A stretch of 64,000 bases of DNA from Candidatus Latescibacterota bacterium (GCA_965221775.1 CBDCSU010000005.1:448001-512000); one strand, 5' to 3'. Shown: positions 1-64,000, numbered from the stretch's first letter. The notes: generated from the sequence alone by a model not told the origin. Translations and numbers: made by a program.

Positions 1-7
1 TTGACCC

Positions 8-406
8 ATGTCTGCCAGCGCAAACGCACGTATCGCCCGCGAGTCCCTCGAAGCCGCCTTCGCCTCTGACTGGAAGCGCCTCCGCGAAACCTACGCCGAC
101 GACGCGACCATGGTCGGCGGCGGACTCGACATCCGCGGCGCGGATGACATGGTGGCCCTCTGGCGGGGCTGCCACGAGGAAGAGCGGGACCTGCGGCTCG
201 AGATTCTCAACGTCGTCGCCGGCGATGAGATGGTCGCCGTGGAGTTCCGCCACAGGGGCATTGTGAACCAGCTTCTTCCCGGAATGTCCGAAACGTTGCT
301 TGGAAAACGTCTGGTAGCGACCGAGGTGCACATGTGCCGGGTTCAAGACGGGAAGATCACCGCCGTGACCATCTATGGCGGTGTGAGCGAGACTTTCGAC
401 GTCTGA
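8..406 (+). CDS. SnoaL-like / NTF2-family protein (ester cyclase-like)
   Basis: 132 aa; pattern YADDA...IRGADD...VAGDEMVAVEF...VQDGKIT fits the NTF2/SnoaL fold. Confidence 0.75.
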   Translation: MSASANARIARESLEAAFASDWKRLRETYADDATMVGGGLDIRGADDMVALWRGCHEEERDLRLEILNVVAGDEMVAVEFRHRGIVNQLLPGMSETLLGKRLVATEVHMCRVQDGKITAVTIYGGVSETFDV

Positions 407-449
407 CGGGTCTGGCTGAATGGGGAAGCCGGCCTCCGAGGGGGAAACC

Positions 450-1271
450 ATGAGCGACCACACGGCCGCGCCCGTGCCGATGACGGAAGAGCAGAAGTTC
501 TTCTACGACCTCCAGGGTTGGATCCTGTTGCCTTCGGTGCTGTCCGAAGCGGAAATCGAAGCGATGAAGGCCGAGGTCTACGACGGCGCCAGACAGAGCT
601 ACCAGGGTGCCCTGCAGGAGCTGCTGGACCATCCGGCGGTGACCGGCATCCTCACCGAACTCCTCGCGGAAGAGCCGTTCCTCGGGGACGACTACCACAG
701 CTTCCGCTGCGAGGGCTCCTTCATCACCGTGCGGCACGCCGGCTGGAAGAGCGACGGGGAGGGCACCGGCCTGCCGCACGTGGTGCGGCCTCCGCAACAG
801 GCCAACGCCATGCGCTACCAGGTTGCGGGCAGCAAGATCTTCTCCGGGCTCACCCGGGTGGTGTGGGAGCTTGAAGAGGTGAAAGCCGGCCAGGGGGGCA
901 CCACCTTTCTCTCCGGCTCCCACAAGGCCCACTTCAACTACGGCGGCCCCGACCCCAACCGGCCCAACATCGGCGAGTCTCCCTGGGAGGAAGGCATGCG
1001 CGCGGCCATGGCCCAGTACAGCTGCCCGCCCGGCTCGGCCATCATCTTCACCGAGAGCCTGCTGCACGCCGCCAACGACTGGCGCAACACGGACAATCCG
1101 CGCTGCGCCGTGTTCAACTGCTACAACTCCCTGTGGGCCCAATGGCACCGACTCAACCTGAGCCACGAGGTCATCGAGGCCATGCCGCCCAAGCGCCGCT
1201 CCTTGTTCCGCGGCACGTGGCAGCTGGGCGGAGAGAATCACGCCTATTCGCTGGACAATCGTTCGATCTGA
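450..1271 (+). CDS. Phytanoyl-CoA dioxygenase (PhyH) family Fe(II)/2OG oxygenase
   Basis: EEQKFFYDLQGW N-terminus, GGTTFLSGSHK, PGSAIIFTESLLH and R..VF motifs; ATG at 450 after GAGGGGG RBS. Confidence 0.85.
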   Translation: MSDHTAAPVPMTEEQKFFYDLQGWILLPSVLSEAEIEAMKAEVYDGARQSYQGALQELLDHPAVTGILTELLAEEPFLGDDYHSFRCEGSFITVRHAGWKSDGEGTGLPHVVRPPQQANAMRYQVAGSKIFSGLTRVVWELEEVKAGQGGTTFLSGSHKAHFNYGGPDPNRPNIGESPWEEGMRAAMAQYSCPPGSAIIFTESLLHAANDWRNTDNPRCAVFNCYNSLWAQWHRLNLSHEVIEAMPPKRRSLFRGTWQLGGENHAYSLDNRSI

Positions 1272-1291
1272 ATGGCGAGGAGAGGTCCAGG

Positions 1292-1762
1292 ATGGACTGG
1301 AACCGGCTCTCCCCTTTCGTCGAAACGCCGCTCCGGGCGTGCCTGGCGATCGTGGCCGTCAACGCGGCGCTGATCCTGGTCTCCGAGCCCATCTTCCAGG
1401 CTCTCGGGGTCGTCTCCAGCGGGTGGGCGGCCGATCAACAGCTCGCTTCCGCCTTCTTCCTCTTCCTGCTCTTCGTCGCCGGTTCGATCGGCGTGTGGCA
1501 TCTCTTCGGGCGCCTGCTGCGAGGCCGCTTCACGATCGTGCAGCGCCTGTCCACCGCCGCCGTCGGAGTCCTTCCCATCATCGCCGCCGCCTGGCTCGCC
1601 GAGGCCCGCGCCGAAGGCGCCATGTGCGGAATCCTGGGCGCCTATGTGACCGGTGTGGGCGCCGGCGTGACGGCCTTTCTCACGGTTATGATCGCCAGCG
1701 GCATCGACCCCCGCTTCGACCTGGACTCCGGCGGCCGGCGATCGCCCACGCCCTCCGCCTGA
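1292..1762 (+). CDS. Hypothetical membrane protein (about 4 TM helices)
   Basis: ATG 1292 after GGAGAGG; four hydrophobic segments. Confidence 0.65.
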   Translation: MDWNRLSPFVETPLRACLAIVAVNAALILVSEPIFQALGVVSSGWAADQQLASAFFLFLLFVAGSIGVWHLFGRLLRGRFTIVQRLSTAAVGVLPIIAAAWLAEARAEGAMCGILGAYVTGVGAGVTAFLTVMIASGIDPRFDLDSGGRRSPTPSA

Positions 1763-1775
1763 TCCACCCTGCCCC

Positions 1776-4978
<3,203 letters not shown>

Positions 4979-4989
4979 GCTGCCGCCAA

Positions 4990-5016
4990 GGCGGGGCGCT
5001 CGATGGGCGCCCCGCC
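4990..5016 (+). terminator. GC-rich hairpin after katG (no U tract)
   Basis: GGCGGGGCGCTC-GAT-GGGCGCCCCGCC, 12-bp stem with one G-U pair, about 11 nt after the stop. Confidence 0.45.
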
Positions 5017-5153
5017 GCCGCCGGTCCTCGGCCAGGGGCTCCGCCCGCTGACAGATCGTTCCACCCGACCCTCCAGGAATTCCAGGGCGCGCGCCGGTCC
5101 ACCGGCGAGTTCGTCGCCCGCGCCTCCGCCTCATTGCCTTGTTGCCGAACACG

Positions 5154-5534
5154 ATGATGCCCACCGCCCGCGAAACGGTGCAGGCCTATTTCGACTCCCT
5201 TGTCACGGGAGATGCGGAAACCCTCGCTGCAATGATGCTGCCTGCGTCGCACTACGTGAAGATCGGTACCGACGCCGACGAAGTTGTGGAGGGAAGCGCA
5301 GAGATCGCGGCGTACTACCGGGACCACGCCGCCAGCGCGGAGGACTTCAGCATCGAGTTCATCAAACTCGACGTGCACGAGCGGGACCACGTTGCCTGGT
5401 TCTACACGCGCCAAGTCTGGCGGCTCGAATGGCGAGGGGCGAGGGAGGAGTTCGTGATGCGGATGACGGGCGTCCTCGAGAGGACCGGCGAGTCGTGGCT
5501 GTTTGCGCAGATCCACGCCTCGATCGGTGCATAG
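5154..5534 (+). CDS. SnoaL-like / NTF2-family protein
   Basis: IGTDADEVVEG, RMTGVLER...W..AQIHAS pattern; start uncertain (5139/5154/5157). Confidence 0.8.
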   Translation: MMPTARETVQAYFDSLVTGDAETLAAMMLPASHYVKIGTDADEVVEGSAEIAAYYRDHAASAEDFSIEFIKLDVHERDHVAWFYTRQVWRLEWRGAREEFVMRMTGVLERTGESWLFAQIHASIGA

Positions 5535-5623
5535 CCGCGCGGGGTCCGCACGGTCCATCGGTACGCGCCCGCTACGGATGACGGAGACCCGCGGGCCGGC
5601 TATTATGTGGCGGGGAGGACATC

Positions 5624-7975
5624 ATGGAATTCGTCGACAACGACTATTGGTGGAAGAGCCTGGTCCTGGACTGCCCCGAGGGCGCGGCGGACCTGACGGC
5701 GCGGGTCCAGGTGCGCCAGCCCCAGGGATACGTGCAGGAGCTGACGGTGGACGAGGTCGAGGTGCGCGGCGGCAAGGCCCGCGTCCCCATCCTCTATCCG
5801 CTGGTCGACGACGGGCGCTACGACCCCAAGCACGGCTTCTGGCAGGAGGGCTGGGTCATGGGCGAGTACCGCTTCGACGTGCAGCTCATGGCCGGGGACC
5901 GCATGATCGCCGCCGAGACCACCACCCTCGACGCCAGGAGCTTCTTCCCCTCCGACCGCTGGCTCATCGCCGTCGACGCCCGGCCGCAGATCATCGAGTG
6001 CGCGCCCCGGCAGGCCCTGTTCGTCGACGAGGACGAGGCCCGCTTCCTCTACCGCATCCGCCGTCACCGCGTCAGCCGCTGCGAGGTGGAGGTGGACGTC
6101 ACCACCCGCGAAGGCACCGTCCCCCTGGCCGGCCCCTGGCGCCTGGAACTCACCCACGAGCTGCAGGAGCACTCCTTCTCCATCGCCGGGTGGGGCACCG
6201 GCGAGTACTGGATCCGCCTGCGGCCGGTGGTGGAGGGCGAGCCCGTGGGCCCTTGGTGCGTGCGCAAGATCTGGAGGCAGGTCGACGCCGGTCCGGCGCC
6301 GCCGGAGGTGCTGGAGCTGGCCGGCTATCCCGAGGTGCTGGTCGACGACTACAGCTTCGACGAAGTCGAGGGCATCCAGTTCGTCCCCGACACCCTGGAC
6401 AAGAGCCCCGGGCCCCTGGCGGCCACCACCGAGCCCCACGACGAGGAGATGCTGCGCATCGAGTCGATCGGCTGGAACCAGGAGGCCGGGCGCTACGAGG
6501 CGGTCTACGCAAACAGCGGCGGACGGGTCGAGCGCAAGGAGAGGCGCGAGGAGCTGAGCCGCCTGCGCATGCTGCAGGTCAGCGAGGACGGCGTGAGCTG
6601 GGAGAAGCCCTCCCTCGGGCTCGTGGAGTACGACGGCTCGACGGCCAACAACATCCTCAGCGACGAGCCCGAACCCACCCCCGCGCAAGAGGAGACCGCC
6701 CACGCCCTGGAGCACGCCGAGTTCCGCTTCTACGACGCCGAGAGGGACGGCCCCGTCGACCTGGACCGCGTCTTCATCGCCTCGGCCAAGGAGGACTTCC
6801 CCTTCGACTGCAGGAGCCTCCAGGGCGACGCGGACGAGGAGACCGAGGTCTTCCGCCCCACCAAGGGGGAGTTCTGGTCCCTCGAGCAGCGCGGCGACCT
6901 CTACCTCGTGCTCACGCGGGAGCCGGTCCTCTACCTCGGCGTCGGCATGGATCTGATGCACACGAGCGAGACGATCCGCTGCCACGTGGAGGAGTCGGAC
7001 GGCGGGCGCCTGCACTTCTACTTCCGCCCCGCCTCGCCCGCCTACCTGCCCCACGGCGTCACCTACGACAACATGCACCTGGCCCTGCGCTGCCTGGCGG
7101 TCATGTCCACCGCCGACGGCATCACCTACGAGCGCCGCTTCGTCCTGGGGCCCGACGGCCACGACCGCCTGGGGTCGCAGTTCTACGCCATGGGGCTCAT
7201 GCAGCGTCTCGGCACGACGGGCGACGCCCCGGGCCGCACCGTGCTGGCCAGGGGGAAGCACAAGATCAACCAGGCCTTCCCGCGGCGGAACCTCTACCTC
7301 GGCTCGGTGCTGCTCCACTGGGGGATCGAGCAGACCCAGGAGCCGGAGCTGATCTGGACCCGCGACCTGCTGCACTTCAAGCGCTTCACCCGGCACCGGC
7401 GCAGCCTCATCGAGTCCAACGGCCCGGGCTCCTACGACTTCGGCATGATCCGCGACCAGTACAAGTACAGCGAGTTCGGCGGCCAGTGGTGGTACTACTA
7501 CACGGCGATCAACACCCGCCACAACGGCTACGGGATCATGGCGCGGGAGACGGACCTGGACGAGCTGCGCCGCACCCGCCCCAACCACGCCGAGGCCCCC
7601 TACTTCACCACTTGGGAGGGCTACTGGGCCGACGGCAAGCAGACGAAGTACCAGCCGGCCTGCGCCCGCTGCCGGCCCTTCCGAGTGGCCCACGCCGAGC
7701 CCGTCGACGGCAGCGGCCGCCTCCTCACGCGCCCCATCCGGGTGGACGGCGACGAGCTGCGCCTCAACGCGGCCACTGATGGGGGCGGCTCCATCCGCGT
7801 CGAGCTGACCGACGAAGCGGGCGAGCCCCTGGGACCGGAACCCGCCATCTTCGAGGGCGACGACGTGGACGCCGTGGCGGCCGACCTGGCCCCCTGGCGC
7901 GGACAGGCGGTGCGCCTGCGGTTCACCCTCGACCGGGCCCGCCTCTACGCCTTCCGGATCGCCCCGCGGGAGTGA
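5624..7975 (+). CDS. Large hypothetical protein with glycoside hydrolase-like beta-propeller and C-terminal beta-sandwich
   Basis: Asp-box-like SEDGVSWEKPSLG and STADGITY; C-terminal LRLNA..GGGSIRVEL...RLRFTLDRARLYAF shared with 18640..20187; GGAGG RBS. Confidence 0.6.
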   Translation: MEFVDNDYWWKSLVLDCPEGAADLTARVQVRQPQGYVQELTVDEVEVRGGKARVPILYPLVDDGRYDPKHGFWQEGWVMGEYRFDVQLMAGDRMIAAETTTLDARSFFPSDRWLIAVDARPQIIECAPRQALFVDEDEARFLYRIRRHRVSRCEVEVDVTTREGTVPLAGPWRLELTHELQEHSFSIAGWGTGEYWIRLRPVVEGEPVGPWCVRKIWRQVDAGPAPPEVLELAGYPEVLVDDYSFDEVEGIQFVPDTLDKSPGPLAATTEPHDEEMLRIESIGWNQEAGRYEAVYANSGGRVERKERREELSRLRMLQVSEDGVSWEKPSLGLVEYDGSTANNILSDEPEPTPAQEETAHALEHAEFRFYDAERDGPVDLDRVFIASAKEDFPFDCRSLQGDADEETEVFRPTKGEFWSLEQRGDLYLVLTREPVLYLGVGMDLMHTSETIRCHVEESDGGRLHFYFRPASPAYLPHGVTYDNMHLALRCLAVMSTADGITYERRFVLGPDGHDRLGSQFYAMGLMQRLGTTGDAPGRTVLARGKHKINQAFPRRNLYLGSVLLHWGIEQTQEPELIWTRDLLHFKRFTRHRRSLIESNGPGSYDFGMIRDQYKYSEFGGQWWYYYTAINTRHNGYGIMARETDLDELRRTRPNHAEAPYFTTWEGYWADGKQTKYQPACARCRPFRVAHAEPVDGSGRLLTRPIRVDGDELRLNAATDGGGSIRVELTDEAGEPLGPEPAIFEGDDVDAVAADLAPWRGQAVRLRFTLDRARLYAFRIAPRE

Positions 7976-9216
7976 CGGCGGTGGCGTCAGCCGGAGCCCA
8001 TCCCCCGGACCCGGGCGCGAGAGCTGACGCGGCGCCGGACCGGGAGGTGGTCCTCACCCTGGACCACGGCGTGCTTCTCATGCACGACCCCCGGGCCGCC
8101 GAGGCCGCCTACATCGACGAGATCTTCGAGAAGGCCCGCCGCCGCGGCATCGGGACGATCCTCTGGCGGACCCTGGCCGGGGCCCGGGGCCTCTACCGCA
8201 GCCGCTCCGTGCCGAGCATGGCGGACCAGTCCGAGGCGTGGGAGCAGCTGCTGGCGCGCATCGATCCCCTCGAGGCCGCCGTCGACAGCGCCCGGCGCCA
8301 CGGCCTCCGCCTCTTCGCCTGGGCGACCCTGCAGGACTTCCACATCGTCCGCGACTGGGGCGTGCGCAACACCTCCCCCTTCTTCGACGAGCGCCCCCAC
8401 CTCTACTGGTCCGGCGCCGACAGCACGAGCCGCCACCCCGGCATCCCCTGCTACGCCTACGAGGAGGCCCGCCGCTACTACCTGGACCACCTCGCGGAGG
8501 TGCGGGAGTACGGCGTGGACGGCCTCTTCGTCTGCTTCCGCAGCCACGCCGGCGAGCCGGCCGAGGACGACGCCTTCGGCTACAACGAGCCGTGGCTGGA
8601 GCAGCTGCGCGAGGAGACCGGGGTCGACGCCCGGCCCGGGCGCATCCGCGAGCTCCCCTGGCTGGCGTGGCGCCTGCAGAGGATCCGCGGCGACTCGTAC
8701 ACGGTGCTGCTGAGGGAGGTCCGCCAGGCGGCCGGGGACCTGCCCGTCTGGGTGAGCACCTCGGAGGAGCCGGACATCCTCATCGCCGGCCACTCGGAGA
8801 GGGAGAACCCCGGCCGCGCCCTTCACAGGGCCCGCATCGATCTGAGCCGCTGGTGCCGGGAGGACCTGGTGGACGCGGTGGTGGTGGTCACCAGCCGCCT
8901 CAACCCCTGCGACCCGTCGGTGGCCGAGATCTGGCGCGACACGACGGCGCGCTTCGGCAAGAAGCTCTACACCTGGCTGAACATGATCTGCCACTTCCAC
9001 GACCGGGAGGGCCAGCTCGCCAAGCGGACCCCGACGCCGGAGGAGTTGCGCGGCATCGTGCTGGCTGGGCGGCGCTGCCGCATCGACGGCCTGGTCCTGC
9101 ACGAGACGGCGGACCTGGAGACCTCCTACCGGAGGGAGGTCGTCGACGGCGAGAGGCAGGTGGTCAACGAGCCCCATGCGGACCGCGAGGCCCAGTGGGA
9201 CGCCCTCGCCCCTTGA
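7972..9216 (+). CDS. Glycoside hydrolase-like TIM barrel (GHL10/DUF187-like)
   Basis: IGTILWR, DPLEAAVDSARRHGLRLFAW, YGVDGLF; GTGA overlap with the upstream stop. Confidence 0.6.
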   Translation: MTAVASAGAHPPDPGARADAAPDREVVLTLDHGVLLMHDPRAAEAAYIDEIFEKARRRGIGTILWRTLAGARGLYRSRSVPSMADQSEAWEQLLARIDPLEAAVDSARRHGLRLFAWATLQDFHIVRDWGVRNTSPFFDERPHLYWSGADSTSRHPGIPCYAYEEARRYYLDHLAEVREYGVDGLFVCFRSHAGEPAEDDAFGYNEPWLEQLREETGVDARPGRIRELPWLAWRLQRIRGDSYTVLLREVRQAAGDLPVWVSTSEEPDILIAGHSERENPGRALHRARIDLSRWCREDLVDAVVVVTSRLNPCDPSVAEIWRDTTARFGKKLYTWLNMICHFHDREGQLAKRTPTPEELRGIVLAGRRCRIDGLVLHETADLETSYRREVVDGERQVVNEPHADREAQWDALAP

Positions 9217-9263
9217 GATCGCCATCGTCGCCGGGGCCGCGCCGCTCCCGGTGCGGCCGGCGC

Positions 9264-12200
9264 ATGCAATGGGCGGCCCAAGCAGCAGTCTTGGGCCTGG
9301 TCGGCGCTCTCGCCTTTGGCGCCTGTGGCCGCGATTCTCCGCTGGGGGGCGCCGGGGGGGTCGCCATCCCAGATGCCAACCTGCGCGCGGCCATTGCAGG
9401 CGCCCTCGGCAAGTCGGGAGAGGCGCCGATCACCGTCGACGAGATGGCGTCCCTGACGCGCCTTGGCGCATCAAGCTCAGCCATTCGCGATCTGACCGGA
9501 CTGGAATTCGCAACCAGCCTGACGCGGCTGTCTCTTGGCGACAACTCCATTTCGGACTTGACGCCTCTCGCCGGACTGACCAACCTGACCGATCTGTGGC
9601 TTTGGGACAATGATCTCTCGGATTTGGCGCCGCTGGCCAGGTTGACAAACCTGACGCGGCTGATCCTCTCCAGCACCGGTGTCTCGGAATTGGCGCCTAT
9701 CGCCGGCCTGACAAACCTGACGGAACTGTCTCTCGGCAATAGCGCCCTTGCGGATCTGACCCCCCTCGCCGGACTGACCAGCCTCACACGGCTGTCCCTC
9801 GGCGCAAACTCCATTGCGGACCTCACGCCCCTCGCCGGGCTCACCAGCCTGACAGGGCTGTCCCTCGGCGCAAACTCCATTGCGGACCTCACGCCCCTCG
9901 CCGGGCTCACCAGCCTCACATGGCTGTCCCTTGGCGCAAACTCCATTGCGGACCTCACCCCCCTCGCCGGACTGACCAGCCTGACAGGGCTGTCCCTGCC
10001 TGACAACAGCGTCTCGGACCTGACACCCCTTGCCGGGCTGATCGAACTGAGGAGGCTGGAACTTGGCGACAACTCCATCGTGGATCTGACACCCCTCGAC
10101 GCGCTGACCGAACTGACCGAACTGCGCCTCGAGAACAACAGTATCTCGGACCTCACCGGTCTCGACGGGCTGACCAACCTGGCAAGGCTGTATCTCAACG
10201 TGAACTCCATTGCCGATATCGCCCCCCTCGCGGGGCTGACCAACCTGGCGACGCTCTGGCTTGGCGACAATGAAATCTCCGACTTGACGCCTCTGGCGGG
10301 ACTGACAAACCTGACCGAGCTGCGGCTCGAGAACAACAGCATCTCGGATCTCGCGCCGTTGGTGGAAAATACGGGACTGGGCTTGGGAAACTGGATCGAT
10401 GTGCGGGGCAACCCGCTGAGCGACAGATCGATCAACACTCACATTCCGGCCCTTCAAGCCAGAGGGGTGATCAGCGATGGCGATGGAGGGGAGACGCCCC
10501 TTTCCATGCCCGACGCTGCACTGCACGCGGCCATCGCCAACGAGATTGGCAAGGCGAGCAACGAGCCGATCACCGCCCGTGAGATGACGGCTTTGGATCA
10601 CCTTTTCGCGCTCGAGTCGGATATTCACGAGTTGACGGGGCTCGAGTACGCGATCAACCTGACAACACTGCAGCTCTATGGCAACCGCGTCTCGGACCTG
10701 ACGCCCCTCGCCGGGCTTACCAACCTGGAAGAGCTCTATCTTCGCCGCAACTCCATTGAGGATCTGACACCGCTCGCCGGGCTGACCAACCTGACGGAGC
10801 TCTACCTTTACCACAACAAGGTCTCGAATCTGACACCGCTCGCCGGATTGACCAGCCTGACCGAACTGGACCTCGACTACACCGGCGTCCGGGATCTGAC
10901 GCCCCTCGCCGGCCTGATCAACCTCAAAGAGCTCCATCTTCGCACCAACTCCATTGCGGACCTGTCCCCTCTCGCCGGACTGGTCCAACTGACGACGCTC
11001 TATCTCTCATACAACAACGTCTCGGATCTGACACCGCTTTCTGGATTGACCAACCTGACGGAACTGGAGCTTGACTTCAACGGCCTCTCCGACCTGACAC
11101 CCATCGCTGGATCGACCAGCCTGACCGAACTGGACCTTGAAGGCAACGCAGTCTCCGACATCCGGCCCCTCGTCGGCCTGACCAACCTCATCACCCTGAA
11201 GCTCGGCGGCAACTCTATCTCCGAGGTGCCCGCCGGGTTGTTCGCAGGCTTCGCTGACCTCGAAAGGCTTGATCTGGCCAGCAACCCGGGGGCCCCCTTC
11301 GCCTTCACCCTCGAACTCGAGCGCACGGACACGGCCAACCGGCTGGCTCCAGCCCCCGCCGGTGTGGCGGTGCAACTGGCGGAGGGAGCACCGTTCGAGA
11401 TGACCGTAGCCCTGTCGGTACACAACGGCTCGGCCTCGGTTGCCTCGCTAACGATCGGCGCCGGCGACACCACAAGCACCCCAACCCAAGTCACGGCGCC
11501 CGGCGGCTCGTCAACCGCGACTCATGTTGTCCTGGACCATGGGCCTCTGATTCCCAGCGGGTTCACGGGCGTTGAGGTTTTCACCGGCAGCCCGCTGGTT
11601 CTCTTCGCCGAATCCGACGACCACTTTCCGGTGGCCGAAGCAGAGATTCCACCTCACGTCCTGCAAGTGGGTGGCCCGAAGCCGGCACTGGACGTGAGAG
11701 CGTACTTCTCGGACGCCGACGGCGACGAACTGGTGTACTCGGCGACGTCGAGGGACGACCACCTGGTCGGCACCCGAGTGAAGGGGGGCATGGTAACCTT
11801 GACCCCCCGTGCGGAAGGCCATGCTTTGGTTGCCGTTTCCGCGACCGATCTCAATGGATGGCGCGCATCCCAGGAGTTTCCCGTAACGGTGCTGTCGGCT
11901 CCCGATCCTCATTCCTTCGACATCGACCTCGTATTCGTCGGGCCCACTACGGAGGACTTCCGTTCAGCGGCCCTCCAGATGGCAGAGCGCTGGACCGAAG
12001 TCATCACGGACGACCTGCGGGATGTCCCCGTACCCGACAACACCGTCGATTGCCCGTGGGAACATCGTTTCCATGGGACCGTGGATGATCTTGTGGTCTT
12101 CGTGGAAGTCGAGTCCCTCACTCGTGCTGCGGGGATCGCGGATCTGTGCCGGACGCGCGACAGGTATTCCCCATACAAGGCAAGGAGGTACCCGGGGCAC

Positions 12201-12725
12201 CTGGGTTCCTCCCTGCCCCTTATGGGGTACATTGCACTGGACACGGATGTGGTGGCCCGGGGCACAGAGGCCTGGGGCAGGGAGCGATTGGAGCAGGTGA
12301 TCCTTCACGAGATAGGACATGTCCTGGGAATCGGGACCTCATGGCATGATTTCGGCTTTGTGCAGGACAGCGGCGGCTCCGACCCCCACTTCAACGGCCC
12401 GCTGGCCATAGAGGCCTTCGACGCGGCCGGAGGCACGAACTACACGTCAGGGGCAAAGGTGCCCGTCACCTCCCGCGGAAGCCATTGGAGATTCTGGGGC
12501 GAACTCATGTCCCCAAGTGGCAGCCCCGCTCTCAGCGCCATCACGGTTCAGTCCCTGGCCGATCTCGGCTATGTCGTCGATGTCAGCCGCGCCGACCCGT
12601 TCCAACTGCCGGGCTCGGCCAAGGCGATTGCGGGACCGGGCCTCGATCTCCACGACGACATCCTCCAGGGGCCGATAGAGGTGGTCGACGAGGCTGGGCA
12701 CGTCGTCCGCGTGATCCACCGATGA
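9264..12725 (+). CDS. Lipoprotein with two internalin-like LRR arrays, Ig/cadherin-like domain and leishmanolysin-like (M8) zinc metallopeptidase
   Basis: Lipobox LAFGAC; 22-aa LxxLxLxxNxIxDLxPLAG repeats; FSDADGDELVYS; HEIGHVLGIG...SHW...ELMSP...LADLGY. Confidence 0.85.
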   Translation: MQWAAQAAVLGLVGALAFGACGRDSPLGGAGGVAIPDANLRAAIAGALGKSGEAPITVDEMASLTRLGASSSAIRDLTGLEFATSLTRLSLGDNSISDLTPLAGLTNLTDLWLWDNDLSDLAPLARLTNLTRLILSSTGVSELAPIAGLTNLTELSLGNSALADLTPLAGLTSLTRLSLGANSIADLTPLAGLTSLTGLSLGANSIADLTPLAGLTSLTWLSLGANSIADLTPLAGLTSLTGLSLPDNSVSDLTPLAGLIELRRLELGDNSIVDLTPLDALTELTELRLENNSISDLTGLDGLTNLARLYLNVNSIADIAPLAGLTNLATLWLGDNEISDLTPLAGLTNLTELRLENNSISDLAPLVENTGLGLGNWIDVRGNPLSDRSINTHIPALQARGVISDGDGGETPLSMPDAALHAAIANEIGKASNEPITAREMTALDHLFALESDIHELTGLEYAINLTTLQLYGNRVSDLTPLAGLTNLEELYLRRNSIEDLTPLAGLTNLTELYLYHNKVSNLTPLAGLTSLTELDLDYTGVRDLTPLAGLINLKELHLRTNSIADLSPLAGLVQLTTLYLSYNNVSDLTPLSGLTNLTELELDFNGLSDLTPIAGSTSLTELDLEGNAVSDIRPLVGLTNLITLKLGGNSISEVPAGLFAGFADLERLDLASNPGAPFAFTLELERTDTANRLAPAPAGVAVQLAEGAPFEMTVALSVHNGSASVASLTIGAGDTTSTPTQVTAPGGSSTATHVVLDHGPLIPSGFTGVEVFTGSPLVLFAESDDHFPVAEAEIPPHVLQVGGPKPALDVRAYFSDADGDELVYSATSRDDHLVGTRVKGGMVTLTPRAEGHALVAVSATDLNGWRASQEFPVTVLSAPDPHSFDIDLVFVGPTTEDFRSAALQMAERWTEVITDDLRDVPVPDNTVDCPWEHRFHGTVDDLVVFVEVESLTRAAGIADLCRTRDRYSPYKARRYPGHLGSSLPLMGYIALDTDVVARGTEAWGRERLEQVILHEIGHVLGIGTSWHDFGFVQDSGGSDPHFNGPLAIEAFDAAGGTNYTSGAKVPVTSRGSHWRFWGELMSPSGSPALSAITVQSLADLGYVVDVSRADPFQLPGSAKAIAGPGLDLHDDILQGPIEVVDEAGHVVRVIHR
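9750..10040 (+). repeat. Near-identical 66-bp coding tandem repeats (LRR units)
   Basis: GCTGTCCCTCGGCGCAAACTCCATTGCGGACCTCAC recurs almost unchanged at 9791, 9857 and 9923 (period 66). Confidence 0.95.
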
Positions 12726-12743
12726 GAGCAGGAGGAGCCTGAA

Positions 12744-13547
12744 ATGGACCAACGCCTGCAGGACAAGGTGGCCATCGTCACCGGCGCCGGATCCGTGGGG
12801 CCCGGGTGGGGCAACGGCAAGGCCACGGCGGTGCTCTTCGCCCGCCACGGGGCCCGCGTCCTGGCCGCCGACATCAACCTGGCCGCCGCCGAGGAGACGC
12901 GGTCCATCATCGAGGGCGAGGGCGGCCGCTGCACGGCCCACGAGGCCGACGTCAGCCGCAACGGCGACGTGGAGGCCATGGTCGAGCGCTGCCTCGCCGA
13001 GTACGGCCGCGTCGACATCCTCCACAACAACGTGGGCATCCTCGAGGTCGGCGGCTGCGTCGAGGCGACCGAGGAGAGCTGGGACCGCGTCAACGAGGTC
13101 AACCTCAAGAGCGTCTTCCTCACCTGCAAGCACGTGCTGCCCCACATGGAGCGCCAGGGGGGCGGCGCCATCGTCAACATCTCCTCGGTGGCCGGCATCC
13201 GCTGGCTGGGCGTGCCCTACGTCTCCTACAGCGCCACCAAGGGCGCCGTGAACCAGCTCACCCGCAGCATCGCCATGCAGTACGCGAAGAAGAACATCCG
13301 CGCCAACGCCATCCTGCCCGGCTTCATGGAGACGCCCATGGTGGTCCACTCCCTCTCCCAGACCTACTCCGGGGGCGACGTGGAGAAGATGGTGGAGATC
13401 CGCAACCAGCTCTGCCCCACCGGCAAGATGGGCGACGCCTGGGACGTGGCCCACGCCGCCCTCTACCTCGCCTCCGACGAGGCCCGCTACGTCACCGGCG
13501 CCGAGCTGGTCGTCGACGGCGGCCTGACCTGCTCCATCGGGGCCTGA
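12744..13547 (+). CDS. SDR family NAD(P)-dependent oxidoreductase
   Basis: [20 protein letters not shown] catalytic motif, [11 protein letters not shown]; AGGAGG RBS. Confidence 0.95.
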
Positions 13548-13549
13548 GC

Positions 13550-15115
13550 GTGAACATCGGAGATCTGCTGACCAAGGCGGCGCGGACCTTGCCCGGCAAC
13601 CCGGCCGTGGTCTACGGGGAGCGGCGCCTCGACTACGCGGAGTTCGACGGGCGGGTCAACCGGCTGGCCGCGGCCCTGTACCGCCTCGGCCTGGAGCCCG
13701 GCGGCACGGCGGCGGTGCTCATGCACAACCGCCCGGAGATGCTGGAGTCGATCTTCGCCTGCTTCAAGGCCGGGTGCGCCGCCGTCCCCCTCAACTTCCG
13801 CCTGCACCCGCGGGAGCTGGCCTACATCATCGACCACTCCCAGGCCCGGGTGGTGCTGGCCAGCGATGCCTTCGCAGATACCTTGTCCGACATGCGGACC
13901 GAGTTGCCCCACCTGCGCCATCTCGTCGTCGCCGGCGATGTCCCCTCCGGCGCCCTCGACTACGAGGAGCTGCTCTCCGCCGAATCCGACCGCTTCGAGA
14001 CCGCCGCGGCGGAACCCGACGACACGGCCTGGCTGTTCTACACCTCGGGCACCACGGGCCTGCCCAAGGGGGCGATGCTCACTCACCGCAACCTGCTGGC
14101 CATGACCATGGGGTTCTACGCCGACATGTGCCCCGGCTTCGGCACCGCCGAGGTGGTCCTCCACGCCGCTCCCCTCTCCCACGGCAGCGGCCTCTACGCC
14201 CTGCCGAACGTGGGCAAGGCGGCGGCCCACGTGATCCCGCCGTCGCCCTCCTTCGACCCGGAGGAAGCCCTGCGGGACATCGAGCGCCACCGGGTGACCA
14301 ACCTCTTCGCGGCGCCGACCATGGTGAAGCGGATGGTCGACAGCCCCGCCATCGACCGCCGCGACCACGCGTCCCTCAAGGCCGTCGTCTACGGCGGCGC
14401 CCCCATGTTGGCCGAGGACCTGCGCAAGGCGATGGAGAAGCTGGGGCCGTGCCTGGTGCAGCTCTACGGCCAGGCCGAGTCGCCCATGACGATCTCCCAC
14501 CTGCCCCACGGCGACCACGTTCTCGACGGCAGCCCCGACCAGGCGCGGCGCCTGTCCTCGGCCGGCATCGCCCGCACCGACGTGGAGGTGCGCATCGTCG
14601 ACGCCGGGGACCGCCCCCTGCCGCCGGGCGAGACCGGCGAGATCGTCACCCGCTCGGACCTGGTCATGAAGGGCTACTGGCGCGACGAGGAGGCCACCGC
14701 CGCCGCCCTGCGCGGGGGCTGGCTGCACACCGGCGACCTGGGCTACCTTGACGAGGCGGGCTACCTCTTCCTCATGGACCGCTCCAAGGACTTGATCATC
14801 AGCGGCGGCGAGAACATCTATCCGCGCGAGATCGAGGAGGTGCTGGTGCAGCACCCCGCCGTGGGCGAGGTCGCCGTCATCGGCGTCCCCGACGAGGAGT
14901 GGGGCGAGGCGGTGAAGGCCGTCGTCGTCCTGGCCCCCGGCCGCGGCGCCACCGCCGGGGAGCTGATCGATTTCTGCCGGGGCCACCTGGCCAGCTACAA
15001 GAAGCCCCGGTCGGTCGACTTCGTCGACGAGATCCCCAAGAACAACTACGGCAAGATCGTCAAGAACGAGCTGCGCGAGCCCTACTGGCGGGGCCGGGAG
15101 CGGCGGGTCGTCTAA
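13550..15115 (+). CDS. Acyl-CoA synthetase (AMP-forming, long-chain fatty acid-CoA ligase family)
   Basis: [41 protein letters not shown]; GTG start at 13550. Confidence 0.95.
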
Positions 15116-15134
15116 CCAGACGGGAGCAGCGAGA

Positions 15135-16400
15135 ATGTCGAAGAAACGCAGACTCGGCCGCGGCGTGGCCATGGTGGGAGCCGGCATGTCCCGCTTCGGC
15201 ATCTTCCCCGAACGCGACTCCAAGGACCTCTTCACCGAGGCCTTCCAGTCGATGCTCGCCTCCGTCGACAAGGGCGTCGACCCGGGCGACATCGACGCCC
15301 TCTACCTCGGCAACTTCACCAACGACTTCTTCGCCGGCCAGTCCCACTGGGGTCCCATCCTCACCGACGCCCTCGGCATGATCCCCAAGCCGGCGACGCG
15401 CACCGAGGGCGCCTGCGCCTCCAGCGCCATCGCCTTCCGCGAGGGCGTCTTCGCCATCGCCTCCGGGTTCTACGACATGGTCCTGGTGGGCGGCGTGGAG
15501 GAGATGTCCAAGCGCTCCACCGCCGACGTGGCCGAGGGCCTGGCCCTGGCCGCCATCCCTTACGAGCGCCAGTCGGGCTTCACCTTCCCCGGCGTCTTCG
15601 GCGCCATCGCCACCGCCTACTTCGACCGCTACGGCGCCGGCCGCCGGCACCTGATGGACGTGACCATCAAGAGCCACGACAACGCGCCCTTGAACCCCAG
15701 GGCCCAGTACCGGTCCTCCGTCCGGACGATCATGGAGGGCAAGGCCGAGCGCGCCCGCAGCCGGGGCGAGGACGTGCCGGAATGGGAGGACGAGAAGGAC
15801 TTCCTCTCCGACCCGAAGGCCAACCCCGTGGTGGCCTGGCCCATGCACCTCTTCGACTGCTGCCCCATCAGCGACGGCGCCTGCTGCATCCTGCTGGTGG
15901 GCGAGGAGCTGGCCCGGCAGTTCACCGACGCGCCCCTGCACGTGGCCGGACTGGGGCAGGCCAGCGGCCGCGGACTCCACGCCGCCGAGACCCTGACCAG
16001 CTTCGAGGCCACGCAGCACGCCGCCGCCGAAGCCTACGGCATGGCCGACATGGGGCCGGAGGACATCCAGGTGGCCGAGGTCCACGACTGCTTCTCCGTG
16101 GCCGAGATCCTCCACCTCGAGGACCTGGGCTTCTACGGTCCCGGGGAGGGCTACAAGGCCGTCGCCGACGGAGCCACCCGCCTCGACGGCCCCAAGCCGG
16201 TCAACACCTCCGGCGGCCTCAAGTGCAAGGGCCACCCCGTGGGCGCCACCGGCGTGGCCCAGCTCGTGGAGCTGTGGGAGCAGCTGCGCCACCAGGCCGG
16301 CGACCGCCAGGTGCCGAATGCGGACCTGCGCGTCGGGGCGGCCCAGAACCTCGGCGGCACCGGCGGCACCTGCACGGTGACCATCCTCGAGAGGAGATGA
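15135..16400 (+). CDS. SCP2-type thiolase family protein
   Basis: EGACASS catalytic Cys, EVHDCF, SGGLKCKGHPVGATG, QNLGG. Confidence 0.93.
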   Translation: MSKKRRLGRGVAMVGAGMSRFGIFPERDSKDLFTEAFQSMLASVDKGVDPGDIDALYLGNFTNDFFAGQSHWGPILTDALGMIPKPATRTEGACASSAIAFREGVFAIASGFYDMVLVGGVEEMSKRSTADVAEGLALAAIPYERQSGFTFPGVFGAIATAYFDRYGAGRRHLMDVTIKSHDNAPLNPRAQYRSSVRTIMEGKAERARSRGEDVPEWEDEKDFLSDPKANPVVAWPMHLFDCCPISDGACCILLVGEELARQFTDAPLHVAGLGQASGRGLHAAETLTSFEATQHAAAEAYGMADMGPEDIQVAEVHDCFSVAEILHLEDLGFYGPGEGYKAVADGATRLDGPKPVNTSGGLKCKGHPVGATGVAQLVELWEQLRHQAGDRQVPNADLRVGAAQNLGGTGGTCTVTILERR

Positions 16401-16828
16401 GCCCCGTGGCCTCCCCTCCTCCCCCCATTTCGGACGACTCCTTCGGCCGCTTCCTCCTCGAGGAGAAGCTGATGGGCAGCCGCTGCGCCGGCTGCGGCGC
16501 CCTGCACGTGCCGCCGCGGGCGATCTGCCCGGAGTGCCGCGGCACACGGATGGCCTGGGAGCAGGTGAAGGGCACGGGCACCCTCGCCGCCTTCACCTGC
16601 ATCGCCATGGCCACCCCCGCTCTGCAGGCCGAGGGCTACGGCCGCGACAACCCCTTCTGCACCGGCGTCGTCGCCCTGGACGAGGGCCCGCGGGTGGTGG
16701 CCCGGATCGAGGGGCTGGACACGACGCGGCCGGAGGAGATCCGCCTCGGCACGCCGCTGCGGGTGCGGTTCCTGCGCCGGGGCGAGGGGGAAGAGGAGCG
16801 GGGGGTGCTGGCTTTTTGTGTAGGGTAG
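16397..16828 (+). CDS. DUF35 Zn-ribbon/OB-fold thiolase partner protein
   Basis: RCAGCG..HVPPRAICPEC, VALDEGPRV; ATGA overlap with the thiolase stop. Confidence 0.92.
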   Translation: MSPVASPPPPISDDSFGRFLLEEKLMGSRCAGCGALHVPPRAICPECRGTRMAWEQVKGTGTLAAFTCIAMATPALQAEGYGRDNPFCTGVVALDEGPRVVARIEGLDTTRPEEIRLGTPLRVRFLRRGEGEEERGVLAFCVG

Positions 16829-16892
16829 GAGGACCCGCAAGTTGGGTCTTGTTCCTGCGGGGGCATATCTTGCCGGTCGCCGCCAGACAGAA

Positions 16893-17366
16893 ATGAAACC
16901 GTCGGTCTACATCGAGTCATCCATGGTCGGTTACTTGGCCTCCCGCCCCAGCCGGGACGTAGTCGTGGCGGCTCGACAGGCGATTACTCACGATTGGTGG
17001 ACCAACCACAGACATCGATTCGAGCTTCGGGTTTCGGCGCTCGTCGAGGCGGAGATCTCCCGTGGTGACGAGGAGGCAGCCAGACGGCGTCTGGATTGGA
17101 TCACCGGTATTCCAAGCTTGGCCATCTCCCAGCAGGCAGCCGACCTGGCAAGGCATCTGTTGTCTGAGAAGGCCATTCCGGCCGGCCATGAGGACGACGC
17201 GTTGCACATCGCAATCGCCACTGCTCAGGGTGCTGACTTCATCCTGACATGGAACTTCCGTCACATGAACAATGCGGAGATGAAGTCGATAATAGCGAGA
17301 GTTGTAGAGTCTCACGGATTCACATGTCCGCAGATCTGCTCACCTGAAGAGCTTGGAGGACTCTGA
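16893..17366 (+). CDS. PIN-domain (VapC-like) toxin
   Basis: MKPSVYIESSMVGYL, EDDALHIAIA, ILTWNFRHM.NA, ICSPEEL. Confidence 0.9.
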   Translation: MKPSVYIESSMVGYLASRPSRDVVVAARQAITHDWWTNHRHRFELRVSALVEAEISRGDEEAARRRLDWITGIPSLAISQQAADLARHLLSEKAIPAGHEDDALHIAIATAQGADFILTWNFRHMNNAEMKSIIARVVESHGFTCPQICSPEELGGL

Positions 17367-17367
17367 G

Positions 17368-17538
17368 ATGATTGACGATCCAGTGGTCGAGGAGATTCGG
17401 GAACACCGCAAGGCCCACGCTGCCGAGCACGGCAATGACCTTGAACGTATTGTGCAGGACCTCCGCAAGCGCGAACGGGAGTCCGACCGGCCCTTGCTGA
17501 ATCCGGGGCCAAGGCAATTGGACCCGACCAGGAGATGA
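17368..17538 (+). CDS. Small putative antitoxin downstream of PIN toxin
   Basis: MIDDPVVEEIREHRKAHAAEHGNDLERIVQDLR; GGAGG RBS; starts 1 nt after the PIN stop. Confidence 0.75.
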   Translation: MIDDPVVEEIREHRKAHAAEHGNDLERIVQDLRKRERESDRPLLNPGPRQLDPTRR

Positions 17539-18626
17539 GTCGAATCAGCCAGATCCTGCCTCCAGAAGTGGTTGCCGCGATCACCCAAGATGACTTCGAT
17601 CCGAAGCTGTCCGCGTTCATTCAAGGTTGGGCGAGAACGTCCGGTCCTTTCTCCCGGTATCTGCACGCAAACCGCCTGAAGGTTTCGAAGAAGCTGCGCA
17701 AGGCGAAGACGAACGAGGACCAGCGGGACGTCGGCTTGGAACTGTACGCCGCTTGCTCGTTCTTGTCCGCTGGTGCCTCCGTCATCTATGAACCGAGAGC
17801 GAAGGGTCCCGATCTTCTTGTCTCGATTGACGGCTTGGAGATGTATGTCGAGACAAGACGCGTGCGGGAGAGGGAGGCCACGTTAGGATGGGTGGAGGTT
17901 TCCAGGCGACTGCGACGGGAGATAGAGCCACACCTGCGGAACCAGTATGTCTTCTTGGGAATCATCGCCTCTGATCACAATCTCAGATGGCGAGGAATAT
18001 CGCGGCCATCCTTGGAAGTAATCTTGGAGAGGTACAAAGAAACAAGGGCGTTCATTCTTGCGCAGGTCTCGACCCACCAAGGCGACGAAGTACGGATCCC
18101 GGTCGATCCCCTGCCAGAGGGATTCGCCAAGCTGATAGTTCGGAGGCATCACGAGTCTGTGTTTTCTGTGATGTACCCTGAAGCGGAAGGCAATGGACCC
18201 TCCAAACTGCTGCGCATCGCCTGCGAGAAGTCACGGCAGGTCGTTCAGGGGCACGTCAACTTTGTCGTGGTGTGGATCGATGCGGGTGGCGAGATGTGCG
18301 ACGACTTTGAGAACTCCTTAGGGCAAATTGAGCATGGATTGCGCGAGGAGCCTGATCGCTTCGCAGAGCGCATGGGATATGGATCACCAAGTCATGCCGA
18401 AGAATGTTGGCAGGCCTGCAGTGCACTCCTTGTCCGCGATGCCTGGGGAGATGACCCGCTGCCCCGAACGTCAGCTCCTGAGTGCAGCGGGTTTCTTCGT
18501 CACGATTTGGGACAAAGGCAGCTGTACGAGAACCGGCGGGCCAATCCGCCCTTGCCGGATCGCCTGCTGGAGCTTGTCCGGCAGAGTGCCCGGGTACCAT
18601 TTCGATCTTTGACGCCTGCGGCATAG
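17535..18626 (+). CDS. Hypothetical protein, putative PD-(D/E)xK nuclease fold
   Basis: ELYAA...YEP..KGPDLLV.....YVETRR; ATGA overlap; visibly lower GC and atypical codon use. Confidence 0.55.
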   Translation: MSRISQILPPEVVAAITQDDFDPKLSAFIQGWARTSGPFSRYLHANRLKVSKKLRKAKTNEDQRDVGLELYAACSFLSAGASVIYEPRAKGPDLLVSIDGLEMYVETRRVREREATLGWVEVSRRLRREIEPHLRNQYVFLGIIASDHNLRWRGISRPSLEVILERYKETRAFILAQVSTHQGDEVRIPVDPLPEGFAKLIVRRHHESVFSVMYPEAEGNGPSKLLRIACEKSRQVVQGHVNFVVVWIDAGGEMCDDFENSLGQIEHGLREEPDRFAERMGYGSPSHAEECWQACSALLVRDAWGDDPLPRTSAPECSGFLRHDLGQRQLYENRRANPPLPDRLLELVRQSARVPFRSLTPAA

Positions 18627-18639
18627 GTCCGAGTAGCCT

Positions 18640-20187
18640 ATGACCTCCGCCACCGCTGGCAGGGCCCCCTCGCCCCACGACACCGGGATCTACCCGGCGC
18701 GGACCCACCTGTTCCTGGACGACCACTACGTCGCCCGCCTCGACGGCCTGCGGCGCCTCCCCGGACCGGTCACGCACGCCGCCAGCGGACCGGTGCTGGA
18801 GCCGGAGGCGCCCTGGGAGGGGCTCGGGCTCATCGGCCGCAACGGCATCCTGTGGGACGCGGACGAATCCCGCTTCAAGTGCTGGTACCCGGCCTACGAC
18901 CCGGCCCTGCCCGCTGAACCGGTAGGGGCCCGGCGGCGGTGGGCGTACGCCGAGAGCGCCGACGGCGTCCGCTGGGAGCGGCCCGATCTGGGGCTGACCT
19001 CCTTCGCCGGCTCCACCGCCAACAACCTGCTGCGCCTGGAGGGGCTGGAGGAGTCGGCGGCGGTCCTGTGGAGCGTCGCCAAAGACCCGGACGACCCCGA
19101 CCCGGGGCGGCGCTACAAGGCGATCGGCATGGACCGCCACCCGCGGCGGCCCGGCGAGCCGGCCTGGACCGGGCCCGACGGCGAGGACGAGTGGTACCGC
19201 AGCCAGGGACGCCACATGGGCTGCGGCGTCTTCATCGCCTTCTCGGCCGACGGGCTCACCTGGCGCCAGCGCGAGGGCTGGGCCGGGTCCGGGGCCCTGA
19301 TCATGGACAACTCCATCCTCCACGGGTACGACCCCCAGACCCGGCGCTGGGTGCTGTGGCAGCGGCCGCGGATCCTGCCCAAGCACCGGGTCATCGGCGT
19401 CAGCTTCTCCCCCGACTTCGAGGACTGGACCTTCCCCGAGTGCGTCCTCGTGCCGGACGAGGACGATGCGCCGGACACGCAGTTCGACCAGCTCTCCACG
19501 GTGGCCGCCTCCGACGGCGGCTTCGTGGGGCTCCTGTCCGCCTCCTCGGAGGTGCGCGCCGACCGCGGCGTGACCGACATCGTGCCGCAGCTCGTCTACT
19601 CCCGCGACGCCCGGCGCTGGACCCGCGTCGACCGCGGGCCCTTCCTGGCTCCGAAGGGGCCGCCGCCGACCTGGGACGACGGCTGCATCATCCCCTTCAA
19701 CCCGCAGGTCGTCGGCGACGAGGTCTTCATCTTCTACTACGGCAAGAACGCCGGCCACATCTGGGGCGAGCCCACCGCCGATGGCCGTGTGACCCGCTCC
19801 GCCTTCGGGGTGGTGAAGCTGCGCCGCGACCGCTGGGCCGCCCTGACCCCCGCGGCCGGCGGCTCCGCGGGCGGCGGCGAAGGCACCCTGACCACCACCC
19901 TGATCAGCTTCTCCCGCCCGGAGCTGCGCCTGAACGCCGACGCCTCGGGCGGGACCATCGCCGTGGAGCTGGTGGACTGCCAGAGTGGCCTGGCGGTGCC
20001 CGGCTTCGGCCTGGACGACTGCGACCCGGTGCAGGGCGACTCCCTGGACCATCGGGTGAGTTGGCGCGGGAGCAGCGACCTGTCGGCCGTCGTCGGCACC
20101 GGGAGCCGCCAGCCGCGGGTGGGCCGGGCCCTCGTGATCCGTGCGCGCCTCAGGGACGGCGCCCGGCTCTACGGGATTTCCTGCTGA
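18640..20187 (+). CDS. Glycoside hydrolase-like beta-propeller protein (GH32/GH130-like)
   Basis: HLFLDD, PVLEPEAPWE, Asp boxes AESADGVRW / FSADGLTW / YSRDARRW, LRRDRWA, C-terminal beta-sandwich. Confidence 0.7.
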   Translation: MTSATAGRAPSPHDTGIYPARTHLFLDDHYVARLDGLRRLPGPVTHAASGPVLEPEAPWEGLGLIGRNGILWDADESRFKCWYPAYDPALPAEPVGARRRWAYAESADGVRWERPDLGLTSFAGSTANNLLRLEGLEESAAVLWSVAKDPDDPDPGRRYKAIGMDRHPRRPGEPAWTGPDGEDEWYRSQGRHMGCGVFIAFSADGLTWRQREGWAGSGALIMDNSILHGYDPQTRRWVLWQRPRILPKHRVIGVSFSPDFEDWTFPECVLVPDEDDAPDTQFDQLSTVAASDGGFVGLLSASSEVRADRGVTDIVPQLVYSRDARRWTRVDRGPFLAPKGPPPTWDDGCIIPFNPQVVGDEVFIFYYGKNAGHIWGEPTADGRVTRSAFGVVKLRRDRWAALTPAAGGSAGGGEGTLTTTLISFSRPELRLNADASGGTIAVELVDCQSGLAVPGFGLDDCDPVQGDSLDHRVSWRGSSDLSAVVGTGSRQPRVGRALVIRARLRDGARLYGISC

Positions 20188-20215
20188 TAGGGGCGGCGTC
20201 CGGCCGTCCGGCGCC

Positions 20216-21292
20216 TCAGGTCAGCCGCCACTCGACGCCGTGCTCGGCGGTGGCCTGGCGGAACCAGTCGATGACCTCGGGGTGGTAGGGGATGCCCCGC
20301 TCGGCCCGCTCCACCGCGGTCTGCGCCTCGGGCCAGCCCGAGTAGAGGACGCGGTCGGCCCCGGGCGCGGGCGGGCACTCGAGCAGGTCGGTGAGGTACT
20401 GGTCGAGGTCGGCCTTGAAGTCGGCGGGATCGCAGAAGCCGGCGATGTCCCAGGCGACGAAGTGGTGGACCGAGTCGCTCCGGCGGCGGGGGCCGGCGCC
20501 GGTGGCGGTGAGCACGGTGGTGAGCACCTCCGACATGACCGACAGGGCATAGCCCTTCTGCGAGCCGCCCTCCCGGGTCGAGCCGAGGGGCAGCATCATG
20601 TAGGACTCGGGGATCTCCGCCTCTTCCAGGATCGGGGTGCCGTGCTCGTCGGCGATCCAGCCGGGCAGGATCGTCTGCCCCAGGCGCCGGGCCAGGAAGA
20701 TCTTGTTGGCCGCCACCACGCTCGGCGAGCCGTCGTAGACGAAGGGCGGGTGCTTGGCCGCCGGGGCGGCGAAGGCCATCGCGTTGAGGCCGAGGAGGGC
20801 CTTCGATCCGAAGGTGGGCACCATGCCGAGGCCGCCGGTGGTGGTGGCCAGGCCCAGCATGTCCCGCTCCAGGGGCATCTCGGCGTAGTAGGAGCACGGG
20901 CCCAGGTGCCCGCAGTTGACCGCCGACACGGCGCCGACCCCGAACCGCGAGGCCCGCTCCACGGCCTCCTGCATGGCCACGGGGGACACCACCATGCCGT
21001 GGCCGCGGTCCCCGTCGATGAGGCAGGTCGCCTTGTTGTCGCGGACGATCTTCCAGTCCGGCGTCGGGTTGATGTCGCCCGAGGTCAGCCCGCCCAGGTA
21101 GAATCGCAGCAGGTTGGAGACGCCGTGGGTGTCGACGCCCCTCAGGTCGGCGTAGATCAGCACGTCGGCGGTCTTCGCGGCGTCCTCCGCCGGCATGCCG
21201 AGGGCCTCCAGCAGGCGCTCGGTGGTCCACCTCATCTCCTCGGGCCGGACCCGGACCTCCAGGTCCTCGGACACCCGGTACTTCTCCAGCAT
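20216..21292 (-). CDS. Ldh_2 family (malate/L-lactate/ureidoglycolate-type) oxidoreductase
   Basis: ADLRGVDTHG, IDGDRGHG, NCGHLG, GGSQKGYALS. Confidence 0.92.
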   Translation of the reverse strand: MLEKYRVSEDLEVRVRPEEMRWTTERLLEALGMPAEDAAKTADVLIYADLRGVDTHGVSNLLRFYLGGLTSGDINPTPDWKIVRDNKATCLIDGDRGHGMVVSPVAMQEAVERASRFGVGAVSAVNCGHLGPCSYYAEMPLERDMLGLATTTGGLGMVPTFGSKALLGLNAMAFAAPAAKHPPFVYDGSPSVVAANKIFLARRLGQTILPGWIADEHGTPILEEAEIPESYMMLPLGSTREGGSQKGYALSVMSEVLTTVLTATGAGPRRRSDSVHHFVAWDIAGFCDPADFKADLDQYLTDLLECPPAPGADRVLYSGWPEAQTAVERAERGIPYHPEVIDWFRQATAEHGVEWRLT

Positions 21293-21328
21293 GTGCGGTC
21301 TCCTTTGTGGTCCGGCGCCCGACGCGGC

Positions 21329-21432
21329 GGACCCGGCGCGTCCGGGGCGGGACCTCCCATCGGCCGGCGGCGCGCCGGAGCCGGACCCGCCGCGGCCGGG
21401 CGGACTCCCTTCGCCGGCGGCGGCGCCGGGCC
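21329..21432. repeat. Degenerate intergenic tandem duplication (two units of about 50-54 bp)
   Basis: GGACCCGGCGCGTCCGGGGCGGGACCTCCCATCGGCCGGCGGCG at 21329 vs GGACCCGCCGCGGCCGGGCGGACTCCCTTCGCCGGCGGCG at 21383. Confidence 0.6.
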
Positions 21433-21452
21433 GGCGGCGGAATCCAGCCCGA

Positions 21453-22700
21453 CTAGGCCGGTTCCGGCTGCAGGTCCAGGGCCAGGGACCGGAAGTCCCG
21501 CACCCTGTGGATGGTGATCCGGTCGTTGTCGTGCTGGTTGCGGGCGCTCTCGGCGGTGCGCGACGAGACGAGCAGGTCGTCGCCGTCGATCAGGGCGGCG
21601 TTGTACTGGAACCCCTGCCCCGGGCCGGGCCAGCGGGCGATGCAGCCGGCGGGGAACCAGTTCAGCGCGTCGAGGCTGTAGAACAGCATGAGGAAGCGGC
21701 GCTCGTTGCCGGCGCCTCCGGCGAGGCCGCGCTCGGCCATGGCCCGCCCCCACTCGACGTCCTGGGCCCGCGTCGGCAGGTTCACCGGCGTCCAGTAGTA
21801 GCCGTCGGTCCCGTCGCGGATGACGTGGAAGTAGACGTTGCCCGGGAAGGGGTGGAACTGGGTGAAGCGCAGGTCCAGCTCTCCGCCCTGGTCCTCCAGG
21901 TCGCAGATGGCGCACAGGTGGGGCGTGGACTGCCCGTCGATCCGCAGCCGGACGTAGACCCGGACCCTCCCGTCCACGAGGACCACGTTCGGCTCGAGCC
22001 AGTGGTCGCCCATGTCCGGGGCCTGGTCGCGGAAGCTCGGGGCGCCGCTGGCCCCGGGGTACTGGACGGCGGCATCGACCTGCTTGGCCAGCCCCAGGCT
22101 CAGGCCGGGCGGCGTGCCCGGGTAGGTGAGGGGGGCGGAGATGCGCCATGCCGAGGGGTCCATCAGGTCCTCGGCGCCGAGGTCGCCGGCGACGGCGGCG
22201 ATCCGCGAGCCGATGCGGTTGAAGTCACCCGCCTCGTTGGCGGCTCCGAAGCACCAGTAGAGGGTGTCGCCGCGCACGGCGTGGGGGGTGAAGGTGTTCC
22301 AGTAGCGGCCCCTGAAGAGGACCACGGGATCGCTCCAGGTGGCGCCCTCGTCGTCGCTGGCCGTCAGCAGGATGTCCCGGCGGCCGCGGCCGTTGCACAG
22401 CAGGTAGAGCCGGCCCCGGTGCACGAAGACGAGGCCGTCGCCAACCCTCGCCCGGCCCTGGCGGCTCCAGGTCCGCCCGTCGTCGTCGCTGATCCAGAAG
22501 CGGGTCAGCAGCTCCTGGTCGGGGTTCCCCGGCAGGCGGTTGAGGCGCGTGAGCAGGGCGAAGCTGCACAGCAGCCGGCCGCCGGGCAGGCGCACCAGGG
22601 AGGGGGCGGAGCTGTAGACCTCCGGGTCGGGGAGGCGGCAGACCTCGGTGTAGTCCTGGGCCAGGGGCCGGGCCCAGCCGTGCGAGGGGATCCGGGTCAT
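21453..22700 (-). CDS. Sialidase-like BNR/Asp-box beta-propeller protein
   Basis: SDDDGRTWS, SDDEGATWS, SLDALNWF, WLEPNVV, HDNDRITIHRV. Confidence 0.75.
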   Translation of the reverse strand: MTRIPSHGWARPLAQDYTEVCRLPDPEVYSSAPSLVRLPGGRLLCSFALLTRLNRLPGNPDQELLTRFWISDDDGRTWSRQGRARVGDGLVFVHRGRLYLLCNGRGRRDILLTASDDEGATWSDPVVLFRGRYWNTFTPHAVRGDTLYWCFGAANEAGDFNRIGSRIAAVAGDLGAEDLMDPSAWRISAPLTYPGTPPGLSLGLAKQVDAAVQYPGASGAPSFRDQAPDMGDHWLEPNVVLVDGRVRVYVRLRIDGQSTPHLCAICDLEDQGGELDLRFTQFHPFPGNVYFHVIRDGTDGYYWTPVNLPTRAQDVEWGRAMAERGLAGGAGNERRFLMLFYSLDALNWFPAGCIARWPGPGQGFQYNAALIDGDDLLVSSRTAESARNQHDNDRITIHRVRDFRSLALDLQPEPA

Positions 22701-22715
22701 CGGGTCAGCCTGTCC

Positions 22716-24245
22716 TCAGTCGCCGAGGGGGACGATCGAGTCCAGGCCCTCGGGCTGGGGCAGTACGTAGCGCACGGGCTGCACCGAGCCGTCGGCGCGG
22801 GTCACCCGCTGCACGCGGCGGGTCTTGATGACCGAGTGCTCCACCAGCACCTCGTCGTCGATGCGGCAGCCGTAGAGGTAGCTGGTGCCCTTCACCGTCA
22901 CCCCGGAACCGACGCGCATGGGATGCTCGTCGGAGCCGGTCATGATGACGCCGGACTCGATGCGGCTGCCGGCGCCGACGACGGTGTTGCCCTTGAGGAC
23001 GCTGCGGTCGAGGACCTCCACCCCCTCCTCGAGGACCATCACCTGCCGGGGATAGGTGCTCAGGCGCACGCCGGCGCCGATGCGCACCCCCTCCCCCAGG
23101 ACCACGCGGCCGCTCAATTCGCAGCGGTCGCCGAGGTGGACGCGGCGGTCGAGCTGCACCCCGGCGCCGACGCTGGCGCCCTTGCCGATGACGATGTCCA
23201 GGGGGCCCCGGTCCTTGTCGAGGGCGACGATCTGCTCGATCACCTCGTCGGCGAGGTAGAAGTCCTCGTCGTCGACGATGGTGACGATGTCCATGAGGCG
23301 CTCGTAGGCGCGGCGCCGGGCGATCGCCTCCATGCGGCGCCAGACGCTCTTGACGTTGAAGCCGAGGATCTCGTCGCCGTCGGCGGCGGGCACGGCGCGC
23401 ACCACGAGACCGTGGCCGTTGAAGATCTCCACCAAGTCGGTGAGCATCAGCTCGCCCTGCACGTTGTCGGTGTCCATGGCGCCGATGTGGGCGCGCAGGG
23501 CCGACTCGCCGAAGCAGACGACGAGGGTGTTGATCTCGCGCGTCTCCAGCAGCTCCCGGCGGCTGAAGACGTAGCGCCGGCCGCGGCAGGTCAGCTCCTC
23601 CGACCCGCCCTCGGGCAGGCCGAGGATGTCGCCGTGCTCCTTGATGGCGATCACCCGGCCGGCGTCCTCGCCGGCGTCGTTGCCGTCGGCGTCCTCCCGG
23701 GGGACCCGGACGATGCGGCCGTAGTGGTTCTGCTCCGGCGGCCCGTCGTAGAGGCCGGTGAGGACCATCATGTCGCAGGGCTCGGACTCGAAGGCGCGGC
23801 GGAAGTGGGCGACCACGTTCTCGGTGAGCAGCCCCATGTCGCCGGGGAAGATGTAGACCTGGCGGTCCCGCCCCTCGGGAGGCGGGCCGAAGTGGTCGAG
23901 GGCGACGCGCACGGCGTCGCCGGTGCCGGCGGGCAGCCCGAGGACGGGGTTCTCCTGGTAGGCGAAGCGCCGCCCCGGGCGGGCGCCGAGGTGGTCGGCC
24001 ACCTCCTCCGCCTTGATGCCCACCACGAGCAGCTGGTTCGGGCTCTCCAGGCCGGCGGCGACGGCGTCGGCGACGCGCACCACCGTCGGCCGGCCCCAGA
24101 TCTGGTGGAGCATCTTGGAGGTGTCGGAGCGGATGCGCTTGCCGTGGCCGGCGGCCAGCACCACGCCGACGCGCCCCGGCTCCTCCAGCAGGGGCGAGTC
24201 CAGCTCGCGCAGGCGGGCGCGGAGGCGGCGGCCGTCGGGGGGCAT
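22716..24245 (-). CDS. GlmU-like nucleotidyltransferase with C-terminal hexapeptide beta-helix
   Basis: VVLAAGHGKRIRS..SKMLH, GTGDAV, YGRIVR, EIN, DNVQGE..LTD and hexapeptide repeats; ATG overlaps the ppk1 stop (TGATG). Confidence 0.85.
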   Translation of the reverse strand: MPPDGRRLRARLRELDSPLLEEPGRVGVVLAAGHGKRIRSDTSKMLHQIWGRPTVVRVADAVAAGLESPNQLLVVGIKAEEVADHLGARPGRRFAYQENPVLGLPAGTGDAVRVALDHFGPPPEGRDRQVYIFPGDMGLLTENVVAHFRRAFESEPCDMMVLTGLYDGPPEQNHYGRIVRVPREDADGNDAGEDAGRVIAIKEHGDILGLPEGGSEELTCRGRRYVFSRRELLETREINTLVVCFGESALRAHIGAMDTDNVQGELMLTDLVEIFNGHGLVVRAVPAADGDEILGFNVKSVWRRMEAIARRRAYERLMDIVTIVDDEDFYLADEVIEQIVALDKDRGPLDIVIGKGASVGAGVQLDRRVHLGDRCELSGRVVLGEGVRIGAGVRLSTYPRQVMVLEEGVEVLDRSVLKGNTVVGAGSRIESGVIMTGSDEHPMRVGSGVTVKGTSYLYGCRIDDEVLVEHSVIKTRRVQRVTRADGSVQPVRYVLPQPEGLDSIVPLGD

Positions 24246-26371
24246 CAGGCGGCGCTCCCGATGGCGGCGCTGCCGACGGCGCCGTTCCAGCCGGTCAGGG
24301 GCGGCAGCTCCGCCCCGGGATCCTCGCCGCGGGCCATGGCCATCAGCGCCTCCTGCATGCACAGGGCGGGCTCCCCGTTGGGCGGCTCCAGGCGGACGTA
24401 GCGGCCGTCGGAGAGACAGGCCCGCGTCTTGGAGCGGTCCGCCAGGCACAGCTGCAGGTAGTGGTGCAGGCGCGCCTTGATGCCCTCCTCCTCCACCGGG
24501 AAGACGACCTCCACGCGGTTGCGCAGGTTGCGGTTCATCCAGTCGGCGCTGCCGGTCCAGATCTCGGGATCTCCGCCGTTGGCGAAGTAGAACACCCGGC
24601 TGTGCTCCAGGAAGCGGCCGATGATGCTGTGCACGCGGATGCGCTCGCTGATGCCGAGCAGCCCCGGCCGCAGGCAGCAGATGCCGCGCACCACGAGGTC
24701 GATCTCGACGCCGGCCATGGAGGCGCGGTAGAGGGCGCGGATGATCTTGGCGTCGGTGAGGCCGTTCATCTTGGCCACGATCGCCGCCGGCCGGCCGGCG
24801 CGGGCGTGCTCGATCTCCCGGTCGATGCGGCGCAGGAAGCCGGACATCATCGTCGTGGGCGCCACCAGGAGCTTGCGGAAGGTCTCCTCGGAGCGCGCCG
24901 TGAGCAGGTTGAAGACCTCCGCCACCTCGCGGGTCATGTCCTCGCGGGCCGTGAGCAGGCCCAGATCCGTGTACAAGCGCGCCGTCACGTGGTTGTAGTT
25001 GCCGGTGCCCAGGTGGGCGTAGCGGCGCAGCTGGTCCTCGTCGCGGCGCACCACCATGGAGAGCTTGCAGTGGGTCTTCATGCCCAGCAGGCCGTAGACG
25101 ACGTGGACGCCGCTCTCCTCCAGCTTCTTGGCCCACTCGATGTTGAAAGCCTCGTCGAAGCGCGCCTTCAGCTCCACGAGGACGGCGACCTCCTTGCCCT
25201 GCTCGGCCGCCTCCATCAGCGCCTGCACGACCTCGGAGTCCTCGCCGGTGCGGTAGAGGGTCTGCTTGATCGCCAGCACCCGGGGGTCGCGCACGGCCAT
25301 GCGGATGAAGTCGATGACGGTGTTGAACGACTCGTACGGGTGGTGGAGGAGGACGTCCCGGGCGCGCAGGCTCTCGAAGAACCGGTCCGGCTCGGCGGGC
25401 AGGTTGACCTCCAGCGGAGTGAAGGGCCGGTCCTTGAGCTCCGGCCGGTTGACGAGGCCGTAGATCGTGGTGATGCGGTTGAGGTTGACCGGGCCTTCGG
25501 CGGTGTAGACGCGGTCCTCGTCGACCTCGAACTGGGTCATGAGGAAGCTCACCAGGCGCGCCGGCGCCTTCTCCTCGATCTCGAGGCGGACCACGTCGCC
25601 CTTGCGACGCTGCTCCAGGGACTCGGCGATCTCCTCGAGCAGGTTGTCGGCCTCCTCCTCGTTGACGTAGAGCTCGGAGTTGCGGGTGACGCGGAAGGCG
25701 CCGTGGCCGTTGACGCGGTAGCCCTCGAAGAGCTCGGTCAGGTAGTGGGCGACGATGCCGGCCAGGGTCACCATGTGCACGGCGCCGTCGCCGGCGTCGG
25801 GCAGGGCCAGGATCCTCGGCAGGACCCGCGGCACGGTGACCACGCCCACGGCGGTGCCGCCGTCCTGCTCCAGGAGGACGCCGATGCACAGGGCCTTGTT
25901 GAGGACCCGCGGAAAGGGGTGGGCGGGATCGATGACGATGGGGGTGAGGATCGGCTCCAGCTCGTCGCGCCAGTAGCGGCGGACGAAGGCCAGCTGCTCG
26001 CCGCGCAGCTCGGAGGGCTCGTGGAGGTGGATCTTCTCGTCGGCCAGGGCCGGCAGCAGCTCCTCGTTCCAGCAGCGGTACTGGGCGGCCACCAGCTCGT
26101 GGGTGGTGCGCGAGATGGCGGCCAGCTGCTCCTCCGGCGTCAGCCGGTCGGGGCCGGTGCTGGTGCCGCCGCTCTCCTGGACCTGCAGGATGCCGGCGAC
26201 GCGGACCTCGAAGAACTCGTCGAGGATGTCGGCGACGATGCCGAGGAAGCGGACCCGCTCCAGGAGCGGATTGCGCTCGTCGCGGGCCTCCTCCATGACG
26301 CGGCGGTTGAAGTCGAGCCAGGAGAGCTCGCGGTTGATGTAGTATTCGGGACGGGAGAGATCGACCGCCAC
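24245..26371 (-). CDS. ppk1: Polyphosphate kinase 1
   Basis: YINRELSWLDFNRRV, LLHHPYESF, KQTLYRT, ELKARFDE, KTHCK, GTGNYN, RFLEHSR, SADWMNRNL; GTG 26371 after GAGGT. Confidence 0.97.
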   Translation of the reverse strand: MAVDLSRPEYYINRELSWLDFNRRVMEEARDERNPLLERVRFLGIVADILDEFFEVRVAGILQVQESGGTSTGPDRLTPEEQLAAISRTTHELVAAQYRCWNEELLPALADEKIHLHEPSELRGEQLAFVRRYWRDELEPILTPIVIDPAHPFPRVLNKALCIGVLLEQDGGTAVGVVTVPRVLPRILALPDAGDGAVHMVTLAGIVAHYLTELFEGYRVNGHGAFRVTRNSELYVNEEEADNLLEEIAESLEQRRKGDVVRLEIEEKAPARLVSFLMTQFEVDEDRVYTAEGPVNLNRITTIYGLVNRPELKDRPFTPLEVNLPAEPDRFFESLRARDVLLHHPYESFNTVIDFIRMAVRDPRVLAIKQTLYRTGEDSEVVQALMEAAEQGKEVAVLVELKARFDEAFNIEWAKKLEESGVHVVYGLLGMKTHCKLSMVVRRDEDQLRRYAHLGTGNYNHVTARLYTDLGLLTAREDMTREVAEVFNLLTARSEETFRKLLVAPTTMMSGFLRRIDREIEHARAGRPAAIVAKMNGLTDAKIIRALYRASMAGVEIDLVVRGICCLRPGLLGISERIRVHSIIGRFLEHSRVFYFANGGDPEIWTGSADWMNRNLRNRVEVVFPVEEEGIKARLHHYLQLCLADRSKTRACLSDGRYVRLEPPNGEPALCMQEALMAMARGEDPGAELPPLTGWNGAVGSAAIGSAA

Positions 26372-26480
26372 GTTCCACCTCGGAAGCCTGCGAGACGTGC
26401 TAAGGTAACCCGTTGCGGCGAAAATAGGCAATCAGAGTCTGACGCCGCCGGGCGGATGCCGACCGCGCCTGGCCGATGCC

Positions 26481-27314
26481 TCAGGCCCGCCGGAGTTCCT
26501 CGACGAAGGCGCGGTCCCTGGCGGCGTTGGCGAGGACGCCGGTCAGGTCGAAGGCCTCCCCCGGGGCGGGGGTGATGCCGGCGGTGAACTCCAGGCACAG
26601 GAGGCCGTCGAAGCCGGAGCGGCGCAGGTGGGGCAGGAACCTCCGGTAGTCGGTCCAGTCCCCTTCCTCCAGGAGCGCCGCGGCGCCGTCCTTCCGGTTC
26701 TGCAGATGCACGTGCCGGACGCAGGAGCCGAGAGCGTCGAAGGCGGCCATGGCCGCCGCCGTGTCGTGCTCGACGTAGGGCTGGAAGCAGATCCCGACGC
26801 CGTCCTCCGGCAGCTGCTTCATCAGGCGCCGGGTGCCGTCGAGAGTGTCGCACAGGGTCCCGCCGTGGGTCTCGAGGGTGAGCAGCATCCCCGCCTCGGC
26901 GGTGCGGCCGGCCAGGCGGCGCATGCCCTCCACCGAGCGGCGCCAGACGGCGTCACCGGCCTCGGCGCTGGCCACCCTCCCCGGGAAGATCTTGAAGACC
27001 GAGGCCCCGAGGCGGACCGCGGCGCCGACGAGCTGCTCCAGGCTCCGGCGCTCTTCCTCGTCCTGCGCGCCCTCCAGGTGGAAGGCGGGATAGGCGCCCA
27101 CGCCGACGGCGCGCATCCCCCGCGCCTCCAGGGCCGCGGCCAGCTGCTCGACCCCGGCCTCGGAGAGGCGGTCGAGGTGGTATCCCCACACCTCCAGGTC
27201 GCGGAACCCGGCCGCCGCCATCGGGTCGAGCAGATCCACCAGGGGCCGGGTGAGGGCGTGTTCCGCCGTCCAGCGGTTGGGCTCGAGCATGATCGTGTTG
27301 AGCAGCAGTTGCAT
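26481..27314 (-). CDS. Sugar phosphate isomerase/epimerase (TIM barrel)
   Basis: AGFRDLEVW, LETHGGTLCD, HVHLQN, FDGLLCLEF. Confidence 0.85.
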   Translation of the reverse strand: MQLLLNTIMLEPNRWTAEHALTRPLVDLLDPMAAAGFRDLEVWGYHLDRLSEAGVEQLAAALEARGMRAVGVGAYPAFHLEGAQDEEERRSLEQLVGAAVRLGASVFKIFPGRVASAEAGDAVWRRSVEGMRRLAGRTAEAGMLLTLETHGGTLCDTLDGTRRLMKQLPEDGVGICFQPYVEHDTAAAMAAFDALGSCVRHVHLQNRKDGAAALLEEGDWTDYRRFLPHLRRSGFDGLLCLEFTAGITPAPGEAFDLTGVLANAARDRAFVEELRRA

Positions 27315-27343
27315 GGTTGATCCCTCGGTTCGTGGCGGCGGCT

Positions 27344-28378
27344 TCAGCCCCCGGGGAAGCGCACCCCCAGTTTGACGTTCTCCTCCGGCGCGGCGGCGAT
27401 CTTCGGGTACTCCACCAGCAGGTCGTCGAAGTCGACGATGGGCCGCACCACCGGGACCGCGTCCAGGGAGCCGTCGCGCAGCAGGCCCCAGACGACGTCG
27501 AAGAGGCGGGCCTCGTCCCACCTCGGGTGATCCGGGTTGGGCTCGGAGCAGGCCCGCGAGAACACCAGGGTGGGGCGGTTCATGTGGGCCTCGGCGCCGA
27601 GGTCGAGGCCGGCGGGCCAGGCGCCCGGAGCGGCCCCCGGCACCACCGTCCCGAGGTAGGCGACGCCGCGCAGGGCCTGCTGCAGGGCCTCGTGGTGACC
27701 GCTGTAGTCGATGCAGACGTCGGCGCCGCGTCCGCCCGTGGCCCCGCGGATCTCCAGCCCCGCATCGCAGGCCGCCGGGTCGAGCGTCAGGTCGGCGCCG
27801 GTCTCCGCGGCCACCTGGCGGCGCAACTCGATGGGGTCGACGCCGATGACGGGAGACGCCCCCGAGAGGCGCGCCAGCTGCACCACCATGAGGCCGATCG
27901 CCCCGAGGCCGAAGACGGCCACCGCGTCGCCGAGTCGCACGTGGCCGTCGCGCACGGCGCCGAGGGCGAAGTCGGCCGGGTCGAGGCAGACCGCCGCCTG
28001 CCACGGCACGCCATCGGGCAGGTGCCGCACGCGGCCGCCCTCCCAGACGTGCTCCTCGCGGAAGGGGCCGTGGGCGAAGACGGTGTCACCCACGGCGACA
28101 CCCTCCACGGCGGGACCCGTCTCCACCACCTCGCCGACGCACATGTTCCCGAGGGTGACCGGGTAGCGGACGCCGGGCCGCTCGGCCCGGAAGAGGCGGC
28201 TCTCGCCGTCGAAGGCGCCGCGGGGGCCGGCGTATCCCCGGTACTGGGACATCTCGGTGCCGTGCTTGGCCGCCCCCCAGCGGCTGCGCACGCGCACCTG
28301 GGTCGGCGCCAGCGGCGGGGACTCGATCTCGTCGAAGGCCACCTGACCGGGGCCGGGGGCGATCAGTTGTCTCGGCAT
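27344..28378 (-). CDS. Zinc-binding alcohol dehydrogenase (MDR) family protein
   Basis: KHGTE, GNMCVGEVVE.G, VAVFGLGAIG. Confidence 0.9.
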   Translation of the reverse strand: MPRQLIAPGPGQVAFDEIESPPLAPTQVRVRSRWGAAKHGTEMSQYRGYAGPRGAFDGESRLFRAERPGVRYPVTLGNMCVGEVVETGPAVEGVAVGDTVFAHGPFREEHVWEGGRVRHLPDGVPWQAAVCLDPADFALGAVRDGHVRLGDAVAVFGLGAIGLMVVQLARLSGASPVIGVDPIELRRQVAAETGADLTLDPAACDAGLEIRGATGGRGADVCIDYSGHHEALQQALRGVAYLGTVVPGAAPGAWPAGLDLGAEAHMNRPTLVFSRACSEPNPDHPRWDEARLFDVVWGLLRDGSLDAVPVVRPIVDFDDLLVEYPKIAAAPEENVKLGVRFPGG

Positions 28379-28466
28379 GTTCCGCGTCGGTCCGGCGGGG
28401 TTTTGACAGAAAAGGGGCGCAAAATGTAGCCTTGCCCGCCGCCCTCCTTCCACCCGATCCCAGACG

Positions 28467-29438
28467 ATGATTCCCATGGACCGAGTGAAGATCCTCGTGC
28501 CCGGCGACGACCCGCCGCAGATCGCCGGCTCCCCGCAGCTCGACCGCCTGGCCCCTTACGGCGACGTCACCGTTCACGAGACGCGGCCGGCCGACAAGGC
28601 GGATCAGGTCGAGCGCGCCCGCGGCTTCCACGTCATCATCAACTCCCGGGGCGCCGTGAGTTGGCGCGCCGACGAGCTGCGGGCCCTGCCCGACCTGAGG
28701 ATGATCACCACCTGCTCCATCGGCACCGACATGATCGACCTCGACGCGGCCCGTCAGCGCGGCATCGTCGTCTCCAACCAGCCGGGGCGCACGGCGCCGG
28801 TGGTGGCCGAGCACATGTTCGGCCTCCTCTTCACGGTGGCCAAGCGCGCCGCCTTCCAGACCGCCGAGCTGCGCGAGCACCGCTGGACGCGGCGCATGAA
28901 CCTCACCGTGCAGGGCAAGGTCCTGGGCATCGTCGGCACCGGCAACATCGGCGCCGAGATGGCGCGCCTCGGGGCCTGCCTCGGCATGGAGGTGATCGCC
29001 TGGACCTTCAACCCCTCCCCCGAGAGGGCGGCGGACCTGGGGGTGACGTTCGTCGAGCTGGACGAGCTGCTCGCCCGGTCCGACTACGTGAGCCTCCACG
29101 TGGCGCTCACCGACGACACGCGGCACCTCATCGCGGCGCCGCAGCTGGCCGCCATGAAGCCGGAGGCGGTGCTGCTCAACGGCGCCCGCGGCGAGGTGGT
29201 CGATCTGGAGGCCCTGGCCGCGGCCCTCGACTCGGGAGGGCTCGCCGGCGCCGGCCTCGACGTCTTCCCCGACGAGCCCTTCCTGGAGGACCACCCCATC
29301 AAGCGCTGCGAGCAGGTGGTGATGACCCCCCACATGGCCGACCAGACCCCCGAGGGCGTGGAGCTGCTCAACGTCGGCGCCGTGGACAACATCATCGCCT
29401 GGCTGGAGGGACAGCCGCGCAACAACGTCGCCGCCTGA
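28467..29438 (+). CDS. D-2-hydroxyacid dehydrogenase (phosphoglycerate dehydrogenase-like)
   Basis: VAEH, LGIVGTGNIG, SLHVALT, NGARGEVVD, LDVF.DEP, TPHMA; start may be 28476. Confidence 0.93.
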   Translation: MIPMDRVKILVPGDDPPQIAGSPQLDRLAPYGDVTVHETRPADKADQVERARGFHVIINSRGAVSWRADELRALPDLRMITTCSIGTDMIDLDAARQRGIVVSNQPGRTAPVVAEHMFGLLFTVAKRAAFQTAELREHRWTRRMNLTVQGKVLGIVGTGNIGAEMARLGACLGMEVIAWTFNPSPERAADLGVTFVELDELLARSDYVSLHVALTDDTRHLIAAPQLAAMKPEAVLLNGARGEVVDLEALAAALDSGGLAGAGLDVFPDEPFLEDHPIKRCEQVVMTPHMADQTPEGVELLNVGAVDNIIAWLEGQPRNNVAA

Positions 29439-29454
29439 GGCGCGGGAGAGGCGC

Positions 29455-30294
29455 GTGTTCACCTCCCTGAGCCCCGGCGCCATCGGCGTCGCCGCCGGCG
29501 GCCTCGAGGACACCCTGCGGCTGGCCGCCGCCCACGGCTTCGAAGGCTGCCACTTCAACATCGCCGAGGCGGCCGGCCTCGGTGCTTCCGCCGCCGCCGA
29601 CGCCGCCGCGGCGGCGGGCGTGCGCCTCTCCGCCTTCGGCTTCCCCCTCGACTTCCGCGGCGCCGAGGCCGACTTCGAGCGAGACCTGGACGCCCTGCCC
29701 GCCCTGACGCGCACCGCCGAGGCCCTGGGCGTGGGGCGCACCGCCACCTGGATCGCCCCCGCCTCGGACGAGCTGACCTACGAGGAGAACTTCGCCCTCC
29801 ACGCGCGGCGGCTGAAGCCGGCGGTGGAGATCCTCGCCGGCCACGGGATCCGCCTCGGGCTGGAGTACGTGGGGCCCGACAACAGCCGCCGGGGGCGCCG
29901 CCACGAGTTCGTCCACACCATGGACCAGATGGGGCAGCTGTGCGCCGCCGTGGGGCCCAACTGCGGCTACCTGCTCGACGCCTGGCACTGGTACACGGCG
30001 CGGGAGGACGCCTCCCACCTGCTGAGGCTGGAAGCGGCGCAGGTGGTGGACGTCCACGTCAACGACGCCCCCCGCCGCCCCGTGGGCGAGCAGCTCGACC
30101 ACGAACGCTGCCTTCCCGGCGAGACCGGCGTCATCGACATCGCCGCCTTCCTGGGCAGCCTCGAGCGCATCGGCTACGACGGCCCGGTGATGGTCGAGCC
30201 CTTCAGCCAGCGGCTGCGGGAGATGCCGGCGGCCGAGGCCTGCGCCGCCACGAGGACCGCCCTTCGCAAGGTCTTCGCCCAGGCGGGGCTCTGA
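29455..30294 (+). CDS. Sugar phosphate isomerase/epimerase (TIM barrel)
   Basis: LGLEYVGP, LLDAWHWY, VHVND, RCLPGETGVID, GPVMVEPF; GTG start. Confidence 0.88.
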   Translation: MFTSLSPGAIGVAAGGLEDTLRLAAAHGFEGCHFNIAEAAGLGASAAADAAAAAGVRLSAFGFPLDFRGAEADFERDLDALPALTRTAEALGVGRTATWIAPASDELTYEENFALHARRLKPAVEILAGHGIRLGLEYVGPDNSRRGRRHEFVHTMDQMGQLCAAVGPNCGYLLDAWHWYTAREDASHLLRLEAAQVVDVHVNDAPRRPVGEQLDHERCLPGETGVIDIAAFLGSLERIGYDGPVMVEPFSQRLREMPAAEACAATRTALRKVFAQAGL

Positions 30295-30435
30295 GTGCCT
30301 GCGCGCCCCGTCTCGCGCGAGTCCATTCGCCGATACGTGCCGGCGCGCCCCGTTGCGCCCGGTCGATGGATCCCCTGCCCGCCTCCGTCGCGCGCCTTGC
30401 GGGCCAGGCGCCTCGGCAGGCACTGAGGCCTCGGG

Positions 30436-31611
30436 ATGGCCGCCCGCGTCGCCCACGTGGTCCCCACGGACCGCATCGCCTACCTGCTGCTGCGCCGGCG
30501 GCTGGGCCGCCTGGCCGACGCCGGGTTCGAGATCCACCTGCTCTGTGGACGCGCCCCCGACTCCGGCGCCCCCGGCGGCGTCGACTACGAGGCCGCCTTC
30601 TCGGGCCTCGGCGTGGAGGTCCACTACCAGACCTTCGAGCGCGAGATCTCGCCGGCGGCCGACGCCCGCTGCGCCGCCGAGCTCTATTTCGCCGTGCGCC
30701 GCGGCGGCTACGACATCGTCCACAGCCACAACCCCAAGGGCGGCCTCCTGGGCCCGCCCGCGGCGCGCCTGGCCGGCGCACGCCGGGTGCTGCACACGGT
30801 GCACGGCTTCCTGTTTCACGACCGCACCCGCGGCCTTCGCCGGGTCGAGGCCCTGGCGGCGGAGCGCTGGACGGCGAACTGGTGCCATCACCTGCTCTTC
30901 CAGGTCGAGGAAGACCTGGAGTACGCGCGCGACCACCGCTTCAAGGCCGCCGACCGACTGCACCTCGTGGGCAACGGCGTCGACGAGTCGTATTTCGACC
31001 TAGCCGCTGATCCTGCGGCAGGAGCCCGACGGCGCGCCGAGCTGGGTTGGGATGCAGACCACCTCGTGGTAGGCACCACGGGCCGTCTGGTACGGGAGAA
31101 GGGTTACGCCGAGTTCTTCGACATGGCCGGCCGCGTCGCCCGGCAGCGGGACGACGTGCGCTTCCTGGTGGTCGGGCTCTTCGAGCCGGAACAGTCCGAC
31201 GCCGTCGATCCGCACGAGCTGGCCCGGGCCCACGGCGTGGCCGACCGCTGCGCCGTGCTCCAGGGGCGGGACGACATGCCGGCCCTGTACGCGGCGATGG
31301 ACCTCTTCGTCCTCGCCTCGCACCGGGAGGGGCTCTCGCGGTCGCTGCTGGAGGCGGCGTCCATGGCGCGGCCGGCGGTGGCCTGCGACATCCGCGGCTG
31401 CCGCGAGATCGTCGTGGACGGCGTCACGGGCAGGCTGGCGCCGGTGCGCGACGCGGCGGCGCTGGCCGAGGCGGTGGGGGGCCTGCTGGACGACGAGCCC
31501 GCCCGCCGGCAGATGGGGCGGGCGGCCCGGGAGCGGGTGGTGGCGCGCTACACGGAGGACCGCGTCGCCCGGCGCGTGATCGACTGCTACCGGCAGGTCC
31601 TCGGCGCCTGA
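30436..31611 (+). CDS. Glycosyltransferase family 4
   Basis: HSHNPKGG, GNGVD, GRLVREKG, SHREGLSRSLLEA. Confidence 0.93.
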   Translation: MAARVAHVVPTDRIAYLLLRRRLGRLADAGFEIHLLCGRAPDSGAPGGVDYEAAFSGLGVEVHYQTFEREISPAADARCAAELYFAVRRGGYDIVHSHNPKGGLLGPPAARLAGARRVLHTVHGFLFHDRTRGLRRVEALAAERWTANWCHHLLFQVEEDLEYARDHRFKAADRLHLVGNGVDESYFDLAADPAAGARRRAELGWDADHLVVGTTGRLVREKGYAEFFDMAGRVARQRDDVRFLVVGLFEPEQSDAVDPHELARAHGVADRCAVLQGRDDMPALYAAMDLFVLASHREGLSRSLLEAASMARPAVACDIRGCREIVVDGVTGRLAPVRDAAALAEAVGGLLDDEPARRQMGRAARERVVARYTEDRVARRVIDCYRQVLGA

Positions 31612-31615
31612 GGCC

Positions 31616-32713
31616 TCAGGCGGAATCCCCGCCGCCGGCAGGGCCGTGCTTCTCCTCGAAGGCCTGGATCTCCTCGGCGCCGTCGAGGACCCCCATCTCC
31701 AGGTGGAAGTCGCGGACGGCGCCCGGCTCCAGGTACTCCAGGCAGCCGTTGGCGCGGTTCCAGGCGCGGCCGAGGGCGGAGCAGTTCCCGGGCTCGATGC
31801 CGGTCACGTACGAGCCCCGGTGGAAGTGCTGCCACTGGGTGATCAGGGGAATCTCCGCCACCGGGAAGCGCCAGTAGAGACCCAGGCCGAGGCGGTCGTT
31901 CACGAAGCCCACGTGGACCTGTCCCCGGCGGTCGGCGCGGGGCCGGTGCACGCAGACGTCGTGGCGCGCCTTCTTGCGGGGCGCCGCGGCGGTCGTGTAG
32001 ACCTCGGGCCCCACCTCGCGGTCCTCCGTCCACTCGGTGGCCCGGTTCGAGCGCAGGACCAGGCGGGAGCCCCGGTCGAGCAGGGGCCAGCCGGGGTTCG
32101 TGTGGTAGAGGACCATCAGCGGCGACGGGTCGCCGCCGAGGTTCTCGACGCGGTCGTGGATGTGGAAGCGGCGCTCGCCGAGGACCATGGAGATCTCGCG
32201 GGTCATCTCCAGGCAGTGGCCGAACATGATGTGCTCGCGCATGCGGCCGCCGATGCGGAGGACGTACTCCTCCCCCTCCCAGCCGCCGCGGGCGTACACC
32301 TCCTTGGCCGGGATGTAGGAGAGCCGCCCGTGGAGGCCCAGTTCCTCGTCCTCCTCCTCGGGATCGACCTCGGCGTGGCCGACGAAGGTGAGGCCGCAGG
32401 TGGTCAGCAGCCCGAGGAAGGAGCCCCGCATCCAGCCGTCGCCGGCGGGCTCGTAGAAGGCCGGCCCCACGTCCCCCGTCTTCGACCGGAAGCACAGCGA
32501 CATCCCCTTGTAGTGGGCGGAGGCGATGTCCAGGGCGCGGCCGGGCAGCACCGACAGACAGAGGCCCGAGGCGTTGAAGACCTCCACCAGCCCGGCGCCG
32601 CGCTCGTTGCCCTCCACCAGCTCGGCGCGGCGGACGCCGGCCACCTGGCTCATGTCCCCCACGAGATCCTGCAACTGCCGCCGGCTGTAGCGGCGGCCGA
32701 ATAGCCTCGGCAT
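31616..32713 (-). CDS. Aldose 1-epimerase-like DUF4432 family protein
   Basis: GDMSQVAG, GRALDI, GLLTTCGL, LHGRLS, LYHTNPG, YVTGIEPGN; ATG 32713 after GAGGAGG. Confidence 0.88.
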   Translation of the reverse strand: MPRLFGRRYSRRQLQDLVGDMSQVAGVRRAELVEGNERGAGLVEVFNASGLCLSVLPGRALDIASAHYKGMSLCFRSKTGDVGPAFYEPAGDGWMRGSFLGLLTTCGLTFVGHAEVDPEEEDEELGLHGRLSYIPAKEVYARGGWEGEEYVLRIGGRMREHIMFGHCLEMTREISMVLGERRFHIHDRVENLGGDPSPLMVLYHTNPGWPLLDRGSRLVLRSNRATEWTEDREVGPEVYTTAAAPRKKARHDVCVHRPRADRRGQVHVGFVNDRLGLGLYWRFPVAEIPLITQWQHFHRGSYVTGIEPGNCSALGRAWNRANGCLEYLEPGAVRDFHLEMGVLDGAEEIQAFEEKHGPAGGGDSA

Positions 32714-32836
32714 GGCTGCCTCCTCTGTGATAGGTCCCGGTCGGGTTCGTCGACCCTCCCTCGAACTCAACCAACGGCTTAGTATACGGGGCCGTTCCCT
32801 GCAAGCGCATCACCGTGGGCCACAGGAAACCGACCG

Positions 32837-34672
32837 ATGACAACGACAAGACTCCTCCCGCGATGGCTGTACGTGATGCGGTGGACCACCGCGAAGTCGC
32901 GGGAAGCCTCTCCCGCCCTGTTCGTGGCCCGCGCCGTGTTCTCGGTGATCCATGGGCTGTTCGTCGTCCTGCGCTGCCTTGCCATCTGGTGGGGGGTGGA
33001 CTGGCTCATGGCGGCGATCGAGGATCCGCGGCAGAGCGGACAGATGCTGACTCGTCTGGCGCTGCTGGCGGGGGGCCTGCTGGCGACGGAGGCTGTCGGG
33101 CGGCAGATCGCCTACTGGCTGGGTTCGCGGGCGAGATTCCACCTCGAACTGCTCTTGCGGCGCGAGTTCATCGCCAAGTCCTCGGAACTCGACCTGGTGG
33201 AGATCGAAGCGGCCGGCGAACGGGACCTGCTGAGGAACCGTCACGCCCTCGAGTACACAGCCTGCGGGGTGATGGATTCGATATACAGCTTCATCTTCCT
33301 CGGCGTGCAGGCGGCGGGGCTGGTCGTTCTCTGCACCCTGATCGGCTGGCCGATCTTTGCGGCCGCGGGGGCCCTGCTGGCCGTCCATCTCGTGAAGTGG
33401 CTGACGCGGCCGAAGGAGGATTCGGGGGTTTCGGAACGGAGCCGCTTGTCCTACCTCGAGCACTTGCTCTCAGGCCAGGATCCTGCCAAGGAGATCCGCC
33501 TCTTCGGTCTCGTCCCCTATCTCGGAGGCATGGCCGAGGAGTTGGCCGAACGGTACTACCGCAAGCAGTTGTTCACCGTCGGCGGGGCGGTCAGAAACCT
33601 GGCCTTCTACCTGCCCTTCCTGGCGATCGCCCTCGGTTTCGGCTACTGGCTCGTGGAGCAGGTGACGGCCAGGGAGATCTCCCTCGGGCTGGCCCTCATG
33701 GCCCTTGCCGTGGTCTTCATCGCTCAGAAGGCCGTGTCGGGCCTCTCCGGAATGGTGTGGGCCTGGGAAGACTCGCTGGAAGGCATTCAGGGCTACCAGG
33801 CCTTTCTCGACCTGCAACCGCAGATCCGACCCGAACCGGATCTCCCCGACGTGCCGGCCGATCTCGGCCCGGGGATCGTGTTCGACAACGTCTCCCTGAC
33901 CTATCCGACGAGCGACCAGCCTGCCGTCGAAGGGGTGTCGCTGACCATTCGCCCCGGCGAGCGCATCGCCCTGGTGGGCGAGAACGGCTCCGGCAAGACG
34001 ACCTTCGTCAAGCTGCTGACCCGGCTCTACGATCCGACGGAAGGACGGATTCATCTCGGGGGCCGCGACCTGCGCGAATACAACGTGGAGACGTACCGCC
34101 GGCGCTTCGGCGTCATCTTCCAGGACTACATGCGCTACCACGGGACGGTGGCCGAGAACATCGGCTACGCGCAGTACGACCGGCTCGACGATGCGGACGG
34201 CATCGAGGCCGCGGCTGAGAAGGCCGGTTTGCACGAGTTCATCGAGACCCTGGACGAGGGCTACCAGACCCGTGTCGGCTCCTGGTTCAAGAGAGGCACC
34301 GAGCTGTCCGGCGGGCAGTGGCAGAAGATCGCCCTGGCGCGCGCCTTCTTCCGCCACTCCGACATCCTCGTCCTGGACGAGCCGACCAGCGTCCTCGACG
34401 CCCGCGCCGAGTACGGCATCTTCCGGCGCTTCCTCGAGCTGACCGCCGGCAAGACCACCGTCCTCGTCTCGCACCGCTTCTCGACGGTGCGCATGGCGGA
34501 CACGATCTACGTATTCCAACAGGGACGCATCATCGAGCGCGGCAGCCATGGGGAGCTGATGGCCCAGGACGGGCTCTACGCCGAGCTGTTCAACATGCAG
34601 GCCGAGGGCTTCCTGCTGGATGGCGGCCATCCCCCACCGGTAAGCCACCGCGCCCCGAGGCCGGCATCATGA
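32837..34672 (+). CDS. ABC exporter, fused permease/ATP-binding protein
   Basis: AKEIRLFG in TMD, GENGSGKTT Walker A, LSGGQWQK, LVLDEPT, SHRFST. Confidence 0.93.
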   Translation: MTTTRLLPRWLYVMRWTTAKSREASPALFVARAVFSVIHGLFVVLRCLAIWWGVDWLMAAIEDPRQSGQMLTRLALLAGGLLATEAVGRQIAYWLGSRARFHLELLLRREFIAKSSELDLVEIEAAGERDLLRNRHALEYTACGVMDSIYSFIFLGVQAAGLVVLCTLIGWPIFAAAGALLAVHLVKWLTRPKEDSGVSERSRLSYLEHLLSGQDPAKEIRLFGLVPYLGGMAEELAERYYRKQLFTVGGAVRNLAFYLPFLAIALGFGYWLVEQVTAREISLGLALMALAVVFIAQKAVSGLSGMVWAWEDSLEGIQGYQAFLDLQPQIRPEPDLPDVPADLGPGIVFDNVSLTYPTSDQPAVEGVSLTIRPGERIALVGENGSGKTTFVKLLTRLYDPTEGRIHLGGRDLREYNVETYRRRFGVIFQDYMRYHGTVAENIGYAQYDRLDDADGIEAAAEKAGLHEFIETLDEGYQTRVGSWFKRGTELSGGQWQKIALARAFFRHSDILVLDEPTSVLDARAEYGIFRRFLELTAGKTTVLVSHRFSTVRMADTIYVFQQGRIIERGSHGELMAQDGLYAELFNMQAEGFLLDGGHPPPVSHRAPRPAS

Positions 34673-35652
34673 AAGCCGCCCGCCTGCGCGCCGTCCGCCA
34701 CTGGGAGTTCGTCGACGTGGACGAGCCGGTCCCGGGGCCGGGGAAGATGCGCGTGCGCCTGGAGCAGGTCGCCGTCTGCGGCAGCGACCTGCCGGAGTTC
34801 CTCGGCGTCCACCCCGGCTTCCCCAAGGCCGCGGGCGGCACCGGCCACGAGGGGATCGGCCGCGTCGAGTCCTGCCCCTCGGGCGCCTACGCCGAGGGCG
34901 AGCGGGTGCTGCTGTGGGGCTTCGACCGCGGCAACGGCCTGTTCCAGGAAGCCGTCCTCACCCGGGACAACGGGCTGCTGCGGCTGCCTTCGGACGAAGT
35001 ACCCGAACGGATGCTGCTGACCCAGCTCCTGGGCACCGTCATCCGCCCCTTCCGCAAGCTCGGCAACATCATCAACCAGCGCGCGGTGGTCCTCGGCCAG
35101 GGGCCGGCGGGGCTGCTGTTCACGGCGGTGCTGCGCAACCTGGGGGCCCGCGACATCGTCGCCGTGGAGCCTCTCGACTGGCGGCGGGAAATGGCGTCGC
35201 GCATGGGGGCGACCCACACCATCGACCCCACCGCCGTCGATCCGGTGGAGGCCGTGGGCGAGATCACCGGCGGAGCCATGGCCGACTTGGTGGTGGAAGC
35301 CGTGGGCGGCGCCGAAACCTACGGCGCCGCGGCGCTCCTGTGCCGCCGGGGCGGCTCCGTCATCGGCTTCGGCGTGCCCGACAAGCAGGTGCCTGGGGGC
35401 GTCCTCGACCTGCCCGTGCAGGAGATGCAGTGGCGCGAGATCAACCTGGTGATGACGATCAACGCCGGCGATCAGCCGTACGACGACTACGCCAACGCCC
35501 TGACCTGGATCCAGGAGGGGCGCCTCGACCTGTCCGGCCTGGTGAGCCACGTGCTCCCCTTCGCCGAGATCCAGCGCGCCTTCGAGCTGGCCGCCGACAG
35601 GCTGGCGCCGGAACGGCCCGCCAAGATCGTCCTCTCCTTCGAGGCGCCCTGA
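34669..35652 (+). CDS. Zinc-binding dehydrogenase (MDR family)
   Basis: VCGSD, GHEGIG, VVLGQGPAG; ATGA overlap. Confidence 0.9.
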   Translation: MKAARLRAVRHWEFVDVDEPVPGPGKMRVRLEQVAVCGSDLPEFLGVHPGFPKAAGGTGHEGIGRVESCPSGAYAEGERVLLWGFDRGNGLFQEAVLTRDNGLLRLPSDEVPERMLLTQLLGTVIRPFRKLGNIINQRAVVLGQGPAGLLFTAVLRNLGARDIVAVEPLDWRREMASRMGATHTIDPTAVDPVEAVGEITGGAMADLVVEAVGGAETYGAAALLCRRGGSVIGFGVPDKQVPGGVLDLPVQEMQWREINLVMTINAGDQPYDDYANALTWIQEGRLDLSGLVSHVLPFAEIQRAFELAADRLAPERPAKIVLSFEAP

Positions 35653-36377
35653 CCCCCCTCCTTCTCAGCGCCACCGCCTTCGAGCAGGACCGGGTGGCGG
35701 GCGGCCTGGACCAGCCGCTGCGGCAGTCGGTGGCTGGCCGCCGGTGGACGCGTGGGGGCCTGGGGGGTCGGACGGTGCAGGTCGTGGAGACCGGCCTCGG
35801 CGCGGTGAACACGGCCCACGCCCTGACCCGCTGTCTGCAGATGGAGCTTCCCCCGTGGGTGCTGCAGTTCGGCGTGGGCGGCGCCTACGAGGGCGCCGGC
35901 CTCGGCCTGGGGGACTTGGCCGTGGCCTCGACGGAGAGCTTCGGCGACCTCGGCGTGGTCACCCCCGCCGGCTGGCGCTCCGTCGAGGAGATCGGCATCC
36001 CCGTGGCCGAGGCCGCCGGCGAGAGCCGCTACAACGAGTACCCCCTTGACGCTGAACTGGGCCGGGCCGCGGCCACGGCCCTGGAGGATCGCATGGAGGC
36101 CCGCGTGGCCCTGGGGCCCTTCGTCACCGTGCAGGCCTGCAGCGGCACGGCGGCCCTCGGCCGCGAGCGCGCCTCCCGGGCGCCCGGGGCCCTGTGCGAG
36201 AGCATGGAGGGGGCGGCGGCGGCCCAGCTCTGCTGGATGTACGGCGTGCCCCTGGTGGAGGTGCGCGCCATCAGCAACCGGGTGGAGGACCGGGACACGG
36301 CCGCCTGGAACCTGCCCCTGGCCAGCCGCCGCGCCCAGGAGGCGGCCCTCATCCTGGTGGAGGCGTTGCCCTCGTGA
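35649..36377 (+). CDS. mqnB: Futalosine hydrolase
   Basis: SATAFE, TGLGAVNTA, FGVGGAY, ESMEGAA, EVRAISNRVEDRD..W; directly upstream of mqnD; start assigned to a CTG (see findings). Confidence 0.85.
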   Translation: MTPLLLSATAFEQDRVAGGLDQPLRQSVAGRRWTRGGLGGRTVQVVETGLGAVNTAHALTRCLQMELPPWVLQFGVGGAYEGAGLGLGDLAVASTESFGDLGVVTPAGWRSVEEIGIPVAEAAGESRYNEYPLDAELGRAAATALEDRMEARVALGPFVTVQACSGTAALGRERASRAPGALCESMEGAAAAQLCWMYGVPLVEVRAISNRVEDRDTAAWNLPLASRRAQEAALILVEALPS

Positions 36378-37204
36378 GCGCTCCCCTCTCCCTCGGCTAC
36401 TCCCCCTGCCCCAACGACACCTTCATCTTCTACGCCCTCGTCCACGGGCGGGTCCCCGGGGCGCCGGCGGTGCAGGAGGTCCTCCTCGACATCGAAACCC
36501 TCAACGGCATGGCCGCCCGCTCCGAGCTGGACGTGGTGAAGGTCTCCTTCCACGCCCTGGGGCACCTCCTCGGCGACTACTGCCTGCTGCGCTCGGGCGG
36601 CGCCCTCGGCCGCGGCTGCGGACCCCTCGTCGTCGCCCGCGAGAGCATCGGGCCCGGCGAGCTGGCCCGCCTGCGGGTGGCCATCCCCGGGAAGCGGACC
36701 ACGGCGGCCCTGCTCCTGCGCCTCTTCGCCCCCGGCCTGGAGCGCACCGTGGAGATGCCCTTCCACCGCATCATGGGCGCCGTGCGCGACGGCGAGGCCG
36801 ACGCCGGGGTCATCATCCACGAGAGCCGCTTCACCTACCCCCGCTACGGGCTGCACCGCGTCCTCGACCTCGGCGAGTGGTGGGAGCAGACCACCGGCCA
36901 TCCCATCCCGCTGGGAGGCATCGCCGCCCGCCGCCGGCTGGGGGCCGCTGAGATCCGCCGCCTCGAGGACGGCCTGCGGCGCAGCGTCGAGTACGCCCAC
37001 GCCCATCCCGAGGAGGTGCGGGGCTACGTGGCCGGCCAGGCCCAGGAGATGGAGCCCGAGGTCATGGAGGCCCACATCGAGCTGTACGTGAACGACCATA
37101 CCCTCGACTACGGCGGCGACGGCCGGGCCGCCATCGAGGATCTGATGGCGCGAGCCGAGAGGGAGGGCATCTTGCCGGCCGGCGGCCCTCCCCTGCTCCT
37201 GTGA
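36374..37204 (+). CDS. mqnD: 1,4-dihydroxy-6-naphthoate synthase
   Basis: GYSPCPNDTFIF, DIETLN, GGALGRGCGPL, IIHESRFTY, PIPLGGI, HIELYVN; GTGA overlap. Confidence 0.96.
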   Translation: MSAPLSLGYSPCPNDTFIFYALVHGRVPGAPAVQEVLLDIETLNGMAARSELDVVKVSFHALGHLLGDYCLLRSGGALGRGCGPLVVARESIGPGELARLRVAIPGKRTTAALLLRLFAPGLERTVEMPFHRIMGAVRDGEADAGVIIHESRFTYPRYGLHRVLDLGEWWEQTTGHPIPLGGIAARRRLGAAEIRRLEDGLRRSVEYAHAHPEEVRGYVAGQAQEMEPEVMEAHIELYVNDHTLDYGGDGRAAIEDLMARAEREGILPAGGPPLLL

Positions 37205-37217
37205 CCCGGGAGGTGTC

Positions 37218-38252
37218 ATGAGACTGCTGCAGTTCCGCGACCCGGCCTCCGACCGGCCCGAGCATCTGGGGCTGGTGGACGGCGACGAGGTGATCGACCT
37301 GAGCGAGGGGGACGGCCCCGGCTCGGTGTACGAGCTCTACTACGGCTGTGGCGGCGACACCGACGGCTTCGGCGCGGCCCTGGAGAGCGCTGCGCGGGCG
37401 GCCTCCGGCCACCGGCGCCTGTCCCTGGCCGGCCTGCTCCAGGGGCGCGGACCCTCGGCCCCCCACCTGCTCAAGCCGGTGAGCGCCCCGGCGGACCGGC
37501 CCCGGGGCCTGCGCGTGTGGCTGGCGGGGGTCACCCACGAGGACAGCGCCAAGCTGCGCGAGATCGAGGCGCAGCAGGCCACGGGCGAGGCGGTGAACGT
37601 GTACGACCAGAAGTACCGCGAGTGCGCCGCCGGAGGCCGGCCGGAGCTGTTCTCCAAGGACGATCCCGCCGCCGTCGTCGGCCACGGCCAGGCCCTGACG
37701 CGGCCGGCGGAGACCGAGCGCCTGGTACCGGAGACGGAGCTGGTCACGGTGTACGGGCTCGACCGCGCCGGCCAGGTGGAGCGGCTCGGATACACCGGCG
37801 GCAACGACGCCACCGACAACGGCATGGAGGCGGCCAACCCCCTCAACCTGCCCCAGGCCAAGAACTGGGCCGGGGGCTGCGCCAGCCTGGGGCCGCTGCT
37901 GGTGACGGCCGACGAGTACGACGACCGCCGGGTCACGGTGAGCTGCGAGATCCTGCGCGCCGGCCGGCGGGTCGGCTTCAAGGAGGGGGACACCGGCCGG
38001 GACCACCTCAACATGCCCGACGGCCTGCTGCACATGGAGCGCACCCTCTTCCGCCGGATGCCCCTGGAGCCGGGGCAGCTGCAGGCCCTCTACTGGGGCA
38101 CGCCGATCGTGTTCTCGGAGGCGGATCTGGCCGACGGGCTGCAGGTGGGAGACGCGGTGCGCATGACCTTCTCCGGCGGGATCGGCACCCTGGAGAACGG
38201 GATCGAGCCCCTGGCGGCGACGGATCAGCTGCGGGGGCTGGAGGGGGGCTGA
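37218..38252 (+). CDS. Fumarylacetoacetate hydrolase family protein (2-keto-3-deoxy-pentonate dehydratase-like)
   Basis: WLAGVT, RPELFSK, VPETEL, GYTGGND, NPLNLPQAK; GGAGG RBS. Confidence 0.8.
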   Translation: MRLLQFRDPASDRPEHLGLVDGDEVIDLSEGDGPGSVYELYYGCGGDTDGFGAALESAARAASGHRRLSLAGLLQGRGPSAPHLLKPVSAPADRPRGLRVWLAGVTHEDSAKLREIEAQQATGEAVNVYDQKYRECAAGGRPELFSKDDPAAVVGHGQALTRPAETERLVPETELVTVYGLDRAGQVERLGYTGGNDATDNGMEAANPLNLPQAKNWAGGCASLGPLLVTADEYDDRRVTVSCEILRAGRRVGFKEGDTGRDHLNMPDGLLHMERTLFRRMPLEPGQLQALYWGTPIVFSEADLADGLQVGDAVRMTFSGGIGTLENGIEPLAATDQLRGLEGG

Positions 38253-38375
38253 CCGCCGACGCAGGCCGCTGGTCGAAGGCCGCGGAACGTTTGCTTCCGG
38301 GTACCCGTGGCAGTCTGGTGATTCCCGGCGCGCCGACTATATTCAAATGATCCTACCAGACCCCAGGAGCCCGGT

Positions 38376-38687
38376 ATGAGCGAAGGCGCCGACCCTCCGA
38401 GGCGTGCAGTCCCCGCGCCCGAGGAAATGCCTTGGAGCATCAGCTATCTGCGCGACGACATCAAGGAGTTGCGGGCCGAGGTGGGGGCCCGAGTGGGGGC
38501 CCTGCACAACCGCATCGACGAGACCCACCGCTCCCTGAGCGACCGCATCGACGAGACCAACAAGCGCATCGACGAGACCAACAAGCGCATCGACGAGACC
38601 AACAAGCGCATCGACATCCACTTCCGCTGGATCATGGGCACGCTGGTAACCCTCACCGGCGTCCTCATCGCTGTCATTAAGCTCTGA
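38376..38687 (+). CDS. Small coiled-coil protein with C-terminal membrane anchor (CCDC90/DUF1640-like)
   Basis: RIDETNK heptads followed by FRWIMGTLVTLTGVLIAVIKL; AGGAG RBS; TATATT at 38338. Confidence 0.75.
   Translation: MSEGADPPRRAVPAPEEMPWSISYLRDDIKELRAEVGARVGALHNRIDETHRSLSDRIDETNKRIDETNKRIDETNKRIDIHFRWIMGTLVTLTGVLIAVIKL
38544..38615 (+). repeat. Perfect 21-bp tandem repeat, 3 copies plus a partial one
   Basis: CGCATCGACGAGACCAACAAG x3 then CGCATCGAC; related partial unit at 38511. Confidence 0.97.
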
Positions 38688-38710
38688 AGCCCCCCGGGGC
38701 GGGCAGCTGA

Positions 38711-40096
38711 ATGCCCTTGCCTTCCGCCGGACGACCCAACGTCCTCTGGATCTACGGCGAGGACCTCTCCCCCGACCTGGCCTGTTACGGCACACCCGCC
38801 CTCTCGACTCCCCACATCGACCGCCTCGCCTCCGAGGGCCTCCGCCACACCCACGCCTTCGTCACCGCCCCGGTCTGCTCGGCGAGCCGCTCCGCCCTGA
38901 TCACGGGGACCTGGCAGACCCACTTCGACGCCCACCATCACCGCAGCAACCGCGACCGGCCGCTGCGGGCCGACATCAAGCTCGTCACCGACTGCTTCCG
39001 CGAGGCCGGGTACTTCACCTGCAACAGCCAGGGACCCCCTTTCGACCGGCCGGGCAAGACCGACTTCAACTTCCTGCGGGAACGGCCCTTCGACGGCGTC
39101 GACTGGAGCGAACGAGACGCGGGGCAGCCCTTCTACGCGCAGGTCAACATCACCGACACGCACCGCGTCTTCCAGCCGGACCCGGAGTCCCCCATCCCGC
39201 CGGAGGAGGTGGAGTTGCCGCCGTACTACCCCGACCATCCCCTCACCCGCGGGGACTGGGCCCTCTACCTGGAGAGCATCCAGATCCTGGACCGCAAGGT
39301 GGGGCAGGTCCTGGCGCGCCTCGATGCGGAAGGCCTCGCCGAGGAGACGATCGTCTTCTTCCTGAGCGACCACGGACGCGCCCACCCCCGCTGCAAGCAG
39401 TTCCTCTACGACGGCGGCATCCGCATCCCCCTCATCGTCCGCTGGCCCGGCCGCCTCGAGTCTGGCCTCGTCAGCGACCACCTCGTGAGCGGCGTCGACC
39501 TCGCCCCCACGGCCCTGGCCCTCGCCGGCGTCGAGATCTCCCGCCACATGCAGGGGCAGGTCTTCCTCGGTCCCGGGGCCTTGGACCGGGACGCCGTGTA
39601 CGCCGCCCGGGACCGGTGCGACGGCACCGTCGACCGCATCCGCTGCATCCGCACTCGCCGCCACAAGCTGATCCGCAACTACCACCCCGACCGTCCGTAC
39701 ATGCAGTTCAACGGCTACAAGAAGCTGCAGTACCCGCTCTGGACGCTGATGCCGCTGCTGGCGGCAAGGGGTGAGCTGTCCCCAGAGCAGCAGGCCTTCC
39801 TGGAGCCGACCCGTCCCCGGGAGGAGCTCTACGACCTGGAGGCGGATCCCCACGAGGTGCACAACCTCGCGGGGGATCCTGCCCATGAGAGCGTGAGAAG
39901 GCGGCTTGGGGGACGTCTCGACGCCTGGATCGCGGAGACGGGGGACATGGGCGAGAGGCCGGAGTCTGCGGAAGTGCAGGCTTATTGGGACGAGCACATG
40001 GCCGCGGGTTTCAGGCGGGCCATGGAGGGGCGGGGCCTGTCACCGGAGATCAGCGACGCGGACTACGTGGACTGGTGGGAAGGGCAGTTGCTGTAG
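38711..40096 (+). CDS. Sulfatase (formylglycine-dependent family)
   Basis: RPNVLWIYGED, CSASRSALITG, SDHG, EELYDL..DPHE..NLA. Confidence 0.93.
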   Translation: MPLPSAGRPNVLWIYGEDLSPDLACYGTPALSTPHIDRLASEGLRHTHAFVTAPVCSASRSALITGTWQTHFDAHHHRSNRDRPLRADIKLVTDCFREAGYFTCNSQGPPFDRPGKTDFNFLRERPFDGVDWSERDAGQPFYAQVNITDTHRVFQPDPESPIPPEEVELPPYYPDHPLTRGDWALYLESIQILDRKVGQVLARLDAEGLAEETIVFFLSDHGRAHPRCKQFLYDGGIRIPLIVRWPGRLESGLVSDHLVSGVDLAPTALALAGVEISRHMQGQVFLGPGALDRDAVYAARDRCDGTVDRIRCIRTRRHKLIRNYHPDRPYMQFNGYKKLQYPLWTLMPLLAARGELSPEQQAFLEPTRPREELYDLEADPHEVHNLAGDPAHESVRRRLGGRLDAWIAETGDMGERPESAEVQAYWDEHMAAGFRRAMEGRGLSPEISDADYVDWWEGQLL

Positions 40097-40104
40097 GTCG
40101 CCGA

Positions 40105-40192
40105 GTTGGTCTGCGCTTCGATCACGGCGCATCGCTCCATCAACGCATCGAAGCGCTCGTCTTCGTCCAGCGCCATGCCGCTCCTCAGCCAT
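40105..40192 (-). pseudogene. Remnant of AbiEii-type nucleotidyltransferase toxin gene (start joined to the last ~25 codons)
   Basis: ATGGCTGA overlap with the antitoxin stop (MAEE), then out of frame GMALDEDERFDALMERCAVIEAQTN, which resembles C-termini of AbiEii toxins paired with DUF6088. Confidence 0.6.
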
Positions 40193-40781
40193 GGGACAGG
40201 CGGGCGCTCAGCGGTTCCGCCAGCCAGATGGGCATGACGGCCCGGGCGGCCCCGAGCTCATCCCGATCCGCATCGGACAGCTGGGGGAGGACCGTTTCGA
40301 GACCGTCCTCTACCTCCCCGGGCCCCAGCCACGCCAAGGCGCGGATGGCGTCTCCCGCCTTGCGGTGCGGGGCCGCCAGTTGCCAGCGCGGGGCGTGGCG
40401 CAGCTCGACGACGAGCGATCCGAATTGCAGCCGCCGATTGGGCCCGGAGGTGAGATAGACCGGGCGCACCGGATTCTGCGTGGTCAGGCCCAGGCAGTTG
40501 GCCGCGGCGCCTCCACACGGCACGATCGGTTCGCCCCACAAGGCCTCCAGCGCGGCGAGCGCTTTGCCGACGCTGGGGGCACGCAGGCCAAAGCGGGTCT
40601 CGACGGGGCGCATGTAGACGCCCTGGCAGATGCGCATGAGGTGGGCTGACCGCGCAAGGCGCGACAAGGCCTGGTCGACGGCCGCCCGATTGCCGAGGTG
40701 CAGCAGTGCAGCCGGACACAGCGGCGCGGCCTCCGGAAGCGTGGCGGCATGCTCCATGATGCGCTGGGGAAGCCCGCGCAT
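40185..40781 (-). CDS. DUF6088 family protein (AbiEi-like type IV TA antitoxin)
   Basis: LLHLGNRAAVDQALSRL, RICQGVY.RP.ETRFG, AANCLGLTTQNP, YLTSGPNR, ELRHAPRW; ATG 40781 after GGAG. Confidence 0.88.
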   Translation of the reverse strand: MRGLPQRIMEHAATLPEAAPLCPAALLHLGNRAAVDQALSRLARSAHLMRICQGVYMRPVETRFGLRAPSVGKALAALEALWGEPIVPCGGAAANCLGLTTQNPVRPVYLTSGPNRRLQFGSLVVELRHAPRWQLAAPHRKAGDAIRALAWLGPGEVEDGLETVLPQLSDADRDELGAARAVMPIWLAEPLSARLSHG

Positions 40782-40851
40782 GGTCGTGTCTCCGATTGGT
40801 TTTGTCAGAAATCTAATGCCGAAAGTGACGTTGGCAATCCCGGCGCAGCCC

Positions 40852-40888
40852 GGAGGGGCGGGGCTATCGCCGGAGATCAGCGACGCGG
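40852..40888 (+). repeat. Imperfect direct repeat of the sulfatase 3' end (40024-40061)
   Basis: GGAGGGGCGGGGC-TATCGCCGGAGATCAGCGACGCGG vs GGAGGGGCGGGGCCTGTCACCGGAGATCAGCGACGCGG. Confidence 0.85.
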
Positions 40889-40966
40889 GCCACGCCCGGT
40901 CCATCTGGAGAGTCGTCTACCAGGAATCCAGGAACGCCTTCGGGGCCGGCAATGCGGGCTCCGGTC

Positions 40967-41686
40967 TCAACCCCCTTCGGTTTGGTGCCGCTCAACCAAC
41001 TCGGCCATGCTGCCGAATCGGAAGTCTGGCTCCACCGCCTGCGATGGCGGGAACGTAGCGCCGCCGCCACGGCCTCCCCGCCGGTCGATCCATACCGTGG
41101 CCAGTCCCATCGCCTTGGCCGGCACGTGGTCGTGGAAGAGGCTCTGCGCCACGTGCAGGATGCCCTCCGGGCCGGCGCCGAAGTCGGCTCTCACCCTGGC
41201 CAGCAGGAACTCGAAGTTGGCCGCCGCCGGCTTGTACGAGCCGATCTCCTCGGCGGTGAGCACCGCGTCCCAGGGATCACCGAGGCGGGCGGCGCTGCCG
41301 TGGTAGCTGGCGCGGTCGCAGTTGGTGAGGGTGACCAGCCGGTGGTGGCCCTTCAGCCAGCCCAGCGCCGGGGCCGCGTCCTCGTAGGCGGGCCAGTCGC
41401 CGACGGACCGGCCGAAGCGGCGGCTCTCCGCCTGATCAGTTTCCGCGCCCCATCGCCGGGCCAGGCCGTGGTGAACGGCCGCCAGCAGGTCCGCGTAGAG
41501 CAGGCCGGGGTTCGCCGCCTGGCAGGCCGACTCCTCGCGGGCGAAGGCGGTCAGGGCGTCATCGCGGACCGGCGGATCGGCCAGCCGCGAGCAGAGGGGC
41601 TGCAGCGCCTCCCAGATCCCGGTCTCCCAGTCGATCAGGGTGCCGTAGGTGTCGAAGGTGAGGACGGGGAAATCGCGCAGGCCCAT
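40967..41686 (-). CDS. HAD-family hydrolase (haloacid dehalogenase type II-like)
   Basis: TFDTYGTLIDWETG, LTNCD, IGSYKP, HVAQSLFHDH. Confidence 0.92.
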   Translation of the reverse strand: MGLRDFPVLTFDTYGTLIDWETGIWEALQPLCSRLADPPVRDDALTAFAREESACQAANPGLLYADLLAAVHHGLARRWGAETDQAESRRFGRSVGDWPAYEDAAPALGWLKGHHRLVTLTNCDRASYHGSAARLGDPWDAVLTAEEIGSYKPAAANFEFLLARVRADFGAGPEGILHVAQSLFHDHVPAKAMGLATVWIDRRGGRGGGATFPPSQAVEPDFRFGSMAELVERHQTEGG

Positions 41687-41695
41687 GGGGTCGCC

Positions 41696-43354
41696 TCAAC
41701 CGGAGCGCTCGCAGGTGCTGCCCGGCGCCAGCCGTTCCTCGCGCCACGGGCTCTCCTCGCCGTCGCCGGGGATTCTCCAGGAGAAGGCCAGCTGCGTCTC
41801 TCCCCCGTTGTGGAAGACCACCATCGTCGAGCGGCGGGTCGTGCCCGACGCGGTCCTGGTGGAGGCCGCCCTGCGCGAGGGGATCGACGCCGAGGACGAG
41901 ATCGCCTCGGCCGCTGACTGCTCCCCGGGAAGGGGGCGCACCAGGGAGAGCAGGGTCGCGGGCGGATGGCTCCTGCCGTCCTCCCGCCGGATCTCCATCA
42001 GCGGCCGGACCTCGCCCTGAATCTCCCGCGTCCCCAGCAGCAGCGGGCCGTAGCACGCCGTGACCGCTCCCTGCCCCCAGTTGCGGCCGTGTCCCGCGGC
42101 CACCGAGCAGACGGCGCCGCCCATGTCCGCGTGTTCCCGTCCGCCGCGCAGCACGCGCCGGGCCATCTGCAACCGCGTCGCGGCGCCGCGCAGGGCCCGC
42201 GCCGCGTGCCCGATCTCCCCCGTCAGCTGCCAAGCCAGGGTCAGGGTGGCCGTGGACGGCTCGCGGACCGGCTTCACCGATCCATCCTCGGACCACTCGC
42301 CCCAGAAGGCCATGTCCGCCCGCTTGCCGACCCCCGGCGCCCGGATGCGCCGCTCCTCGGGAAAGACCAGGGCCAGCCGCTCCGGCGGGCTCTCGGGCAG
42401 AGCTTCCAGCCCCGAGCGGATCTCCGCGTCGAGGCCGGTGTCGGCGAAGGTCCAGCGGTAGTAGCTCAGGGCCGCCGCCGCGGGATCGTTGCAGGGGTCG
42501 TCGAGGCTGGTCACCAGGGGCTCCACGATCCGCCTCGCCGCCTCCCGGAAGACCTCCTCGCCGGACAGCATCCACAGATCGCCCAGGGCGTAGACCGCGC
42601 CCGAGGCCAGCAGGTTCTCGATGCCGGCGAGCGGGTCCCCGGGAAGGTGGTGGGCGCTGGCAGCGATCCCGTGCAGACCTCTCGCGTCGACCTCGGCCTC
42701 GTCGAGCCCCTTGCCGTCGAGGGTCCACAGCAGCGGCATCGGCTCCGGCGCCGCCACCAGGCGCCCGGCCCGCTTGCGGCCATGGCGCAGGGCCCACTCC
42801 AGGTAGCGCTCCGCCCCCGTCACCCGGTGGGCGGCGAGGGCGATGTGGAGGAAGCGGAAGTGCTCGGCCAGCTCGAAGGCCTCGCTGTCGTCGTTGGTCA
42901 CACACCGGGTGCCGATGCGGTAGCCGACGAAGGTGTCCCGCGAGTCGTCGTACCACGGCGGGACCTCGGGCACCCAGTTGCCGATGTGCTCGGCGGCATC
43001 CGCCAGCAGCGAGACCGCCTCGGAATCCCGCGGCTGCAGGCCGATATAGCGCGGCAGGAAGAGCAGGAACGGTTCCGGCCCGTGATGGGCCTCGGCTTCG
43101 GGCTCGTACCCGTGGAGGCACTCGCGCTCCACCCAGCCCTTCAGAGCCGCCTTCAGCGCCTCGAAGTGGCGCAGGACCGCCTCGTCGCCGGTGACCAGGT
43201 AGTGGGGGAACCACGCGAGGGCATAGTTGGCCTCGTCCTCGCCGCCGTCGTTGGGGCCGGGCGGATCGAGGCGCCGGCTCTGACGGAGCCAGGCGTCCAT
43301 CTCGGACCGGAGGGCGGTGTAGGCGCTATAGCTTTGTTGAATCTGATCCTTCAT
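41696..43354 (-). CDS. Hypothetical protein (possible alpha/alpha toroid, glycosidase-like)
   Basis: 552-aa ORF with host-like codon use; helical repeats such as AHRVTGAERYLEWA and WMLSGEEVFREAA. Confidence 0.6.
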   Translation of the reverse strand: MKDQIQQSYSAYTALRSEMDAWLRQSRRLDPPGPNDGGEDEANYALAWFPHYLVTGDEAVLRHFEALKAALKGWVERECLHGYEPEAEAHHGPEPFLLFLPRYIGLQPRDSEAVSLLADAAEHIGNWVPEVPPWYDDSRDTFVGYRIGTRCVTNDDSEAFELAEHFRFLHIALAAHRVTGAERYLEWALRHGRKRAGRLVAAPEPMPLLWTLDGKGLDEAEVDARGLHGIAASAHHLPGDPLAGIENLLASGAVYALGDLWMLSGEEVFREAARRIVEPLVTSLDDPCNDPAAAALSYYRWTFADTGLDAEIRSGLEALPESPPERLALVFPEERRIRAPGVGKRADMAFWGEWSEDGSVKPVREPSTATLTLAWQLTGEIGHAARALRGAATRLQMARRVLRGGREHADMGGAVCSVAAGHGRNWGQGAVTACYGPLLLGTREIQGEVRPLMEIRREDGRSHPPATLLSLVRPLPGEQSAAEAISSSASIPSRRAASTRTASGTTRRSTMVVFHNGGETQLAFSWRIPGDGEESPWREERLAPGSTCERSG

Positions 43355-43554
43355 CCTGCCAAGGGCTCCCGTAATTGCAGAAAGACCTCAACCCTCGCTT
43401 GCCCTCAAGCTATGTCATGTCTGCCGGAAGCACACCGCGCCGTTCGCGGATCGGCGCGGGAACCCCCTCGCGAATCTGCGGCCGACAGTCGAACGCCATT
43501 CCATTCCGGGCTCACATTTCTTCGGAGGTCGACATCTCTCTTTCGTGCTGGCAT

Positions 43555-44247
43555 ATGAGAGTGGCCGCCTGCCTCTTCCTGCTTCTGCAGGGGTGCTCGG
43601 TCCAGGACGATACGTGGATGGGTCTCGGAGTCGAGCCCGAGAGTCGATGCTCCCCCTACAACCGCACGCCGGACTACCGGCACTCTCCACATCTGGAGCC
43701 CGCCATAGCGGCCAGGATGGGAGGCATCCGGTGCCGCTATACAGGGAGGGTTTACCGCAGCCTTCTACAGACCGACATCGAGCACGTGGTCGCCTTGAGC
43801 GAAGCCCACGACTCGGGCCTGTGCGCGGCGGATGCGGCGACGAAGCGGAGGTTCGCCAACGACCTGTTGAATCTGACGCTCTCCGATCCCGCCGTGAACT
43901 ACCAGAAGGGCGCGAAGGACGCCGGGGAGTGGATGCCGCGGATCGATCCACGCGGGTTTGCGGAAACCGTCATCCAGGTGAAGCGCAAGTATGGACTGAG
44001 CATCGACAGGAGGGAGCGGGCAGCCCTCGAGAGAGCCCTGGACGGCCACTGGGTGGCGCCTCCTGCATCCATGGGAGACCTGGCCGAGTTGCCGGAGGCC
44101 GGCCATCCTCTCGATCTGTGGGACGACAACGGCAACGGGCGGATCACCTGTGCGGAGGCAGAACGCCACGGCACCCCGGTGAAGCGCGGCCATCCGGCGT
44201 ACGTCTACATGAGGGACGGCGACGGCGACGGGTGGGTTTGTGAGTAG
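43555..44247 (+). CDS. Lipoprotein with HNH-type (DUF1524-like) nuclease and Excalibur Ca-binding domain
   Basis: Lipobox LLQGC; DIEHVVALSEA...FANDLLNL...N..KGAKD..EWMP; CAEA...HPAY..MRDGDGDGWVCE. Confidence 0.85.
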   Translation: MRVAACLFLLLQGCSVQDDTWMGLGVEPESRCSPYNRTPDYRHSPHLEPAIAARMGGIRCRYTGRVYRSLLQTDIEHVVALSEAHDSGLCAADAATKRRFANDLLNLTLSDPAVNYQKGAKDAGEWMPRIDPRGFAETVIQVKRKYGLSIDRRERAALERALDGHWVAPPASMGDLAELPEAGHPLDLWDDNGNGRITCAEAERHGTPVKRGHPAYVYMRDGDGDGWVCE

Positions 44248-44270
44248 GGGCGCCACCACATCGCGCGGCT

Positions 44271-44436
44271 TCTACCCCCCGCCCGCACTCGCGGGCAATT
44301 CGGCTCTCCAGCCAGGTGCAGCGAATGAGTAGCTGGGTAGGTCGGCAGCACCAGACCCGTAACCCCGACAAGCGCCAGATCGAACCTCAGCCCTGATGGC
44401 AGGGGCCAGTCCCGCAGCATCGGCTGTGCTCCGATG
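44271..44436 (-). pseudogene. Degenerate frameshifted copy of the 3' end of the acyltransferase gene (48771-48940)
   Basis: Encodes IGAQPMLRDWPLPSGLRFDLALVGVTGL and PRVRAGG-stop vs IGAQFAVRDWPLPSAVKFVLVLVAVTGF...PRVRAGG-stop. Confidence 0.88.
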
Positions 44437-44527
44437 CCGGGTCGAAGATCTCCGGACCGAGTCCGCAGGATCCCATGGCAAGGCACCGGACATCCTCCGT
44501 CCGATTGGCCTCAAGCGGCGACCGATC

Positions 44528-44545
44528 CAACTAAGATTTTAGTTG
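44528..44545. promoter_or_regulatory. Palindromic operator 1, putative BlaI-family box
   Basis: CAACTAA-GATT-TTAGTTG, perfect 7-4-7 inverted repeat overlapping the -35. Confidence 0.85.
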
Positions 44546-44571
44546 ACATGCGCCGCGGCGCCGGGTATGTT
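44543..44571 (+). promoter_or_regulatory. Sigma70-type promoter of the blaI-like operon
   Basis: TTGACA (44543-44548), 17-nt spacer, TATGTT (44566-44571). Confidence 0.85.
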
Positions 44572-44572
44572 C

Positions 44573-44592
44573 TCAACTAAACCCTTAGTTGA
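44573..44592. promoter_or_regulatory. Palindromic operator 2, putative BlaI-family box
   Basis: TCAACTAA-ACCC-TTAGTTGA over the predicted +1, just before AGGAG RBS. Confidence 0.85.
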
Positions 44593-44605
44593 TAGGAGCA
44601 GCCGC

Positions 44606-45013
44606 ATGGCTCAAAGAGGGGGACCCGACAAGAGGCTGACCCCGCTCGAGACACTGATCATGAACGTCCTCTGGGACGATTCGCCCGCCGCCGTCCGCCA
44701 AGTTCAGCAGCGGCTCGAGGCGGTCAGGCCCATGGCCTACAACACCGTCCTGACCATGATGCGCATTCTGCGCGAGAAGGGCTTCCTGGTGTCGGAGCGC
44801 GAGGGCCGGTCCGACCTCTACCGACCGGTGGTGACGCGCGAGGACATGGCGCGGCGGTCCCTGGGCGACGTCATGGACTCCTTCTTCTCCGGCTCGGCCG
44901 AGGCGCTGGTCAGCCAGCTGCTGGACGGCCAGTCCCTCACCGAGGAGGAGCTGAGATCGATCCGCGCCGAGCTGGACCGGGCCCTCCAGCGCAGAAGGGG
45001 GAAGCGGCGATGA
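44606..45013 (+). CDS. BlaI/MecI/CopY family transcriptional repressor
   Basis: LTPLETLIMNVLW, MAYNTVLTMMRIL.EKGFL, FFSGS...LVSQL; ATG 44606 after AGGAG. Confidence 0.95.
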   Translation: MAQRGGPDKRLTPLETLIMNVLWDDSPAAVRQVQQRLEAVRPMAYNTVLTMMRILREKGFLVSEREGRSDLYRPVVTREDMARRSLGDVMDSFFSGSAEALVSQLLDGQSLTEEELRSIRAELDRALQRRRGKRR

Positions 45014-46842
45014 GCGCGGCCCTGAACGGGCTGGGCAACCAGCTCTTCGCCTGGCTGGGCCCGCTGAGCATCGAGCTGGTGGGGCTGGCGGTCCTGGTGC
45101 TGGCGGCTTGCCGTCTGGTGAAGTCGCCGGCCCTGCGCCACCTGTTGTGGCTGGCCGTGCTCGTCAAGCCGATCGCCGCCGTTGTGGTCAGCTCCCCCTA
45201 TACGGTATTCGCGCCCCTGGCGGCGTTCGTGCAGCCCGGCTGGGATGCCCTCCCTGCCTGGAGGGTTGAGCACCTGACGCTGACGCCCCTGGCAGCGGCT
45301 CCCGCGGCCTTCGCCACAAGCAGCGTGCCGTTTACCCCTGCCGCCTGGGGAGCGCTCCTGTGGCTCGTGGGCGCGACGTTGCTCATCGGGAGGACCCTGG
45401 CCGGCTTCGGCATCCTCCGGCGACTCCGGCGGCAGGCGCATGTGCAACGAGAGGGTCCGCTCTTCGAGGCTCTGCGGCGGGCGCGCGCGTCCCTCGACTG
45501 TCACCCCGGGGTCGAGGTGGCCACCTCTCCCTCCATCCGCTCGCCCATGGTCCTCGGCATCCTCAGACCGCTCATCGTCGTTCCCGCCGATCTCGTGCAG
45601 AGACTGCGGGGTGACGAGTTGACCCTGGTCCTCATGCACGAACTGGCCCACGTGCGCCGCTGCGACAATCTCACATTGCTGCTGCAGAGACTGGTCACGG
45701 CCGTCCTGTTCTTCCACCCCGCCCTGTGGCTGTGCGGCCGCATGCTGCGGCGCGAAGCCGAGCAGGCCTGCGACGATCTCGTGGTCGGCGTCACCGCCCG
45801 CCCGGAAGCGTATGCGCGCGGCCTCACCTTAGTCGCCGAAGAGGCGGCTCACTCCAACCCACGAACCAGGAGAGTCCCCATGATGAGCACCTTTGCCGCC
45901 ACCGAGTCCCATCTCTCGCGGAGGATCCGCCGGACTCTGCACGGTGGTGCGCGCCGGATGGGAACGCGGGCGCGCGTGCTTGCGGTGGTACTGCTGTTCC
46001 CTCTGGCCGCCGTGACCCTGCCCTCGTACGGCGCTGCAGACAACTGGGTGGCGGCCGAGACGGCTTCGGCTATCGCGGCCGACTCCAGTGCTGCTGCCAC
46101 CGGCCGGGACGAAGTCGTGACGCTCGAGGAACTCACCGACAGAATGGCCAAGGGCATACGAATGGTGGAGGAAACTCACACCGAGGGAGTGCGCCGTCGC
46201 ATTGTGGCGGCGCCCGAGAGCGGGGTGAAGGTGGTGATCCAGGAGCTGGATGTGGCGGGCAGCCGCAAGTCGGACCCAGATGAAGCAGTCGCTCGGGCGA
46301 TCGAGCAGATAGAGGATCTCCAGTCAGAAGCTATCGGGAGAATCGCAGCCCAAGCCAACGAACTGACCGGAGAGGAGTCGTTGCACAGGATCCTTGAAGC
46401 CCTCGATGAGAGTCGTATCATGCGAGAGGCGGTGGCCACCGACCCGGATGAATGGTCGGATGAGTTAAAGGCACAGCTGCTCGCCCTCAAGCCGGACAGT
46501 ACCATCGAGGAGATCGTCGAGTTTGTGCGCGGCGTTCGCAGTGGAACCGTGCTGTATGGGTACTCCGTGCGCGGAGAGGATCGCATGGAACCCGAGGGTG
46601 TCTTCCTCATTATGGTGGATCAGGACGGCAACATGAGGCTGAACGGCAAACCCGTGACCTTCGCGAACCTTGGAGACGAACTGGGGAACCAGAGAAGCAA
46701 GCTGGACACCACCTCCATGATCATCATTCGGAGCGCCGAGGGGGTAGCCCGCGGGCGGATCGTCGAGATCATGGACATCGCACGCCAAGCGGGGCTTGTC
46801 GATCAGGTCCTTGTCGATCAGATCCTTGCCACGGAGCCATAG
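45010..46842 (+). CDS. BlaR1-like M56 metallopeptidase with C-terminal ExbD/TolR-like domain
   Basis: ALRHLLW, SPMVLGILRP, HELAHVRRCD, FFHP..W, EAEQACD; C-terminal IMVDQDG...NGKPV...IIIR...GRIVEIMDIARQAGL; ATGA overlap. Confidence 0.9.
   Translation: MSAALNGLGNQLFAWLGPLSIELVGLAVLVLAACRLVKSPALRHLLWLAVLVKPIAAVVVSSPYTVFAPLAAFVQPGWDALPAWRVEHLTLTPLAAAPAAFATSSVPFTPAAWGALLWLVGATLLIGRTLAGFGILRRLRRQAHVQREGPLFEALRRARASLDCHPGVEVATSPSIRSPMVLGILRPLIVVPADLVQRLRGDELTLVLMHELAHVRRCDNLTLLLQRLVTAVLFFHPALWLCGRMLRREAEQACDDLVVGVTARPEAYARGLTLVAEEAAHSNPRTRRVPMMSTFAATESHLSRRIRRTLHGGARRMGTRARVLAVVLLFPLAAVTLPSYGAADNWVAAETASAIAADSSAAATGRDEVVTLEELTDRMAKGIRMVEETHTEGVRRRIVAAPESGVKVVIQELDVAGSRKSDPDEAVARAIEQIEDLQSEAIGRIAAQANELTGEESLHRILEALDESRIMREAVATDPDEWSDELKAQLLALKPDSTIEEIVEFVRGVRSGTVLYGYSVRGEDRMEPEGVFLIMVDQDGNMRLNGKPVTFANLGDELGNQRSKLDTTSMIIIRSAEGVARGRIVEIMDIARQAGLVDQVLVDQILATEP
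45480..45785 (+). repeat. 306-bp near-identical copy of 47383-47688 (M56 catalytic core)
   Basis: About 7 substitutions counted by eye; constant offset of 1903 nt. Confidence 0.92.
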
Positions 46843-46915
46843 CCGATAGGCCGCGGCTATAGAGCCGGCCGGAGTTGGGCCGAACCGAAACCGGAAAGTG
46901 GACGAGGAGACGGTG

Positions 46916-48763
46916 ATGAGTTGGACCCTGAACGAACTGGGACATCAGCTCCTCGGCTGGTTGGTTCCGTTGAGCATCGAGCTGGCGGCACTGGCGGTCC
47001 TGGTGCTGGCCGCCGGCCGCCTGCTGCCGATCCGGTCGCCGGCCTTGCGCCACCTCCTGTGGCTGGCCGTGCTCGTCAAGCCGCTCGTCTCCCTGCTGGT
47101 CAACTCGCCCTGCACGGTATACGCGCCGCTGGTGCCCCTGGCAGAGCCCGCCTCCCCCGTCGCGGATCTGCATGTCGAACACTTGGTGGTACAGGCCGCG
47201 GCCTCCCCCCCCATCGCCGAGAGCAGCCCGCGTCTTACGGCAGTCGGCTGGGGCATGGTGCTCTGGCTGGTTGGCGCGGCCCTGCTCACCGGACGGATCC
47301 TGATCGGCCACCGCGTCCTTCGTCGCCTGCGGCAGGAGGCCCATCTGCAGCGGGGCGGTCCGCTCTTCGCGGCCCTGCGGCAGGCGCGCGCGTCCCTCGA
47401 CTGTCACCCCGGGGTCGAGGTGGCCACCTCTCCCTCCATCCGCTCGCCCATGGTCCTCGGCATCCTCAGACCGCTCATCGTCGTTCCCGCCGATCTCGTG
47501 CAGAGACTGCGCGGTGACGAGTTGACCCTGGTCCTCATGCACGAGCTGGCCCACGTGCGCCGCTGCGACAACCTCACATTGCTGCTGCAGAGACTGATCA
47601 CGGCCGTCCTGTTCTTCCACCCAGCCCTGTGGCTGTGCGGCCGCATGTTGCGGCGCGAAGCCGAACAGGCCTGCGACGATCTCGTGGTATCCGCCGCCGG
47701 CCGCGCGGAAGCCTATGCGCGGGGACTCACCCTGGTCGCCGAAGGGGCCCACTCAAACCCGCCAGCGAGGAGAGTCCCCATGTCGAGCACCCTTGCCGCC
47801 ACCGAATCCGACCTCTCGCAGAGGATCCGCCGGACGCTGGACGGTGGTGCATCCCGGATGGGCCCGCGGGCGCGTTTGCTGGCGGTGGTACTGCTATCCC
47901 CTCTGGCCGCCGTGACCCTGCCTGCTTACGGCGTTGCCGACAGCGCCACGGACGAAGTGACGGCAGCCGCTGGAGTCGCGTCTGCTTCCGTTTCTGCTGA
48001 CGGAATCCTGGGAGAGGAGGCGGCCGCCGATTCGGAGGAGCAGCGGAGAACGGTGCTTGTGGAACCCGGACCCGACAGCACCACCGAGTGGACCGTGGAG
48101 GCGATGGAACGCCGCATCCGGGAGTCGATCCGGCGCCGCATTCAGGAGGCGACCGATAGCGGTGAACCTGCTCCGGAGCTATGGCTCAGAATCCTCGATA
48201 ACCACAGCATGATCAGGGATATGGCCGAGGCGGGACTCAAGTGCCGGGAATGCGCTCGCATCAAGCGGGGTACGGCTCAAAGGGACCTCCGGAACCTGTT
48301 TCTCGTGGTGTATCGAGACGGCAGCATGAAGCTGAACGAGAAGCCAGTGACCCTCGGAACCCTCGGAGACGAGTTGCAGGCGAGGAGACAACTGGTCGTA
48401 AACAACAGGATGGTCATCCAGCACGACGGACGCGCCCCGGAGGGACAGGTCGTTCAAGTCATGGATGTCATACGCCAGGCAGGGCTGGTATCGCTCGGCT
48501 ATCCGGTCATCGCCACCGAAGAGGGGCACGGGACCTTGCGGGAGGCGCTGGCGACCGATCCGGAGGAATGGACGGAAGAGTTGAAGGACCGGGTTCTCGC
48601 GCTCCAACCTGGCAGTACTATCGAGGAGGTCTCCGACCTGGTGCGGCACCGGAGGAACTGGCTCAACCCGGGAACGACCGATCCTGACAGGTGGTCCGAC
48701 GAACCTTCCAGCACCGTCGACCAGGACTGTCGAGGGTGTCCGCAAGAGACGGCAACAGACTAG
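46916..48763 (+). CDS. Second BlaR1-like M56 metallopeptidase with ExbD/TolR-like domain
   Basis: Same M56 motifs (HELAH, EAEQACD); LVVYRDG...NEKPV...MVIQHD...GQVVQVMDVIRQAGL; ATG 46916 after GAGGAG. Confidence 0.9.
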   Translation: MSWTLNELGHQLLGWLVPLSIELAALAVLVLAAGRLLPIRSPALRHLLWLAVLVKPLVSLLVNSPCTVYAPLVPLAEPASPVADLHVEHLVVQAAASPPIAESSPRLTAVGWGMVLWLVGAALLTGRILIGHRVLRRLRQEAHLQRGGPLFAALRQARASLDCHPGVEVATSPSIRSPMVLGILRPLIVVPADLVQRLRGDELTLVLMHELAHVRRCDNLTLLLQRLITAVLFFHPALWLCGRMLRREAEQACDDLVVSAAGRAEAYARGLTLVAEGAHSNPPARRVPMSSTLAATESDLSQRIRRTLDGGASRMGPRARLLAVVLLSPLAAVTLPAYGVADSATDEVTAAAGVASASVSADGILGEEAAADSEEQRRTVLVEPGPDSTTEWTVEAMERRIRESIRRRIQEATDSGEPAPELWLRILDNHSMIRDMAEAGLKCRECARIKRGTAQRDLRNLFLVVYRDGSMKLNEKPVTLGTLGDELQARRQLVVNNRMVIQHDGRAPEGQVVQVMDVIRQAGLVSLGYPVIATEEGHGTLREALATDPEEWTEELKDRVLALQPGSTIEEVSDLVRHRRNWLNPGTTDPDRWSDEPSSTVDQDCRGCPQETATD

Positions 48764-48771
48764 GAGCCGCT

Positions 48772-50436
48772 CTACCCCCCCGCCCGCACCCGCGGCCCGT
48801 TCAACAGCCGCCCCAGCCAGGTGTAGCGCACAAGCACCTGGTAGACGACCAGCAGGAAACCGGTAACCGCCACCAGCACGAGGACGAACTTCACCGCCGA
48901 GGGCAGCGGCCAGTCGCGCACGGCGAACTGCGCTCCGATGATCAGCGGCACGTGGGCCAGGTACAACCAGTACGACGAGTCCGACAAGTAGCGGATGATC
49001 CGATTCTCGCGGGCGCATATCCTGCGAAACAGGCCCATGAAGCCGAAGGCCATCATCCAGGGATAGATCGCCTGCAACACCACCGCCTCGGTCCGGGCCG
49101 TCTCCGGCCCGAGAATGCCGTCGCCCAGTCCGAAGGCGCCCGTGGCTGCCCCCAGACCCAGCGGGAAGAGGACCAGGAGTCCCGTCGGGAGCCCCAGCCA
49201 CCACCACTTCCCCACCCGGCCTTCGCGGTCGTCGCAGTCGAAGTAGAGGGCGCCGAAGGCAAAGAACATGGCGTAGTAGAGGAAGACGTGGGGCATGGGC
49301 AGCAGGCCCAGCGAGGTATCCGCCCCGAAACCGGGAATGACCAGTCCCATGAGCGACTGCGGGACCAGGGTCAGGGGGATGAGCCAGAGGAACCGCGCCG
49401 GCGACAGGACCAGCCACTGCGGCGGCTCCGGGCACTTGAGCCAGCCCGTCAGTGCGGTGACGAGGGCGAAGAGAAGCACGAACCAGCAGAGGAACCACAG
49501 GAACCAGAGATGGGAGAAGAGTGGCGCCGAGAAGACGGGAGCCTCCATCGCCTTCACATACCGGAACCCGGGTGACACCTCCTCCGGCCTGGCGGTCTCC
49601 TCGCGATCATCGCCGGAAGCGGATCCTTCGAGCAGTGCGGAGATGTGAAGGCGTCCGGCCTCTACCTGCCCTTCGTCGAACTCGATCTGCAGCAGTCCCG
49701 CCAGGTAGCGGGTGAGGCCCCAGTCCACCTCCAGGGCATCCCGGGGGGTCTCTCCCCTGTGGTTCTTCGCGGCCGGATCCGCCCCGTGCCGAAGCAGCAG
49801 CTCGGCGACTTCGGTCCTTCCCAGGAAGGCGGCCGCGTGCAGCGGCGTTCCGCCGTCCTTGCCGCGGCCATCCACGTCGGCCCCGTTCCCCAGCAGCCCT
49901 TCGGCAACCTCCACCCGGCCGGCCAGGGCCGCCCACACGAGGGGGGTGATTCCGAAGACCGGATCGATCCCCTCCATGTCGGCCCCCTTCGCCAGGTGAC
50001 GCTCCACGGCGGCCGCATCGCCGTCCCTGGCGGCGGTCCAGATGCTGTCCTCGGCGGCGGCCTTCCCGTCCTCGTAGACGGAGGCCATGGCCCAGCCGCT
50101 GACCCAGTTCACCGCGGGAACGATGGTGACAAGCCCGAGCAGGAATGGCAGGAAGACGCGGCGCAGGCGATGGGAGAGGAGCGACCTCAGGCCGCGGCGG
50201 CGCCAGAGCATGGCGGTGAAGAAGCCGCTGAGCAGGAAGAACACGGGCATGCGGAAGCCGTGGATGGCGGCGAACAGCAGGCCGTAGGACTCGCTCTGCC
50301 GGGTATCCTGCACCGGCCAGGGGAAGGGCGCGAAGGAGAGCCCGGCGTGCAGAACGATGCCGAGGAGCATCGCCGCGGCGCGCAGGGCGTCGAGGTCGTG
50401 GCGGCGGGGGTCAGGGGGCGGTGCGGGCGGGGTCAT
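48772..50436 (-). CDS. Acyltransferase family 3 (OpgC/MdoC-like) with inserted ankyrin repeats
   Basis: RRHDLDALRA, IHGFRMPVFF, HLWFLWFL, SYWLYLAH; GITPLVWAA, GGTPLHAAA, GETPRD ankyrin motifs. Confidence 0.92.
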   Translation of the reverse strand: MTPPAPPPDPRRHDLDALRAAAMLLGIVLHAGLSFAPFPWPVQDTRQSESYGLLFAAIHGFRMPVFFLLSGFFTAMLWRRRGLRSLLSHRLRRVFLPFLLGLVTIVPAVNWVSGWAMASVYEDGKAAAEDSIWTAARDGDAAAVERHLAKGADMEGIDPVFGITPLVWAALAGRVEVAEGLLGNGADVDGRGKDGGTPLHAAAFLGRTEVAELLLRHGADPAAKNHRGETPRDALEVDWGLTRYLAGLLQIEFDEGQVEAGRLHISALLEGSASGDDREETARPEEVSPGFRYVKAMEAPVFSAPLFSHLWFLWFLCWFVLLFALVTALTGWLKCPEPPQWLVLSPARFLWLIPLTLVPQSLMGLVIPGFGADTSLGLLPMPHVFLYYAMFFAFGALYFDCDDREGRVGKWWWLGLPTGLLVLFPLGLGAATGAFGLGDGILGPETARTEAVVLQAIYPWMMAFGFMGLFRRICARENRIIRYLSDSSYWLYLAHVPLIIGAQFAVRDWPLPSAVKFVLVLVAVTGFLLVVYQVLVRYTWLGRLLNGPRVRAGG

Positions 50437-50510
50437 CGAGGAACCTTGCAGTCTCCAGTAACGTCCTGTACATCGGGGCCTTGCCGCCCTTTAATCCAGG
50501 AGGACCAGCC

Positions 50511-52064
50511 ATGCATGCAGCAGCCATCCCTGTCGTGAACCGGGCGGTATTGCCGCTGGTGGTACTCCTCGCGGCCGCGGCCACCCCCGGCGGCGCCGCC
50601 GCCACCAGCCACGCTGACACCAGCCACGCCGACACCACCAGCCAGGCGGACACCCCCCCCAGCCACGCGGCCACCCCCGGCCACGCGGACACCGCCGGCT
50701 TCGCGGACACCGGCCAGGGGCCCTTCTCCACCCTCGTCCCCGACGAGGACCCCGACAGCCTCGGCGTGGAACGCGTCGGCGAGATCGTGCTCTTCCTCGC
50801 TCCCCGGGAAGAGGAGGTGCCTTGGGGGACCGACCTCTATCTGGCGGGGGACCACGCGCTGATGGGGGATTTTCGCAGCCGCGTCCATTTCGTCGATATC
50901 TCCGATCCTGCCGACATGCGCAAGGTAGCCGAGGTCCGCACCCCCGGGCCTGCGGTGGACATCAAGATCTCCGGTGATCTGGCGGTGATAGGGGTGCAGG
51001 AGACGAACATCGATATGGATGTGGACTTCGGGTTGCTGATCCTCGACATCTCCGATCCGGCCAATCCCGTCGAGATCTCGCGGCTCGAGGAGCCAGGCTG
51101 GCGAGGCGTCCACAATCTCTTCATCGACCGCGACCGCCTCTATCTGGCTCACATGGACAGCCCGGGCCTGAGCATCGTCGACATATCCGATCCGGCGGCG
51201 CCCGTGGTCTCCGGCTCCTGGCGGCGCGAGAGCGACCTGCTGATCCACGACATCTTCATCCGCGACGGCATCGCCGTCGTCAGCGACTATTTTTTCGGGC
51301 TGATCCTCCTCGACCTCACCGACCCGGACGCACCCGCCCTGTTGGCGGCCCTGCCCTTCCCGGAAGGCATCCACAGCGCCTGGGCCGAGGGGGACTACGT
51401 CTACTGCAACCAGGAGTTCGGCGGCTGGGATCAGCGTCTCCATGTCGTCGATATCGCCGACCCGCGGCAGCCCCGGCTGATCCACTCCTTCGGCATGCAG
51501 CCGCCGCCTCACGGTGAGATCCTCGGCCCGCACAACCCGTGGGTCCGGGACGGGCTGCTGTACTGGGCCTGCTACGACGCGGGGTTGCGGGTCTTCGACC
51601 TGACCGACCCGGCGCGGCCGGTGGAAGCCGGCTACCACACCTATCCGGGCTCCGCCTGGAGCGCCCAGCCCCACGACGACGGCCTGGTCTACGTCGCCGA
51701 CGGCGCGGTGGGCCTCCAGGCCTACCGGATCACCCTCCCGTCGGCGGAGACCGCGGTGGGCCATGAGCGGGTGGATGGCCGGCCTTCTGCCTTCCATCTG
51801 GCGCAGAACTACCCCAATCCCTTCAACCAGTCGACGGTGATCCGCATCGGCCTGGACACCGCGGCCGACATGGAGCTGACCGTGTTCAACATGAGCGGAC
51901 AGCGGGTCGCGACCCTGGCCCGGGGGCCCCATCCGGCGGGAACCCATTCCTTCGTCTGGGATGGACGCGACCACCGCGGGTCGGAGATGGCTTCGGGCGT
52001 CTACGCCTTCCGGCTCCGGGCCGGCGGACGGGAGCAGACCCGCAAGCTGCTGCTCCTGCGCTGA
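50511..52064 (+). CDS. Secreted LVIVD-repeat protein with C-terminal FlgD-Ig / T9SS type A-like domain
   Basis: Signal peptide; repeated L.I.DISDP..P; LAQNYPNPFN...WDGRD..G..MASGVY...TRKLLLLR; ATG 50511 after AGGAGG. Confidence 0.88.
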   Translation: MHAAAIPVVNRAVLPLVVLLAAAATPGGAAATSHADTSHADTTSQADTPPSHAATPGHADTAGFADTGQGPFSTLVPDEDPDSLGVERVGEIVLFLAPREEEVPWGTDLYLAGDHALMGDFRSRVHFVDISDPADMRKVAEVRTPGPAVDIKISGDLAVIGVQETNIDMDVDFGLLILDISDPANPVEISRLEEPGWRGVHNLFIDRDRLYLAHMDSPGLSIVDISDPAAPVVSGSWRRESDLLIHDIFIRDGIAVVSDYFFGLILLDLTDPDAPALLAALPFPEGIHSAWAEGDYVYCNQEFGGWDQRLHVVDIADPRQPRLIHSFGMQPPPHGEILGPHNPWVRDGLLYWACYDAGLRVFDLTDPARPVEAGYHTYPGSAWSAQPHDDGLVYVADGAVGLQAYRITLPSAETAVGHERVDGRPSAFHLAQNYPNPFNQSTVIRIGLDTAADMELTVFNMSGQRVATLARGPHPAGTHSFVWDGRDHRGSEMASGVYAFRLRAGGREQTRKLLLLR

Positions 52065-52093
52065 AGGACCGCCGCTCCCCCGGCCGGCCCTCG

Positions 52094-53263
52094 TCATCCG
52101 GACGGACCGCGGACGCCGGTCCGGGTCTCCTCCACCACCAGGTCGACCACCGCCCGCAGGGCTTCCTCGTGCGAGTCTCCCTCCAGGCGGCGCAGCCGGA
52201 AGTGGTCGATCTGCCGGTCGGCGCCGGCGCCGGTGCGCACCAGGTGCAGGGCGTGGGCCAGCTCGGCCTCGCAGTCGAGAGCCCCGGCCTCCTCGGCCAG
52301 GTCCTCGACGAGGGCGGCGGCGTGCTCCTCGATGTCCATGCGCCCGGCCCCCGAGGTGTTGCCCAGGAAGGCGAGGACGCCGTAGCGCTGCGCCAGCCAG
52401 CAGTTCTCGGCGATCAGCTCCGTGGGCGGCTCCGGCGGCAGGCCGTCCTCCCGGTCCTGGCGCAGCAGGCGCCGCACGAGGCAGGCGTACAGAGCCACGA
52501 CGCTCATGGCGTCGTCGATCGTCTGGCAGACGTCGCACACGCGCAGTTCCACCGTGGGATAGCTCCGGGAGGGGCGGATGTCCCACCACAGCTCGCCGGC
52601 GTCCTCGATGAAGTCCATGCGGCGGTAGTGGGCCACGAGGCGGTCGAACTCGGACCACGAGCCGAGGGGGCCCGGCAGGCCGGTGCGCGGCAGGCTGCCG
52701 AAGATGGTCAGCCGGTAGGACTTGAAGCCGGTCTCGCGGCCGCTGCTGAAGGGCGAGGAGGCGGAGAGGGCGTGGAGCAGCGGCAGGTGGCGCCGCAGGG
52801 CGGTCATGACCCGCACGCGGCTGTCCGGGTCGCCGAATCCGGCGTGGACGTGCATGCCGCCCACGAGCAGCTCGCGGACCGCCTGCTGGTAGGTCATGGC
52901 GAACTGCTCGTAGCGCTGGCCGGCGGTGACGACCTGGCGGTCCCAGGCGGCGAAGGGATGGGTGGAGGCGGCCAGGACCGCGGCGCCGTGGCGCGCCGCC
53001 GCGTCGAGGACCAGGCGGCGGGTCTCGTCGAGGGCGGTGCGGATCTCGGCCACCGACCCGCAGACCCGGGTGGTGGTCTCGATCTGGGAGCGGAGGAACT
53101 CGGCCACCACCTTGTGGGGGCCGCTCTCCTCCTGGCAGGCTTCGAAGATGCCGCGCTCCGGGTCCGGCAGAAGGTCGCGGGTGCGGGGGTCGACGAGGAA
53201 GAACTCCTCCTCGACCCCGAGCTCTATTTCGAGGCTGTCTCCCATGCCGGATTTCGTGGCCAT
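52094..53263 (-). CDS. Carboxylate-amine ligase (YbdK / glutamate-cysteine ligase family 2)
   Basis: LGVEEEFFLVD, GMHVHAG, LSASSPF, WWDIRPS..YPTVELRVCD; start may be 53245. Confidence 0.93.
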   Translation of the reverse strand: MATKSGMGDSLEIELGVEEEFFLVDPRTRDLLPDPERGIFEACQEESGPHKVVAEFLRSQIETTTRVCGSVAEIRTALDETRRLVLDAAARHGAAVLAASTHPFAAWDRQVVTAGQRYEQFAMTYQQAVRELLVGGMHVHAGFGDPDSRVRVMTALRRHLPLLHALSASSPFSSGRETGFKSYRLTIFGSLPRTGLPGPLGSWSEFDRLVAHYRRMDFIEDAGELWWDIRPSRSYPTVELRVCDVCQTIDDAMSVVALYACLVRRLLRQDREDGLPPEPPTELIAENCWLAQRYGVLAFLGNTSGAGRMDIEEHAAALVEDLAEEAGALDCEAELAHALHLVRTGAGADRQIDHFRLRRLEGDSHEEALRAVVDLVVEETRTGVRGPSG

Positions 53264-53381
53264 GCGGGACTAGATGGAGCTTCGATCGCCCGCGGTCAAA
53301 TGGGCCCCGGCGGCGGTTCGGGCCGGGGCGCGCGGGACAGCCGCGGGCCTCCTCCCGGACGATCCTGGATCCTGTCGCCGC

Positions 53382-54368
53382 TCATCCGGCCAGCCCGCGC
53401 AGAAAGCCCACGGAGGCCTCGAACTGCTGCATCTCCCAGGCGGCGCAGAGCCCGGGCGGCTGCCCGCGCTCGTGGGGGGTGCGCCACTCTTCGGCCGCCG
53501 GCCTCGCCGCCCGGTGCAGGTCGCCGAGGGCCTCCACCGCCCCGGGCAGGAACGGGCGCTCGGGCCAGGTCTCCCACCAGTCCGGCTCCAGCAGGCGGAC
53601 GTGCCGCGCCGTGGTGGCCCCCAGCTCGATGCACCCCTGCACCCCGGGAGACTCGGCCTCGAACCAGGCCAGCATCGCCGCCCAGTCGACGAGGCCGTCG
53701 CCGAGGGCGCAGCGGACGAGGCGGTACCCCGACTCGGTGGAGTGGACCCGGTAGTCCTTGAGGTGCACGTGCTTGAGGAAGGGCCGCACGCCGCGGGCGA
53801 AGGCGAGGCAGGTCTCGCCGGCGGCGCAGGCGTTGCCCACGTCCATGGTCACCCCCAGGCGCTCGCTGTCCACTTGCCCGCAGAGCGCCGCCAGCTCCGC
53901 CGAGCACAGGTCCTGGTGGTTCTCGATGCCGATCTCCACGCCGACCCTCTCGGCGTGGGCCGAGGCTCGCTTCAGGGGTTCCACGAGAGCCTCGAGGAAG
54001 GCCTGGCAGCCCTGGCGGCCGAGGGCGCGGCGGTCGCCCTCGAGGAGGCGGGTCAGGGTCGTCCGGACCACCGGCGCCCCCAGCTCGGCGGCCAGGTCGA
54101 GGGTCCGCGTCAGGGGCGAGAGGTCCGCGGCGTAGGCGTCGCTGCCGGTGTCGAGGAAGAGGGCGAGTCCGTCGGCCTCCAGGCGATGGCGCAGGGCCGT
54201 GCGCCCGGCGGGGGAGATGCCGTCGAACCAGTCCGGGGGGCCCTCGACGCCGGCCAGGCCGTGGCCGCCGGCCAGCTCCATCAGCCCCTCCAGGCTCCGC
54301 GGGTCGAGCCCCCGCCCCGCCCGCGGGTGCAGGCCGGAGAAGCTCCATGCGCTCAGGCCGACCTGCAC
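53382..54368 (-). CDS. Sugar phosphate isomerase/epimerase (TIM barrel)
   Basis: IGIENHQD, MDVGN, HVHLKDY, ALGDGLVD. Confidence 0.85.
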   Translation of the reverse strand: MQVGLSAWSFSGLHPRAGRGLDPRSLEGLMELAGGHGLAGVEGPPDWFDGISPAGRTALRHRLEADGLALFLDTGSDAYAADLSPLTRTLDLAAELGAPVVRTTLTRLLEGDRRALGRQGCQAFLEALVEPLKRASAHAERVGVEIGIENHQDLCSAELAALCGQVDSERLGVTMDVGNACAAGETCLAFARGVRPFLKHVHLKDYRVHSTESGYRLVRCALGDGLVDWAAMLAWFEAESPGVQGCIELGATTARHVRLLEPDWWETWPERPFLPGAVEALGDLHRAARPAAEEWRTPHERGQPPGLCAAWEMQQFEASVGFLRGLAG

Positions 54369-54381
54369 ACCGCCCCTCCGG

Positions 54382-55641
54382 TCAGCCCAGCTCCTCGGGG
54401 CGCTGCTCCACTTCGACGCCGGTGGCCAGGTCGCGCACCTTCACCAGGCCGCGCGCCCACTCCTCCGGCGCCAGCAGCACCAGCCGCGCGGCGCCGGCCG
54501 CGTCGGCGTGGCGGAAGGCCCACTTCATGCGCCGGTCCTCCAGGACCAGGTCGACGGAGCGACCGGCGCGGCGCAGGCGGGCGGCCACCTCCATGGCCGG
54601 GCCGCGCAGGTCTCCGGCAAAGGCGAAGACCACGTCGTCGACCTGGGCGGGCAGTTCCGGCAGCCGCTCCAGGTCCTTGAGCAGCTCGATGACGACGGCG
54701 TCGCCGAAGCCGAAGCCGCAGGCCGGCACGTCCCGCCCCCCGAAGGCCGACAGCAGCCGGTCGTAGCGGCCGCCGCCGCAGAGGGCGCGCAGCTCCCCCG
54801 CCGCCGCGAAGGCCTCGAAGACGACGCCCGTGTAGTACGCCAGGCCGCGCACCAGGGATGGGTCGAAGCGCAGCCAGCCGTCGTACCCGTAGGCGGCGGC
54901 CAGCTGGAAGAGGCGCTCGAGTTCGTCCAGGCCCCTGGCGTCGCCGCCCAGGCCCCGGGCCTCCTCCAGGGAGCCGCAGGAGGCGAACTCGAGGGCGCGG
55001 TCGACGACGGCGGCCTCGATGCCGAGGCGGTCCAGCTCCTCCTCCACCGCCTCGCGGGGGACCTTCTCCAGCTTGTCCAGGAGCACGCAGACCGGTCCGA
55101 AGAGGTCCTCGCCCACGCCCCCGGCCTCGAGGAGGCCCTGCAGCAGGCGCCGGTTGGAGACGCGCACCTCCACCTCCCCCGCCTCGATCCCGAGATCCTC
55201 GAAGAGGGCCACGGCGGCGGCCAGCAGCTCGGCCTCGGCGGTGACCTCGGCGACGCCGAAGACGTCCATGTTCCACTGGAAGTGCTCGCGCCGGCGGCCC
55301 CGGGTCATGCGCTCGTAGCGCCAGCACTGGGGAACGCTGAACCACTTGATCGGCAGGCCGAGGGCGCCCCCCTTGTGCAGCACCATGCGCGCCAGGGAGG
55401 GCGTCATCTCCGGCCGCAGGGCCAGGTCGCGGCCGGACTTGTCCTGGAAGGCGTAGATCTGGTCGACGATCTCCTCGCCGGCCTTGCGCACGTAGAGGTC
55501 GGCGGACTCGACCACGGGGGCGTCGTACTCCTCGAAGCCAAAGCGCCGCGCCGCCTCGCGGAAGCGGCCGTGGAGCCAGGTGCGCAGGCGCATCTCGGCG
55601 GGGTAGAAGTCGCGGGTGCCGCGCGGTGGCGAGAGGTTCAT
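54382..55641 (-). CDS. hisS: Histidine--tRNA ligase
   Basis: PRGTRDFYP, LRPEMTPS, WRYER...GRRREHFQW, VRGLAYYTG, GGGRYD, GFGFGD. Confidence 0.96.
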   Translation of the reverse strand: MNLSPPRGTRDFYPAEMRLRTWLHGRFREAARRFGFEEYDAPVVESADLYVRKAGEEIVDQIYAFQDKSGRDLALRPEMTPSLARMVLHKGGALGLPIKWFSVPQCWRYERMTRGRRREHFQWNMDVFGVAEVTAEAELLAAAVALFEDLGIEAGEVEVRVSNRRLLQGLLEAGGVGEDLFGPVCVLLDKLEKVPREAVEEELDRLGIEAAVVDRALEFASCGSLEEARGLGGDARGLDELERLFQLAAAYGYDGWLRFDPSLVRGLAYYTGVVFEAFAAAGELRALCGGGRYDRLLSAFGGRDVPACGFGFGDAVVIELLKDLERLPELPAQVDDVVFAFAGDLRGPAMEVAARLRRAGRSVDLVLEDRRMKWAFRHADAAGAARLVLLAPEEWARGLVKVRDLATGVEVEQRPEELG

Positions 55642-55708
55642 GCGGAGAAGGGTCGGAGCCGGACGCGACGGTGGCAAGCGGCGGCCGGGAGAGGCCCCGG
55701 GGGGCCGG

Positions 55709-56260
55709 TCAGGAGAACAGGTCGGAGATCGGCAGCACCCAACCCGGCACGACGTCGCCGCCCTCCAGGGACTCGCCCTCGACGAGGACGCGGATGTCGC
55801 CGCGCGACCGGTAGCAGGTCACCGTACGGGTCCGCGGAAGGACGACGAGGACCAGGCGGCAACCGGCGTCGAGCCAGTCGAAGACCTTCTCCTCCACTTC
55901 GGCGTGGGTGTCGCCGGGGGAGACGACCTCGGCCGCCAGATCCGGCGCCCCCGACCGGAAGCCCTCGATCCGGCCGGTGGCCGAGACCCGCTCGCGGCGC
56001 ACGAAGGCCACGTCCGGAGCCCGGACCGTGTCGGGATCGGTGGCGAGCCGGAATCCGGTCTCGGCGGCGTAGACCCGCCCGAGGCCGTGGGCTCTCACGT
56101 GGGCGAAGAGCAGCCCGCCGAGGGTAGCGGCGATCTCGCCGTGGGCGTCGCCGGCGGGCGTCCTTCTCCTCAGCTCTCCTGCCACGAGCTCGTAGCGGAA
56201 GCCGTCGTCCGGCATCTCCAGGAGCTCGTCGGCGGTGATCGGGCGGTCGAGGGTGGTCAT
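55709..56260 (-). CDS. Uma2 family putative endonuclease
   Basis: RYELVAGEL, VRAPDVAFV, PDLAAEVVSP, VVPGW.LP. Confidence 0.93.
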   Translation of the reverse strand: MTTLDRPITADELLEMPDDGFRYELVAGELRRRTPAGDAHGEIAATLGGLLFAHVRAHGLGRVYAAETGFRLATDPDTVRAPDVAFVRRERVSATGRIEGFRSGAPDLAAEVVSPGDTHAEVEEKVFDWLDAGCRLVLVVLPRTRTVTCYRSRGDIRVLVEGESLEGGDVVPGWVLPISDLFS

Positions 56261-56332
56261 GGGTCCTCTGCTCGGAGAGTCAATATACGACAGGAGCCGG
56301 GAGGGGAATCACCGGATGCCCGGCCGGGGCCG

Positions 56333-57202
56333 TCACGGTCCCGCGCCGCGGTCGACCAACTCGCCGAGGACGACGGCGGCTAGGCCTAAGGCCATCCCCG
56401 GCAGCAGCCGGCGGCTCGGCCTCACCGCGGACGGACTGCCGCGCCAGAGATCGAGGCAGGTCCGCGCCAGGAGCAAGTCGAGGAGGGCCACCGGCGCCAG
56501 GTAGCCCCAGCCGTAGATCCCCAGGAACGCCGGCAGCGGCGCGGCCAGGGCCGTGACGGCGAGGACAGCCGCGGCCACGCGCTCCGCCGCGCGCTTCCCG
56601 CGGAGGCTGGCCAGGGTGCGCGTTCCGTGCCTCCGGTCCCCCTCCAGGTCCTCGGCGCCCTTGAGGATCTCGCGCCCCAGGTGGTAGACCAGGGCGAAGG
56701 CCGCCGGGACCCACCAGCGGCCGCCGCCGCCGGCGGCGACGGCGCCGTACGGGAAGGTGGCCGCCGCCAGCACGCTGACCAGGAGGTTGCCCGGCAGCCC
56801 CAGGCGCTTCCACCACCAGTTGTAGAGGGCCAGCCCCGCGGCGACGGCGAAGGCGATCGCCCCGGGCGCCAGGCCGACGACGAAGGCGGTCCCGAGGCCG
56901 GCGGTCCCGAGGGCCGCGGACAGCACCAGGGCCGCCGCGGGGGAGAGGCGGCCCGAGGGCAGCGGACGGTCCGGGCGGTTGACGCGGTCGGCGGGCAGGT
57001 CGAGCACATCGTTGAGGCCGTTGCCGGCGGCGGCCACGGCGGCGGCGGCCACGGCGGCGGCGGCGACTCCGGCGGTCGCGTGGGGATGGCCCGAGGCGAG
57101 GGCCCCGACCCACACCGAGACCGCGGTGAGAGCGCAGTTCGGGGGCCTCGCGAGGGCGGCGGCGGCCGCGGCCCGGACCCTCGGGCGGGAGAGCGCCCTC
57201 AC
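56333..57202 (-). CDS. UbiA prenyltransferase, DGGGP synthase-like
   Basis: LARPPN, GNGLNDVLDLPADRVNRPDRPLPSGR, REILKGAEDLEGDR..G.RT. Confidence 0.88.
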   Translation of the reverse strand: MRALSRPRVRAAAAAALARPPNCALTAVSVWVGALASGHPHATAGVAAAAVAAAAVAAAGNGLNDVLDLPADRVNRPDRPLPSGRLSPAAALVLSAALGTAGLGTAFVVGLAPGAIAFAVAAGLALYNWWWKRLGLPGNLLVSVLAAATFPYGAVAAGGGGRWWVPAAFALVYHLGREILKGAEDLEGDRRHGTRTLASLRGKRAAERVAAAVLAVTALAAPLPAFLGIYGWGYLAPVALLDLLLARTCLDLWRGSPSAVRPSRRLLPGMALGLAAVVLGELVDRGAGP

Positions 57203-57293
57203 GCCCCGGAGCCCTCCTCCGGCCAGGCCCTGCCGAAGCGGGTGTTTCTTGAGCTAACCCCTTGAAAAAAAAGGCGCTTCTCCAAGATTTCGC

Positions 57294-57323
57294 TTGACAT
57301 GGCCGCCGGGGCCGGAGTATGTT
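57294..57323 (+). promoter_or_regulatory. Sigma70-type promoter of the HU/IHF gene
   Basis: TTGACA (57294-57299), 18-nt spacer, TATGTT (57318-57323); A8 tract upstream; AT-rich leader. Confidence 0.75.
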
Positions 57324-57417
57324 GTGCAACCACTTTATTACCAATAACTAAGGTCATATTTCGCCACCCGGTCTGCGCTTCCCGATGACAACCCCCCCGC
57401 CCAGGAGTTGCGGCCCC

Positions 57418-57771
57418 TTGTCCACCATCACCAAGAAGGACCTGGCGCTTCTCGTCAGCCAGAACACGGGCTGCAAGAAGAACCTGGCCGCCAAGATGGT
57501 GGACAGCCTTTTCGTCGCCATGCGCGACAGCCTGATCGAGGGCAACCGCATCGAGATTCGGGGGTTCGGCGTCTTCCAGGTCAAGGACACCCGCCCCAAG
57601 CCGGCGGCCCGCAACCCCCGCACGGGCGAGATCATCTACGTCCCCGCCCGCCGCAAGACGCACTTCAAGCCCGGCCGCCTCCTCAAGGAGGCCCTGCACC
57701 GGGCCCGGGACCCCGGCGGGACCTTCGCTCTCCCCCTCCACCTCGACGACGAAGACGACGACGAGCCGTAG
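57418..57771 (+). CDS. HU/IHF family DNA-binding protein
   Basis: ITKKDL, RIEIRGFGVF, ARNPRTGE, HFKPG; TTG start after AGGAG; acidic tail. Confidence 0.95.
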   Translation: MSTITKKDLALLVSQNTGCKKNLAAKMVDSLFVAMRDSLIEGNRIEIRGFGVFQVKDTRPKPAARNPRTGEIIYVPARRKTHFKPGRLLKEALHRARDPGGTFALPLHLDDEDDDEP

Positions 57772-57783
57772 CGCCGCCGCCCG

Positions 57784-58431
57784 TCACTCCGCCTCCAGGA
57801 TCTCCCGCACCTGCTCGCGCCAGTCGCCGGGCAGGCGCACCGCCCCTTCCACCCGCATCCCCTCCACCAGCGAGCCCAGGATCCGCCGCCGCTCGGCGAA
57901 CTCCGGGACCGTGCGCCGCACGTGCTCGCGGGCCCGGCCGAGGGCGGTCAGGTACTCGGCGAACTCCTGCCCGAAGAACCCCTCCAGGTCCTGGCGCAGG
58001 CGCCGCGACAGGGAGGGGCTGGCGTTGCTGGTGCTGATGCTGATGCGCAGGGGGCCGGCGCCGACGAGGGCGCCCATGCCGAAGTGGGACCGGCTGGCGT
58101 CGTCGTAGGTGTTGACCAGGATGCCGCGCTCCCGGCAGGTGTCCCAGACCTCGTCGCAGAGGGCGCGGTCGCTGCGCACCGTGTTCATCACCAGGAAGAC
58201 CTCGTCGAGGTCGGAGGGCCGGTAGGTCCGCAGGCGCAGCTCCAGCCGGCCGCGGTCGTGCCCGTCGCGCAGCGCCGCCGTCGCCTCGGGGCTGACCACC
58301 CGGAGCCGGGCCCCGGCGTCGACCAGGCGCCCGGACTTGTCCTCGGCCTCGGCGCCGCCGCCGATGACCAGGCACCGGCGGCCGCGCACGTCGAGGCCGA
58401 CCTGGAAGAGCGGGTTGAGGCCGCCGGTCAC
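57784..58431 (-). CDS. Precorrin-2 dehydrogenase / sirohydrochlorin ferrochelatase (CysG N-terminal, SirC/Met8-like)
   Basis: CLVIGGG..AEDK, LVNTYD, ISISTS.ASP.LSRRLR. Confidence 0.88.
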   Translation of the reverse strand: MTGGLNPLFQVGLDVRGRRCLVIGGGAEAEDKSGRLVDAGARLRVVSPEATAALRDGHDRGRLELRLRTYRPSDLDEVFLVMNTVRSDRALCDEVWDTCRERGILVNTYDDASRSHFGMGALVGAGPLRISISTSNASPSLSRRLRQDLEGFFGQEFAEYLTALGRAREHVRRTVPEFAERRRILGSLVEGMRVEGAVRLPGDWREQVREILEAE

Positions 58432-58937
58432 CGTCTTGGGGAGATGGTGTGGACCAGGTGGCCGAGCTCCGGCAGGATGAGCTTGTCCATGGCCAGGCGC
58501 ACGGCCGCGGTCGAGCCGGGCAGGGAGATCAGGATCCGCCCCCGGTAGGTGCCGGCCGTGGCCCGGGACATGATCGCCGCCGCTCCGATCTCCTCGTAGG
58601 AGAGGGCGCGGAAGATCTCGCCGAAGCCGGGCAGCCGCTTGTCGAGCATGTTGTCGACGACCTCGAAGGTGTTGTCCCGGGGCGCGATGCCGGTGCCGCC
58701 GTTGAGGATCAGGGCCTGGCAGCCGCCTTTCTCCAGGGCCATCGCCATCTCGCCCTTGATCTGCCGCGCCGTGTCCTTGACGATGGCGTAGTGGACCACC
58801 TTGTGGCCGGCGCCGGTGAGGCGCTCCCGGATGAGCCCTCCGCTCCTGTCGCTGTCGCGGTCGCGGGTATCGCTGACGGTGATCACCGCCACCCCCACCT
58901 CGGTGGGGGCGGCCTCTCTATGCTCGACGTGGCTCAT
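58428..58937 (-). CDS. moaB: MogA/MoaB molybdenum cofactor biosynthesis protein
   Basis: VITVSDTR...DRSG, NGGTGIAPRD.T.E, PGFGEIFR, SRATAG, SLPGS. Confidence 0.92.
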   Translation of the reverse strand: MSHVEHREAAPTEVGVAVITVSDTRDRDSDRSGGLIRERLTGAGHKVVHYAIVKDTARQIKGEMAMALEKGGCQALILNGGTGIAPRDNTFEVVDNMLDKRLPGFGEIFRALSYEEIGAAAIMSRATAGTYRGRILISLPGSTAAVRLAMDKLILPELGHLVHTISPRR

Positions 58938-59380
58938 GAGGCGCCTTCCCGACCGCCGGCCAGCGAGGCGTAGCTGCGGCCCTCCGGGTCCCCGGAGCCG
59001 GTGGGCAGCCCGAGCTCGGTCCAGCCCTTGGCCAGGCTCTGCCCGGAAGGCGAGCGCCGGCCGCCGAAGCCGCCCTTGACGTTGCTCACGTCGGTGTAGC
59101 CGGCGGCCTCCAGGATTCCGGCGGCGGCGGCGGAACGCTGCCCGCTCAGGCAGCCGAGGAGCAGCCGGGCGTCCCTCGGAAAGCGCGACTCCATGACGGA
59201 TAGGAAGTCGGCGTTGGGCGCCAGGCCCAGGGCCTGGCGGTGCATGACGGGGACGTTGAGGGCGCCGGCGGGGTGGCCCTCCTGGAACTCCGGAACCGAA
59301 CGCACGTCCACGTAGACATGACCGTCGGCGGCGTCGAGGAGGGCCGCGGCCTCCTCGACTGTGACTTCCTTGTGGCTCAT
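58934..59380 (-). CDS. Rhodanese-like domain protein
   Basis: VDVRSVPEF..GHPAGALNVP, GCLSGQRS, NVKGGF; ATG 59380 after GGAGG. Confidence 0.92.
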   Translation of the reverse strand: MSHKEVTVEEAAALLDAADGHVYVDVRSVPEFQEGHPAGALNVPVMHRQALGLAPNADFLSVMESRFPRDARLLLGCLSGQRSAAAAGILEAAGYTDVSNVKGGFGGRRSPSGQSLAKGWTELGLPTGSGDPEGRSYASLAGGREGAS

Positions 59381-59453
59381 GGGGGGTGACCTCCTGGAGG
59401 ATGAACTCGGGGGACCCGGGCGGGGATCGCGGGCCAGCGCTGCGACCGTCACC

Positions 59454-59482
59454 TTGACAGAGTCCCCGATGTACGGCAGACT
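59454..59482 (+). promoter_or_regulatory. Possible sigma70 promoter of the RND operon
   Basis: TTGACA (59454-59459), 17-nt spacer, CAGACT. Confidence 0.45.
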
Positions 59483-59504
59483 CGCCCTTCCCGATCGCTC
59501 CGTA

Positions 59505-60626
59505 ATGTATTGTTTCCAACAACATAGACAACTTCTGCCGGGCCTCGCGGCGATCCTCTTGGCGGCCCTCGCCGGCTGCGGCCCGATCGGCGGCGCCCAG
59601 GACCCCGAAGAGGGCGCCGAGACCGCCGAGGCCGCCGCCGACTCGGCCCGGGCCGACACCACCGCCGCCGCCGTGCCGGTGCAGACACGCCCCACGGTGC
59701 GCGGCGACATCTCCTCCGCCCTGGTCTTCAGTTCCACCATCGAGACCGAGGACGCCGTCGAGATCCACCCCGAGGTCAGTGGCCGCGTCGAGGAGGTCGC
59801 CGTCGAGGAGGGCGACCAGGTGGCCGCGGGCGACCTGCTGGTCCGCCTCGACGCCGAGCAGGCCGGACTCGAGGACCGCGAGAGCGAGGTGAACCTGCGC
59901 CAGCTCGAGAGCTCCTTCGGCCGCACGGAGGAGATGTTCGGCCGCGGCCTGATCTCGACCCAGGAGTACGAGGACCAGCGGTTCGAGCTAGAGCGCGCCC
60001 GCCTGCGCCGCGAGCGGGCCGGTCTCGCCCTCGCCCACACCGAGATCCGCGCCCCCTTCTCGGGGGTCATCACCTCCCGCCAGGTGCAGACCGGCGCCCG
60101 CGTGTCGCCGGCGGTCAAGCTCTTCGACCTGGTCAAGCTCGACGACATGATCGCCCGCGTGCACGTGCCCGGACGCTACCTGATGCAGGTGAGCGTCGGA
60201 CAGACGGCCGCGGTCTCCAGCGACTTTGTGGATGGCGTCGACTGCCCGGCGTACGTGAAGCGGATCAGCCCGGTCGTCGATCCCCGGTCCGGCACCTTCA
60301 AGGTCACCGTGGGGGTGCAGGACCCCTGGCGGCATCTGCGGCCCGGCATCTTCGTCACCGTGCGCGTCGTCACCGGCACCCACGCGCAGGCGGTGCTCGT
60401 GCCCAAGGAGGCCGTCGTCTACGAGGCCGACGAGCGCTACGTCTTCGTCGTCGAAGGCGGCACGGCGCGGCGCCTGCGCCTCGACGCCGGCTACGAGAAC
60501 GCCGACTTCGTCGAGGCCCTCTCGGGGCTGTCCGCCGACGCCGACGTCATCGTCGTCGGCCAGAAGGGGCTCCGGGACCAGGCCGGCGTCAAGGTCGTCA
60601 ACCCTCCCGCCCCAGCCGCGGGATGA
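59505..60626 (+). CDS. RND efflux periplasmic adaptor (membrane fusion protein), lipoprotein
   Basis: Lipobox LAGC; VSGRVEEVAVEEGDQV..GDLL, IRAPFSGVI, ISPVVDPRSGT; start uncertain. Confidence 0.93.
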   Translation: MYCFQQHRQLLPGLAAILLAALAGCGPIGGAQDPEEGAETAEAAADSARADTTAAAVPVQTRPTVRGDISSALVFSSTIETEDAVEIHPEVSGRVEEVAVEEGDQVAAGDLLVRLDAEQAGLEDRESEVNLRQLESSFGRTEEMFGRGLISTQEYEDQRFELERARLRRERAGLALAHTEIRAPFSGVITSRQVQTGARVSPAVKLFDLVKLDDMIARVHVPGRYLMQVSVGQTAAVSSDFVDGVDCPAYVKRISPVVDPRSGTFKVTVGVQDPWRHLRPGIFVTVRVVTGTHAQAVLVPKEAVVYEADERYVFVVEGGTARRLRLDAGYENADFVEALSGLSADADVIVVGQKGLRDQAGVKVVNPPAPAAG

Positions 60627-63600
60627 CCGGCGCGAGCCCTCCGGCCGGCGGCCCCCCGGAGGCCTCCGGCGCCGGGGGCGCGTCCTCCCTCTTCGCCGTC
60701 ACCACCCGCCGTCCGGTGGCCATCCTGATGGTGGTCATGGCGGTCTGCGTCTTCGGCTGGGTCTCCTACCAGCGCCTCTCCCTGGAGCTGATGCCCGACG
60801 TCGCCTACCCGGCGCTGACGGTGCGCACCCAGTACCCGGGCAGCGCTCCCGAGGAGGTGGAGAAGCTGGTCTCCCGGCCCCTGGAGCGAGAGCTGGGCAT
60901 CCTCCCGCGCCTGGTGGCCATGCGCTCCATCAGCAAGGCCGGCCAGTCGGACGTGGTCCTCGAGTTCGAGTGGGAGACCGACATGAACGCCGCGGCCGCC
61001 GACATCCGCGAGAAGGTGGACCGCACCTGGCTGCCCGAGGAGGCCGGCAAGCCGCTGCTGCTGCGCTACGATCCCTCCCTGGAGCCGGTCCTGCGCGTCG
61101 GCCTGTCCGGCGGGCGGGGGCTCTACCACCTGCGCGAGCTGGCCGAGGAGGAGGTGCGGCGGGAGCTGGAGTCGATCCCCGGGGTGGCCGCCGTCAAGGT
61201 CCGGGGCGGCCTGGAGCAGGAGATCCACGTGGCCCTGCGGGAGCGGCAGATCGCCCTCCTCGGGCTCGACGCGGCCACCGTCGAGCAGCGGCTGGCCGAG
61301 GCCGACGTCAACCTGCCGGGAGGCCGCCTGCGCGAGGGGGGCACGGAGTACCTGGTTCGCACCCTCAACGAGCTCGACTCGGTGGCCGAGATCGAGGAGC
61401 TGGTCGTGGCCCGCCCCGGCGGCGCCGAGATCCGCCTGCGGGACATCGCCCGGGTGGAGGTCTCACACAAGGACCGGGAGATCCTCACCCGCGTCAACGG
61501 CCGCGAGAGCGTCGATCTCGAGATCCACAAGGAGGCCGGCGCCAACATCGTCGCCGTGGCGCGCACGGTACGGGACCGCCTCCTCGGCACCGAGGAGCAG
61601 CGGGCCTGGGTGGCGTCGCGGGACAGCGCCGCCGCCGCGGCGCCGGAGGCCGATGCCGGGGAGGACGCCGAGGCGCGGCGCCAGGCGGCGGCCGTGCGCA
61701 CCGCCACCGAGCAGCGCATGACCGACTTCGTCGCCCACCGCCTGCCGGCCGGGGTGGGCCTCGACGTGCTGTCGGACCAGTCGGCCTTCATCGAAAGTTC
61801 CATCGACGAGGTCCGCAACAACGTCCTCCTGGGGGGCGCCATCGCCGGCCTCGTGCTGCTCGTCTTCCTGCGCAACGTCGTCCACACCCTCATCGTGGCG
61901 GTCACCATCCCGGTCTCGGTGGTGGCCACCTTCGCGCCCATGCACCTCTTCGGCGTCTCCCTCAACATCATGTCCCTCGGCGGCCTCGCCCTCGGCGTGG
62001 GCATGCTCGTGGACAACTCCATCGTCGTCCTGGAGAGCATCTTCCGCTGCCGCGAGGAGGGCGACGACCCGGTCACCGCCACGGTGCGCGGCACCGCCGC
62101 CGTGAGCAGCGCCGTGTGCGCCTCCACCCTGACCACGGTGGCCGTGTTCTTCCCCATCGTCTTCGTCGAGGGCGTGGCCGGCCAGGTCTTCGGCGACATG
62201 GCGCTGACGGTGGTGTTCTCGCTCCTCGCGTCGCTGGCGGTGGCCCTCTGGTTCATCCCCATGCTGGCCTCGCGCAGCGCCGGCCTGCCGGGGCTGGCCC
62301 CGGAGTCGCCCTTCCTGCGGCTGCCCTCCGGCGAGGGCCTGCGCCGGGCCCTGGGCCCCGGCCTCGCCCTCGGGGAGCGGCTGCGGCAGGGCGCCCTCGT
62401 CCTGCCCCTGCTGCTGCGGGATCTGGCGGCGCGCGCGCTCCTGGCCCTGGCCGCGGTCCTGTGGGCGGTCCTGCAGAGCGCCGTCCTGCTGATCTTCCAG
62501 TTCGTCTGGCCGCTGCTGTGGCTGAGGGCGCGTTGGCGGCCGCGCCTGCCCTCCCACCGCCGCGTGGCCGCGTGGGCGTCGCGGCCGCCGCCGGTGCGCG
62601 GCTTCCCCGACTCGGTCTGGCCCGGCCTGCTCGACAACGGGTCGGCCGCCGCCCTGGGCGCCGACTGGGGCCGCTGGACCGCCTGGGTCCGCGGCCCCGG
62701 CAGCCGGACCGGGTTCGCGGCGCGGGCCCTGAGCGGGGTCCCCGTCATCCTCTGGCTGCTCCTGCGCTTCCTGGTGCACGACCTCCTGTGTCTGGCGCGG
62801 AGCCTGTTGCTGACGGTGCTCCTCCTCGCCGCGGTGCTGGCTTCGGGGGGCCTCGTGCTGGCGGCCCTCGTGCTGTCGCCGGCGGCGCCGGTCCTCGCCC
62901 TGCTGAGGGGCGGCCTGGAGCTGGCCCGGCGGACCTACCCCGGCGTCCTCGGCGGCGCCCTGCGGCGGCGCGCCTTCGTCCTGGGGGGCGCGGCCCTCGC
63001 CTTCTGGGCCTGCTGGACGCAGTTGCTGCCGGCCCTCGGCACGGAGCTGATCCCCCCCGTCCACCAGGGGGAGTTCCGCGTCGACCTGACCCTGCCGGTG
63101 GGCACCCCGCTGGAGCGCACGGCCGCGGCCGCCGCCGAGGTGGAGGCCATCGCCCTCGGGCTGCTGGGGGTGGAGCGCGCCGCCACCCGGGTCGGCTCGG
63201 ACCGCACCGCCGCGGCCACCGCCGACGAGGGCGAGCACACGGCCCGCGTCGCCGTCTACCTGGCGCCGGAGGTGGGGCCGGACGCCGAGGACCGAGTCAT
63301 CGAGGACCTGCGCGGGCGGTTGCGGCGACTCCCGGAGGTGGAGGCGGAGATCTCCTTCCCCTCCCTCTTCAGCCTGCGGACCCCCGTGGAGGTGGAGATC
63401 CGCGGCGAGGACCTGGGGGGGCTGCGCCGCCTGAGCGCCGAGACCGTGAGCGTCCTGTCCGCCCTGCCCGGTCTCGCCGACGTGCGGTCGACGCAGCAGG
63501 CCGGCCACCCGGAGCTGCAGATCCTCTACGACCGCGAGCGGCTGGCCAGCTACGGCCTCGACCTGCGCGCCGTGGCCGAGTTGGTGCGCCACAAGGTGCA

Positions 63601-64000
63601 GGGCCGCGTGGCCACCGGACTGCGCCGCGACGAGCGCACCATCGATGTCCTCGTGCGCCTGCGCGAGGAGGACCGCCTCGGCGTGGAGGAACTGGAGCGG
63701 CTGGTGGTCAACCCCGGGGGCGAGGTGCCGATCCGCCTTGGGTCGGTGGCCGGGATCCGCATCGCCGAGGGCCCGAGCGAGATCCGCCGCATCGACCAGC
63801 AGCGCGCCGCCCTGGTGACGGCCAACGTGGAGGGCCTGGACCTGGGCACGGCGGCCGGGGCGATCCGCTCGGCCCTCGGCGGCGCGGCCTTCCCGCCGGG
63901 CTTCACCTTCCTGGTGAGCGGCCAGAGCACCGAGATGGAGCGCTCCCTCGAGAGCCTGCTCTTCGCCCTCGGACTCGCCGTCTTCCTGGTCTACATCGTC
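60623..64000 (+). CDS. RND efflux permease (AcrB/AcrD/AcrF family), runs off the window end
   Basis: Not in the ORF track because no stop is reached; ATGA overlap; RRPVA, YPGSAPEEVE, LNIMSLGGLALGVGMLVDNSIVVLESI, STLTTVAVFFP. Confidence 0.95.
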   Translation, partial: MTGASPPAGGPPEASGAGGASSLFAVTTRRPVAILMVVMAVCVFGWVSYQRLSLELMPDVAYPALTVRTQYPGSAPEEVEKLVSRPLERELGILPRLVAMRSISKAGQSDVVLEFEWETDMNAAAADIREKVDRTWLPEEAGKPLLLRYDPSLEPVLRVGLSGGRGLYHLRELAEEEVRRELESIPGVAAVKVRGGLEQEIHVALRERQIALLGLDAATVEQRLAEADVNLPGGRLREGGTEYLVRTLNELDSVAEIEELVVARPGGAEIRLRDIARVEVSHKDREILTRVNGRESVDLEIHKEAGANIVAVARTVRDRLLGTEEQRAWVASRDSAAAAAPEADAGEDAEARRQAAAVRTATEQRMTDFVAHRLPAGVGLDVLSDQSAFIESSIDEVRNNVLLGGAIAGLVLLVFLRNVVHTLIVAVTIPVSVVATFAPMHLFGVSLNIMSLGGLALGVGMLVDNSIVVLESIFRCREEGDDPVTATVRGTAAVSSAVCASTLTTVAVFFPIVFVEGVAGQVFGDMALTVVFSLLASLAVALWFIPMLASRSAGLPGLAPESPFLRLPSGEGLRRALGPGLALGERLRQGALVLPLLLRDLAARALLALAAVLWAVLQSAVLLIFQFVWPLLWLRARWRPRLPSHRRVAAWASRPPPVRGFPDSVWPGLLDNGSAAALGADWGRWTAWVRGPGSRTGFAARALSGVPVILWLLLRFLVHDLLCLARSLLLTVLLLAAVLASGGLVLAALVLSPAAPVLALLRGGLELARRTYPGVLGGALRRRAFVLGGAALAFWACWTQLLPALGTELIPPVHQGEFRVDLTLPVGTPLERTAAAAAEVEAIALGLLGVERAATRVGSDRTAAATADEGEHTARVAVYLAPEVGPDAEDRVIEDLRGRLRRLPEVEAEISFPSLFSLRTPVEVEIRGEDLGGLRRLSAETVSVLSALPGLADVRSTQQAGHPELQILYDRERLASYGLDLRAVAELVRHKVQGRVATGLRRDERTIDVLVRLREEDRLGVEELERLVVNPGGEVPIRLGSVAGIRIAEGPSEIRRIDQQRAALVTANVEGLDLGTAAGAIRSALGGAAFPPGFTFLVSGQSTEMERSLESLLFALGLAVFLVYIV

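Follow-up and report, generated by a model that had tools for sequence, protein, structure and literature searches.

A BlaI-family repressor operon of a Latescibacterota bacterium encoding two tandem M56 proteases with ExbD-like periplasmic modules

The locus occupies positions 44528-48763 of the window, the 64,000-nucleotide (64-kb) stretch of Candidatus Latescibacterota DNA that was analysed, and consists of a sigma-70-type promoter flanked by a pair of perfect palindromes, one gene for a BlaI-family repressor and a tandem pair of M56 genes, all on the plus strand. The promoter (44543..44571) consists of TTGACA and TATGTT separated by 17 nt, and agrees with the consensus at 10 of 12 positions; the scan gave 2 promoter-like sites where 0.3 were expected. 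The -35 and -10 hexamers are bracketed by two perfect 18-bp palindromes, both CAACTAA-N4-TTAGTTG, which are predicted operators and overlap the -35 and the transcription start region. Operator 1 (44528..44545) overlaps the -35 hexamer and operator 2 (44574..44591) follows the -10 hexamer and precedes the ribosome-binding site, giving a start-to-start spacing of 46 nt (44-46 nt in relatives). The 16-nt operator core has 4 matches in the window at up to 2 mismatches (0.02 expected), the only perfect ones being the two promoter palindromes, and no operator copy beyond the operon's own promoter was found in the window or related loci. Paired sites are kept in 22 of 25 related Latescibacterota-type loci. 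The operators and promoter form a phylogenetic footprint, invariant amid variable flanks, in a 12-locus alignment in which operator 1 and the -35 hexamer are invariant and the -10 hexamer is conserved. The repressor operon is predicted to be autoregulated through these palindromes at its own promoter.

The first gene (44606..45013, plus strand) encodes a winged-helix repressor of the BlaI/MecI/CopY family with 135 amino acids. The longest open reading frame covers 44543-45013 from TTG 44543, a start that lies inside the promoter and is therefore unlikely to be the true one; the likely start is ATG 44606, 7 nt after GGAG. The protein matches Pfam Penicillinase_R (PF03965) at 1.8e-30, with 106.1 bits (cut-off 22.6) over profile positions 1-114 of 115, thereby covering both the winged-helix DNA-binding domain and the helical C-terminal dimerisation domain, and aligns end to end with the structures of M. 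tuberculosis BlaI (2g9w, 1e-10), MecI (5e-7) and BlaI (1e-4). Against the NCBIfam equivalogs BlaI_of_BCL, MecI and CopY_TcrY it scores 41.6, 24.7 and 50.8 bits, with respective cut-offs of 180, 250 and 122. By profile it is assigned to the BlaI family, but as an equivalog of none of these three. The dimerisation domain of BlaI and MecI contains a protease-sensitive N-F pair (N101-F102); unlike these proteins the window repressor has Q-L at the aligned residues, and M. tuberculosis BlaI has H-F.

The second and third genes encode M56-A (45010..46842, plus strand; 610 amino acids) and its tandem paralogue M56-B (46898..48763, plus strand; 621 amino acids), which shares 74% identity with A in the M56 part. 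They match Pfam Peptidase_M56 (PF05569) at 2e-38 and 1.4e-37 (132.7 and 129.9 bits, cut-off 31). Residues 1-340 of A contain four TM helices and a cytoplasmic HELAH zinc-protease domain. HELAH is located at position 210 in A and 215 in B, and H210, E211, H214 and E251 are invariant in the M56 alignment. The promoter with two operators, the blaI-like gene and the two M56 proteases with intact HELAH, all described in an earlier note on this DNA, are thereby confirmed.

The segments on the outside carry 0-2 lysine and arginine residues and the loop at 127-316 carries 29; the 15 residues that follow TM4 (317-335) have none, and no hydrophobic segment occurs between TM4 and the ExbD-like module. 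From hydropathy and charge both proteins are predicted to lie in the inner membrane in an N-out/C-out topology, and the last 275 residues of each would therefore be periplasmic; a cytoplasmic location of the ExbD-like modules is not borne out. The periplasmic part of A begins with an acidic, helix-containing linker (341-470), which is followed by a DPDEW module (471-512) and, at about 528-604, the ExbD-like module. That of B contains a degenerate DPDEW module, the ExbD-like module, a DPDEW module and a short tail with a second CxxC. Neither protein matches TonB_C (PF03544) at E<=0.1. The whole-protein model of M56-A is poor (pLDDT 53) and therefore no inter-domain geometry is readable from it.

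The ExbD-like modules of A (46579..46830) and B (48275..48529), both on the plus strand, score 26.4 and 29.2 bits against Pfam ExbD (PF02472, cut-off 25.4); the matches cover only the periplasmic part of the profile, positions 49-120 and 57-121 out of 128. A profile of the M56-ExbD family gives 7 matches in the PDB, 6 of them ExbD sequences (E 2e-6 to 3e-4), and no TolR at E<=1. The fold model of the A module (pLDDT 79.5) has the topology b-b-b-a-b-a-b, in keeping with the five strands and two helices of the ExbD/TolR periplasmic domain, and is matched by Foldseek to solved ExbD periplasmic domains (E 7e-7 to 5e-5, TM 0.66-0.87). Superposition on ExbD periplasmic structures gives an rmsd of 1.8-3.3 Å, with 8vgd, 8p9r and 8vgc fitting best (1.8-2.0 Å over 72-75 columns); TolR is a weaker match by fold. 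The ExbD assignment of both modules is far beyond chance, and the ExbD/TolR-like segments pointed out in the earlier note are real.

The modules lack the N-terminal pore helix with its conserved Asp, which in ExbD/TolR is housed in the ExbB/TolQ pentamer, the Pfam match starting at profile position 49 or 57. Across 36 modules 6 columns are invariant and 10 more nearly so, and the modules are under moderate constraint (dN/dS 0.45-0.68). The last strand is altered in both window modules, by a five-residue repeat in A (LVDQV-LVDQI) and by a SLGYP insertion in B (GLV-SLGYP-VIATE); in E. coli ExbD the D-box docks against this edge. The B module falls in a B-type subclade (SH-aLRT 98) with an altered last strand.

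The A module is 60% identical to P0124, a canonical ExbD of the same lineage that has the pore helix. More generally, the modules are 51-86% identical to their own lineage's canonical ExbD versus 35-50% to other ExbDs, and all 36 are nearer to P0124-type ExbDs than to any other. The P0124-type proteins contain a TM helix with Asp and are named as Latescibacterota or Gemmatimonadetes ExbD; in the tree 18 of them nest in a clade with 30 M56 modules (SH-aLRT 96), and 46 other canonical ExbDs fall apart from it. The modules are in-lineage paralogous copies of the periplasmic domain of the lineage's own canonical ExbD. ExbD modules were found fused to signalling proteins of three kinds: 9 M56 proteins (7 of them outside the Latescibacterota family), 2 FecR-domain proteins (P0175 and P0254) and a sigma-70 region-4 protein that is an ECF-sigma fragment. 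The modules recur independently on the M56, FecR and sigma-type proteins.

We tentatively propose, as a reading with not quite even chances, that the locus forms an autoregulated proteolytic switch of the BlaI/BlaR1 type in which the penicillin sensor has been replaced and which is gated by contact with the Ton machine. On the model of BlaR1/BlaI, the cytoplasmic M56 protease would be activated when the periplasmic module undergoes a change, and would cleave the BlaI-family repressor and so derepress the operon and any unlinked operator-bearing genes. The input would be capture of a TonB-like strand by the ExbD-like module, or pairing of the module with native ExbD, and the switch would report occupancy or energisation of the Ton motor. 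According to PMC10907165, solved ExbD periplasmic domains work as dimers, and what they capture is the D-box, a strand of TonB close to the membrane. A contact of the proposed kind is most likely the input because ExbD dimers bind the D-box in this way and the modules are so close to native ExbD (51-86% identity). A and B may form homo- or hetero-oligomers, and may act as one hetero-oligomer instead of as independent inputs. The suggestion of the earlier note that the system reads the Ton/Tol motor or cell-wall state is strengthened as regards Ton, the modules being near-copies of the periplasmic domain of the lineage's own ExbD, and finds no support as regards Tol or the cell wall; TolR is the weaker match by fold. 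Stator mimicry, in which the module is a decoy ExbD copy and either forms pairs with the native protein or vies with it for the D-box of TonB, is a somewhat doubtful possibility. Motor occupancy or proton-motive energisation would then be converted directly into proteolysis of the BlaI repressor, and FecR anti-sigma factors and sigma-type proteins would have acquired the same decoy in independent events.

No TonB, ExbB or canonical ExbD gene was found in the 64-kb window, and no MotA/TolQ/ExbB family among the 43 ORFs scanned (9216-12806, 16400-18640, 22700-24245 and 26431-27344 contain no ORF passing the filter and hence lie outside the scan). Similarly, no TonB or canonical ExbD gene was found within 8 kb on either side in 32 loci, the scan for ExbB covering the window ORFs, and the ExbD-like HMM matched M56-family ORFs only in these loci. 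The lack of a linked Ton gene, the confinement of operators to the operon's own promoter, the moderate dN/dS and the altered last strands are points against the Ton-contact reading, as are the 3 of 109 family members without an ExbD-like module and the thioredoxin-like protein in the operons of 11 of 25 relatives.

The DPDEW module, of about 40 amino acids, lies at 46420..46545 in A and, placed after the ExbD-like module, at 48536..48658 in B (both plus strand). Its consensus is W..A.ATDPDEWSDELK.QLLALKP.STIEEIAE.VR; it has no match in Pfam or the PDB and is helical in the whole-protein model of A (pLDDT 76-90). This repeated module, and the family with variable module numbers to which the proteins belong, were missed in the earlier note. 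The M56 and ExbD combination occurs in at least 106 proteins from Latescibacterota and Gemmatimonadota-labelled MAGs: of the 120 homologues listed 109 carry M56, 106 of these with 1-3 ExbD-like modules and 3 with none. Members contain 0-3 ExbD-like modules and 1-5 DPDEW copies, and some relatives end in a C-terminal FlgD_ig / T9SS-tail-like Ig domain. The linkage to BlaI raised by the earlier note extends across the family, since in 31 of 32 loci the M56 gene is directly preceded by a blaI orthologue.

This variability bears on an unlikely alternative, that the ExbD-like module is a scaffold only, holding the receptor in place by dimerisation or peptidoglycan docking, with the signal read by the DPDEW repeats, the helical linker or the Ig domain of relatives. 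The 120 proteins show 20 architectures, with wide variation in how many modules they have and in which order, and besides the 3 members noted above, M56 in loci L014, L023 and L025 is accompanied by DPDEW or Ig modules and by no ExbD-like module. DPDEW is also better conserved (dN/dS 0.18-0.31 versus 0.45-0.68) and repeated up to five times. ExbD and TolR periplasmic domains are known dimerisers, and TolR binds peptidoglycan. However, a mere scaffold need not have stayed so near native ExbD, and its independent recruitment by M56, FecR and sigma-type proteins would be unexpected.

The operons of 11 of 25 loci include a thioredoxin-like periplasmic protein (AhpC/TSA-thioredoxin, with a WCSPC motif), an indication of envelope redox more than of nutrient uptake. 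It would suit a general envelope-stress sensor whose ExbD-like dimer captures beta-strands that envelope proteins expose when unfolded or mislocalised, as DegS senses outer-membrane-protein tails, and the switch induces repair, for example through this protein. ExbD is known to bind by capturing a strand through beta-augmentation. The window operon, however, has no thioredoxin-like gene and no chaperone or protease genes are linked, and the closeness to native ExbD argues for a specific shared partner, which makes such a sensor distinctly improbable.

M56-B may be decaying, because the C-terminal FlgD_ig-like domain that its L002 and L021 orthologues carry is missing from it. A B gene is altogether absent from L001, the nearest locus by synteny, the linker has a dN/dS of 1.14 against L001, and GC3 of A and B (0.80) is lower than in most neighbouring genes. 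That at least M56-B is a degenerating duplicate and the ExbD-like segments are relics with no signalling role is nevertheless very unlikely: A and B are intact ORFs that keep HELAH and every invariant M56 residue, dN/dS stays below 1 for the ExbD-like and DPDEW modules, the invariant and nearly invariant columns persist across the 36 modules, and a recent gene-conversion tract keeps the active-site regions of A and B identical. A conventional beta-lactam-sensing BlaR1/BlaI resistance switch, suggested by the family names and the M56 and BlaI gene pair, is contradicted by the domain content and can hardly be credited, as neither protein matches a transpeptidase, penicillin-binding or beta-lactamase family in Pfam at E<=0.1, NCBIfam blaR1_generic scores only 92.3 and 91.5 bits (cut-off 400) over residues 116-311, the protease part, and no beta-lactamase or PBP family occurs among the 43 window ORFs scanned, in agreement with the earlier note on both counts.

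Gating by the Ton machine, the reading preferred here, has the merit that the sensor module is closely paralogous to ExbD, whose binding mode, a dimer with a captured TonB strand, has been solved, and therefore candidate ligands can be named and assayed directly. If correct, it would show how a cell monitors its own Ton motors, would explain the repeated acquisition of Ton-machine parts by M56 and FecR-type proteins, and would open a first functional approach to how the uncultured phylum Latescibacterota signals. Mimicry of the stator, if true, would represent an unrecognised class of trans-envelope input, parallel to TonB-dependent cell-surface signalling. Even as a scaffold, the module would define a new sensor-domain family, accompanied by a new 40-residue repeat.

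The arrangement resembles BlaR1/BlaI and MecR1/MecI of Staphylococcus and Bacillus in the repressor-then-sensor gene order, the autoregulated promoter with paired palindromic operators, the Penicillinase_R repressor and the four-TM M56 gluzincin with HExxH, a downstream conserved Glu and an extracytoplasmic C-terminal sensor region; the M56 domain aligns to residues 109-258 of S. aureus BlaR1 (8exp). It differs in that the sensor consists of ExbD-like and DPDEW modules, that two sensors stand in tandem and that no resistance gene is linked. An M56 sensor without a transpeptidase domain, with BlaI adjacent, is also seen in non-canonical BlaR homologues such as CenIR of C. difficile and the Bacteroidota M56-TonB_C proteins. 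In the available text of two studies, such homologues nearly always adjoin BlaI and their signals are unknown (10.64898/2026.04.08.717257; 10.1101/2023.07.07.548152). As far as the accessible part of the first describes, most BlaR-like proteins do not sense beta-lactams, the signals sensed being almost entirely unknown, and abundant M56 architectures borrow the Ton parts TonB_C, Plug and CarboxypepD_reg; ExbD is absent from the 9 architectures with at least 100 entries that it gives, out of 254 in all among about 15,000 M56 proteins (10.64898/2026.04.08.717257). A full-text literature search found no paper describing M56 with ExbD, consistent with the earlier note, which knew of no characterised system of this kind.

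Unlike the M56-TonB_C fusions, the part borrowed here is the periplasmic domain of the stator. The module shares the ExbD periplasmic fold (TM 0.66-0.87) and much of its lineage's ExbD sequence (51-86%), but differs from ExbD in having no pore helix with a proton-binding Asp, no linked exbB, an altered last strand in both window copies and a tether of ~120-190 residues to the protease. As proposed, the system would parallel FecR signalling, in which the periplasmic part of an inner-membrane protein contacts the Ton-dependent uptake apparatus and the output is proteolysis of a transcription regulator, although it uses M56 and a BlaI repressor in place of site-1/site-2 proteases and an ECF sigma factor, and no transducer gene is linked. 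With a periplasmic domain copied from the bacterium's own ExbD in place of the penicillin sensor, the operon may represent an uncharacterised route by which gene expression is informed of the state of the TonB uptake machine.

The region consists of three co-directional genes. The first is a BlaI-like open reading frame (44543-45013, + strand), with a plausible ATG start at 44606, 7 nt 3' of a GGAG, which would give a protein of 135 aa; it matches Penicillinase_R (Pfam, 1.8e-30). The other two encode the M56 (BlaR1-type) zinc proteases M56-A (45010-46842, + strand, 610 aa, sharing 4 nt with the end of the blaI-like gene) and M56-B (46898-48763, + strand, 621 aa), referred to below as A and B. 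These match Peptidase_M56 at 2e-38 and 1.4e-37, respectively (Pfam), and both contain HELAH. The NCBIfam BlaR1 model covers the protease segment only, scoring 92 bits against a cut-off of 400. Two perfect palindromes, CAACTAA-N4-TTAGTTG (44528-44545 and 44574-44591), flank a promoter, TTGACA-17-TATGTT, 5' of the blaI-like gene. The elements recorded in the earlier note, namely the promoter with two operators, the blaI-like gene and two HELAH-containing M56 proteases with an ExbD-like domain, are thus all present.

The two palindromes are the sole perfect copies of the operator core in 64 kb, where 0.02 would be expected by chance at up to 2 mismatches. A scan of genomes yielded 32 related loci (L001-L032), and paired ACTAA-N4-TTAGT sites at a spacing of 44-46 nt are found in 22 of the first 25; of the exceptions, L025 has one site, and L021 and L024 end with the record before the expected position. 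An alignment of the promoter region from 12 loci shows no change in either palindrome, in the -35 hexamer or in an AAGG ribosome-binding site, and variation in their flanks. A blaI orthologue lies directly 5' of the M56 gene in 31/32 loci, the exception being L021, the record of which begins inside the M56 gene. This conserved regulatory footprint supports autoregulation, in which the repressor would bind the operators of its own operon. Further operator copies, sought as a guide to the regulon, were found neither in the window nor within 8 kb on either side of any locus, and the visible regulon in the window is the operon itself.

The ExbD-like modules of A (46579-46830) and B (48275-48529) score barely over the Pfam ExbD gathering threshold (26.4 and 29.2 bits, respectively, against 25.4), and of the 128 profile positions the match spans 49-121, which correspond to the periplasmic part alone. 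A profile built from 36 distinct modules, excised from the window and the related loci, matches 7 PDB sequences at E≤1; ExbD accounts for 6 of these (E 2e-6 to 3e-4, E. coli residues 61-133), TolR for none. The AF2 model of the A module (pLDDT 79.5, pTM 0.67) is arranged as strand-strand-strand-helix-strand-helix-strand and matches the solved ExbD periplasmic domains 8pek, 8vgd, 8p9r and 8vgc (E 7e-7 to 5e-5, target-normalised TM 0.66-0.87, r.m.s.d. 1.8-3.3 Å), with TolR ranking after them (5by4, 2e-3; 2jwk, 0.03). The whole-protein AF2 model of A has too low a quality (pLDDT 53, pTM 0.25) to show the M56 part or how the domains pack, and served solely for local secondary structure at residues 421-603; in Foldseek it too ranked ExbD first, weakly (E 0.04). 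A search of the ESM Atlas for look-alikes of the periplasmic part gave no usable match.

BlaR1 has both termini on the outer side of the membrane and its protease loop in the cytoplasm. Hydropathy places transmembrane helices at residues 19-37, 45-63, 108-126 and 317-335. Lysine and arginine residues number 0 at the N-terminus, 2 in the loop 38-44, 1 in the loop 64-107 and 29 in the region 127-316, with 0 in the first 15 residues past the fourth helix. The M56 part aligns to the BlaR1 structure 8exp, and the predicted topology of A and B is that of BlaR1, which places the last 275 residues in the periplasm; this stretch is acidic, with 52 D/E and 29 K/R in A. Both the ExbD/TolR-like fold and the periplasmic location proposed for the extra domain in the earlier note are therefore upheld, the fold by the profile and the A-module model, the sidedness by the pattern of helices and K/R residues.

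The same module profile was compared with 1.84 billion representative proteins, giving 622 matches at E≤1e-3 and 41 at E≤1e-10. The best match beyond the family (P0124) is a canonical ExbD of 139 aa with an Asp in its pore helix and a Pfam ExbD match over positions 6-127, the periplasmic domain of which is 60% identical to the A module. Its close relatives, among those listed, are 82-94% identical ordinary ExbDs of 133-165 aa, the named ones being called Latescibacterota or Gemmatimonadetes ExbD; one relative, P0362, is 76-80% identical to both modules of L010. A tree of 117 periplasmic domains (77 columns, quick search, many forks unresolved) unites the 18 Latescibacterota ExbDs in one group (SH-aLRT 86); the clade within which this group is nested (SH-aLRT 96) also contains 30 of the 36 M56 modules, including that of B. 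The module of A falls outside that clade, within the one immediately surrounding it (SH-aLRT 82). The other canonical ExbDs fall across the midpoint root (43/46) or otherwise outside the Latescibacterota clades (3). All 36 modules are nearest a Latescibacterota ExbD, with best identities of 51-86% (A 61%, B 59%) against 35-50% to other canonical ExbDs. From this nesting and these identities, the sensor modules are copies, made within the lineage, of the periplasmic domain of the cell's own stator, and still close to it.

The combination of M56 and ExbD-like domains is a family and not a one-off. A word-indexed search with A residues 400-610 gave 146 proteins at E≤1e-3, and 109 of the 120 listed have an M56 domain by our own HMMs; among these listed M56 proteins, 3, 55, 49 and 2 carry 0, 1, 2 and 3 ExbD-like modules, respectively. 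They also contain 1-5 copies of a predicted helical module of about 40 aa, DPDEW (consensus W..A.ATDPDEWSDELK.QLLALKP.STIEEIAE.VR), which matches nothing in PDB or Pfam below E 0.07. With M for M56, E for ExbD-like and d for DPDEW, the commonest architectures among the matches listed are M-E-E-d-d-d (n=34), M-d-E (n=20) and M-E-d-d (n=19). A is of the M-d-E type, and B is of a rarer type in which the ExbD module precedes a DPDEW module; the FlgD_ig/T9SS-tail-like Ig domain that closes many relatives is absent from both. Just 5 of the 120 matches listed are named at source, as 'biopolymer transporter ExbD' or 'M48 family metalloprotease', all from Gemmatimonadota or Gemmatimonadetes MAGs. In the genome scan, the MAGs behind L001-L025 are mostly labelled Latescibacterota, the others Gemmatimonadaceae or Gemmatimonadetes, or uncultured, and 22/25 of these loci have ExbD-like modules; L026-L032 come from Planctomycetota-type MAGs and 0/7 have them.

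Two M56 genes stand in tandem in at least 9 of the 25 loci (L002, L003, L004, L007, L010, L011, L016, L020 and L022), and the order A-type then B-type recurs in L002 to L004, the nearest relatives of the window. A and B are 74% identical in the M56 part and 40% in the module. Their DNA is 95-100% identical over a tract of about 300 bp around HELAH and the active site (45484-45780, partner approximately 47387-47683) and 48-88%, mostly 70-88%, outside it; the near-identical tract looks like the product of recent gene conversion between tandem paralogues. The proteins may form homo- or hetero-oligomers; complex prediction of the A with the B module gave scores of 0.01 and 0.05, where the mark is 0.32, and speaks neither for nor against pairing. 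B is C-terminally truncated or remodelled, because its orthologues in L002 and L021 continue into a FlgD_ig-like domain, in place of which B has a private tail with a CxxC. There are two such motifs in B (+ strand), CREC (residues 449-452, 48240-48250), which precedes the ExbD-like module, and CRGC (residues 611-614, 48726-48737). The pair was considered as a redox or metal site and rejected, since 0/117 relatives have a periplasmic CxxC; the motifs are private to B and outside the family mechanism.

Two genes absent from the window are added to the operon in 11 of the 25 loci (L005, L011, L014, L016-L020, L022, L023 and L024), for example at L005 5748-7585 and L022 8073-9895; in L005-type loci they sit between the operators and blaI. 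The first encodes a small protein that joins the M56 TM4 segment to an Ig-like domain, the second an exported protein of 433 aa, helical in its N-terminal part and with a C-terminal AhpC/TSA-thioredoxin fold containing WCSPC. From these genes, a periplasmic thiol-disulfide oxidoreductase is the sole output seen for the family other than its regulatory proteins.

Around the operon (44000-50000) the G+C content is 0.66-0.68 and GC3 is 0.80 for A and B, below most of the window (GC3 0.9-0.98), which may reflect a different history or expression. Convergent to M56-B lies a gene (48772-50436, - strand) for an Acyl_transf_3/OpgC(MdoC)-like membrane acyltransferase with an ankyrin-repeat insert at about residues 130-235, an unusual feature for a bacterial enzyme of this kind. 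L001, syntenic with the window yet possessing A only, has an 89% identical orthologue in the same position. Beyond the acyltransferase gene, the window has an LVIVD-repeat β-propeller protein (50421-52064, + strand) with a FlgD_ig/Por_Secre_tail-like C-terminus. It is probably a type IX secretion substrate, and many of the inner-membrane-anchored M56 relatives terminate in an Ig-like tail of this type. Immediately 5' of the operon is a GmrSD_C (HNH-type nuclease) protein with a C-terminal Excalibur calcium-binding domain (43375-44247, + strand). Five long open reading frames with good codon-position GC have no Pfam family, at E 0.1 for 41696-43354 (-) and at E 1e-5 for 5624-7975 (+), 18640-20187 (+), 21453-22700 (-) and 36029-37219 (-).

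ExbD modules are also found on other proteins. Pfam was run on 48 of the 150 listed representatives, all 26 of at least 300 aa and 22 shorter ones. The long proteins include 9 with M56+ExbD: P0122 and P0125 resemble the Latescibacterota family, and P0143, P0150, P0154, P0169, P0182, P0210 (perhaps myxobacterial) and P0225 are more distant, mostly with two tandem modules. Also among them are two FecR+ExbD proteins with the FecR domain at the N-terminus and 4 matched stretches (P0175, P0254), one with sigma-70 region 4 (P0168), five with ExbD repeats alone (P0163, P0212, P0217, P0248, P0249) and one SecDF-head+ExbD protein (P0245); a Peptidase_S49+ExbD protein of 247 aa (P0227) is among the shorter ones. 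All of the FecR, sigma-70 and repeat-only proteins except P0248 have 3-6 tandem ExbD copies without M56. This suggests a wider, undescribed role for the ExbD module in transmembrane signalling. In the tree the modules of P0143, P0150, P0182 and P0225 cluster separately from those of the Latescibacterota clade, which is compatible with independent captures; a word-indexed search with P0150 returned no protein besides itself.

If the system works as BlaR1/BlaI does, the cytoplasmic zinc protease would be activated by an event in the periplasmic part, and would then cleave the repressor and derepress the operon. The window repressor reads Q-L where the 'N-F' cleavage site of MecI aligns. As to the event, the module may share a partner with native ExbD, whether strands of the TonB type or the native domain itself; this is the simplest explanation because the copy has stayed 51-86% identical to the native domain. 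In E. coli, an ExbD periplasmic homodimer captures one membrane-proximal TonB strand (D-box), held between the last strands of the two protomers, and L132Q abolishes capture (PMC10907165). That the M56 sensor reads the Ton machine is favoured here, since retained likeness is most simply put down to a common partner; as a whole statement it has slightly less than an even chance. It fits a wider pattern in which M56 proteins often bear Ton-related domains: TonB_C is the second commonest C-terminal domain among M56 proteins, and Plug and CarboxypepD_reg_2 are among nine architectures with at least 100 entries (10.64898/2026.04.08.717257).

Several observations count against the Ton reading. No linked Ton gene was found among the scanned window ORFs or, with an ExbD-like HMM, in the related loci, and the thioredoxin-like output of relatives suggests envelope redox instead. 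The dN/dS of the module (0.45-0.68) exceeds that of the M56 domain in 2/3 comparisons and of DPDEW in 3/3, and the module is missing from some family members; that it is a scaffold, sensing being done by other parts of the protein, is possible and on balance unlikely. In both window modules the last strand departs from canonical ExbD, being a five-residue repeat in A (LVDQV-LVDQI) and GLV-x-L-G/V-YP-V in the B type, which also weighs against reading of the Ton machine; a generic capture of strands from unfolded envelope proteins is considered improbable. Decay of the locus, especially of B with its altered C-terminus, has a slighter chance still. Conventional β-lactam sensing is effectively excluded, and no transpeptidase or β-lactamase family was detected in the operon proteins at E≤0.1 (Pfam).

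Neither the M56+ExbD architecture nor the use of ExbD periplasmic domains as sensor modules was found described in the full-text literature searched, which covers few subscription journals; the former may be tabulated, uncommented, in the architecture list of 10.64898/2026.04.08.717257. According to that source, non-canonical BlaR systems are known as a class, of which CenIR has been characterised genetically. M56-TonB_C fusions have likewise been noted, as uncharacterised, in 10.1101/2023.07.07.548152.
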